A DNA stretch of 32,000 nucleotides from Candidatus Nitrospira inopinata (GTDB taxonomy: Bacteria; Nitrospirota; Nitrospiria; Nitrospirales; Nitrospiraceae), in contig NZ_LN885086.1 of NCBI RefSeq assembly GCF_001458695.1, positions 2,310,001 through 2,342,000 of the forward strand, in the 5' to 3' direction. Numbering within the stretch: the stretch's first letter is position 1; each line of letters begins with the position of its first letter. The translations under genes were made by a program, and so were the position numbers. Below, one piece after another: positions 1 through 32,000 of the stretch. The notes under the pieces are model-generated. The model did not search any database. It was not told the origin of the DNA and worked only from the letters and a program-made list of their open reading frames with translations.

Positions 1-1004
1 TCGTCGAGGACCGGGACGCGACGCCGGCGGAACGCGCCATCAAGGAGATCAACGTCGGCACCTACGTGGTGTCCGCCGACTTCCTCTTCCCCGCGCTGGA
101 TCAGTTGGAACCGCGCAACGCGCAGGGCGAATATTATTTGACCGATATCGTGGCGGCGGCGGTCGCCCAGCGGCGGTCGGTCGCCGCCGTGCCGCTGCAC
201 GTTCCCGAGGAAGGCTTGGGCGTCAACACCAGACGGCAACTGGCCGAAGCGGAACGGACGATTCGGCGGCGGATCCGTGATCGTTGGCTTGAGGACGGCG
301 TCACGATGGTGGATCCGGATTCCGTCCGGATCGACGCCGACGTCTTGATCGGGCAAGACACCGTGCTTCATCCCAATGTGATGATCGAAGGCAAGACGGA
401 AATCGGAGAAGACTGTATCGTGCGGTCCCATGTCCGGCTGACCGATTGCCACGTCGGCAATCGGGTGGAGATTCTGGATCATTGCGTGCTGCGGGAGTCG
501 CTGATCGAAGATGACGTGGTCATCGGGCCGTTCGCGCATCTCCGCCCCGGCGCGCTGGTGCGTCGAAAGGCCAAGGTCGGCAACTTCGTCGAGATGAAAA
601 AAACGGAATTGGGGGAAGAGGCGAAGGCCAATCATTTGAGCTATCTCGGCGACGCCAAGATCGGCCGCGGCGTCAACATCGGGGCGGGAACGATCACCTG
701 CAACTATGACGGGGTTCATAAATATCAAACGACGATCGGGGATCATGTGTTCATCGGAAGCGATACGCAACTGGTCGCGCCCGTGTCCGTCGGCGACGGC
801 GCGGTGATCGCGGCCGGGACGACCGTGACGAAAGACGTTCCGCCCGATGCACTGGCGATTGCCAGGACACCGCAGGAAAATCGAGCCGGTTGGGCCATGA
901 AACGGCGTCTCATGGTAGAGCGGAATTCCACTGCGGTTCAGGGGGCCTTGGAGGGCGGAGCGACGATCAACCCCGCGTCGCCTTCCAAGGGAAGAAGGAG
1001 GTAG
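1..1004 (+). CDS. glmU: Bifunctional GlmU (N-acetylglucosamine-1-phosphate uridyltransferase / glucosamine-1-phosphate acetyltransferase), 5'-truncated at window edge
   Basis: The reading frame is open from base 3 (VEDRDATPAERAIKEINVGTYVV...), upstream of the GTG listed in the ORF track. It has left-handed beta-helix hexapeptide repeats (IGEDCIV, VGNRVEI, IGRGVNIGAGTITCNYDG, IGDHVFIGSDTQLVAPV). glmU immediately upstream of glmS is the classical arrangement. Stop TAG at 1002-1004. Confidence 0.9.
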   Translation, partial: VEDRDATPAERAIKEINVGTYVVSADFLFPALDQLEPRNAQGEYYLTDIVAAAVAQRRSVAAVPLHVPEEGLGVNTRRQLAEAERTIRRRIRDRWLEDGVTMVDPDSVRIDADVLIGQDTVLHPNVMIEGKTEIGEDCIVRSHVRLTDCHVGNRVEILDHCVLRESLIEDDVVIGPFAHLRPGALVRRKAKVGNFVEMKKTELGEEAKANHLSYLGDAKIGRGVNIGAGTITCNYDGVHKYQTTIGDHVFIGSDTQLVAPVSVGDGAVIAAGTTVTKDVPPDALAIARTPQENRAGWAMKRRLMVERNSTAVQGALEGGATINPASPSKGRRR

Positions 1005-1012
1005 AGACCGTC

Positions 1013-2842
1013 ATGTGCGGCATTGTCGGGTATATCGGCGATCAGGAGGCCGTGCCGATTCTCATCGACGGTTTGGCGAAGTTGGAATATCGCGGCTACG
1101 ACTCGTCGGGAGTCGCCGTCATGGAAGGCGGGTCGATCGCCGTTCGGCGGAGCGTCGGCAAGCTGGTCAATCTGCAAAAGTCGCTCAAGGAACACGAGCT
1201 CAAGGGAACGATCGGCATCGGCCACACCCGCTGGGCCACTCACGGGAAACCCTCCGAGCAAAACGCGCATCCTCATCGGTCCAAGGGCTGCGTGCTGGTG
1301 CACAACGGGATCATCGAAAATTATCAGGAGCTGAAACGGGAGTTGGAAAGGGACGGCTACGTCTTTCAATCGGAAACGGATACGGAAGTGGTCGCCCACT
1401 TGATCGACAAGTACCTCACCAAGGGGCAGCCGCTGGCGGAGGCGGTTCGTTCGGCCGTCAAGGACGTGCGCGGCAGCTATGCGCTGGTCGTCATGTCCGA
1501 GCGGGAGCCGGAAACCCTGATCGCGGCCCGTTCCGGCTGTCCTCTGATCGTAGGCCGCACGGAGCGCGCGGCGTACGTGGCCTCCGACGTCATGGCCATG
1601 TTGGCTCACACGAGGGACGCGACCTATTTGGACGAAGGAGACGTCGCGATCATCAGCAAAAGCGACGTGCGCGTCATGGACGTCGAAGGACGGGTCGTGG
1701 CGCGCGACGTGACGCGCATCACGTGGGACGCGGCGGCGGCGGAAAAAAGCGGCTATCCCCATTTCATGCTCAAGGAAATCCACGAGCAGCCTCAAACCAT
1801 TCTGGACACGATGCGCGGGCGCTATTCCTACGAGGCCGGCGAAGCCGATTTGCCGGACATCGGTTTGACGCCTCGGGATTTCGCCGAGGTGGAACGGATC
1901 TGGATCGTGGCCTGCGGCACGTCGTGGCACGCCGGGCTCGTGGGCAAATATCTCTTGGAAGACTTGGCCCGGGTTCCCGTGCACGTCGATATCGCCAGCG
2001 AGTTTCGGTACCGCGATCCGCTGATCGGAAAGCGCGACCTGTTCCTGGCCATTTCGCAATCCGGCGAGACCGCCGACACGCTGGCCGCCGCGAGGGAAGC
2101 CAAGGCGAAGGGCGCTCGCGCCGTCTCGATCGTGAACGTCGTGGGCAGCACGCTGGCCCGCGAATCCGACGGCGTGCTCTACACCCATTGCGGGCCGGAG
2201 ATCGGCGTGGCCTCGACGAAGGCCTTTACCGCGCAATTGACGGCGTTGTATCTGTTGGCCTTGCACGTCGCCCGCGTGCGGGGCGTGATGACCGCGGTGG
2301 ATGGGAAGGCGTGGCTTGACCGGCTGGTTCGGCTTCCGGCGCTGGTCGAGCGGATGCTGGGGCGCGAGGCCGAGATCGTGGCCATCGCCAACCGGTATTA
2401 CAAAAAACGGAATTTTTTGTTTTTAGGGCGCGGCATCAATTACCCGATTGCGCTGGAGGGGTCGCTCAAGCTCAAGGAGATTTCCTACATCCATGCCGAA
2501 GGTTACGCGGCGGGGGAGATGAAACATGGTCCGATCGCGTTGATCGACAAAGACATGCCGGTGGTGGTGTTGGCGCCGCGGGACCGCCTGTACGAAAAAA
2601 CGGTGAGCAATTTGATGGAAGTCAAGGCGCGGCGCGCGCCGGTCATTGCGTTCGTGGCCGAGGGGGAACGGGATCTGGGGAAAGTCGCCGATGCGGTGTT
2701 TACCGTTCCCGACGTGCATCCCTTGATGTCTCCGATTCTCTTTACGATCCCGTTGCAGTTGCTGGCCTATCATATTTCCGTGCTCCGCGGAGCCGACGTC
2801 GATCAGCCGAGAAACCTGGCCAAGAGCGTGACCGTCGAATAA
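1013..2842 (+). CDS. glmS: Glutamine--fructose-6-phosphate aminotransferase (isomerizing)
   Basis: The N-terminal MCGIVGY carries the Ntn-amidotransferase Cys2. Two SIS domains are present (ISQSGETADT; GRGINYPIALEGSLKLKEISYIHAEGY) and the C-terminus is the canonical ...LAKSVTVE. GGAGG at 997-1001 precedes ATG 1013. The ORF-track start at 890 is an upstream extension overlapping glmU. Confidence 0.95.
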   Translation: MCGIVGYIGDQEAVPILIDGLAKLEYRGYDSSGVAVMEGGSIAVRRSVGKLVNLQKSLKEHELKGTIGIGHTRWATHGKPSEQNAHPHRSKGCVLVHNGIIENYQELKRELERDGYVFQSETDTEVVAHLIDKYLTKGQPLAEAVRSAVKDVRGSYALVVMSEREPETLIAARSGCPLIVGRTERAAYVASDVMAMLAHTRDATYLDEGDVAIISKSDVRVMDVEGRVVARDVTRITWDAAAAEKSGYPHFMLKEIHEQPQTILDTMRGRYSYEAGEADLPDIGLTPRDFAEVERIWIVACGTSWHAGLVGKYLLEDLARVPVHVDIASEFRYRDPLIGKRDLFLAISQSGETADTLAAAREAKAKGARAVSIVNVVGSTLARESDGVLYTHCGPEIGVASTKAFTAQLTALYLLALHVARVRGVMTAVDGKAWLDRLVRLPALVERMLGREAEIVAIANRYYKKRNFLFLGRGINYPIALEGSLKLKEISYIHAEGYAAGEMKHGPIALIDKDMPVVVLAPRDRLYEKTVSNLMEVKARRAPVIAFVAEGERDLGKVADAVFTVPDVHPLMSPILFTIPLQLLAYHISVLRGADVDQPRNLAKSVTVE

Positions 2843-2875
2843 GCGGCCGGACCGCCATCAAAAAGCAGGTTGCCG

Positions 2876-3169
2876 ATGAAGATTACTCGCGAACAGGTCG
2901 AACACGTCGCCTTGCTGGCCAGGTTGCGCTTGACCGACGAGGAAAAGGACGTCTTCGCCAAACAATTAAGCCAGATTCTGGCCCATGTCGAACACTTGAA
3001 CCGATATGATACGACGGGGGTGGAACCGACCGCCACGGTGATCGGCCAGGTCAATGTGTTACGGGATGACGAGGTGCGTCCCTCCTTGCCCGTTGAAGAG
3101 GCGTTGGCCAACGCGCCGGATCGCGAAGGAGACGGGTTTCACGTGCCTAAAATCATTGAAGAACGTTGA
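2876..3169 (+). CDS. gatC: Asp-tRNA(Asn)/Glu-tRNA(Gln) amidotransferase subunit C
   Basis: MKITREQVEHVALLARLRLTDEEKDVFAKQLSQIL is the typical GatC opening. The protein is about 97 aa. TTG at 2870 is an alternative start two codons upstream. Confidence 0.9.
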   Translation: MKITREQVEHVALLARLRLTDEEKDVFAKQLSQILAHVEHLNRYDTTGVEPTATVIGQVNVLRDDEVRPSLPVEEALANAPDREGDGFHVPKIIEER

Positions 3170-3212
3170 CCGCCATGTGTCGGGCGGAAATTGTACGAAC
3201 GACGAGGATGTA

Positions 3213-3578
3213 ATGTTTCGACAGATGTTGCGTTCCAAAATTCATCGTGCCACGGTCACGGGTACCTTTTTGGAGTATGAAGGGAGCCTTACCATCGATC
3301 AGGAATTGATGGAGGCAGCCGGGATCCTCCCGTACGAAGCGATCGTGTGCTCCAATCTGAACAACGGCGAGCGGTTCATGACCTACGCGATCAACGGAGC
3401 GCGGGGCAAGGGAGAGATCATTTTGAACGGCCCCACGGCGAGGAAGGCCGCCGTCGGCGACCAGATCATCATCTTTTGCTACGAGTACTACGGCGACGAA
3501 GAGATCAAGAAGCACGCTCCCAAAATCGTGCGAGTCGATGAAAAAAACCGCATTGTCCAGATTCAGGATAAACGCTGA
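3213..3578 (+). CDS. panD: Aspartate 1-decarboxylase (pyruvoyl-dependent)
   Basis: [16 protein letters not shown]...[10 protein letters not shown] contains the conserved Gly-Ser self-cleavage site and the protein is PanD-sized. GAGGA at 3204-3208 precedes ATG 3213. The stop overlaps the gatA start (TGATG at 3576-3580). Confidence 0.9.
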
Positions 3579-5044
3579 TGGTACTGCATAAACTGACTCT
3601 GTTCGAACTTCAGCGGAAGTTCGCCGCGGGGGAGGTGAGCGCCGCCGAGATCGTACATGCCTACGGTCTGCGGATCGGTCAGGTGGAGCCGAAAGTGAGG
3701 GCCTTCGTCAATCAGACGAGGGATCAGGCCATGGCTCAGGCCGTGGAATTGGATCGGCGGTTGAAACAATGGCGCAAGACCGAGCCTTTGATGGGGATGC
3801 CGATCGCGATCAAGGACAATATCTGCACCGAAGGCGTGCCGACGACGTGCAGCTCGCGCATGTTGCAACACTTCGTGCCGCCGTACGACGCCACCGTGGT
3901 TGCCAAGCTTCGCAAGCAGGAGTACTTGTTGATCGGCAAAACGAACCTGGATGAATTCGCGATGGGGTCTTCGACCGAACATTCCGCGTTCGGCCCCAGC
4001 CGGAATCCGTGGAATCTTCAATGCGTACCGGGCGGCTCGAGCGGAGGATCCGCGGCCGCGGTGGCGGCGGACGAATGTGTCGCCGCGCTGGGCTCCGATA
4101 CGGGCGGATCGATCCGCCAGCCGGCGGCGTTTTGCGGCGTCGTCGGTTTGAAACCGACCTATGGGCGCGTGTCGCGATACGGGCTGGTGGCCTTCGCCTC
4201 GTCGCTCGACCAAATCGGACCGATCACGAAGGACGTGCGGGACGCCGCGTTGTTGCTGGGAGTGATTGCCGGCCACGATCCCATGGATTCCACGTCGGCC
4301 GACGTGCCGGTTCCCGACTATAGCAAGGCCTTGGTGAAGAAACATCTCAGGAAACTGCGGGTCGGCGTCCCGCGGGAATTTTTTACGGAAGGACTTGATC
4401 CGGAAGTCGAACAGGCTGTCACGGCCGCCATCGGCGAGCTCAAAAACCTGGGGGGGGAAATCAAGGACATCGAGCTTCCCAGAACGGATGCAGCCGTCGC
4501 GGTCTACTACGTGCTGGCGACGGCCGAGGCCAGTTCCAACCTCGCTCGTTTTGACGGCGTCAAGTTCGGCCTGCGCGCGAAAGAGACCAAGGATCTGCTG
4601 GATTTGTACATGAAGACGAGGCAAGAGGGATTCGGACCTGAAGTGAAGCGACGCATCATGCTGGGGACCTACGTGCTGAGCGCCGGTTATTACGACGCCT
4701 ACTATGGGAAGGCGCAGGCCGTGCGGACGTTGGTACGCCAGGATTTTGAAGCGGCGTTCAAAGAGGTCGATGTGATCGTGACGCCCGCCACGCCGACTCC
4801 CGCGTTCAAACTGGGGGAAAAAAGCGAAGACCCGTTGCAAATGTACTTGTCGGACGTCTTTACCATCTCGGTCAATCTGGCGGGGATTCCGGCGATCGCG
4901 CTGCCCTGCGGGTTCAGCGGGACCGGCTTGCCGATCGGGATGCAGGTGATCGGTCGAGCGTTCGACGAAGAAACGATCCTTCGCGTCGCCCATGCCTACG
5001 AACAAGCCGCGCAATGGCATCTCAAAAAGCCGCCGATTCGATGA
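3578..5044 (+). CDS. gatA: Asp-tRNA(Asn)/Glu-tRNA(Gln) amidotransferase subunit A
   Basis: The amidase signature [13 protein letters not shown] is present, together with KDNICT and [30 protein letters not shown]. The protein is 488 aa. Confidence 0.95.
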
Positions 5045-5156
5045 AACAGGTGATGGGAGAATCAACGGTCACGCCGGGGCTGATTTTCAGTAGAAAAAGA
5101 GAGAGGTCCGTGCGGTTTTTCGAGTTGCGCGCTTCCCGACTTACGGAGGGTGCTCT

Positions 5157-5564
5157 ATGACGGTGATGGAAATGGCCGCGCTTCTCGTGGCGGTGGCCTT
5201 CATGGTGTTGGTCGGGTTTTTGGTTCCGGTGCTGGTGCAGGTCCGTAAGACGGTGGAAGAATCCGAACAGTTGTTGGCGAAGATGAACGCCGATTTGCCG
5301 CCGCTTGTGGAAGAGCTCCGGACGACGAGCAAAAACTTGAATGAGTTGTCGAGCCAGGCTCGCCAGGGGGTCGAACACGCGACGGTATTGTTGCACGCGG
5401 TCGGCGAGGTCGGCGAATCCGTCCAGCAGATTCATAACGTCGTTCGGGGATCGAGCGGCACGGTGCTGACCAACGTGATGGGCGCCGTGGCGGGGTTCAA
5501 GGCCGCCGCTCGGGTCATGCGCGATCGATTGCGAAAAGGAGGAGCATCCCACAATGGCGGATGA
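5157..5564 (+). CDS. Small membrane-anchored coiled-coil protein, DUF948-like
   Basis: A single N-terminal TM helix (AALLVAVAFMVLVGFLVPVLV) is followed by VQVRKTVEESEQLL...LPPLVEELRTTSKNLNELS. This layout is typical of DUF948 proteins. It overlaps the next ORF by 11 nt. Confidence 0.6.
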   Translation: MTVMEMAALLVAVAFMVLVGFLVPVLVQVRKTVEESEQLLAKMNADLPPLVEELRTTSKNLNELSSQARQGVEHATVLLHAVGEVGESVQQIHNVVRGSSGTVLTNVMGAVAGFKAAARVMRDRLRKGGASHNGG

Positions 5565-5886
5565 AAGAGGATCGACGTCGTCAGTATCGACGGTCGTGTT
5601 GGCGTTTTTGAGCGGAGCGACGTTGGGGGCCCTCGCGGCCCTGTTGCTGGCTCCCGAGCCCGGTCCGACCTCGCGGGAACGGCTGCGCCGATACGCGCGC
5701 CGCGCCGAAGACAATCTGAAGGATTTCGCCGGTCGGGCCGGGGAAGTCTATGAAGAGGTCGTCGGCCGGGGCAGGGAGTTCGTCGAGTCGAAAAAATCGG
5801 CGTTTCGGGAGGCGTTTGAAGCCGGACGCGAAGCGATGAGACGGGAGTTGGAACGCCGGCATGGCGAGGGACCGCGCGAAACATGA
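5554..5886 (+). CDS. YtxH-like small membrane protein
   Basis: An N-terminal helix ending ...[24 protein letters not shown] resembles the YtxH-domain signature (G-x-x-x-G...LFAP.SG...R). It is followed by a charged helical tail. The stop overlaps the gatB start (ATGA at 5883-5886). Confidence 0.6.
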
Positions 5887-7313
5887 CCTACGAAGTCGTC
5901 GTCGGCGTCGAGGTTCACGCGCAGTTGCGGACCAAGTCCAAGATGTTCTGCGGCTGCTCGACATCGTTCGGCGCTCCTCCCAACAGCCAGACCTGCCCCG
6001 TGTGTCTCGGATTGCCCGGCAGTCTCCCGGTCATCAATCGGGCGGCGGTCGAGATGGCGGTGCGGGCCGGATTGGCGTTGAACTGCCGGATCAACGTGCC
6101 CAATCGATTCGCCCGCAAGAATTATTTTTACCCGGATTTGCCGAAGGGCTATCAAATCTCGCAGTACGAATCTCCCATTTGCGAGCAGGGAGCGGTCGAG
6201 ATCGCGGTGGGAGGGGCCAAGAAGTCGATTCGCATTCGGAGAGCGCATTTGGAGGAGGACGCCGGCAAGAATATCCATGAAACCGGATCATCGGGGAGCG
6301 CGGTGGATTTCAATCGGGCCGGCACACCGCTGTTGGAAATCGTCACGGAGCCGGACATGCGATCCGCCGACGAGGTGGTGGCGTATCTCAAAAACCTGCG
6401 CGACATTTTAATGTACCTCGACGTGTGCGACGGCAACATGGAACAGGGAAGTTTCAGGTGCGAGCCCAATCTCTCGCTGCGACCCATGGGACGGGAGGAG
6501 TTCGGCACCAAGGTCGAGCTCAAAAACATCAATTCCTTCAAGTACGTCAAAGACGCGATCGAGTACGAGATCAAGCGCCAGACCAAAGTGCTGAACGAAG
6601 GAGGGAGGGTCAGACAGGAAACGCGCTTGTGGAACATCGACCGAGGCGAGACGGCGGTGATGCGATCCAAGGAAGAGGCGCACGACTACCGTTATTTCCC
6701 CGATCCGGATTTGGTGCCGCTCCAATTCGAGAAGAACTGGATCGAGGCCCTTCGCGCCACGCTGCCGGAATTGCCCATGGCTCGGGCCGCGCGGTTTGTG
6801 AGCGACTACGGGCTGCCCGAATATGACGCCGGCGTGCTGACGGCTTCCAAGGGATTGGCCGATTATTTCGAACGTTGCGTGAGAGTGTTCGATCAGCCCA
6901 AAACGGTCAGCAATTGGGTGATGGGCGAATTGAGCAGAGAGTTGAATCTGTCGGGGATCGATGCGGCGGAATCGCCCGTGTCGCCGGAGCGGCTGGCCGA
7001 GCTGTTGCGGCTGGTGGAGAATGGAACAATCAGCCTGAAAGCGGCCCGTGAGTTGTTCCCGGATCTCTACAAGAGCGGAAAAACGGCGGAGCAGCTCGTT
7101 CAAGAAAAGGGGCTGATCCAAGTATCCGACGAGGGAGCGATCGAGAAGATGATCGACAAGGTCTTGGCCGACAGCCCCACCCAGGTGGCGCAGTTCAAGG
7201 GCGGAAAACAGCAAGTGCTCGGCTTCTTGGTCGGGCAGGTGATCAAGGTCAGCGGAGGCAAGGCGAATCCTGGAAAGGTCAACGAGCTGCTGAGGAAAAA
7301 ATTGGCGGGATGA
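5883..7313 (+). CDS. gatB: Asp-tRNA(Asn)/Glu-tRNA(Gln) amidotransferase subunit B
   Basis: [23 protein letters not shown]...[13 protein letters not shown] and the C-terminal YqeY-like tail ([17 protein letters not shown]) are present. The protein is 476 aa. Confidence 0.95.
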
Positions 7314-7423
7314 TAACGATCACGGTCTCGGGGGGAAGCCTCCGGTGAAGATCCGATGAAGAAATGGAGGCGACCGGGTCTTCTTTGTGAGAGTTGCAAG
7401 AGATGAATGCGACAGCCACATAA

Positions 7424-8725
<1,302 letters not shown>

Positions 8726-8744
8726 GCCCATCGGGACATTTCCC

Positions 8745-9104
8745 ATGCTGATTAAGCAAAATCGGGGGCGACACTGGCTGAGTCGGCAGCGGCGGGCGGC
8801 CGTTGCGCTCAAAGTGGTGGGGTTGGGTGCGTGTCTCTGGTTGCTCGTCGGGCTGGTGTTCGGAGAGATGGGACTGCTGCGGTATCTGGACATGCGCGAA
8901 CATGCCGGCCGTCTTGAAGGCGAACTGGCGTCGTTGCAGGCGGAGAAAGCGGCGTTGGAAAAAGAAGTGCTGCGATTGCAGCGGGACCCCGCGAAGATTG
9001 AACAAGTGGCCAGAGAACGGTTGGGATACGTGCGGAAAGGGGAAACCGTGTATCAATTGACTCCGGGCGCCGATGACGGCGGGGGAGGGGGGGAACGACC
9101 GTGA
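8745..9104 (+). CDS. ftsB: Septum formation initiator family protein (FtsB/DivIC-like)
   Basis: A single TM helix (VVGLGACLWLLVGLVF) is followed by a leucine-zipper-like coiled coil (LEGELASLQAEKAALEKEVLRLQRDPAKIEQVARERLGYVRKGE). eno-ftsB adjacency is common. Confidence 0.75.
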   Translation: MLIKQNRGRHWLSRQRRAAVALKVVGLGACLWLLVGLVFGEMGLLRYLDMREHAGRLEGELASLQAEKAALEKEVLRLQRDPAKIEQVARERLGYVRKGETVYQLTPGADDGGGGGERP

Positions 9105-9985
9105 AATTCGGGACGGTCGCGATCATCGGGCGATCCAACGTCGGCAAGTCCACGCTGCTGAATCGTTTGCTGGGGGAAAAGATCGCCATCGTGTCGGACA
9201 AGCCCCAGACGACGCGGACGCGCATTTTAGGGGTCCTCTCCATTCCTGAAGGCCAGATCGCCTTCCTTGATACGCCGGGCCTGCATAAACCGATGCACCT
9301 CTTGAATCGACGGATGATCAGGACGGCGATCGAGGCCGCGGAGGAAGCCGATCTTCTATACGTGCTGATGGAGGCGACTTGTCTGCCGGGCCCCGGCGAT
9401 CTGGCCGTCGTCGCCTCCGTCAAAGAAGCGGTGGCAAAACGGCGTCGGCCGGTCGTGTTGGTCGTGACCAAGATCGATCTCATCAACAAGTTCAAGCTGC
9501 TGCCGGTTCTCGAACAGTACGCCGGCCTGTATCCATGGACGGAAATCGTGCCGGTATCCGGGCAAACGGGGGACAACGTCGATCGGCTGCTGGCCGTGAC
9601 GGTTCCCTATTTGCCGGAAGGAGAAGGGGCATACGGCGACGACATGGTGACGGACCAGACGATGCGGACGTTGGCGGCGGAGATGATTCGGGAGAAAATC
9701 CTGCAGGCGACGGAAGAAGAAGTGCCCTATTCCGTCGCGGTGGAGATCGAGAGTTTCAAGGAAGAGGGGCGATTGGCCAGAATCCACGCATCGATTTTCG
9801 TCGAGCGCGAGTCGCAGAAAGGCATCGTGATCGGCAAGCAAGGGGAGAGGCTGAAAGCCGTGTGCACCGAGGCGCGACGGGACATGGAACGGTTGTTCGG
9901 TGTGAAGGTGTTTCTCCAGGCGTGGGTCAAAGTGAGGGAAGCCTGGCGGGAAGACGAGCGAACATTGGTGGAATTGGGGTACTGA
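9101..9985 (+). CDS. era: GTPase Era
   Basis: G1 is GRSNVGKST, G3 is DTPG, G4 is TKID, and a C-terminal KH domain (VERESQKGIVIGKQGERLK) is present. The GTG start overlaps the ftsB stop (GTGA) and is preceded by a G-rich SD. Confidence 0.92.
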   Translation: MKFGTVAIIGRSNVGKSTLLNRLLGEKIAIVSDKPQTTRTRILGVLSIPEGQIAFLDTPGLHKPMHLLNRRMIRTAIEAAEEADLLYVLMEATCLPGPGDLAVVASVKEAVAKRRRPVVLVVTKIDLINKFKLLPVLEQYAGLYPWTEIVPVSGQTGDNVDRLLAVTVPYLPEGEGAYGDDMVTDQTMRTLAAEMIREKILQATEEEVPYSVAVEIESFKEEGRLARIHASIFVERESQKGIVIGKQGERLKAVCTEARRDMERLFGVKVFLQAWVKVREAWREDERTLVELGY

Positions 9986-9991
9986 GGACCT

Positions 9992-11455
9992 GTGACGCAG
10001 ACGACCGAACGCCAGGGAGAGCCGAGAACGGCGGATGTGCGCCACCGTCCGTTGGAACGGGACGCCTTGCGGGACGTGTTGCGCGATCAGGCGGAACGAG
10101 GGCTGACGAAGTCCGATATCGTGATTCAATCCGTCCAACGGCTGTTGCGGCGCGGAGCCATCACCAATCTCTCGAAAATGCTGGGGCGCATGCATCCCGC
10201 CGACGTGGCGAAGGCTATCCGCCACTTGTCGTCTTCCAAGGAAAAACGGGAAGTATTCGAATTGGTCAGGGGCGCGAGCAAGCGCGGCCAAGTGTTGAGC
10301 GAGCTCGACGGCGAGAGCATCCAGGAGGTGTTGGCCGATCTGCTGCATTCGGATATCGCCTGGCTGTTGAAAGACCTTGGTCCGGACGACGTCGCCTACA
10401 TTCTGGGATTTTTGCCCGAGGAACGCGGCAAGGAAATTCTCGCCCTGATGAAGGCGGAAGATTCGACCGAAGTCGCCGACATTCTTCAATACGCCAAGGA
10501 CACGGCCGGCGGCATCATGACGACGGAGTTTTTCTCTCTGTCGGAAGACGTCACCGCGCAAGAGGCCATCCGTCGGCTCCAGCAAGCCACCGACGCGGAG
10601 ATGGTGTTTTACATCTACGTGACGGACAAGAACGACCATCTGGTTGGGGTGTTGTCGCTGCGTCAACTCTTGACGGTGCCGCCCGATACGCCGCTCAAAA
10701 ACATCATGACGCGCGACGTGATCAGCGTCACCGTCGATATGGATCAGGAGGAAGTGGCGCGTCAGGTAGCCAGCTACAACTTGCTCGCGATTCCTGTCGT
10801 CGAGAAGGACGGACGGTTGGTCGGTATCATTACGGTGGACGACGTGGTGGACGTCATCCGGGAGGAGGCCACGGAGGACATGCTGAAAATGGCCGGAGCC
10901 ATTGAGGAGGAGCCGATCTCCAAGTCCTCGAGCGTCGGCGCCGCCAAGCTGCGTTTGCCGTGGCTGTTTACCAATCTCGTGGGAAGTTTGCTGTCGGGCG
11001 CCATCTTGTGGTACTTCCGCTACACGATTCAGGAGGTGGTGGCGGTCGTGAGTTTCATTCCTGTCATCGCCGCGATGGGCGGCAACGTGGGGCTGCAATC
11101 CTCCACGCTGATCATTCGCGGACTGGCGACCGGGCACATCGAACCGACGGACGTCTGGACGGTGTTTTTCCGGGAAACCAAAATCGGTTTGTTGATGGGA
11201 CTGGCCTGCGGCCTGATTTTGACGGCCGTCGGATGGGTACTGCAAGAAGGGTTTTTGGGAGTGGTCGTGGGGACTTCGCTGGTGATCGCGTTCTTCGTCT
11301 CGACCAGCATGGCCACGATCATGCCCATCGCACTCAAGCGCCTGGGAGTGGATCCCGCCGTCGCCGCCGGTCCCTTTGTGACGACGGCCAACGACATTAC
11401 CGGCATCACGATTTATCTCACCCTGGCGACGCTGTTTCTGAACTATCTGCGGTGA
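9992..11455 (+). CDS. mgtE: Magnesium transporter MgtE
   Basis: It has an N-terminal MgtE_N region, a CBS pair (IMTTEFFSL...; IMTRDVISV...LLAIPVVEKDGRLVGIITVDDV) and a TM domain with GGNVGLQSS and PFVTTANDITGI. The GTG start lies 6 nt after the era stop, so the exact start is uncertain. Confidence 0.9.
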   Translation: MTQTTERQGEPRTADVRHRPLERDALRDVLRDQAERGLTKSDIVIQSVQRLLRRGAITNLSKMLGRMHPADVAKAIRHLSSSKEKREVFELVRGASKRGQVLSELDGESIQEVLADLLHSDIAWLLKDLGPDDVAYILGFLPEERGKEILALMKAEDSTEVADILQYAKDTAGGIMTTEFFSLSEDVTAQEAIRRLQQATDAEMVFYIYVTDKNDHLVGVLSLRQLLTVPPDTPLKNIMTRDVISVTVDMDQEEVARQVASYNLLAIPVVEKDGRLVGIITVDDVVDVIREEATEDMLKMAGAIEEEPISKSSSVGAAKLRLPWLFTNLVGSLLSGAILWYFRYTIQEVVAVVSFIPVIAAMGGNVGLQSSTLIIRGLATGHIEPTDVWTVFFRETKIGLLMGLACGLILTAVGWVLQEGFLGVVVGTSLVIAFFVSTSMATIMPIALKRLGVDPAVAAGPFVTTANDITGITIYLTLATLFLNYLR

Positions 11456-11510
11456 CCGCGCATTGTATGAGTGAGCCGCGTTCCGCCCACCTTGCAAAAG
11501 GCCGTGCATC

Positions 11511-12278
11511 ATGCCGCCGGTGAAAGCGACGGCGATCATTCTGCGGAGTCGTAAGTGGGGTGACGCGGACCGAATCGTCACGGCGTATGCCAGGAGTTTG
11601 GGCAAGATTCGAGGCGTCGCTCGCGGCGCTCGACGCCAGAAAAGCCGATTCGGCGCGGCGCTTGAGCCCTTTACCGTTTGCCGCCTTGATTTGTTCGAAA
11701 AGACCGGGGATCCGCTGTTTCGGATTTCCCACGTCGATGTGGTGACGTCTTTCCAATCGTTGCGCGAGGATCTCGGATTGATGGCGGCGGCTGCTCGGAT
11801 GGTCAACGTTGCGGCTGCTGTGACGCCGGAGCGGGATCCCGACCCGCAGTTGTTCGACACCCTTGAAGGAGGGTTGGCCGCCCTTTCTTCCAGTAAGGAC
11901 CCCCTGTGCACCGCCTTGCTGCTTCAAATCAAATTGCTGTGTCGGACAGGGTTTCGTCCCCGGACCGATCGTTGCGCAGCCTGTGGAAAGACTGTAACGG
12001 CCGGCACGTTCCATTTTTCTCCGATCGAAGGAGGAATCGTGTGTCTGATGTGCGCGGTTCGGCCTCATGCCCGTTGTGTGGTGCTGTCACAGGGAAGCGT
12101 CGCCTTTCTTCGACAGGCCGTTCGATTGACTCCGGCTCTTATGACTCGACTGCGGGCCGCCGGGCGAGTGCGGAACGAAGTCGAAGAAGCCATCGACCAA
12201 TACGTGACGGTTGTCGCGGGCAGGCGGCTTCCGCCGGCGGATTTCTTATCGGGCGCGCCGCATGGATCAGGGAGTTGA
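11511..12278 (+). CDS. recO: DNA repair protein RecO
   Basis: The OB-fold N-terminus reads ATAIILRSRKWGDADRIVTAYARSLGKIRGVARGARR. A Cys4 zinc motif is present (CAACG...C LMC region). The era...recO neighbourhood is classical. Confidence 0.88.
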   Translation: MPPVKATAIILRSRKWGDADRIVTAYARSLGKIRGVARGARRQKSRFGAALEPFTVCRLDLFEKTGDPLFRISHVDVVTSFQSLREDLGLMAAAARMVNVAAAVTPERDPDPQLFDTLEGGLAALSSSKDPLCTALLLQIKLLCRTGFRPRTDRCAACGKTVTAGTFHFSPIEGGIVCLMCAVRPHARCVVLSQGSVAFLRQAVRLTPALMTRLRAAGRVRNEVEEAIDQYVTVVAGRRLPPADFLSGAPHGSGS

Positions 12279-12282
12279 CGAG

Positions 12283-12639
12283 ATGACGGAAACCACGGTT
12301 GAGCCGCGCGATATGGAATGGCTCGGCAAGGGAGTATTGGGCATTCAGTGGAGCGACGGGCACAAGGGCGTCTATCCCGTCCGGTATTTGAGACAGCAGT
12401 GTCCTTGCGCGGCCTGCGTGGATGAATGGACGGGAGAGCGTCGTCTGAACGTGGACGACGTCCCGATGCTGATCATGTTGCAAGATATCGTACCGGTCGG
12501 TCGGTACGCGCTTCAATTTCGATGGAGCGACGGCCATGATTCCGGCATATACTCATACGCGCTTCTACGGAAGCTGTGCCAATGTGATAGTTGTGTGCCC
12601 GTCAAGCCGACCGAAGCCAAGTCCAGGAGGCTCATGTGA
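12283..12639 (+). CDS. DUF971-like protein (gamma-butyrobetaine hydroxylase N-terminal-like domain)
   Basis: LGIQWSDGHKGVYPVRYLRQQCPCAACVDEWTGER...ALQFRWSDGHDSGIYSYALLRKLC matches the duplicated W-SDGH motif architecture of DUF971. ATG 12283 is preceded by GGAG at 12271-12274 and follows the recO stop. Confidence 0.7.
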   Translation: MTETTVEPRDMEWLGKGVLGIQWSDGHKGVYPVRYLRQQCPCAACVDEWTGERRLNVDDVPMLIMLQDIVPVGRYALQFRWSDGHDSGIYSYALLRKLCQCDSCVPVKPTEAKSRRLM

Positions 12640-12695
12640 AGAGCAGCGCAAGGATCAAGGGACAAGATCCTATTCGGCACGATGTGACCGATCGA

Positions 12696-13154
12696 ATGAT
12701 CCCGCGAAAAGTGCTCATAATCGGCGTGCTGCTTCTGGTGACCGGTATCGCCGCTTGCCGAGGGATACCATCCTTGGCTGAGCAGGAGCAGTTGGTCCGA
12801 GCAGGCAATCTCGCACTTGAGCGAGTGACGGCAAGGGCCGTTGTAAATGTCTGGGGAGAACCGCCCCATTATCAAACGAAATTTACGCAGTTTTTTGTGA
12901 TGCCGGATTTCACGTTGATTCCCGCTTCCCGCGTGGCGTTGGGAGAATCGCCAAGGGGATGGGAGGCCGGAGTTCATGCGGGAGAAGGGGTGTTTTTTTT
13001 ATATCCTGATCGAGGATGGCTGTTGGTTTTTCTTGATGACCGATTGGTGTATAAGGAAGCACTGAAAGCGGACGAAATGCGCGCCCTGGTCGAATCGTGG
13101 GCATACGAAGATCGATTCAAAACCCGATTATTAGATGGAACCCCGATGCCTTAG
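12696..13154 (+). CDS. Hypothetical lipoprotein
   Basis: From ATG 12696 the product begins MIPRKVLIIGVLLLVTGIAAC, a signal peptide plus a lipobox-like TGIAAC. I recognise no family. The ORF-track start (12591) would overlap the upstream gene. Confidence 0.5.
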   Translation: MIPRKVLIIGVLLLVTGIAACRGIPSLAEQEQLVRAGNLALERVTARAVVNVWGEPPHYQTKFTQFFVMPDFTLIPASRVALGESPRGWEAGVHAGEGVFFLYPDRGWLLVFLDDRLVYKEALKADEMRALVESWAYEDRFKTRLLDGTPMP

Positions 13155-13244
13155 CGTGTTGGTCGCCTCTTTTGTTCCCCAAAATGATGAGAGACAAACG
13201 ATAGCTTCACATCCTCGATTCCTTCGGCAAGACAACCGAGCGTC

Positions 13245-14726
13245 ATGAATATCTTAATGGCGGCGTCCGAAGCCGCTCCCTACGCGAAGACTGGAGGCTT
13301 GGCCGATGTCACCGGCGTGTTGTCCCTTGAGCTCATCAAGCTGGGGCATCGAGTGACGTTGATTTTGCCGGGGTATCGAGGGGTTACTGAACGTCTGCGA
13401 TCAAGTCAAATCAAGGTTCGTTTTTCGATTCCGGTTGCGGGAGCCCCGCTGAACGTGGACTTGGAAGAGGCGTTCGCTCACGTTGCGGACGGCGTGCATT
13501 CGTTAAGAGTCCTGATCGTTCGATATGATCCGTACTTCGACCGCCCCGGGCTCTATCAGGATCGAAGCGGAGACTATCCCGACAATCTTGAACGGTTCAC
13601 ACTGTTTTCCCGGTCGGTTCTCCAGAGCATCGGCTACCTCAACGAGACCTGCAGGGAGCCGGTGGACGTCCTGCATTTGCACGATTGGCAAACGGCCCTG
13701 TGCTCGGTGTACCTGAAAACGAGCGTCGGTGTGCCCAAGGAAGCAGGCTCGGTGAAAACTCTTCTGACCTTGCATAACGTCGGCTATCAAGGTCTGTTTC
13801 CTGGAGAGCGATTCGCTGTCACCGGACTTCCTCCCGCGCTGTTTTCGCCAGACGCGCTGGAATTTTATGGGTCGGTCAATTGCTTGAAGGGGGGGATCGT
13901 GTTTTCGGACGCCCTGTCGACGGTCAGTCCGACCTATGCGAAAGAAATCTTGACGAAAGAATTCGGCCATGGATTGGAGGGAGTGCTGGCGAGCCGGCCC
14001 GACGGCGTTGAAGGCATCGTGAATGGCATCGATACGAATGCTTGGAATCCGGAAACTGACCGGTATGTGCCGGCGCGTTACAACGTATCGGATTTATCCG
14101 GGAAGAAAGTGTGCAAGGAAGCGTTGCAACGAGAACTTGCGTTGCCGATTCTTGATGTGCCTCTCATGGCTGTCATCGGGCGACTCGCTCCGCAAAAGGG
14201 ATTTGACCTTTTGTTGGAGATCTTTCCCGAATTGCTTCTTCTCGACATGCAGATTGTCATATTAGGAACCGGGGATCGCGATCTGGAGCATCGATTGTTG
14301 GAGGCCCAGGCCGCCCATCACGATCGTCTCGCAGTGCGCATTGGTTTTGACGAAGGGCTGGCTCATCGCCTTGAAGCCGGTGCCGATATGTTGGTCATGC
14401 CTTCTCGGTATGAGCCGTGCGGGCTGACTCAGCTCCATAGTTTGCGGTACGGGACAGTGCCGGTTGTTCGGCGTACCGGAGGCTTGGCCGATACGGTGGT
14501 GCCCTTCAAACCGTCGACGGCGCAGGCCAATCTTGCGACCGGATTTCACTTTGGTGAGGTCTCTTCCGATGCCCTATTGACGGCGATTCTGTTGGCGCTG
14601 TCGGTGTATCGACAACGTGAAACGTGGTGGTCATTGATGCGGGCAGGTATGAGCTTGGACTTGTCATGGGCCAAGTCCGCGAGACAATATGAGCACCTCT
14701 ATCGCTCGCTGTTCCAGAAGCGATAG
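13245..14726 (+). CDS. glgA: Glycogen synthase (ADP-glucose type)
   Basis: The N-terminal motif is SEAAPYAKTGGLADV. The GT5/GT-B C-terminal region contains MPSRYEPCGLTQLHSLRYGTVPVVRRTGGLADTV. The protein is 493 aa. Confidence 0.93.
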   Translation: MNILMAASEAAPYAKTGGLADVTGVLSLELIKLGHRVTLILPGYRGVTERLRSSQIKVRFSIPVAGAPLNVDLEEAFAHVADGVHSLRVLIVRYDPYFDRPGLYQDRSGDYPDNLERFTLFSRSVLQSIGYLNETCREPVDVLHLHDWQTALCSVYLKTSVGVPKEAGSVKTLLTLHNVGYQGLFPGERFAVTGLPPALFSPDALEFYGSVNCLKGGIVFSDALSTVSPTYAKEILTKEFGHGLEGVLASRPDGVEGIVNGIDTNAWNPETDRYVPARYNVSDLSGKKVCKEALQRELALPILDVPLMAVIGRLAPQKGFDLLLEIFPELLLLDMQIVILGTGDRDLEHRLLEAQAAHHDRLAVRIGFDEGLAHRLEAGADMLVMPSRYEPCGLTQLHSLRYGTVPVVRRTGGLADTVVPFKPSTAQANLATGFHFGEVSSDALLTAILLALSVYRQRETWWSLMRAGMSLDLSWAKSARQYEHLYRSLFQKR

Positions 14727-14751
14727 CGATAGAGAGAGTCTGCGGAGGTTC

Positions 14752-14767
14752 CCGTCATGGATGACGG
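14752..14767. terminator. Perfect palindrome CCGTCAT-GG-ATGACGG between convergent genes (candidate bidirectional terminator stem)
   Basis: Read directly from the sequence. It lies between the glgA stop (14726) and the stop of the - strand lipoprotein gene (14768-14770). There is no clear U-tract on either side, so support is weak. Confidence 0.3.
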
Positions 14768-15265
14768 TTAAGGAGTCTTCAAAGAAACAATAACGCCTCG
14801 GTCAAGTTCTGTGAGCAAGCGTTTAGCCTGAACGACATAGTAGGGAGAGACGTCTTTATGCTGTGTAAGGACAGACGAGAAGAGATCTCGGGCGGTATCA
14901 ATCTGCCCCTCATGGAGGGCAAGTTGACCGGCACGGAGCGAACACGACGCAGCCATGGCCCGGATATCGACGGCCTGGCGGTTTGTCGGAGCACTCACCC
15001 ACCGTTGAAGCTTGGTCGGGAGGGGGAGCACGAATCCATCTTGGTCGTTCAGAAAGGCCGCTGAAGAGAGTTGTTTCAGCTCCAAGTGGGCGCGTTCAAA
15101 GTCTGAAGCAACCCGGCACGCATTATACCGTTGCCACAGAGACATAAACCTATCATTATCGTGATGGCTATTAACAAGATTGGAGGTCTGAGAAGACTGG
15201 CACCCAGAGGCAAGGAGGACAAATCCTAACACCAAACCTAATCGACACTTTCCATTCATTTCCAT
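14768..15265 (-). CDS. Hypothetical lipoprotein with helical (TPR-like) C-terminal part
   Basis: MEMNGKCRLGLVLGFVLLASGCQSS is a signal peptide plus lipobox LASGC. The remainder is predicted helical. I recognise no family. Confidence 0.55.
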   Translation of the reverse strand: MEMNGKCRLGLVLGFVLLASGCQSSQTSNLVNSHHDNDRFMSLWQRYNACRVASDFERAHLELKQLSSAAFLNDQDGFVLPLPTKLQRWVSAPTNRQAVDIRAMAASCSLRAGQLALHEGQIDTARDLFSSVLTQHKDVSPYYVVQAKRLLTELDRGVIVSLKTP

Positions 15266-15295
15266 GGCGTCTCCCCTTAGCCTTTTTAAGCCACT

Positions 15296-15320
15296 CGGCT
15301 CTCTTTTAGCGAGAGAGCCG
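15296..15320 (-). other. Perfect 9-bp stem hairpin (CGGCTCTCT / AGAGAGCCG, 7-nt loop) in the AT-rich spacer upstream of the - strand lipoprotein gene
   Basis: Read directly from the sequence. It lies about 30 nt upstream of the start codon at 15265 and downstream of the LuxR-type gene on the same strand. No U-tract follows it on the - strand. Confidence 0.3.
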
Positions 15321-15499
15321 TTGTGAATCTAGGCAATAAGTGAGCCATGAAAAATTAAATCATAAATTCACGATTTTCTGAGACTATTTTAATTATTTGC
15401 TGATCGACGTGCTATAAAACTGTGTAAAAAGTGACCCAGTGTGTCATTCGTACAACGGATTGCTGTGGGAAGTAAACGAGTTAAAATCGGTGCTAAATT

Positions 15500-16108
15500 T
15501 TAGGAGTTGAAAACTTGAACCAGAATTCCGGTACGAGTCGAGGCGTTCGTTTTTCTCATGATGTGCTTAATGTGCTCCTTTACTGTCTGCTCGGTAATTT
15601 GGAGCGCATTGGCAATCTCTTTGTTGGTCCATCCCTTAGCGAGATGTTCGATGACTTCTTGCTCTCGGCCGGTCAATTGGAAGCGGTCACGCGCATGGTC
15701 TGCATTCAGCGTTTTTCTTCGTCCCAGTTCCTCCATGGTCACGACAAGTCTGGCGTTTTGGATGCCGCCTCGGTCCGGGAGACCGAATCCGCGCAAAAGG
15801 ATCGGTTGACCAGGATCCCCCGCAATACGCTTCAGTTCGAATTGCTCCCAGTCTTTAGCTTCGGTTCGAATGTGGAGGGCCTTGATGATTTCTCCGCACA
15901 GCTCTGTGAGAGCTGCAGGTAGAACCCCATGGGCGAATTTTGCGCTATTGCCTCCATGTTCCACTTCATTGATTTTCTTGGAAAGTTCAGATGCCTGGCG
16001 ATTCATGTGGAGCAATTGCATAGAGGCTGAAAGGACGACGATCCCCGATCCTGCGCGTTGATCGGCAAGGCTGTCGGTTTGATCAAGAACACCGGGACCG
16101 TTGGTCAT
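15500..16108 (-). CDS. LuxR-family transcriptional regulator with an uncharacterised N-terminal domain (EpsA-like by position)
   Basis: The C-terminal GerE/LuxR HTH reads LTGREQEVIEHLAKGWTNKEIANALQITEQTVKEHIKHIMRKTNASTR. There is no receiver-domain Asp pocket. The gene is divergent from the EPS operon. Confidence 0.8.
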   Translation of the reverse strand: MTNGPGVLDQTDSLADQRAGSGIVVLSASMQLLHMNRQASELSKKINEVEHGGNSAKFAHGVLPAALTELCGEIIKALHIRTEAKDWEQFELKRIAGDPGQPILLRGFGLPDRGGIQNARLVVTMEELGRRKTLNADHARDRFQLTGREQEVIEHLAKGWTNKEIANALQITEQTVKEHIKHIMRKTNASTRTGILVQVFNS

Positions 16109-16401
16109 AGAACTTCGTTCTGGGTGTCTGTTCAGGATGTTTATAGCCTAGCAAATTCCATGGACATCCAAGGTCACTCAGGGGAAGCGAAAGAGACCAG
16201 GCCCGAATGGACATGGCGATAGTACCTAACCCTTTTGGGGGAGTCAACATATACCTTTGAGACAGCAGCCTACGTCATCGGTATTGTGGCCTTAACGTTG
16301 CTTGGATATATTTCGACTCGTTGCCAGCAAGGAGCGAGCTTCTTGAGAAAACCATACGACGAACGAAAAAGAATGGATTTGTGTTGCGCAAGAAACGATT
16401 G

Positions 16402-16424
16402 AGAGTATGAACAGAGTATGAACA
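16402..16424. repeat. Exact tandem direct repeat, 2 x 11 bp (AGAGTATGAAC AGAGTATGAAC A), in the LuxR/PilZ divergent intergenic region
   Basis: Read directly from the sequence. The period is one helical turn. It lies about 70-90 nt upstream of the PilZ gene start, making it a candidate operator or promoter element. Confidence 0.5.
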
Positions 16425-16491
16425 TTGTCCGAAGAGAGAAGGCGATCATGGCAATTCACGGGAATAAGGTTTCTTACCGAAGGGGTCGGCT

Positions 16492-16839
16492 GTGACGCAG
16501 AAAGAATGGGAGTGGCCTATGAAGAACGACAACCATGCAACTCATAGCGAGCGAGCGGCACTTCTACGACCGATTCCCTATGAGATGACCTCGCCAATCG
16601 ACGAAGATGTGGAAAAGGGAAAAGGGAAGGCGTTGTCTCTGAATATCAGCCGGGGGGGCATGTTGGTGATGATGGATCAGGCGCCCAAGATTGAGCAGGT
16701 GTTGAAGGTGTATGTTCCCACGCCGATCACCATCGCCGAGACCCCGACGCTAGCCGAGGTGCGCTGGGTCAGAAAAGTACCGTTCGGGAAGACGAACGGA
16801 GGCGGGCCGTATTTTGTTGGACTCAAGTTCATATTCTGA
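16492..16839 (+). CDS. PilZ domain protein
   Basis: LNISRGGMLV matches the (D/N)xSxxG half of the c-di-GMP binding motif. The upstream half is ERAALLRP (RxxxxR rather than RxxxR). The protein is a small single-domain beta-barrel type. Alternative start ATG 16519 is preceded by GGAG. Confidence 0.75.
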   Translation: MTQKEWEWPMKNDNHATHSERAALLRPIPYEMTSPIDEDVEKGKGKALSLNISRGGMLVMMDQAPKIEQVLKVYVPTPITIAETPTLAEVRWVRKVPFGKTNGGGPYFVGLKFIF

Positions 16840-16856
16840 TATGACGGTGCGATGAA

Positions 16857-17585
16857 ATGATTGTTGGACGTCGTACCCCCCTGGTCACAGAGGCTCCAGC
16901 CGCCGTCGTTGCGGAAAATCGGTCATGTGTCAGAGCGACGATGTGGGCTTTATTGGTAGGGGCAGGGTTGTTCTGTGGTTCTGTCGAGGGCGAAGGGCTG
17001 GCGGAACTTTCGCTTCGAGTCCAAACCAAAGATGGCATGCGGGATTCGGACAAGTCTTCTCTTGTAGTCACGCAAGATTACATTATAGGACCGGAAGATG
17101 TGCTGGATGTCAGCGTCTGGAAGAACGCGGATCTTTCGAGAACGGTGCTGGTTCGCCCCGATGGAAAAATTTCTCTTCCATTGATTGGCGATGTCGTGGC
17201 CGTCGGGCTGACAGCGACTCAATTGGCGGACGTCATTTCAGAACGATTGAGAGAGTTCAAGGAAAATCCCCAGATCTCCATTGTGGTCAGGGAAATCAAC
17301 AGTTATGCGATCTATGTGCTCGGTGAAGTCGCGCATCCGGGAAAATATCCGCTGAAAAGCAAGACCACGTTATTACAGGCGATTACGTTGGCTGGCGGGT
17401 TTACGCCTACGGCGGTGCGGAATAAGATCGTCGTGTTTCGGTTTGGCGAGAGGGGAGAGAAAGACATCAAAATAAAAGTCAACTATGACGACATTATCTT
17501 GCGCGATGGTTCAACGCAAAATCTGATGCTGATTCCAGGCGATACCATCGTAGTCCCTTCGGAAACCATGGTGCTGGTGCCGTAA
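16857..17585 (+). CDS. Polysaccharide export protein, short Wza/EpsE-like (Poly_export + SLBB), paralog 1
   Basis: Key motifs are YIIGPEDVLDVSVWKNADLSRTVLVRPDGKISLPLIGDV.AVGLT..QLADVISERL and SYAIYVLGEVAHPGKYPL...TLLQAITLAGGFT. Alternative start ATG 16941 gives a signal-peptide-like MWALLVGAGLFCGS. Confidence 0.85.
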   Translation: MIVGRRTPLVTEAPAAVVAENRSCVRATMWALLVGAGLFCGSVEGEGLAELSLRVQTKDGMRDSDKSSLVVTQDYIIGPEDVLDVSVWKNADLSRTVLVRPDGKISLPLIGDVVAVGLTATQLADVISERLREFKENPQISIVVREINSYAIYVLGEVAHPGKYPLKSKTTLLQAITLAGGFTPTAVRNKIVVFRFGERGEKDIKIKVNYDDIILRDGSTQNLMLIPGDTIVVPSETMVLVP

Positions 17586-17599
17586 AAGAACACAGGAAA

Positions 17600-18268
17600 A
17601 TGAAAATTGGTCAGCCGTCCAAGATGTGGCTATCACCTCTTGCGATAAAAGGGAGGGAGGATCTTCTCTTGATCAGGATTTTGTTGTGCCCATTCATTCT
17701 TTTTCTAGGAGGTTGTTTGGCAGGGTCGATTCCAAACGAGGTGTTGGAAGAGGTGAATAGGCCACTTCCAAAGGATTTTTTGCTGGGCCCTGAAGATGTT
17801 GTGGAGGTGACGGTCTGGAAAAACCAGGATCTATCACGGATTGTTACCGTGCGACCGGATGGCATGATCTCGCTCCCGCTGATTGGTGATGTGCAAGCGA
17901 GTGGTCTGACGGCAGCTCAGGTTGGTGAGATCATTTCTAAACGGTTGTCCGAGTATAAAGAAAACCCCTCCGTGTCCGTCAGTGTGAAGGAGGTCAACAG
18001 TTACTATATCTATGTTATGGGCGAAGTCGTTCACCCCGGTAAGTTTCCGTTGAAATCGTATGCGACGGTTTTGCAAGGTATTTCGCTGGCCGGCGGATTT
18101 ACCCAATATGCATCCAAAAATCGGATGGCCGTCGTAAGGATAATAGATAAGGGAACACCGGATGAACGCCAGATCAGGATCCCGGTGAGATATGACGATT
18201 TAGTAACAGGGAACGGAGAAATCGGTAACTTTCAGCTGATGTCGGGTGATACCATTGTGGTGCCGTGA
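17600..18268 (+). CDS. Polysaccharide export protein, short Wza/EpsE-like, paralog 2 (lipoprotein)
   Basis: A lipobox FLGGC is followed by FLLGPEDVVEVTVWKNQDLSRIVTVRPDGMISLPLIGDVQASGLT and SYYIYVMGEVVHPGKFPL...VLQGISLAGGFT. It is colinear with paralog 1 over the whole mature length. AGGA precedes ATG 17600. Confidence 0.85.
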   Translation: MKIGQPSKMWLSPLAIKGREDLLLIRILLCPFILFLGGCLAGSIPNEVLEEVNRPLPKDFLLGPEDVVEVTVWKNQDLSRIVTVRPDGMISLPLIGDVQASGLTAAQVGEIISKRLSEYKENPSVSVSVKEVNSYYIYVMGEVVHPGKFPLKSYATVLQGISLAGGFTQYASKNRMAVVRIIDKGTPDERQIRIPVRYDDLVTGNGEIGNFQLMSGDTIVVP

Positions 18269-19619
18269 CCATTCCCTGTTGATACGTTTGGGCTTGGGGA
18301 TCTTGCTGGCGGGGGAAGCATTGATTGCCATGAGCAGCTGTGTTGCGCACGCGCAGGTACCCTATGGACCAGGTGGAGTGCCACAACTACAGTCGCCTTC
18401 AGCAGTGGTCGGAGATCTTGGGGCCGCTGTGGGGGAACTGGGACCTCTCCGCGTCATTCCAACCTTGATGGTGTCTGAGCGGTATGACAGCAACATCCTT
18501 GCGTTTAGAGGTATTGGCGGCCCCCAATGGGACTTTGTGACCGATGTATTTCCTGGTGCCCGTGTGATTCATTCCAACGATTATATCGATTGGACGCTGA
18601 CGGGGCAGGCTATTGCCAGTATCTATGTCAATAATCCCGGTTTGAACTACGTCGGCGCACAGGGGAGTTTCATGACGGTTTTGGATAAGATGTCAGAGAG
18701 GCTCATCCGTGGCCTTGGACTCCGGGTGAGCGGGACCGTTCTTTATTACCCCGAGCAACCGTCTTTTGTTTCCCCTCAAGCCTTGCAATCGGATTTTATT
18801 CGCGGGATTCAAGCCCGTCGAAATAACGCCATAAGCAACACAACCACCGTTCAAGGCGCTTACACCGTGAATCCGTTGGTCCAGGTCACTTCCTCCTATT
18901 CTTATCAGACCATGCGGTTCCTCGGTCAAACCGACTACGGAGATACCGGTCCTCCCGTTCCGCTGTTCGATCTTACAACACATGGCATGACTGCAGGATC
19001 AACCTATCTCGTTTTACCCAGTCAGAGGATCGGAATTTTATATTCCTATCGGGAGATGATGTTCGGATCAAGTACGGGTGACGGTCTTGTTGGAGAGCGT
19101 TTTGGAGGGCGTTCATTCGCCGTTCATGGAGCGAATGCCACATGGAGTGGGGAATTCGGTCGAGAATGGAGAGCCGAAGTATCGCCCGGCTTTTCCCTGG
19201 CGACTCAATTTCCCGACAGACTGCTGTGGACCATCAATGCGAGTCTCCACTGGATAGGCCGGCAAAAATCAGCCAGTGTTTCGTTCAGCAGGGGACTGTA
19301 TCCTAGTTTTTTTGGTGAGGCAGCGCTGCTCGCCAGCAACGTGGTCAGCGGGTCGGCTTCCTATCGTTTTTCTCAGAAGTGGGAAGTGGCTCTGGGGGCC
19401 AATTATGCCGTCAATACTCGAAGTGAAACCGGAGCCGGAGCGACTCCTCTGCGCTTTGAGTCCATCGGTGTCAATGGAACGCTCCGATATTCTTTGTATC
19501 GAGGAATCTCGGCCGCCATAACCGGGAGCCATGGTGACTTTACGATCGAGCAATCTGGTTCGACATTGAGCTATGACCGTCAGGTCGGCATGCTGACACT
19601 GACGGCGGAATGGAACTGA
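18246..19619 (+). CDS. Predicted outer-membrane beta-barrel protein of the EPS locus (EpsL-like by position)
   Basis: The N-terminus looks like a signal peptide (LGLGILLAGEALIAMSSCVAHA/Q). The composition is Gly/Ser/Thr/Tyr-rich with alternating hydrophobic residues and the C-terminus has an aromatic residue (...LTLTAEWN). The start is ambiguous. GTG 18246 overlaps the upstream gene by 23 nt, while TTG 18279 lies just after its stop. Confidence 0.6.
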   Translation: MIPLWCRDHSLLIRLGLGILLAGEALIAMSSCVAHAQVPYGPGGVPQLQSPSAVVGDLGAAVGELGPLRVIPTLMVSERYDSNILAFRGIGGPQWDFVTDVFPGARVIHSNDYIDWTLTGQAIASIYVNNPGLNYVGAQGSFMTVLDKMSERLIRGLGLRVSGTVLYYPEQPSFVSPQALQSDFIRGIQARRNNAISNTTTVQGAYTVNPLVQVTSSYSYQTMRFLGQTDYGDTGPPVPLFDLTTHGMTAGSTYLVLPSQRIGILYSYREMMFGSSTGDGLVGERFGGRSFAVHGANATWSGEFGREWRAEVSPGFSLATQFPDRLLWTINASLHWIGRQKSASVSFSRGLYPSFFGEAALLASNVVSGSASYRFSQKWEVALGANYAVNTRSETGAGATPLRFESIGVNGTLRYSLYRGISAAITGSHGDFTIEQSGSTLSYDRQVGMLTLTAEWN

Positions 19620-21940
19620 TGAGTACATCGGCTGAACTGACCATAGCGGACTATATCGATATTCTCCGCCGGCGCAAATGGATGATCGTCGGAGCAGTCG
19701 TGGTATGTCTGACAGCGTCTGTCGCTCTGTACGAGGTGCTCCCCAAAACTTATCGATCCACCACGACCATTCTCTTGGAAGGTCAGAAAATACCAGAAAA
19801 CTACGTCAAGACCGGGGTTGAAGGGAAAGTGGACTCACGGCTCTATGCCGTCCAGCAAATCGTGATGAGCCGCACGTTGCTGTCCAAAATAGGCGAGCAG
19901 TTCGGTCTGATCACGCCGCAGATGTCGTCGTTCGAGCGGGAGAGTGTGGTTCAGAGCATGAGGCAAAGGACTCAGGTCACCAAGATGAGGCTGGGCCATT
20001 TAAAAGGGCAGGACACGACAGAGGGCTTTACCTTGTCGTTCGATCATACGGATCCCGTGATTACCATGAAGGTGGCTGAGGCCCTGGCTGCTCAATTTAT
20101 CGAGCAGGACTTGAAGCTCCGGGAACAGATGCTTGAGGGAGCGTCAGAATTTCTCGAGCAAGAGCTTCGGTTGGCGGAAGCAAAATTGGAAGAACAAGAA
20201 CAGGCGATCAGTGCCTTCCGAGCCAAATACATGGGTGAATTGCCTCAACAAATGGAGGCCAATCTGCGAACTCTCGACCGGTTGCAAATGGACGTCATTG
20301 CGGCTCGGGACAATGTCCAGGCGGCTAAAAACAAAATAGAGGTCTTGGACCAACGAATCAAAGAGGCTGCTGCGGCTGCTGCTCAGGGGGTAGCACAGAC
20401 GGTGCCTACAATTTCTGGGCAACCGACGCACGGAGGCGACCCGTTGCTCGCACGCTTGGCAGAACTTGAGCGAAATTTAACCGCTCTCTCCGCGGAGTAT
20501 CGCGATAACTATCCGGACATCGTGCTCTTGCGCAAGGAAATCGACGCTGTCAAAGCACAGTTAGCCCTCAAATACGGTGTCCAAAAAGAAGAGGTTCAGC
20601 AAGGGTCCCCCAAGTTGATTGATCCGATCGTACTCGATTTGATGCGTCAGCGGGACGAAGCTGTCAAAGATCTTGAAGCTCGGCAAGATCGACTCCGCCG
20701 TTTACTTGAGCAGGTCAAAGACTACGAAGGACGGGTTGAGCGAACGCCGATGCGTGAGCAAGAACTCAGCATCTTGGTTCGTGACTACGACAATATGCAG
20801 AAGAATTATCAAGCGCTGCTCGATAAGCGGTTGAACGCACGATTGGCCGAAAATCTTGAAAAGCGGCAGAAGGGTGAACAGTTTCGGATTCTGGATCCCG
20901 CCAACCTTCCCATTGCGCCGGAGTCGCCCAAACAATACATGATTCTCTTGGGTGGCTTAGTCGTCGGATGCGGACTTGGTGGCGGCGCTGCCTTTGCCCT
21001 TGAGCTGTTCAGGCCGGCCTTTAGGCGTGTGGAGCAGGTAGAGGGAGCCTTGGGGGTTCCAATCCTCGCTGGCATACCATCCTTTTCAACCTTGATTCGA
21101 ACAGAAGCCAAACAGCTTGCGAGCTCAAACCCGAGGATTGAAGGATCAAAGAAATCCCGTCTGCTTGCGTACCTGGGAAGAGGACAAGATCGGGCGATGG
21201 CCTCCTCGCAGGAGGGGGCAGATCTCGTGTCCCCAGTCATTGCTTGGAACGTCGTGGCGAAATGGTGGCCGGATTCCATGATTTCTGAACAATATCGAGT
21301 GGCTGCGACAAGACTCGCTCTGATGGCAAGAGAGCATGAGCACCCCGTGGCGTTGGTGACCAGTTCGATTCTCGGTGAGGGGAAAAGCACGACCACGCTG
21401 AATCTTGGTTACACCTTCGCTCATGCGCTTGATAAGCGGACGCTGATCATCGATTGCGATTTCAAGCGCCCATCGACCAGTAGATATCTAGGCAAGCCAT
21501 ATGCCCCGGGATTAAGTGATTATTGGAGCGGAACTCATCCCATTGATTCCTGTATTCATCAAATTGACGAGGTGCCTCTTTGGGTGCTGCCTGCCGGAAC
21601 GGAAAGTCATCGCGTCTTTGAATTATCGAAAATCCGTGAATTGGAACACCTGCTGAATGAGTTAAAACCGAGATTCGACCAAATTTTGCTCGATACGCCG
21701 CCGGTTTTTCCTCTTGCGGATCTCAATTTCCTATCGAGGTTGGCGGACATACTCGTCTTTGTAATCATGGCCGGGAAGACAGGTCGTGACGTAGTCGAAA
21801 AAGCCCTGAAGGCGCTACGTCCGTCGTGCAAACTGGGGATCATTCTTGCGGGCGTGGAATCGACGAGCATGCCGTACTATCACTATTATCATCATCATGA
21901 TGAAGCGCGGGCGGTCGCTCGATATGCCGCAAGAAGGTAG
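19610..21940 (+). CDS. Fused polysaccharide chain-length determinant (Wzz-type) / bacterial tyrosine autokinase (BY-kinase)
   Basis: TM1 is WMIVGAVVVCLTASVALY. A long coiled-coil periplasmic region follows, then TM2 (YMILLGGLVVGCGLGGGAAFAL). The cytoplasmic P-loop domain has Walker A GEGKSTT, Walker A' LIIDCDFKRP and Walker B ILLDTPP. The C-terminal Tyr/His cluster YYHYYHHH lies at 21875-21898. Alternative ATG at 19619. Confidence 0.88.
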   Translation: MELMSTSAELTIADYIDILRRRKWMIVGAVVVCLTASVALYEVLPKTYRSTTTILLEGQKIPENYVKTGVEGKVDSRLYAVQQIVMSRTLLSKIGEQFGLITPQMSSFERESVVQSMRQRTQVTKMRLGHLKGQDTTEGFTLSFDHTDPVITMKVAEALAAQFIEQDLKLREQMLEGASEFLEQELRLAEAKLEEQEQAISAFRAKYMGELPQQMEANLRTLDRLQMDVIAARDNVQAAKNKIEVLDQRIKEAAAAAAQGVAQTVPTISGQPTHGGDPLLARLAELERNLTALSAEYRDNYPDIVLLRKEIDAVKAQLALKYGVQKEEVQQGSPKLIDPIVLDLMRQRDEAVKDLEARQDRLRRLLEQVKDYEGRVERTPMREQELSILVRDYDNMQKNYQALLDKRLNARLAENLEKRQKGEQFRILDPANLPIAPESPKQYMILLGGLVVGCGLGGGAAFALELFRPAFRRVEQVEGALGVPILAGIPSFSTLIRTEAKQLASSNPRIEGSKKSRLLAYLGRGQDRAMASSQEGADLVSPVIAWNVVAKWWPDSMISEQYRVAATRLALMAREHEHPVALVTSSILGEGKSTTTLNLGYTFAHALDKRTLIIDCDFKRPSTSRYLGKPYAPGLSDYWSGTHPIDSCIHQIDEVPLWVLPAGTESHRVFELSKIRELEHLLNELKPRFDQILLDTPPVFPLADLNFLSRLADILVFVIMAGKTGRDVVEKALKALRPSCKLGIILAGVESTSMPYYHYYHHHDEARAVARYAARR

Positions 21941-21942
21941 AG

Positions 21943-22995
21943 ATGGAAAAAACGATCACCCCCGTCCTACTCAAGCCGAATAAGGAGCAGGATTACGCGT
22001 CCGGCTTGGATTTGTTCAAGCGGCGGGTCGCTCTTCTCGGCTGCGGCCAGCTTGCGTTGGAGTTGTATCAGGTCCTTGCGGAGAAACGATGGACAAATCT
22101 GCAAATCGTAGGGGTGGTTGACCAGAATCCTCCACGTGCGACCGGTTCGCTTCCCGTCAAGGACCTACAAGTGCTGGGGAGTTGCGAGGATCTTTGCAGG
22201 ATCGTAGAGCAGTTCTCGGTCAACACGATCGTCGTGTGCATGGAGGACAGAAGAGCGGGATTACCGGTGAACGCGCTCCTTGATCTGAAAGCGAGAGGTA
22301 TCGAAGTCATCGATGGGCATCAGATGTTTGAGGAAGTGTCGGGTCGACTCTCGATCGATCAACTTCGCCCGAGTTCGCTCATTTTTTCAACCGGTTTTAA
22401 ACGAAGAGCTCCGACGAAAGTATTAAAACGAACGGTTGATTTGACGGCGTCCGCCCTTGGCTTAGCGATCCTGGCTCCGGCTTTATGCGTCATTGCTCTC
22501 TTGATCAAACTGGATTCTCCGGGGCCGGTGTTTTACCGGCAGATGCGCGTCGGATTGGGAGGGCAGCCGTTCATGATGTGGAAGTTTCGATCCATGTATC
22601 AGGAAGCGGAGCGCCATGGACCTCGCTGGGCCGAGAAAAACGACGCTCGTGTGTCGCGAGTGGGACGAATTCTGCGCAAATTTCGCCTTGACGAGATTCC
22701 ACAGCTCTATAACGTCATTCGAGGAGAAATGAGCCTCGTCGGGCCTCGTCCGGAACGCCCGGTCTTTGTCAACGAGCTGAGAAAAAGCATCCCCTATTAC
22801 GATATCAGGCACACGGTGAGACCGGGACTGACCGGTTGGGCGCAAACGCAGTTTCAATATGGCGCAAGCGCGGAAGACGCGCACGCCAAGCTGCAGTATG
22901 ACTTGTATTACGTCAAGAATATGACCTTTGCGTTGGATCTTCGGATCTTAATCGAAACGGTGCGGGTTGTGTTGCTTGGCGAAGGGGCTCGATAA
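21943..22995 (+). CDS. Polyprenyl-phosphate sugar-phosphate transferase (bacterial sugar transferase family; priming enzyme)
   Basis: The catalytic domain contains KRTVDLTASALGLAILAPALCVIALLIKLDSPGPVFYRQMRVGLGGQPFMMWKFRSM...DEIPQLYNVIRGEMSLVGPRPERP...GLTGWAQ. It is preceded by a Rossmann-like region (VALLGCGQLA...). No N-terminal multi-TM block is present. Confidence 0.9.
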   Translation: MEKTITPVLLKPNKEQDYASGLDLFKRRVALLGCGQLALELYQVLAEKRWTNLQIVGVVDQNPPRATGSLPVKDLQVLGSCEDLCRIVEQFSVNTIVVCMEDRRAGLPVNALLDLKARGIEVIDGHQMFEEVSGRLSIDQLRPSSLIFSTGFKRRAPTKVLKRTVDLTASALGLAILAPALCVIALLIKLDSPGPVFYRQMRVGLGGQPFMMWKFRSMYQEAERHGPRWAEKNDARVSRVGRILRKFRLDEIPQLYNVIRGEMSLVGPRPERPVFVNELRKSIPYYDIRHTVRPGLTGWAQTQFQYGASAEDAHAKLQYDLYYVKNMTFALDLRILIETVRVVLLGEGAR

Positions 22996-23006
22996 AAGGA
23001 TCAACC

Positions 23007-23948
23007 ATGAAGAGGGAGGGGGTGCATGCCTTGTCGTTCGACGTGGAAGAACACTTCCAGGTTTCTGCCTTCTGGTCGGACGAACGAAGAAACAAGTGGG
23101 AGAGCTATGAGAGCCGCGTTGAACGCAACGTGGAGAAGATACTGAACCTCCTTTCATTCCGCGGAATCCATGCCACCTTTTTTGTGCTCGGTTGGGTGGC
23201 GAGTCGTCATCGGGGACTCGTGAAAGCCATCGTTGATCAGGGACATGAGCTTGCTTCCCATGGGTTCGGTCATGAGTTGATCACAACCCAGCGGCCTGAT
23301 CAGTTTCGCGATGACGTTCGGAAAAGCAAGCAGCTTCTTGAGGACATTGCCGGAGTGCCCGTGTACGGCTACAGGGCGCCATCCTTTACGATTGTTCCAC
23401 GTACCCGATGGGCTCTCTCCATTCTTGTTGAGGAAGGCTATCTTTATGATTCAAGCATTTTCCCCGTCCGTCACGATCGCTACGGCATGCCGGAGGCCGA
23501 TCCCTACTGTCATCTGATAAAGACCGAAAGCGGGCCTCTGTGGGAGGTGCCCCTTTCTACGTTGAAGATGGGGCCTGTCCGTATTCCAATCGCAGGGGGA
23601 GGGTATTTTCGGCTGTTTCCATATCCGGTCTTGCGCAGGCTTCTCGATCGTGCCGTCGTTCACGGCCATCCGTTGATCATGTATCTTCACCCGTGGGAGC
23701 TGGATCCTGAGCAACCCAGAATGGTCGGATCGTGGCGTTCTGTCCTTCGCCATTATCTCAATCTGGGGAAAACGGAAATCCGGCTCCGACGGTTACTGGG
23801 GGATTTTCGATTCACCACCATACGGAACGCCGTCAAAGCGGTGGGAGAAGCCTGTAGTGAAAACCACAACAGTCGTCTCAGTACAGTGACGGTTAATGTT
23901 GGGCAAGATGCAAGCCGATATATAAAGACGGGGAGAGAGAATGCCTGA
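23007..23948 (+). CDS. Polysaccharide deacetylase family protein (PEP-CTERM/XrtA-locus subtype)
   Basis: ALSFDVEEHFQVSAF...ILNLLSFRGIHATFFVLGWVASRHRGLVKAIVDQGHELASHGFGHE is NodB-type, with the opening characteristic of the exosortase-locus subfamily as I recall it. The assignment has not been searched. Confidence 0.8.
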   Translation: MKREGVHALSFDVEEHFQVSAFWSDERRNKWESYESRVERNVEKILNLLSFRGIHATFFVLGWVASRHRGLVKAIVDQGHELASHGFGHELITTQRPDQFRDDVRKSKQLLEDIAGVPVYGYRAPSFTIVPRTRWALSILVEEGYLYDSSIFPVRHDRYGMPEADPYCHLIKTESGPLWEVPLSTLKMGPVRIPIAGGGYFRLFPYPVLRRLLDRAVVHGHPLIMYLHPWELDPEQPRMVGSWRSVLRHYLNLGKTEIRLRRLLGDFRFTTIRNAVKAVGEACSENHNSRLSTVTVNVGQDASRYIKTGRENA

Positions 23949-24447
23949 ACAGGCTGAAAGCGAATGGTATGTGGTGCGAACCAAACCTCATCAGGAGGCA
24001 GTGGCTGAATCGAGTTTGTTGAGGGGGGGGATTGAGGCGCTCTGCCCGCGAATCCAGGAGCGACGCGTCATTCGGAGAAAAATGCAGCAGATCATCAGTC
24101 CACTGTTTCCCGGGTATCTGTTTGCAAGGTCTTCCCCATCGGGATGGCGGTTGATTCAGTACGCTAGGGGTGTAAGTCATTTGGTCTCTTTCGGGGACGG
24201 GCCGGTCGTTGTGAGACCGGAAGTCATGGAAGAGATTTTTAGAAGACTCGAAAGAGGCATTGTTGTTCCTCAGCCTAGAACATTCGCGCATGGCGACGTG
24301 GTGCGGATTACCGAAGGCCCTCTGCAAGGCTTGGAAGCGGTGTTCGAGCGGGAACTGGCAGGACAGCAGCGAGCGATGTTGCTGATGAAGATGCTGGCCG
24401 GTCAAGTGCGCGTGGTGTTGGATTTGAGTTCCATTGTGAATGCCTAA
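23941..24447 (+). CDS. rfaH: RfaH-like specialised NusG paralog (transcription antiterminator)
   Basis: The protein is 168 aa. NGN domain motifs are WYVVRTKPHQE...PLFPGYLFAR...ARGVSHLVSFG. The KOW domain reads GDVVRITEGPLQGLEAVFERELAGQQRAMLLMKML. It is colinear by eye with E. coli RfaH. It overlaps the deacetylase gene by 8 nt and lies inside a polysaccharide locus rather than next to secE/rplK. Confidence 0.8.
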   Translation: MPEQAESEWYVVRTKPHQEAVAESSLLRGGIEALCPRIQERRVIRRKMQQIISPLFPGYLFARSSPSGWRLIQYARGVSHLVSFGDGPVVVRPEVMEEIFRRLERGIVVPQPRTFAHGDVVRITEGPLQGLEAVFERELAGQQRAMLLMKMLAGQVRVVLDLSSIVNA

Positions 24448-24630
24448 TCGGTCATAAACACTTGTCGTTGAAGACTTCTGGGCTGGACGCTGCATAAAGA
24501 GCGTGAGAAGTGCCCGGTAGCGTCGTATCATCGACCTTCAATGAGACATTGATGTGTCTGAGAAGTGTCGACGATAGCAAAGCAAGAAAAAATGGGATGA
24601 GAAAGTCATCACTGGTCTCTGCACCGGAAG

Positions 24631-24642
24631 GGCGGTAGCCTG
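24631..24642 (+). promoter_or_regulatory. ops-like element GGCGGTAGCCTG (matches consensus GGCGGTAGnnTG at all specified positions)
   Basis: Read directly from the sequence. It is on the + (non-template) strand in the 290-nt non-coding leader between the RfaH-like gene and the AsnB-like gene, about 95 nt upstream of ATG 24738. Confidence 0.6.
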
Positions 24643-24737
24643 TTCCCCGTTCAGCGTTTTCCCGATGTCGCCCGCGGCTGTCAAGTCATCTGAAACTTGC
24701 GAAGGTCCCCATACATAACAACGCTAGTCATCCTTAT

Positions 24738-26681
24738 ATGTGTGGTATAGCCGGATTTGTGGCACAAAACGGCGGCTCCTGTAACGATGGAATGATCCGC
24801 CGCATGATCGCGATGATCAATCATCGCGGACCGGATGCCGTCGGATTTCACATGGACGGGCCGGTTGGGTTGGGACATGCCAGGCTGAGCATTATCGATC
24901 TCGACGGAGGGGCTCAGCCGATGCCGAACGAAGACGAAACCCTGTGGATTACCTTCAACGGAGAAATTTTCAATTACGTGGAATTGCGAGACGAGCTGAT
25001 CAAGAAAGGACATCGGTTCAGAACCCAGTCTGATACGGAAGTCATCCTTCATTTGTACGAGGAAAAAGGCGAATCCTGCGTCCTCGACCTCAATGGACAG
25101 TGGGCATTCGCGATTTGGGACGTGAAGCGGAGACGGTTGTTTCTGTCACGCGACAGACTGGGCATCCGTCCGCTCTTCTATGCGACAACGAAGGACGGCT
25201 TTGGATTCGCATCCGAGATCAAGTCCTTGCTGACCATCCCGTCGCTGCCGCGGGTGATCGATCCACTTGCGCTGGACCAAATCTTCACCTTCTGGGTGAC
25301 AATTCCTCCCACGACGATGTTTGCCGGAGTGTCGGAACTTCCTTCCGGCCATTGTTTGACCCTGGAGGAGGGGAGAATCACGGTCGCTCCCTTTTGGACG
25401 CTGGAGTACAAAAGCGGCGCGAGAATCGGAAGCGAGCAGGAAGCCCGCGAGGAGCTGCTTGCTCTGCTGCTCGATGCCACGAGGCTTCGATTACGATCGG
25501 ACGTGCCGGTCGGAGCCTATCTAAGCGGCGGACTGGATTCGACTGTGATCGCCGCACTGATCAAGAGACTCGGCGTCACGCGCTTGAAAACCTTTTCCGT
25601 GGCGTTCGAGGACAAGGAATTCGACGAAAGCGCGTTTCAAGAGGAAGCTCGCCAATTTCTCGGCACCGATCATCAAACCGTGCTGTGCCGGCCGGGCGAC
25701 ATCGGACGAATATTCCCCGAGGTGATCTGGCATACGGAAACGCCGATTGTACGGACCGCTCCCGCGCCGTTGTTTCTGTTGTCCAAGCTGGTTCATGAGC
25801 AGGGATATAAGGTTGTGTTGACGGGCGAAGGGTCCGACGAGGTCTTGGGCGGATACGACATTTTTAAGGAGGCCAAGATTCGTCGGTTTTGGGCCAACCA
25901 GCCGGAGTCGAAGTTCCGCCCGCTCCTTCTGAGAAAGCTCTATCCGTACATGAAAAATCTTCAATCCCAGCCGGATGCCTACTTGCGGGCGTTTTTTCAC
26001 GTGCGCAAACAGGAACTGAACAGCCCGTTTTTCTCGCATCTGCCTCGCTGGGAGATGACGTCCAAACTGAAGCAATTCTTTTCGCAAGAGGTGAAAGATC
26101 GCATCGGGAGCAGCCAAGCCTTGCATCGGTTGGAGAAACGGTTGCCGCACAATTACGATCGGTGGGATTGGTTCGCCCGATCGCAATATTTGGAGACCGC
26201 CTATCTATTGCCCGGGTATATTTTGTCGTCGCAGGGGGATCGGATGGCGATGGCTCACTCCGTCGAAGGGCGATTCCCTTTTTTGGACTATCGCCTTGTC
26301 CAGTTCGCGGCCAGACTTCCCCCGCGCCTCAAGATGAACGTCTTGAATGAAAAGTATCTCTTGAAGCAAGCGGCCGGCTCCTTGGTCCCTGAGACGATTC
26401 GCAAGCGGCACAAACAGCCCTATCGTGCTCCTGACAGCCAAAGTTTTCTTCTTCGGGATGGCTCTCATTCGATGGTGGAGTATGCCGAAGAATTGCTCAG
26501 CCCCCACGCGATAGCTCATGCCGGTCTGTTTGATGCGGAGAGAGTAGGAAAGTTGGTGGAAAAAGTTCGGGCGGGACAGGCCATTGGTGTGAAAGACAAC
26601 ATGGCCTTCGTCGGGATTTTGTCGGCGCAGTTGGTGGTGGATCGGTTCATCAAGCATTTTCCCAAGGAGCAAACACTATGA
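24738..26681 (+). CDS. Asparagine synthase (glutamine-hydrolysing) family amidotransferase, exosortase-locus type
   Basis: MCGIAGFV carries the Ntn Cys2, and the glutaminase domain contains HRGPD and HARLSIIDL. The synthetase domain has the PP-loop SGGLDS (YLSGGLDSTVIAAL). The protein is 647 aa. I see no obvious Shine-Dalgarno upstream (GCTAGTCATCCTTATATG). Confidence 0.88.
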   Translation: MCGIAGFVAQNGGSCNDGMIRRMIAMINHRGPDAVGFHMDGPVGLGHARLSIIDLDGGAQPMPNEDETLWITFNGEIFNYVELRDELIKKGHRFRTQSDTEVILHLYEEKGESCVLDLNGQWAFAIWDVKRRRLFLSRDRLGIRPLFYATTKDGFGFASEIKSLLTIPSLPRVIDPLALDQIFTFWVTIPPTTMFAGVSELPSGHCLTLEEGRITVAPFWTLEYKSGARIGSEQEAREELLALLLDATRLRLRSDVPVGAYLSGGLDSTVIAALIKRLGVTRLKTFSVAFEDKEFDESAFQEEARQFLGTDHQTVLCRPGDIGRIFPEVIWHTETPIVRTAPAPLFLLSKLVHEQGYKVVLTGEGSDEVLGGYDIFKEAKIRRFWANQPESKFRPLLLRKLYPYMKNLQSQPDAYLRAFFHVRKQELNSPFFSHLPRWEMTSKLKQFFSQEVKDRIGSSQALHRLEKRLPHNYDRWDWFARSQYLETAYLLPGYILSSQGDRMAMAHSVEGRFPFLDYRLVQFAARLPPRLKMNVLNEKYLLKQAAGSLVPETIRKRHKQPYRAPDSQSFLLRDGSHSMVEYAEELLSPHAIAHAGLFDAERVGKLVEKVRAGQAIGVKDNMAFVGILSAQLVVDRFIKHFPKEQTL

Positions 26682-26947
26682 CGCCAATTGAGGCTCAGGT
26701 ACGGCGGTACGTGACGGATCGATTGTTGTTTGGGCGGTCGGATGTCGCGGTTGAAGGCGACACGTCGTTCTTGGAATCTGGGCTGATCGATTCGACGGGA
26801 GTCTTGGAGTTGGTCGCCTTCCTGGAAGAAAGCTTTAAAATCAAAGTAGAAGACGAAGACCTTATTCCGGCGAATCTTGATTCGATCAATGCACTGACTC
26901 GGTTTATTCAGGCTAAATCTCCAGCCCTCGCCGATAGTCGCGCCTAG
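26678..26947 (+). CDS. Acyl carrier protein
   Basis: The protein is 89 aa and has a phosphopantetheine-attachment-like motif GLIDSTGVLELVAFLEESF. The start overlaps the upstream stop (ATGA). Confidence 0.8.
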   Translation: MTPIEAQVRRYVTDRLLFGRSDVAVEGDTSFLESGLIDSTGVLELVAFLEESFKIKVEDEDLIPANLDSINALTRFIQAKSPALADSRA

Positions 26948-26953
26948 GTCTCC

Positions 26954-29900
26954 ATGCTGGTCGAGGAATTTTTAGAAGCGAGCGCCGCCCGTCTCCCTGA
27001 CAAGGTCGCTGTTGTTGCGGGAGAGCGAAGGATCACGTATAGAGAACTCGACGAGCGGGCAAATGCGTTGGCCCATTCGCTTGTGCAGGCTGGTATTCAA
27101 CGGGGAGAGCGCGTCGTCATCTGCCTTGCCAACTCCATCGAAGTCGTGCTTTCGATTTTTGGGGTTTTGAAGGCGGGCGGTGTGTTTGCAGTGTTGAGCC
27201 CTTCAGCGAAGGCCGAAAAAATAGGCTATGTTCTGACACAGAGTCGGGCGTCCGGTCTCATCATGGCGGGCAAACGCCTGAGTGAACTCTTGCCCCTGAC
27301 AGACCAACTTAATGGCCTTCAAGTCATTGTGGGGACCGGAGCGGTGACCAAGGAGCAATGGGAAGGGACCCCGAAAGTGGTCTCGTTCGCGCAGTGTATA
27401 GAGAATGAAGGTCGTCGGAACGCTCCCCCCAAACGGAACATTGATGTTGATCTGGCCGCGCTGATCTACACATCGTCCTCCACCGGCGAATCGAAGGGGG
27501 TCATGCTCACTCATCTAAACATCCGTTCGGCAGCCGCCTCCATTCTTGCCTATTTGGAGTATGGACAGGACGACGTTATTCTCAATGTCCTCCCTCTCTC
27601 GTTCGATTACGGGCTGTATCAAGTCTTAATGGGCGTCAAGGTCGGCGCTCGAATCGTTCTTGAGCCGTCGTTCGCCTATCCTCATGCGGTGTTCCAACGC
27701 ATCGAGCAGGAACGTGTCACCGTACTGCCGTTGGTCCCGACGTTGATCGCTGCGTTGCTTGAAACGAAGCCAGACCGCTATGACTTGACTTCCGTCCGAT
27801 GTATAACTACGACGGGAGCCGCCCTGCCGACCGATCACATCGGGCGGTTGCGTGAACGTCTGCCGAAGGCGAAACTGTTCTCGATGTACGGCCTGACGGA
27901 GTGTAAACGGGTGTCGTATCTTCCGCCGGAAGAATTGGATCGAAGGCCGATGTCCGTGGGAAAGGGCATGCCAAACCAAGAACTTTATCTGGTGGATGTC
28001 GATGGCAATCGTCTTGGGCCGGGATCGATGGGAGAACTCGTGGTCAGGGGATCTCACGTGATGAAGGGCTATTGGAACATGCCGGAAGAGACCGCCCGTG
28101 TATTGAAGCCCGGTCCTTGGGGAGACGAGCGAGTGCTGTTCACGGGCGATTGGTTCCGCATGGATGAGGAAGGCTATCTTTACTTCATCGGTCGCAAGGA
28201 CGATATGATCAAAACGGGCGGGAAAAAAGTCAGCCCGCGCGAGGTGGAAAACGTCCTGCACGGCATAACGGAGATTGCGGAGGCGGCGGTCATCGGAGTG
28301 CCCGATCCTCGACTCGGCCATGTGGTCAAGGCCTTCGTTCGCCTGCGCGAAAGCGCCGATCTTACGGAAGCGGACGTGATCCGTCACTGCCGAAGCTCTC
28401 TTGAAGACTACATGGTTCCGAAAGTCGTTGCGTTTATCGAGGCCTTTCCAAGGACGGACAGTGGAAAGGTGGACAAAAGAGCTTTGGAGCAAATGAGCAC
28501 GTCTTCGCAAAGCGGCGGCCATTGGACGTCACCGGTCAAAGCCGAGAGCGACGATCCCCGCACGGCGGCGGAGGAATCCAGGATTGAGCGGATCATCAAC
28601 AGTGTGATGGAGGCGCACGGTCAGAGGACGGCGGTCGTTTATAAAAACGAACGGTATACCTATGGAGACCTGCGCACGCTCGTCAATGTTCAAAAAAGCA
28701 AGTTGGCCGATGCGGGTTTGACCAGACAGGACCGGGCCATCATCTGGATGGAAAATTCTCCCGAGTATGTCGTGACCTACTTGGCGGTATTGGAACTGGA
28801 GGCGATCGTGGTGGCGCTCCATCCTCAAACGACTACGGAAGAAGTGGTGCGGATTATCCGCCACGTGGGTGCCGCAGGTGTGATCATCTCTCCAACCGTG
28901 AAACACTGGACGATGGGCGATTTTGAATCCGCCGGGATCCGCTTCGTACTGGCGGGCGACGGCCTTCATCGTTTGCGGGCCTTCGACCAAGGACAGGCCG
29001 TTCCCGATGGGATTGCGCAGATCATCTATACGTCCGGCTCGACTGGACGACCGAAGGGCGTAGTACTCACCCATCGGAATCTCATTGCGAACACGAGATC
29101 GATTCTGGACTATTTGCAGTTGACCCGTGAAGATTCGGTCATGGCGGTTTTGCCGTTCGTTTACGCCTACGGCAACTCCGTCATGCTGACACACTTGTTT
29201 GCGGGAGGTGCGCTCGCGATCGAGAACAACATGCTGTATCCGCAGACGGTCGTGGATGCCATGATCAAGAATAACGTGACCGGATTATCCGGCGTCTCCA
29301 CAACCTACGCGCTGTTGCTGAATAACTCGAACTTCAAATCCTCAACCTTCCCCGCCTTGCGGTACCTCACCCACGCGGGAGGGCCAATGCCGTCGGAGTT
29401 GTTGGGCCGAATCCGAACCGCGTTCCCGGATCGGCAAATTTATTTGATGTACGGCCAAACCGAAGCCTCGGCCCGTCTGACCTATCTTCCTCCGGAACTG
29501 TTGGACGTCAAAAAAGGATCAGCAGGGCGTGCAATTCCAGGAGTGAGGCTCAAGATCGTCAAGGATGGAGGGGAGACGGCTCGGCCCGGCGAGGCTGGAG
29601 AAATTTGGGCCTTCGGCGACAATATCATGCAGGGCTATTGGCAAGACCCGGAACTGACGGCCGAAGTCCTCCAAGGTGGATGGCTGCGCACGGGAGACGT
29701 TGGCTGGTTGGATGAAGAAGGGTTTGTGACCATCGTCGGGCGCAATAATGAAATGATCAAATCCGGCGCGTATCGGATCAGTCCGACGGAGATCGAGGAA
29801 GTCCTGTTGCAGCATCCTCAAATCTTGGAAACCGGTGTCGTGGGAATCGAAGATCCGATTTTGGGACAGAAAATCTGCGCGGTGGTGGTTCTCAAGGAAG

Positions 29901-30085
29901 AGGGATTTCTCACCCAGCGCGATTTGATGGGCTACTGCGCACAACGGCTGGTCCCCTACAAGAGACCGAAGGTTATTGCCATCGTCTCCGCCTTACCGAA
30001 ATCCCCTTCCGGCAAGATTTTGCGACATCGCTTGCGCGAAATCGGTGTCGCGGCGGCCGGAGCGGCGGTCCCGGCTTCTTCATAG
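26954..30085 (+). CDS. Two-module adenylate-forming enzyme (tandem AMP-dependent synthetase/ligase domains in one polypeptide)
   Basis: Module 1 (approx. 26954-28500) has YTSSSTGESKGVMLTH, YGLTEC, GDWFRMDEEGYLYFIGRKDDMIKTGGKKVSPREVE and PRTDSGKVDKRAL. Module 2 (approx. 28580-30085) has YTSGSTGRPKGVVLTH, YGQTEA, GDVGWLDEEGFVTIVGRNNEMIKSGAYRISPTEIE and PKSPSGKILRHRL. Both modules share the YLPPE(E/L)LD motif. They are joined by a Ser/Pro/charged linker (MSTSSQSGGHWTSPVKAESDDPRTAAEES). Confidence 0.88.
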   Translation: MLVEEFLEASAARLPDKVAVVAGERRITYRELDERANALAHSLVQAGIQRGERVVICLANSIEVVLSIFGVLKAGGVFAVLSPSAKAEKIGYVLTQSRASGLIMAGKRLSELLPLTDQLNGLQVIVGTGAVTKEQWEGTPKVVSFAQCIENEGRRNAPPKRNIDVDLAALIYTSSSTGESKGVMLTHLNIRSAAASILAYLEYGQDDVILNVLPLSFDYGLYQVLMGVKVGARIVLEPSFAYPHAVFQRIEQERVTVLPLVPTLIAALLETKPDRYDLTSVRCITTTGAALPTDHIGRLRERLPKAKLFSMYGLTECKRVSYLPPEELDRRPMSVGKGMPNQELYLVDVDGNRLGPGSMGELVVRGSHVMKGYWNMPEETARVLKPGPWGDERVLFTGDWFRMDEEGYLYFIGRKDDMIKTGGKKVSPREVENVLHGITEIAEAAVIGVPDPRLGHVVKAFVRLRESADLTEADVIRHCRSSLEDYMVPKVVAFIEAFPRTDSGKVDKRALEQMSTSSQSGGHWTSPVKAESDDPRTAAEESRIERIINSVMEAHGQRTAVVYKNERYTYGDLRTLVNVQKSKLADAGLTRQDRAIIWMENSPEYVVTYLAVLELEAIVVALHPQTTTEEVVRIIRHVGAAGVIISPTVKHWTMGDFESAGIRFVLAGDGLHRLRAFDQGQAVPDGIAQIIYTSGSTGRPKGVVLTHRNLIANTRSILDYLQLTREDSVMAVLPFVYAYGNSVMLTHLFAGGALAIENNMLYPQTVVDAMIKNNVTGLSGVSTTYALLLNNSNFKSSTFPALRYLTHAGGPMPSELLGRIRTAFPDRQIYLMYGQTEASARLTYLPPELLDVKKGSAGRAIPGVRLKIVKDGGETARPGEAGEIWAFGDNIMQGYWQDPELTAEVLQGGWLRTGDVGWLDEEGFVTIVGRNNEMIKSGAYRISPTEIEEVLLQHPQILETGVVGIEDPILGQKICAVVVLKEEGFLTQRDLMGYCAQRLVPYKRPKVIAIVSALPKSPSGKILRHRLREIGVAAAGAAVPASS

Positions 30086-30106
30086 GCCGCCATCATTCAC
30101 CTATCC

Positions 30107-30118
30107 GGCGGTAGCTTA
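30107..30118 (+). promoter_or_regulatory. Second ops-core match GGCGGTAGCTTA (8-nt core exact; last position deviates from nnTG)
   Basis: Read directly from the sequence. It is on the + strand in the 84-nt spacer between the ligase gene and the NadE-like gene. Its GGCGG half can pair with CCGCC at 30087-30091. Confidence 0.3.
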
Positions 30119-30169
30119 AAAAAACGACGCGCTGTAATTCAGTTGGATACCCTACTAGGGAGAAACAAT

Positions 30170-31171
30170 ATGGGAGAAAACAGGAATAAGTTCTCGCCCG
30201 ATCATCTGCGGCTTGATGCAAAGGCCGAGGTCGAACGAATTGTCTCCTTCATCAGGGACACCGTGTTTACACGGCTCAAACGAAAGGGGATAGTCGTCGG
30301 CCTATCCGGAGGCATCGACAGCAGCACGGTCGTCGCCCTCGCCGTCCGCGCGTTGGGAGCCGATCGGGTGATCGGGTTGTTCATGCCGGAGTCCGATTCC
30401 TCGGATGACAGTTTGCGCTTGGGGCAATTGCTGGCGAAGGAGCTGGGGATCAAAACGTTCACCGAAGACATCTCCGGCATTCTTCGGGGAGCCGATTGTT
30501 ACCGCAGGCGTGATGAAGCGATTCGCACCGTGGTGCCGGAGTATCATTCCGGCTACAAGTCCAAGCTGGTGCTCTCCCCGCTCGACAGTTCCGAGTTTCG
30601 CATCTCCTACGTCGTGGTGCAGCCCCCGGAGGGCGAGCAGCGCAAGATCCGTCTGACAGCCGAGGCATTTTTGGCGCTGGTTGCCGCGACAAACTTTAAG
30701 CAGCGTACCAGGAAGATGATGGAGTATTACTATGCCGATCGCTTTCTGTACGCTGTTGCGGGGACGCCGAATCGGTTGGAGTACGATCTTGGGTTTTTTG
30801 TCAAAAACGGGGACGGCTCGGCCGATATCAAGCCAATCGCGCACCTGTACAAATCGCAAGTCTATCAACTCGCTGGGTATCTCGGCGTGCCGCAGGAGAT
30901 TTTGAATCGTCCCCCCACCACCGACACGTACTCGCTGCCCCAGTCGCAGGAAGAATTCTATTTCTCTCTCCCGTACGACAAGATGGACCTTTGTCTGTAC
31001 GGCAAGACCCATCGATTGCCTGCTTCGGAGGTCGCCGAGGCGCTTGGAATGAGCGAAGCTCAGGTCGAACGGGTGTATCGCGATATCGACGCCAAGCGAG
31101 CCGTCGCCCGTTACCTTCACATGGAGCCGTTGCTCATCGAACCGATCAAGGAAGCGGTCGTCGATTTTTAA
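30170..31171 (+). CDS. NAD+ synthase (NadE)-family PP-loop ATP pyrophosphatase
   Basis: The PP-loop is VVGLSGGIDSSTVVALAVRALG. NadE-like blocks include FKQRTRKMMEYYYA, AGTPNRLEYDLGFFVKNGDGSADIKPIAHLYKSQVYQLAGYLGVP and PPTTD. ATG 30170 is preceded by GGGAG. The ORF-track TTG at 30143 is a possible alternative start. Confidence 0.8.
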   Translation: MGENRNKFSPDHLRLDAKAEVERIVSFIRDTVFTRLKRKGIVVGLSGGIDSSTVVALAVRALGADRVIGLFMPESDSSDDSLRLGQLLAKELGIKTFTEDISGILRGADCYRRRDEAIRTVVPEYHSGYKSKLVLSPLDSSEFRISYVVVQPPEGEQRKIRLTAEAFLALVAATNFKQRTRKMMEYYYADRFLYAVAGTPNRLEYDLGFFVKNGDGSADIKPIAHLYKSQVYQLAGYLGVPQEILNRPPTTDTYSLPQSQEEFYFSLPYDKMDLCLYGKTHRLPASEVAEALGMSEAQVERVYRDIDAKRAVARYLHMEPLLIEPIKEAVVDF

Positions 31172-31184
31172 AGTTCTCTCCTCC

Positions 31185-32000
31185 ATGAAACCCGCAACCT
31201 GTTCTTTGCCGGCGATGGATTGGACTGTCCCCGATCGGCGAGTCCTGATGCTTGGTTGTGTTCTGGCCGCCGCGTTCCTTTTTTGCTACATAGACGTGCT
31301 GATCGGAATGGGCAGGCAGTGGTGGAACATCTCTTTTTATTCCTACGCTTTTTTGATTCCCGGCATCAGCGCCTATCTCGTGTGGGTCAGGCGGGATCAA
31401 CTGTGGGCGGTACAGCCGGAGCCGGCCTATGTGACCGGGACGGTCATTACCGCCGCCGGCTTGTCGGCGTTGATAGTCGGTCGCGCGGCCGGCATTCAGA
31501 CCGTGCAGCAGATGTCGTTGCTGATCACCGTTCCCGGTGTCGTGTTGTTTCTTTTCGGGTGGCGAGTCCTCAAAGTGCTTGGCCTGCCGATTGCGTTTTT
31601 AGGATTTATGATTCCCGTGTGGGACGCCGTCACCGAACCGCTCCATTTACCCTTTCAACGCCTCTCGGCCGACCTTGGCGTGCGGCTGCTGAACCTGTTC
31701 GGGATTCCGGTCTATCAGAACGGCGTGTTCATCTACCTTCCGAATATCACGCTGGAAGTCGCCAAATCGTGCAGCGGTGTCAACTATTTGATCGCGGTGT
31801 TGGCCACGTCGATTCCACTGGCGACCATTGTGCTTCATAGTGTCTGGAAGCGGATAGGCCTTGTCGTATTAGCGGTGACGGTTTCCGCCCTGGCCAACAG
31901 TTTACGTGTCGCGTTGATCGGGATGTTGGCCTATTACGATGTGAGCGGCGATCTTCATGGTCCGTACCACACGTTACACGGCATATTTACCTCGATGGTC
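31185..32000 (+). CDS. Exosortase (XrtA-like), 3'-truncated by window edge; not present in the supplied ORF track
   Basis: My own translation from ATG 31185 is open for 272 codons to the window end. It reads MKPATCSLPAMDWTV...WWNISFYSYAFLIPGISAYLVW..., a polytopic membrane protein. It has the exosortase signature NITLEVAKSCSGVNYL (Cys codon 31770-31772) and ANSLRVALIG (Arg codon 31905-31907). The track ORF 31220-31840 is an Arg-rich off-frame artefact. Alternative start ATG 31215. Confidence 0.85.
   Translation, partial: MKPATCSLPAMDWTVPDRRVLMLGCVLAAAFLFCYIDVLIGMGRQWWNISFYSYAFLIPGISAYLVWVRRDQLWAVQPEPAYVTGTVITAAGLSALIVGRAAGIQTVQQMSLLITVPGVVLFLFGWRVLKVLGLPIAFLGFMIPVWDAVTEPLHLPFQRLSADLGVRLLNLFGIPVYQNGVFIYLPNITLEVAKSCSGVNYLIAVLATSIPLATIVLHSVWKRIGLVVLAVTVSALANSLRVALIGMLAYYDVSGDLHGPYHTLHGIFTSMV

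Follow-up and report, generated by a model that had tools for sequence, protein, structure and literature searches.

The locus considered here raises the question of whether a polysaccharide gene cluster of a Nitrospira species encodes its own RfaH-type factor together with the signal at which that factor would load. RfaH and its ops site are the textbook example of the sequence-specific loading of an elongation factor. The mode of recruitment has been detailed for Escherichia coli RfaH only (Wang et al. 2020). The DNA analysed, referred to as the window, is a stretch of 32,000 nucleotides from Candidatus Nitrospira inopinata, and its relevant features are listed below by window position.

15500-16108: LuxR-family gene
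16857-23948, + strand: promoter-proximal half of an XrtA/PEP-CTERM exopolysaccharide locus, from Pfam and NCBIfam matches
23007-23948, + strand: XrtA-type polysaccharide deacetylase gene, directly 5' of the RfaH-like gene
23941-24447, + strand: RfaH-like NusG paralog gene, 168 aa, ATG start
24448-24737, + strand: non-coding gap (leader), 290 nt
24612-24627, + strand: JUMPstart-type hairpin, from covariation and RNAalifold
24631-24642, + (non-template) strand: ops-like element GGCGGTAGCCTG, an exact match to GGCGGTAGnnTG
24738-32000, + strand: putative target genes 3' of the ops-like element, as a set
24738-26681, + strand: AsnB-like amidotransferase, putative target gene
26678-26947, + strand: ACP, putative target gene
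26954-30085, + strand: two-module acyl-CoA ligase, putative target gene
30170-31171, + strand: NAD-synthase-like gene, putative target gene
from 31185, + strand: EpsH+EpsI exosortase, 513 aa, extending past the window end, putative target gene

The genes in 16857-23948 encode two export proteins, a conserved 457-aa protein without assigned function, a chain-length determinant/tyrosine kinase, a priming glycosyltransferase and the XrtA-type deacetylase. They run in the same direction as the RfaH-like gene, which they closely abut, and their order is kept among Nitrospira relatives. Matches to TIGR03006, TIGR03013 and TIGR03098 exceeded the cut-offs of these models and, with the exosortase gene, identify an XrtA/PEP-CTERM exopolysaccharide locus. 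The operon downstream of the ops-like element comprises at least seven co-directional genes, the exosortase included. A preliminary description of this DNA had given much of this layout, and it was recovered: the 168-aa ORF is present and starts with ATG, its first 8 nt are shared with the 3' end of the deacetylase gene, stop included, its neighbours are polysaccharide genes instead of secE and rplK, and the label 'exosortase-proximal' is right, the EpsH+EpsI gene beginning within the window.

The family membership of the 168-aa protein was determined from profile scores, sequence and predicted fold. Among NCBIfam models of the NusG superfamily, the RfaH models TIGR01955 and NF006534 were the top scorers (115.3 and 104.1 bits, respectively), followed by UpxY (70), LoaP (45) and NusG (41.3). 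The curated RfaH equivalog cut-offs of 144.5 and 124 bits were missed, as was the NusG equivalog cut-off of 135.7 bits. In comparison with PDB sequences, E. coli RfaH was the best match (E 6e-20), with NusGs at 1e-8 or worse. The predicted N-terminal domain superposed at 1.4-1.9 Å on E. coli RfaH and at 3.4-5.8 Å on NusG N-terminal domains. The lowest Foldseek E-value belonged to an integrative NusG model, yet at 14.4 Å rmsd, and E. coli RfaH was by far the tightest among the best fold matches.

In E. coli RfaH the pocket for ops base T6 is made by H20, R23, Q24 and R73, and the side chains that contact ops are K10, H20, R23 and R73 (Zuber 2018, PMC5995543). Equivalents of K10, R23 and R73 are retained in the window protein as K15, R28 and R76, and F130 and R138 are kept as F135 and R144. 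Replacements were found at the pocket residues H20 (S25) and Q24 (G29) and at E48 (S53) and I93 (M96). Sequence alignment indicated that the HTTT motif is not present; M151-L152-A153 align with RfaH L145-I146-N147, and the FG motif of the Rho-binding I-F-G loop of NusG is missing. In alignment, F61, the counterpart of RfaH F56 in its contact with the beta' clamp helices, is invariant among 113 homologs, and the equivalents of F56, F130 and R138 are invariant or almost so in the family alignments.

Judged by its sequence, the protein is a specialised NusG paralog, nearest to RfaH. The preliminary identification as RfaH held in that the protein is closest to the RfaH models, to RfaH in the PDB and to the RfaH N-terminal fold, but not in full, and because the equivalog cut-offs were missed and H20 and Q24 are replaced, 'RfaH-like' rather than 'RfaH' is the right term. 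Free RfaH is autoinhibited, with its KOW domain alpha-helical (E48, I93 and F130 take part, as does an E48-R138 bridge), and this domain refolds into a beta-barrel. The AlphaFold2 C-terminal domain of the window protein, at a pLDDT of about 60, has strands at 120-122 and 132-134 and helices at 141-152 and 162-166; with such a low-confidence mixture of strands and helices, autoinhibition and fold switching of the RfaH kind are putative at most.

The preliminary description had also reported an exact ops-consensus match on the + strand, in the 290-nt non-coding leader near the AsnB-like gene. Indeed, GGCGGTAGCCTG is the only exact GGCGGTAGnnTG match in the window, 184 nt past the stop codon of the RfaH-like gene and 96 nt (24642 to 24738) ahead of the AsnB-like ATG. 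By its sequence and its place on the non-template strand, in a putatively transcribed leader upstream of a long operon, it is an ops site in form. T6, the base putatively flipped, corresponds to 24636, and the predicted pause RNA 3' end is T11 (24641). The number of exact matches expected in the window was 0.03, and a match occurred in 3 of 100 shuffles. This chance of about 3% of one exact match in a window of this size could be taken to mean that the 12-mer arose by chance and that the ORF is an ordinary housekeeping NusG, the more so since NCBI gives the name 'NusG' to the Ca. Nitrospira inopinata protein with which the RfaH-like protein shares 100% identity. A lone exact 12-mer is suggestive, and becomes decisive only because of comparative data.

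The comparison set consisted of 81 loci encoding relatives of the protein, namely the window and 80 others. The motif GGCGG[T/C/A]AGC was found on the coding strand within 300 nt of the gene in 49 of the 81, in Nitrospirota, Acidobacteriota, Verrucomicrobiota and other phyla. The motif reached a density of 1.0 per kb near the gene and of 0.032 per kb in the rest of these loci, a ratio of about 31. When nine Nitrospira leaders were aligned, the ops-like block was the sole conserved island. A covariance model derived from Nitrospirota and built only from distant relatives (model R1) gave a sole significant match in the window, at 24608-24646 (E 6e-5; runner-up 1.4), and all 52 of its matches across the family were on the gene strand. 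Position 11 was a pyrimidine and position 12 a purine in 42 of 42 sites, although neither position had been used in selection, and this pattern fits a pause consensus. No site was found within 300 nt of the gene in the remaining 32 of the 81 loci, which include one entire clade, made up of Binatia and 'Deltaproteobacteria' MAGs, that has P and V at positions 73 and 130, respectively.

On these comparative data the ops-like match is a phylogenetic footprint rather than chance. A chance 12-mer beside a housekeeping NusG is effectively refuted, and its probability negligible, because of the model scores (41 bits for the NusG equivalog against a cut-off of 135.7), the conservation in the leaders, the 49 of 81 loci across phyla and the 52 strand-specific matches; the secE/rplK context is also missing. 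Two further ops-like sequences in the window were rejected. One, GGCGGTAGCTTA at 30107-30118, between the ligase and NAD-synthase-like genes, is unconserved even in a 91%-identical relative (L001), lacks both a hairpin and a model match and is not part of the system. The other, the partial ops CGGTAGCGT at 24515-24523, is common only to the window and L001 and was not counted.

The preliminary description dealt with the 12-mer alone, and the hairpin 5' of it was absent from that account. In the window it consists of a 5' arm CTGGT (24612-24616), a loop CTCTGC (24617-24622) and a 3' arm ACCGG (24623-24627), separated from ops by the 3-nt spacer AAG (24628-24630). Across the family the hairpin has 5-7 bp, covaries and ends about 3 nt 5' of ops. 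In the 51 distinct homologous sites among the 52 model R1 matches, 97% of cells were paired, both-side changes occurred in all five pairs, and there were 39 compensatory cells against 7.2 in shuffles. RNAalifold recovered the hairpin independently, and because of its G-U pairs the hairpin forms in the + strand only. The element is therefore larger than the 12-mer and, with a covarying hairpin ahead of ops, is of the JUMPstart type.

The Rfam JUMPstart model RF01707 (gathering threshold 35 bits) gave no match at E<=10 in the window, a 55-nt search included, and none in seven related loci; in the Rfam search no known family covered the hairpin and ops element of the window. As positive controls, the rfb and waaQ leaders of E. 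coli K-12 scored 60 and 55 bits with RF01707, with an architecture of a 5-bp hairpin, 1 nt and then ops. Model R1 recovered both E. coli JUMPstarts as its sole matches in 14 kb.

Such a structure could mean that the element acts mainly as RNA, with the hairpin and a single-stranded GGCGGUAGC tail bound by the RfaH-like protein or another factor, in the manner of LoaP, which targets an RNA hairpin in a leader, or of RirA, an E. coli RNA cut out of the leader with the waaQ JUMPstart, with no read-out of non-template DNA. The covariation and the G-U pairs of the hairpin do point to selection on a single-stranded, + strand structure, and if the polymerase paused at position 11, the transcription bubble would already have passed the hairpin region, leaving it as RNA. 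Rfam moreover classes JUMPstart as an RNA motif, and the K-12 annotation places an sRNA gene, rirA, across the waaQ JUMPstart. Against this, the invariant core is the stretch recognised in DNA form by E. coli RfaH and could fold into the same mini-hairpin, the pyrimidine-11/purine-12 pattern agrees with a pause signal, and base 6 co-varies with the residues of the DNA T6 pocket, as described below. An action mainly as RNA is therefore unlikely. The RNA and DNA modes of reading are not mutually exclusive.

Across the family, ops base 6 is T, C or A, and in the aligned sequences its identity co-varies with that of the pocket residues at the positions of R23 and R73 in E. coli. Both equivalents were present in 14 of 21 proteins with T6 and in 0 of 24 with C6 or A6 (Fisher 7e-7); after dereplication the proportions were 10 of 16 and 0 of 15 (p 2.5e-4), both values being formally uncorrected for phylogeny. 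On a neighbour-joining tree, base 6 switched at least 11 times and the R/R state at least 8 times.

This co-variation also bears on the idea that the element serves as a pause independent of any factor, as a signal for RNA processing or stability typical of these polysaccharide loci, or as the operator of a regulator such as a nearby LuxR-type protein, while the paralog loads in cis without reading the motif. In the model of ancestral loading in cis, NusG paralogs encoded in their operons require no DNA signal (PMC7819879; PMC13015549), ops is itself a consensus pause, and a LuxR-family gene is located at 15500-16108. Against this idea, base 6 co-varies with pocket residues of the protein, and the element follows the RfaH-like gene despite differing neighbours and is found on either side of it. 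The confinement of all 52 matches to the gene strand and the G-U pairs of the hairpin are unlike a double-stranded operator. A metagenome scan for trans targets with the 14-base motif ACCGGNNNGGCGGTAGC served as a negative control only: the 120 matches listed were chance hits in GC-rich coding DNA, and among them none adjoined an RfaH-like gene and none had a consistent hairpin. Such a signal or operator is accordingly rated as very improbable.

Apart from the hairpin and ops element, the leader is poorly conserved, and its whole-leader folding z-score of +0.48 indicates no more structure than in shuffled sequence. A weak sigma-70-like match at 24503-24531, the one promoter candidate in the gap, is unconserved and was rejected, and no -10/-35 pair at a fixed distance from the hairpin was found across 42 loci. 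No intrinsic terminator was found behind the RfaH-like gene on the + strand of the gap. The preliminary description had envisaged a 'next operon' fed by the upstream one. The co-directional genes with the exosortase are there, but because the gap has no detectable promoter or terminator, they may form a single long operon with the genes upstream and make up its distal half. The missing Shine-Dalgarno at the AsnB-like gene, noted previously, is real (anti-SD complementarity dG 0) but not distinctive, and it carries little weight because several other genes of the window have weak Shine-Dalgarno sequences. A rut-like bias of C over G after ops, seen in the window (C 33%, G 19%), is not general across the family and was discarded.

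Taken together, we consider it probable that an RfaH-type specialised NusG paralog is encoded in, and controls, this polysaccharide locus and loads at the ops-like site; pausing, loading, antitermination and ribosome coupling are the steps that we infer by analogy with E. coli. RNA polymerase would most likely read through from the genes upstream, or possibly start at an unrecognised promoter, transcribe the hairpin at 24612-24627 and then, with its RNA 3' end near 24641, pause on the ops-like element. Since the hairpin ends 14 nt from this predicted 3' end, it may act against backtracking or make the pause more stable. Within the paused complex, the non-template GGCGGTAGC would form a mini-hairpin (G2:C9, C3:G8 and possibly G1:C10) that exposes G5 and T6, and T6 would be read by the N-terminal-domain pocket through K15, R28 and R76. 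The loaded factor would then remain on the polymerase across the 8+ kb of distal genes (AsnB-like, ACP, ligase, NAD-synthase-like, exosortase and further genes), where it would exclude NusG and Rho-dependent termination and possibly couple the lead ribosome.

The closest known system is E. coli RfaH with ops/JUMPstart, which shares with the window a NusG paralog whose N-terminal domain is of the RfaH type and which has the K10, R23, R73, F56, F130 and R138 residues or their equivalents, the 12-nt GGCGGTAGnnTG as non-template sequence in an untranslated leader before a long polysaccharide operon, and a 5-bp covarying hairpin immediately 5' of ops. The two differ in that the window gene belongs to the regulated locus itself and immediately precedes the site, whereas E. 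coli rfaH is stand-alone and trans-acting. In the window the spacer measures about 3 nt, against 1 nt in E. coli, the loop sequence is unrelated, position 10 is a pyrimidine, and RF01707 has no match on the element. The protein has H20, Q24 and E48 replaced, lacks HTTT and scores under the curated cut-offs, and base 6 can be C or A across its family. JUMPstart has been listed for gamma-Proteobacteria only (Weinberg 2010), and the window host belongs to the Nitrospirota.

In the PrfaH of IncX plasmids and ActX-type plasmid paralogs, the factor gene likewise lies beside the target operon with an ops-like site near it (PMC11880322). In IncX plasmids the site is downstream of the prfaH promoter with the factor gene behind ops, whereas the window gene precedes ops, and the PrfaH target is a conjugation operon rather than, as is putative here, a polysaccharide locus. 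The PrfaH-like order was found in 11 related loci; PDB 9ik0, used for the PrfaH comparison, was a weak match to the window protein by sequence and fold. Bacteroides UpxY, Myxococcus TaA and Bacillus LoaP are also cis-encoded, specialised NusG paralogs, in control of long operons for polysaccharides or polyketides (PMC7593976). Where their recruitment signals are known, these are RNA-based, in contrast to the E. coli-type ops of the window locus, and the window protein is far nearer to RfaH (115 bits) than to UpxY or LoaP. Predicted RfaH homologs of the 'mixed alpha/beta' or monomorphic kind, located beside long operons (Tabilo-Agurto et al. 2026 preprint, PMC13015549), resemble it in a low-confidence mixed strand/helix C-terminal domain and in a gene within a long envelope-polysaccharide operon. 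For those homologs, ops-independent cis recruitment is proposed, in contrast to the conserved ops/JUMPstart-like site beside the gene here.

The locus is a variant of the known RfaH/ops system, with putative pausing, recruitment and fold switching. In the literature searched, no paper joining RfaH with exosortase (PEP-CTERM) systems was found, and a search for PEP-CTERM with NusG or antitermination returned no paper mentioning PEP-CTERM among its top results. The presence of ops and hairpin beside an RfaH-type gene in a Nitrospira exosortase cluster indicates that this control system reaches far beyond enteric bacteria: the same DNA signal and JUMPstart hairpin accompany RfaH-like genes in phyla distant from the Proteobacteria, and the signal adjoins operon-encoded copies, which current models assume to need none.

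A broader reading, which we put forward tentatively, is that ops/JUMPstart read-out is ancient and re-programmable instead of a late refinement of the enterobacteria, with operon-encoded RfaH-like factors of Nitrospirota, Acidobacteriota, Verrucomicrobiota and other phyla all loading at a hairpin-plus-ops site next to their own gene and base 6 co-evolving with the R23 and R73 equivalents. If true, this would provide orthogonal factor/site pairs and would revise the published order of events, in which a signal-free cis-acting stage came first and DNA-contact residues and ops dependence came late. The natural T, C and A variants at the flipped base, with their pocket changes, are ready-made specificity swaps, testable in E. 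coli reporter or in-vitro assays. Model R1, which finds sites that RF01707 misses, would better annotate the leaders of polysaccharide operons in environmental bacteria such as comammox Nitrospira, for which biofilm and floc formation matter.

The protein encoded by the RfaH-like gene was 100% identical to a Candidatus Nitrospira inopinata protein on a 3.3-Mb contig. The window's first 15 kb carried the housekeeping genes glmU, gatA, gatB, eno, era, mgtE, recO and glgA, and a co-directional XrtA/PEP-CTERM exopolysaccharide locus, assigned from Pfam and NCBIfam matches, was found to begin at 16857. Its genes were as follows.

From 16857, (+): two export proteins, at the start of the locus
18246-19619, (+): conserved 457-aa protein with no Pfam or NCBIfam match
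After the 457-aa gene, (+): chain-length determinant/tyrosine kinase
After the chain-length/kinase gene, (+): priming glycosyltransferase (TIGR03013, above cut-off)
Directly before the RfaH-like gene, (+): XrtA-type deacetylase (TIGR03006, above cut-off)
23941-24447, (+): RfaH-like gene, 168 aa
ATG at 24738, beyond a 290-nt gap, (+): AsnB-like amidotransferase
Between the AsnB-like and ligase genes, (+): stand-alone ACP
26954-30085, (+): two-module acyl-CoA ligase (TIGR03098, above cut-off)
After the ligase gene, (+): NAD-synthase-like gene
From 31185 to past the window end, after the NAD-synthase-like gene: EpsH+EpsI exosortase, 513 aa (from a longer copy of the contig)

The preliminary description of an RfaH-sized ORF in an exosortase-proximal polysaccharide locus was accurate as to setting, including the 8-nt overlap between the ATG of this gene and the TGA of the preceding one. 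Further genes followed the exosortase gene in the longer copy. The order export, unknown, chain-length/kinase, priming transferase, deacetylase, RfaH-like, AsnB-like, ACP and ligase was kept in Nitrospira. The 457-aa protein kept its place, after the export genes and before the chain-length gene, in loci across Nitrospirota (23-93% identity), and the exosortase-associated acyl-CoA ligase consisted of two complete AMP-binding modules fused into one 1043-aa protein. Upstream of the locus were a divergent LuxR/GerE-type regulator (15500-16108, -) and, directly 5' of the first export gene, a small PilZ-domain protein (16492-16839, +), which together hint at c-di-GMP input into the polysaccharide locus.

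RfaH models ranked first among NCBIfam matches to the 168-aa protein (TIGR01955, 115 bits; NF006534, 104 bits), followed by UpxY (70), LoaP (45) and NusG (41). The best PDB sequence match was E. coli RfaH (75 bits, E 6e-20, approximately 33% identity, end-to-end), with NusG proteins at ≤38 bits. Both RfaH scores fell under the curated cut-offs (144.5 for TIGR01955 and 124 for NF006534); Pfam recognized only the NusG N-terminal (NGN) domain. In an AlphaFold2 model with 113 homologs as input, the N-terminal domain (pLDDT >90) superposed on that of E. coli RfaH at 1.4-1.9 Å over 95-98 residues, compared with 3.4-5.8 Å for NusG N-terminal domains. The C-terminal domain was predicted at pLDDT ~60 with strands and helices mixed, similar to the ‘mixed alpha/beta’ RfaH homologs beside long operons (PMC13015549). 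E. coli RfaH residues K10, R23, F56, R73, F130 and R138 were kept as K15, R28, F61, R76, F135 and R144, while H20, Q24 and E48 were replaced by S25, G29 and S53, I93 was changed conservatively to M96 and the HTTT motif was absent. At the position of the NusG I-F-G loop (L145-I146-N147 in RfaH) the protein has M151-L152-A153, and the NusG motif is absent. Many of these proteins already carry the label ‘RfaH’ in the JGI annotation, so the gene call is not in itself new.

The ops match, GGCGGTAGCCTG, lies at 24631-24642 (+), 184 nt 3' of the RfaH-like stop codon and approximately 95 nt 5' of the ATG at 24738. No other exact match to GGCGGTAGnnTG occurred in the window, where 0.03 were expected and 3 of 100 shuffles contained one. 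Taken by itself this lone match is only suggestive, because the four matches found with one mismatch allowed (1.7 expected) were not a significant excess. A second near-ops, GGCGGTAGCTTA (30107-30118, in the short stretch that separates the ligase gene from the NAD-synthase-like gene), had no upstream hairpin, showed no conservation in the closest relative and is probably due to chance. A partial ops core, CGGTAGCGT (24515-24523), lies 108 nt 5' of the real site and is common only to that closest, 91%-identical relative; it is reminiscent of the half-repeat GGTAGCTG in the E. coli JUMPstart loop but is not conserved here. A metagenome scan for targets in trans gave chance matches only, among the matches listed.

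The site had been placed in the leader of a separate next operon. No conserved promoter-like or terminator-like signal was found in the 290-nt gap among the Nitrospira leaders and related loci, and the ops site may therefore lie inside one long operon, as an internal loading point. Under either layout the factor gene precedes its presumed loading site by 184 nt. A Shine-Dalgarno sequence is indeed lacking at the AsnB-like gene, as claimed, but also at several other genes in the window. Only in this genome were the 95 nt 3' of ops rich in C and poor in G.

To assess conservation, relatives were scanned at one genome per species, giving 80 loci (33-91% identity) from Nitrospira, other Nitrospirota, Nitrospinota, Acidobacteriota, Verrucomicrobiota, Binatia, ‘Deltaproteobacteria’ MAGs and a few others. 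In 49 of 81 loci, the core GGCGG[T/C/A]AGC was present no more than 300 nt from the RfaH-like gene and on its coding strand, downstream of the gene in 38 and upstream in 11. Its density there was 1.0 per kb, versus 0.032 per kb over both strands elsewhere in these loci. When nine Nitrospira leaders were aligned (46% mean column identity), CTGGTCnnTGCACCGGAAnGGCGGTAGCCTG was the only conserved island. Outside the positions used for site selection, 39 of 42 sites had a pyrimidine at position 10, and all 42 had a pyrimidine at position 11 and a purine at position 12. These constraints fit the pause consensus represented by ops (PMC7819879).

In the remaining 32 of 81 loci, among them a clade with P73 and V130, the core was absent within 300 nt. 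This Binatia/‘Deltaproteobacteria’ MAG clade (L038, L047-L049, L054, L056, L057, L064-L067, L072, L074, L077 and L079) has P at the R73 position (S in L066) and V at F130 in about half. No convincing hairpin-ops was found nearby, with three bare core matches having neither hairpin nor model match, and its RfaH-like proteins may use a different signal. In one Nitrospirae MAG (L024), two copies of the element (5906 and 6549) flank the RfaH-like gene on both sides with an identical 3' flank, GCGGTAGCCTGTCATGAGC, apparently because the site was duplicated locally. In another locus (L046, 6001-6503) tblastn recovered the RfaH-like gene in two pieces that differ in reading frame, so that it is either a pseudogene with a frameshift or the product of an assembly error; its downstream ops-like site is intact.

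Directly 5' of the motif, usually with a 3-nt spacer, is a hairpin with a 5-7-bp stem and a 3-8-nt loop, a feature missing from the preliminary description. Its sequence varies by lineage with pairing preserved (CTGGT/ACCGG, CCGGC/GCCGG, AAGGCC/GGCCTT, AAGGCAG/CTGCCTT, ACGGGT/ACCCGT and CCCGC/GCGGG). A covariance model built from nine distant relatives only gave 52 matches in 835 kb, all 52 on the gene's strand. In the resulting alignment, which was fitted to the model, 97% of cells were paired, both-sided changes occurred in all five pairs and 39 cells were compensatory versus 7.2 in shuffles (reached by 0 of 500); slid controls gave 17-51% pairing. RNAalifold independently recovered the same hairpin from five leaders. 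With filters off, the model had one significant match in the window (24608-24646, E 6e-5; next best 1.4). The stem includes G-U pairs, and the structure is therefore specific to the + strand. With a pause at position 11, the transcription bubble would already have passed the hairpin region, and the structure would thus form in the RNA.

The same hairpin-then-ops architecture characterizes JUMPstart (RF01707), whose consensus is a 5-bp hairpin, 1 nt and then GGCGGUAGCGUG. The 39-nt E. coli JUMPstart sequence was found in every one of 5,426 complete E. coli genomes. Against RF01707, the K-12 rfb and waaQ leaders scored 60 and 55 bits, with a compensatory U-A to A-U change between their stems. 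RF01707 gave no match to the Nitrospira element, even when only 55 nt were searched with E≤10 allowed, nor to seven related loci. Conversely, our covariance model recovered both E. coli JUMPstarts as its only matches in 14 kb (E 0.021 and 0.22). Because the architecture is shared, RF01707 is without a match and the reverse model recovers the E. coli elements, the Nitrospira element is a divergent JUMPstart-type element outside the Rfam family as now modelled. The motif was assigned to gamma-Proteobacteria, with a conserved stem-loop noted, by Weinberg et al. 2010. In the E. coli K-12 waaQ leader (L082, 4167-4239), the annotated sRNA gene rirA overlaps JUMPstart/ops, which shows that the transcribed element can act at the RNA level in E. 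coli.

In E. coli, ops T6 flips into a pocket of H20, R23, Q24 and R73, and side-chain DNA contacts are limited to K10, H20, R23 and R73 (PMC5995543). Base 6 was T in 20, C in 19 and A in 3 of 42 non-redundant sites. In statistics not formally corrected for phylogeny, the R23 and R73 equivalents occurred together in 14 of 21 proteins with a T6 site versus 0 of 24 with C6 or A6 (Fisher 7e-7), and after dereplication at 70% identity in 10 of 16 versus 0 of 15 (p 2.5e-4). A neighbour-joining tree required at least 11 base-6 changes and at least 8 changes of R/R state, and several sister pairs on it differed in both. The pattern is what direct read-out of base 6 would predict, and N. inopinata combines T6 with R28 and R76. 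The A6 variant, GGCGGAAGC, came from groundwater Nitrospirae MAGs (L059, L060, L068 and L069) with AAGGCC/GGCCTT or AAGGCAG/CTGCCTT hairpins, H/Q and K/R as the respective equivalents of E. coli R23 and R73 and, here too, an AsnB-like gene downstream.

Overall, the observation is confirmed and the RfaH-like/ops interpretation is supported. A literature search found no paper naming RfaH together with exosortase. RfaH was reported in 23 of 117 phyla, with approximately 95% of the proteins in Proteobacteria and recruitment known in detail for E. coli only, and the DNA-contact residues were proposed to have come late, following a cis-acting stage (Wang et al. 2020). What appears to be new is the conserved JUMPstart-like site, its location next to operon-encoded copies, and the co-variation of base 6 with the pocket.

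Follow-up and report, generated by a model that had tools for sequence, protein, structure and literature searches.

An AsnB-carrier-ligase-NadE-like operon upstream of exosortase W in Nitrospira, probably for an amidated aspartate-type surface building block

The accessory set of exosortase A (XrtA), to go by the family names, comprises a TIGR03098 ligase, an ACP, a TIGR03099 decarboxylase, TIGR03100/03101 hydrolases and a TIGR03108 amidotransferase. In the vicenistatin system, VinN attaches an acid of the aspartate type to the stand-alone carrier VinL in the form of a beta-amino acid. In type IX secretion (T9SS), a FemAB-like enzyme, a deacetylase and an AsnB-like enzyme build the linking sugar, the sorted protein is joined to the aminoacyl amine of that sugar, and the authors of that work proposed an amino-acid-modified sugar for exosortase systems. 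The Sinorhizobium meliloti carrier SMb20651 is proven to be phosphopantetheinylated and is acylated in E. coli when co-expressed with SMb20650, which is annotated as a long-chain fatty-acid ligase; in 2017, the function of both was still said to need investigation.

We analyzed a window of 32,000 nucleotides from Candidatus Nitrospira inopinata, in which a + strand run at 24738-32000 encodes an AsnB-like protein, a carrier protein, a two-module ligase, a NadE-like enzyme and an exosortase (Table 1). All five genes are present, with intergenic gaps of -4, 6, 84 and 13 nt, in order, the carrier start overlapping the asnB stop by 4 bp. Both the gene content and the tight packing described in the first-pass annotation are borne out, as is its count, by profile matches, of four ATP-dependent carboxylate-activating units and one carrier. 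The surrounding genes belong to the XrtA-system families TIGR03013, TIGR03006 and TIGR03019; between 16.5 and 32 kb, the priming phosphoglycosyl transferase is the only sugar transferase, and the earlier statement that this interval holds no GT-A/GT-B, Wzx or Wzy gene stands. For the ops core GGCGGTAG, 0.55 chance matches are expected per window. The 12-mer GGCGGTAGCCTG or a near variant lies 100-220 nt past the RfaH-like gene at eight related loci, and the second core copy, in the ligase-nadE spacer, occurs in the closest relatives only.

Table 1. Features of the exosortase W locus (positions within the window).
Feature	Position	Strand	Evidence or remark
Priming phosphoglycosyl transferase, TIGR03013 family	21943..22995	+	TIGR03013 424 bits (cutoff 393)
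Polysaccharide deacetylase, XrtA-system type	23007..23948	+	TIGR03006 366 bits (cutoff 276)
RfaH/NusG-paralogue transcription antiterminator	23941..24447	+	TIGR01955 115 bits (below cutoff 144.5); PF02357
ops-like element GGCGGTAGCCTG	24631..24642	+	Within 291-nt leader preceding asnB; contains exact ops core GGCGGTAG
AsnB-like glutamine amidotransferase with PP-loop synthetase domain	24738..26681	+	TIGR01536 530 bits; Pfam GATase_7, Asn_synthase
Stand-alone carrier protein, 89 aa	26678..26947	+	PF00550; DS serine kept
Two-module ligase, 1043 aa	26954-30085	+	Two AMP-binding + AMP-binding_C sets
Ligase module N, VinN-like adenylation module	26954..28525	+	Predicted aspartate-type substrate
Ligase module C, second adenylate-forming module	28526..30085	+	Without amine-binding Asp
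Second ops-core copy GGCGGTAG	30107..30114	+	In ligase-nadE spacer
NadE-like PP-loop enzyme, NF002048/PRK00876 subfamily	30170..31171	+	NF002048 502 bits (cutoff 313); PF02540 181 bits
Exosortase W (XrtW) gene, 5' part	31185..32000	+	From ATG 31185, runs past window end; PF09721 201 bits

The window fragment of the exosortase matches NF038142 with 364 bits across 253 of 494 positions. The full-length protein (513 aa), taken from the identical contig, scores 608 bits against XrtW (cutoff 425) and 198 bits against XrtA, below the cutoff of 208. The locus is thus not of the exosortase A type, as had been supposed, and EpsI, which was to be looked for downstream, is present as the C-terminal domain of XrtW (TIGR02914, 95 bits). 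Nor is the cassette a modified XrtA set: both ligase halves fall below the TIGR03098 cutoff and the AsnB-like protein below that of TIGR03108 (436 bits against 817), and the decarboxylase and alpha/beta hydrolases that might have lain beyond the window are absent from the 10 kb downstream.

The carrier-ligase pair directly precedes the exosortase gene at 18 of 25 XrtW-like loci, 12 of which have the NadE-like gene as well, so that the link to XrtW exceeds chance, while the remaining seven are entirely without the operon. Exosortases directly following a NadE-like gene in Nitrospira, Manganitrophus, Nitrospiria and another Nitrospirota genome all score above the XrtW cutoff. At XrtW-like loci, the insertion point of the cassette is fixed between the deacetylase and the exosortase, and reverse neighborhood analysis found the deacetylase directly upstream of the exosortase at related loci that lack the cassette. 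Searching from XrtW-like genes, we found FemAB genes within 4 kb downstream at 19 of 33 loci; at the Nitrospirota locus, the neighboring genes encode FemAB-like proteins and a DegT aminotransferase besides a polysaccharide deacetylase. The four-gene set is placed upstream of XrtW preferentially, not obligately.

The AsnB-carrier-ligase-NadE-like set is a self-standing conserved operon found in many phyla. Counting partner genes within 10 kb of the NadE-like gene, we found AsnB and the carrier each at 41 of 43 loci with full flanks, the ligase at 37 and all three at 36. The operon also occurs in Actinomycetota, and the PGAP-annotated operons of Mesorhizobium, Roseateles and S. meliloti have identical gene order with 4-bp overlaps. 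An exosortase lies within 10 kb at 10 of 80 NadE-like loci; the proposed tie between cassette and exosortase therefore stands as a preference at XrtW, and elsewhere the operon is mostly exosortase-free. The operon is already on the experimental record through SMb20651/SMb20650, locus tags that we infer to denote the pSymB operon, which adjoins the only tagged ACP of that replicon.

This distribution bears on whether the cassette is a dedicated exosortase accessory, a non-canonical XrtA-associated set whose sole role would be to provide the acceptor or anchor for exosortase transpeptidation. The synteny at XrtW is conserved across Nitrospirota, with the carrier-ligase pair upstream at most XrtW-like loci, TIGR03098 ranks first or within 5 bits of first among curated families for the two ligase modules, and T9SS offers an analogy. 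Such exclusivity is nevertheless hard to square with the few NadE-type operons that have an exosortase nearby, the Actinomycetota operons and the stand-alone copy on S. meliloti pSymB, the XrtW-like loci without the operon, and a cassette that misses every XrtA-set cutoff and lacks the decarboxylase and hydrolases, and we regard this explanation as possible but doubtful. By analogy with the T9SS linking sugar, the cassette product may still act as an acceptor for exosortase transpeptidation.

Core motifs are kept in both ligase halves. The protein is a fusion of two different ligase types that are 32.6% identical and are each found alone elsewhere; it is no recent duplication, and its description as duplicated in the first-pass annotation is not supported. 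Module N scores 482 bits against TIGR03098 (cutoff 592), its top-scoring curated family, and module C scores 362 bits against PRK06187 and 358 bits against TIGR03098, its second-best family, both below cutoff. The top single-domain PDB match of module N is VinN (178 bits, aligned without gaps), and among solved single-domain proteins its nearest relatives are VinN and SlgN1, enzymes for 3-methylaspartate/aspartate. All five specificity positions match, with D230, F231, S299, K330 and R331 of VinN opposite D, Y, T, K and R, and the shortened beta13-beta14 loop is matched as well. On the strength of these five aligned residues, the substrate of module N is predicted to be an aspartate-type acid. 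This signature is conserved at ~38 genome loci and in all N-type ligases inspected at XrtW-like loci, the FDYGLY and TECKR motifs of N-type ligases are kept across phyla, and in variant ligases the Asp and Lys positions co-vary. Module C has Ala at the Asp235-equivalent position and a loop longer by one residue, and its nearest structures are aryl/acyl-CoA ligases. About one third of the operons encode a C-type ligase alone, without the amine-binding Asp, indicating that the loaded acid is not uniform.

The top PDB matches of the carrier are stand-alone PCPs (2my5, PigG, PltL), followed by fatty-acid ACPs, and by sequence it resembles the peptidyl carriers more closely; it is 45-48% identical to the operon ACPs of S. 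meliloti and Mesorhizobium. Alternatively, the ligase could be a fatty acyl-carrier synthetase, with the operon making, in place of an aminoacyl donor, an N-acyl compound or amidated lipid, for example an aminolipid or lipid anchor, as the annotation of SMb20650, the acylation of SMb20651 upon co-expression and the generic NCBIfam matches of the ligase to fatty-acid CoA ligases would suggest. Fatty acyl (C12/C18) forms of SMb20651 have reportedly been seen in E. coli, which favors this alternative and counts against aspartate loading. Against it stand the ligase pocket, where charged and polar residues as in VinN (Asp, Lys, Arg) take the place of a hydrophobic tunnel, the likeness of the carrier to peptidyl carriers, and the failure of SMb20650 to replace FadD in any assay, all of which test CoA ester formation only. 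We consider a fatty-acyl product unlikely.

The AsnB-like protein keeps the N-terminal MCGI and the SGGLDS PP-loop motif, and its nearest solved structure is the hydroxyamidotransferase 7ylz (222 bits). The NadE-like protein, with its ATG start set following public assemblies, belongs to a small subfamily (417 clusters at E<=1e-30), and its AF2 model has the NadE fold with an extra three-stranded insertion at ~residues 121-161; this insertion of ~50 residues is absent from all solved NadEs. Its active-site motifs, SGGIDS and GFFVKNGDG, are close to those of true NAD synthases, so NaAD or NaMN may be the substrate. With fold and catalytic motifs retained, both proteins above cutoff for NF002048 and TIGR01536, and PGAP names of nadE and asnB, the two could be a true ammonia-dependent NAD+ (or NMN) synthetase and a true asparagine synthetase that stand beside the carrier and ligase for supply or regulation only. 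However, fusions of NadE-like proteins to the ligase, to AsnB parts, to phosphopantetheinyl transferase and to a carrier domain speak against housekeeping NAD synthesis, as do the near-constant four-gene association across phyla and the insertion. NadE-like genes also reside on rhizobial megaplasmids, among them S. meliloti pSymB, whose removal is not known to cause NAD auxotrophy, and Azospirillum has two other characterized NadE enzymes. A housekeeping role is, in our judgment, quite improbable.

We hold with moderate confidence that the Nitrospira copy of the operon works by carrier-protein chemistry, not NAD/asparagine housekeeping, following the pathway below as a whole, and that it probably supplies the cell surface with an amidated aspartate-type building block. 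Module N would adenylate an aspartate-type amino acid at the side-chain carboxylate and thioesterify it onto the phosphopantetheine arm of the carrier, as VinN does with VinL, so that the tethered acid keeps its amino group and alpha-carboxylate free. The AsnB-like enzyme, with nitrogen from glutamine, and the NadE-like enzyme, with ammonia, would adenylate and amidate the remaining carboxylates of the tethered acid, possibly of the acceptor too, to give a neutral, amide-capped aminoacyl donor; a tethered aspartate offers a single free carboxylate, which accounts only in part for the presence of two amidating enzymes. An amide product is also suggested by the HemK/PrmC-type (NPPY) N-methyltransferase that recurs in at least nine loci, a family that methylates carboxamide nitrogen. 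Module C would load or add a second acid without an amine. Transfer to the acceptor would be carried out by GNAT/FemAB-type or SGNH-type enzymes encoded beside the operon, although the usual substrate of FemAB enzymes is aminoacyl-tRNA and not a carrier-bound aminoacyl group, which counts against this step. At the Nitrospirota locus, the acceptor is likely an amino sugar in the repeat or primer of the exopolysaccharide that has lost its N-acetyl group, and XrtW could then plausibly use the free amine of the attached residue as nucleophile. The RfaH paralogue, acting at the ops-like site, probably allows transcription to read through the whole unit. No PEP-CTERM substrate genes were found near the locus, an absence that counts against the pathway.

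Most loci sit amid glycosyltransferases, priming transferases, deacetylases, epimerases or flippases, and acyltransferase-like neighbors are recurrent. Together with the fixed insertion point at XrtW-like loci, this makes it very unlikely that the operon releases a free small metabolite, such as an amidated amino-acid derivative, from the carrier with no glycan attachment and only an incidental position in EPS loci. That proposal would fit the variable accessory genes beyond the core four and the S. meliloti operon, whose neighbors are transport, VOC and aldo-keto reductase genes. The S. meliloti flanks hold no glycan genes, which counts against a surface-glycan pathway.

Both the XrtA set, whose composition finds no mention in the 2006 paper, and the window cassette lie in an exosortase EPS locus and join a dedicated carrier with an adenylating ligase and an amidotransferase of the AsnB type. 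The cassette differs in missing all three family cutoffs, in lacking a decarboxylase and alpha/beta hydrolase, in encoding a further ligase module and a NadE-like enzyme instead, and in its exosortase, XrtW. Like NadE and the Francisella NMN synthetase, the NadE-like enzyme has a PP-loop fold with SGGxDS and GFFxKxGDG motifs (target-normalized TM-scores of 0.77-0.79 against its AF2 model), whereas its insertion forms three extra strands and its distinct small subfamily, NF002048, is a constant operon partner of carrier-protein enzymes and is also found fused to them. The T9SS linking-sugar pathway (FemAB-like VimA, deacetylase VimE, AsnB-like PGN_1234/WbpS) likewise places such enzymes beside a sorting transpeptidase, the FemAB family here being TIGR03019, but carrier protein, ligase and NadE-like enzyme are all missing from it, and its sortase PorU is unrelated to exosortases, making this an analogy only. 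VinN and VinL are likewise a stand-alone ANL enzyme and a stand-alone carrier, VinN being the best single-domain structural relative of module N at moderate overall identity, with the substrate of module N predicted; they serve polyketide macrolactam synthesis, with a decarboxylase acting next, in contrast to the two amidating PP-loop enzymes and the surface polysaccharide context found here. Finally, the S. meliloti pSymB operon encodes only one ligase, of the N type, lacks an RfaH/ops leader and has neither an exosortase nor glycan genes beside it, but it shares the gene order asnB - smb20651 (ACP) - smb20650 (ligase) - nadE with overlapping stops and starts, its ligase carries the FDYGLY/TECKR signature of module N, and its proteins are 54% (AsnB), 45% (carrier), 50% (ligase module N) and 59% (NadE-like) identical to those of the window.

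The cassette of Candidatus Nitrospira inopinata consists, as the first-pass annotation described, of five tightly spaced + strand genes at 24738-32000 of the window, with spacers of -4, 6, 84, and 13 nt (Table). Public contigs, including GCA_041694755.1, are identical to the window (0 mismatches over 11,831 nt), so that the genes past position 32000 are also readable.

Table. Positions and supporting matches of features in the window.
Feature	Position (nt)	Strand	Match or content
Housekeeping genes	66-14726		glmU, gatA, gatB, enolase, glgA
Start of EPS locus	16492-19619		Small PilZ-domain protein, two tandem Wza-like (Poly_export/SLBB) proteins, 457-aa protein
RfaH-like gene	23941-24447		115 bits, under the RfaH cutoff of 144.5
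ops-like site	24631-24642		Full match to the 12-nt consensus GGCGGTAGCCTG; asnB leader, 184 nt past the RfaH-like gene
AsnB-like gene	24738-26681	+	TIGR01536, 530 bits; N-terminal MCGI glutaminase start, SGGLDS PP-loop
Carrier protein gene, 89 aa	26678-26947	+	DS serine present
Two-module ligase gene, 1043 aa	26954-30085	+	Two complete AMP-binding + AMP-binding_C sets; core motifs intact in both halves
Ligase module N	26954-28525	+
Ligase module C	28526-30085	+
Second ops core	30107-30114		Between ligase and NadE-like genes
NadE-like gene	30170-31171	+	PF02540; NF002048, 502 bits vs. cutoff of 313
Exosortase gene	From 31185, past window end	+	PF09721, 201 bits

Exosortases were assigned to XrtW when the whole protein scored above 425 bits with NF038142 and carried a C-terminal EpsI fusion, and to XrtA when TIGR03109 exceeded 208 bits and was the top-scoring exosortase model. 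The full 513-aa Nitrospira protein reaches 608 bits against the curated XrtW cutoff (the fragment inside the window gives 364 bits over half of the model), and its C-terminus is a fused EpsI domain (TIGR02914, 95 bits). The protein is not of the exosortase A type, with which the first-pass annotation compared the locus: TIGR03109 scores 198-200 bits, below its cutoff and far under the XrtW score. The neighboring genes likewise fall outside the XrtA set (TIGR03098 ligase, ACP, TIGR03099 decarboxylase, TIGR03100/03101 hydrolases, and TIGR03108 amidotransferase). The 834 bits of the whole ligase with TIGR03098 are the sum of two modules, which score 482 (module N) and 358 bits (module C) alone vs. 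a cutoff of 592, and the AsnB-like protein scores 436 bits vs. 817 for TIGR03108, passing only the generic TIGR01536 cutoff. The first-pass annotation allowed that a decarboxylase and hydrolases might lie past the window end; no gene within 8 kb on the upstream side or 10 kb on the downstream side had a Pfam or NCBIfam match to a PLP-dependent decarboxylase or an alpha/beta hydrolase.

When one genome per species was scanned with a degenerate pattern, the NadE-like protein proved to have at least 592 relatives, of which the best 80 share 59-87% identity. Their record titles place these 80 in Nitrospirota, Acidobacteriota, Planctomycetota, Myxococcota, Alpha-, Beta-, and Gammaproteobacteria, Actinomycetota, Verrucomicrobiota, Gemmatimonadota, Elusimicrobia, KSB1, Ignavibacteriota, and others. 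Partner genes were counted in the 43 loci with full 10-kb flanks from tblastn matches, not gene calls, because ORF calling is noisy in high-GC loci. Within 10 kb of the NadE-like gene, 41/43 loci have an AsnB-like gene, 41 a carrier gene, 37 an adenylating ligase, and 36 all three; any other gene family is common to ~14 loci at most. On a Mesorhizobium ciceri plasmid, a Roseateles plasmid, and Sinorhizobium (S.) meliloti pSymB, RefSeq annotates four consecutive genes with overlapping ends, in the order asnB, acyl carrier protein, class I adenylate-forming enzyme, and nadE, with generic product names only. The Nitrospira genes keep this order, and their products share 45-59% identity with those of S. 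meliloti and Mesorhizobium. The cassette thus forms an operon in its own right, widely distributed and of the S. meliloti asnB-ACP-ligase-nadE type, here joined to XrtW. In distant phyla, and just upstream of the operon in S. meliloti too (locus L089, 7278-8894), genes for an aldo-keto reductase (compared loci L011, L013, L014, L021, L022, and L056) and for a small VOC/glyoxalase-family, methylmalonyl-CoA-epimerase-like protein (L013, L019, L024, L030, and L042) recur nearby.

The junction with XrtW is itself recurrent. The gene that immediately follows the NadE-like gene passes the XrtW cutoff, at 536-608 bits, in Nitrospira, Manganitrophus, a Nitrospiria genome, and another Nitrospirota genome. 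Conversely, a search of metagenome contigs with an XrtW alignment returned 80 loci, 25 of them with at least 3.5 kb of upstream sequence. Carrier and/or ligase genes lie directly upstream of the exosortase in 18 of these 25 XrtW-like loci, 12 of the 18 also have the NadE-like gene, and in 7 of the 25 the interval between deacetylase and exosortase is empty; given these counts, the operon, or its carrier-ligase core alone, is an insert that XrtW-type loci carry optionally, always at the same position. The pairing of cassette and exosortase proposed from the window was thus correct in that carrier and ligase genes occur upstream of XrtW far above chance, but neither partner needs the other, with an exosortase within 10 kb of the NadE-like gene in only 10/80 of the best-matching loci. 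Downstream, a FemAB gene lies within 4 kb of the exosortase in 19/33 loci.

The S. meliloti copy is located on pSymB (NC_003078.1, 1450569-1455469), and from the replicon and the ACP-ligase adjacency we infer that it is the smb20651/smb20650 operon. A 2009 paper on SMb20651 reportedly describes an operon of four genes, asnB and nadE1 among them, and C12 and C18 acyl forms in E. coli. More recent work (Geiger/López-Lara laboratory, 2020) reported that the pSymB ligase gene smb20650 and the carrier gene smb20651 are cotranscribed, that AcpS turned SMb20651 into its holo form, that co-expression of SMb20650 in E. coli resulted in acylated carrier, and that SMb20650 failed to substitute for FadD in every assay. 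A 2017 paper counted SMb20651 among the S. meliloti carriers with a function still to be investigated.

The ligase had been described as duplicated and fused; the two-module fusion is real, while the halves are only 32.6% identical and each type occurs separately elsewhere. Single-ligase operons in other genomes have the N type in 43 cases and the C or another type in 22, and a few loci have both types, as separate genes or fused. Given this identity and the single ligases of either type, the Nitrospira protein is a fusion of two distinct enzymes.

The best single-domain PDB match to module N is VinN (3WV4; 178 bits over the core, gapless), the vicenistatin enzyme that loads an aspartate-type acid on the stand-alone carrier VinL, with SlgN1 among the next structural relatives; both enzymes activate 3-methylaspartate. 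Glycine was considered as a substrate and rejected, linear gramicidin synthase having topped the PDB list for module N only by summing two A domains. According to a review of adenylation domains, VinN holds its substrate as a beta-amino acid via D230, F231, S299, and K330-R331, and its beta13-beta14 loop, which carries K330-R331, is one residue shorter than usual. We considered a domain VinN-type if it had the amine-binding Asp, a bulky neighbor, Ser/Thr at 299, and a Lys-Arg pair in the beta13-beta14 loop, which had to be one residue shorter than that of alpha-amino-acid domains. Module N has D/Y/T/K/R at D230/F231/S299/K330/R331 (in the motifs SFDYGLY, ITTTGAALP, and YGLTECKRVSYLPP) and a loop of equal length, and its predicted substrate is an aspartate-type acid loaded through the side chain. 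The rhizobial operons and ~38 of the genome loci keep the signature, and so does every N-type ligase that was read at the XrtW-like loci. XrtA plasmids of Alteromonas and Vibrio were consulted for the signature in true TIGR03098 ligases, but neither locus has the ligase set. In variant N-type ligases (L016, L031, L034, L067, L076, and L080), Asp is replaced by Gly/Cys together with Lys by Leu/Ile/Met/Thr. Such joint loss of the Asp and the loop Lys is as expected for specificity residues, and suggests a change to another acid within an unchanged operon frame. Module C has Ala for the Asp and a loop (TEASARL) one residue longer, without the Lys-Arg pair; among solved structures, it comes closest to aryl- and acyl-CoA ligases. 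The C-type ligase is the only one in a third of operons, which does not fit the aspartate model.

Among solved structures, the carrier is nearer to stand-alone peptidyl carrier proteins, PigG and PltL among them, than to fatty-acid ACPs. Its top NCBIfam match, the OlsHI ACP (45 bits vs. a cutoff of 130), had pointed to an ornithine-lipid pathway; this was dropped, as the OlsH pathway is GH3-based and unrelated. The closest solved relative of the AsnB-like protein is the hydroxyamidotransferase 7ylz, ahead of E. coli AsnB, which shows that the family acts on carboxylates besides aspartate.

The NadE-like protein belongs to the NadE superfamily by sequence and fold, its SGGIDS loop and GFFVKNGDG motif being kept near those of true NAD synthases, and both NadE and Francisella NMN synthetase can be superposed on its AlphaFold model (mean pLDDT 79); NaAD could accordingly still be its substrate. 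The model also has a three-stranded insertion at residues ~121-161 that is absent from all solved NadEs, and the family comprises only 417 clusters at E<=1e-30 in a library of 1.84 billion representatives. Among the matching proteins, the NadE-like part is joined to a full ligase in P0121, to a 4'-phosphopantetheinyl transferase in P0122, to an AMP-binding_C plus carrier domain in P0128, and to parts of AsnB in P0157 and P0247. Some of these fusions could be gene-call artefacts; taken as a group, they link the enzyme with carrier-protein chemistry, and with the genomic context they argue for a substrate other than NaAD. The subfamily, automatically named "NAD(+) synthase," is probably not an NAD synthase.

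The cassette lies in an EPS locus. Upstream of the cassette, the PilZ, Wza-like, and 457-aa proteins, the last without a family, are joined by a chain-length determinant/tyrosine kinase, a TIGR03013 priming transferase, a TIGR03006 deacetylase, and the RfaH-like gene. The 457-aa protein may be an outer-membrane component. Downstream of XrtW are a 241-aa protein without a family, a TIGR03019 FemAB-family protein, a DegT aminotransferase, two further Acetyltransf_6 proteins, a GT2, a VanZ/TPR protein, a second deacetylase, and an ATP-grasp protein. G+C content is ~0.60 in the first half of the window and ~0.52-0.56 across the EPS locus from ~15 kb on. The ~240-aa protein directly after XrtW (12601-13323 in L002, ~600 nt past the window end) has no Pfam or NCBIfam match and is the commonest accessory gene of the operon, occurring in 14 other loci (e.g., L009, L024, L055, and L063); read by eye, it has SGNH-like GHQS(V)G and DGGH motifs, and it is a candidate acyl transferase or esterase. 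No PEP-CTERM substrates came up when the window and four related loci were scanned with a regular expression. For regulation, we looked for an RfaH-family protein together with an ops element (GGCGGTAGnnTG) within the leader of the operon that it would regulate. The ops consensus is matched here and the RfaH-like protein scores below the RfaH cutoff (Table), so that antitermination of this kind is a possibility. Eight related loci (L007, L008, L092, L100, L107, L109, L116, and L130) have this 12-mer, or one nearly identical to it, after their RfaH-like gene. Promoter and terminator consensus sites in 23.8-32 kb do not exceed their number in shuffled sequence.

In the pathway that we propose as the best-supported reading, module N would put an aspartate-type acid on the carrier via its side-chain carboxylate, free carboxylates would be amidated by the PP-loop enzymes, module C would bring in a second acid without an amine, and an adjoining acyltransferase would hand the group to an acceptor. 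Candidate transferases recur but vary, and include FemAB/Acetyltransf_6 proteins, two ~360-aa GNAT-like families, and the SGNH-motif protein without a family. A HemK/PrmC-type methyltransferase with NPPY is found beside the operon in at least nine loci (L087 at 15710-16435, L018, L033, L044, L051, L056, L057, L063, L065, and L068); methylation by this family is on amide nitrogen, in keeping with a carboxamide product and hinting that it is N-methylated. Other observations do not fit. A tethered aspartate has one free carboxylate, vs. two amidating enzymes that nearly always occur together; FemAB enzymes normally use aminoacyl-tRNA, at odds with carrier-fed transfer; and the S. meliloti operon has no glycan genes beside it.

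Exosortases are present in thousands of environmental bacteria, and to our knowledge their attachment target and the role of the co-travelling ligase and carrier genes are still unknown in the field. The present data make the XrtW-side carrier-ligase pair part of a much wider four-gene operon with a concrete, testable substrate prediction, an aspartate-type acid that would be side-chain loaded and then amidated, and because S. meliloti has the same operon, this can be tested in a genetically tractable host. Literature searches on exosortase with NAD synthase, XrtW, the four-gene set with polysaccharide, and Nitrospira exosortase returned nothing relevant; relative to searchable papers, the breadth of the operon, its preference for insertion upstream of XrtW, the VinN-type substrate prediction, and the NadE-like fusions appear to be new.

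The cassette works like an exosortase-associated carrier/ligase set, yet differs from the XrtA set in every comparison of membership; the ligase/ACP set goes unmentioned in the 2006 PEP-CTERM paper. A bolder reading, which we consider rather unlikely, is that the exosortase acceptor would be a carrier-built, beta-linked aspartate (isoasparagine-type), amidated while tethered by the NadE-family PP-loop enzyme and transferred by a FemAB-like protein to a de-N-acetylated sugar, its alpha-amine then serving as the XrtW nucleophile for cleaved PEP-CTERM proteins; by extension, the XrtA ligase/ACP/decarboxylase set would make the beta-alanyl equivalent. If true, amidation on a carrier would be new chemistry for the NadE family. 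In P. gingivalis, FemAB-like, deacetylase, and AsnB-like enzymes make 2-N-seryl-3-N-acetylglucuronamide, a linking sugar whose seryl amine accepts secreted proteins, and the authors of that study suggest that exosortase systems may work alike. By analogy, we infer for the proposed pathway that the carrier-bound group would be delivered to an acceptor and could act in the XrtW reaction. The three enzyme types of the P. gingivalis system are also found in the Nitrospira locus, which adds a carrier pathway to them, and for this reason a free-amine, carrier-delivered residue is a reasonable candidate for the XrtW acceptor.
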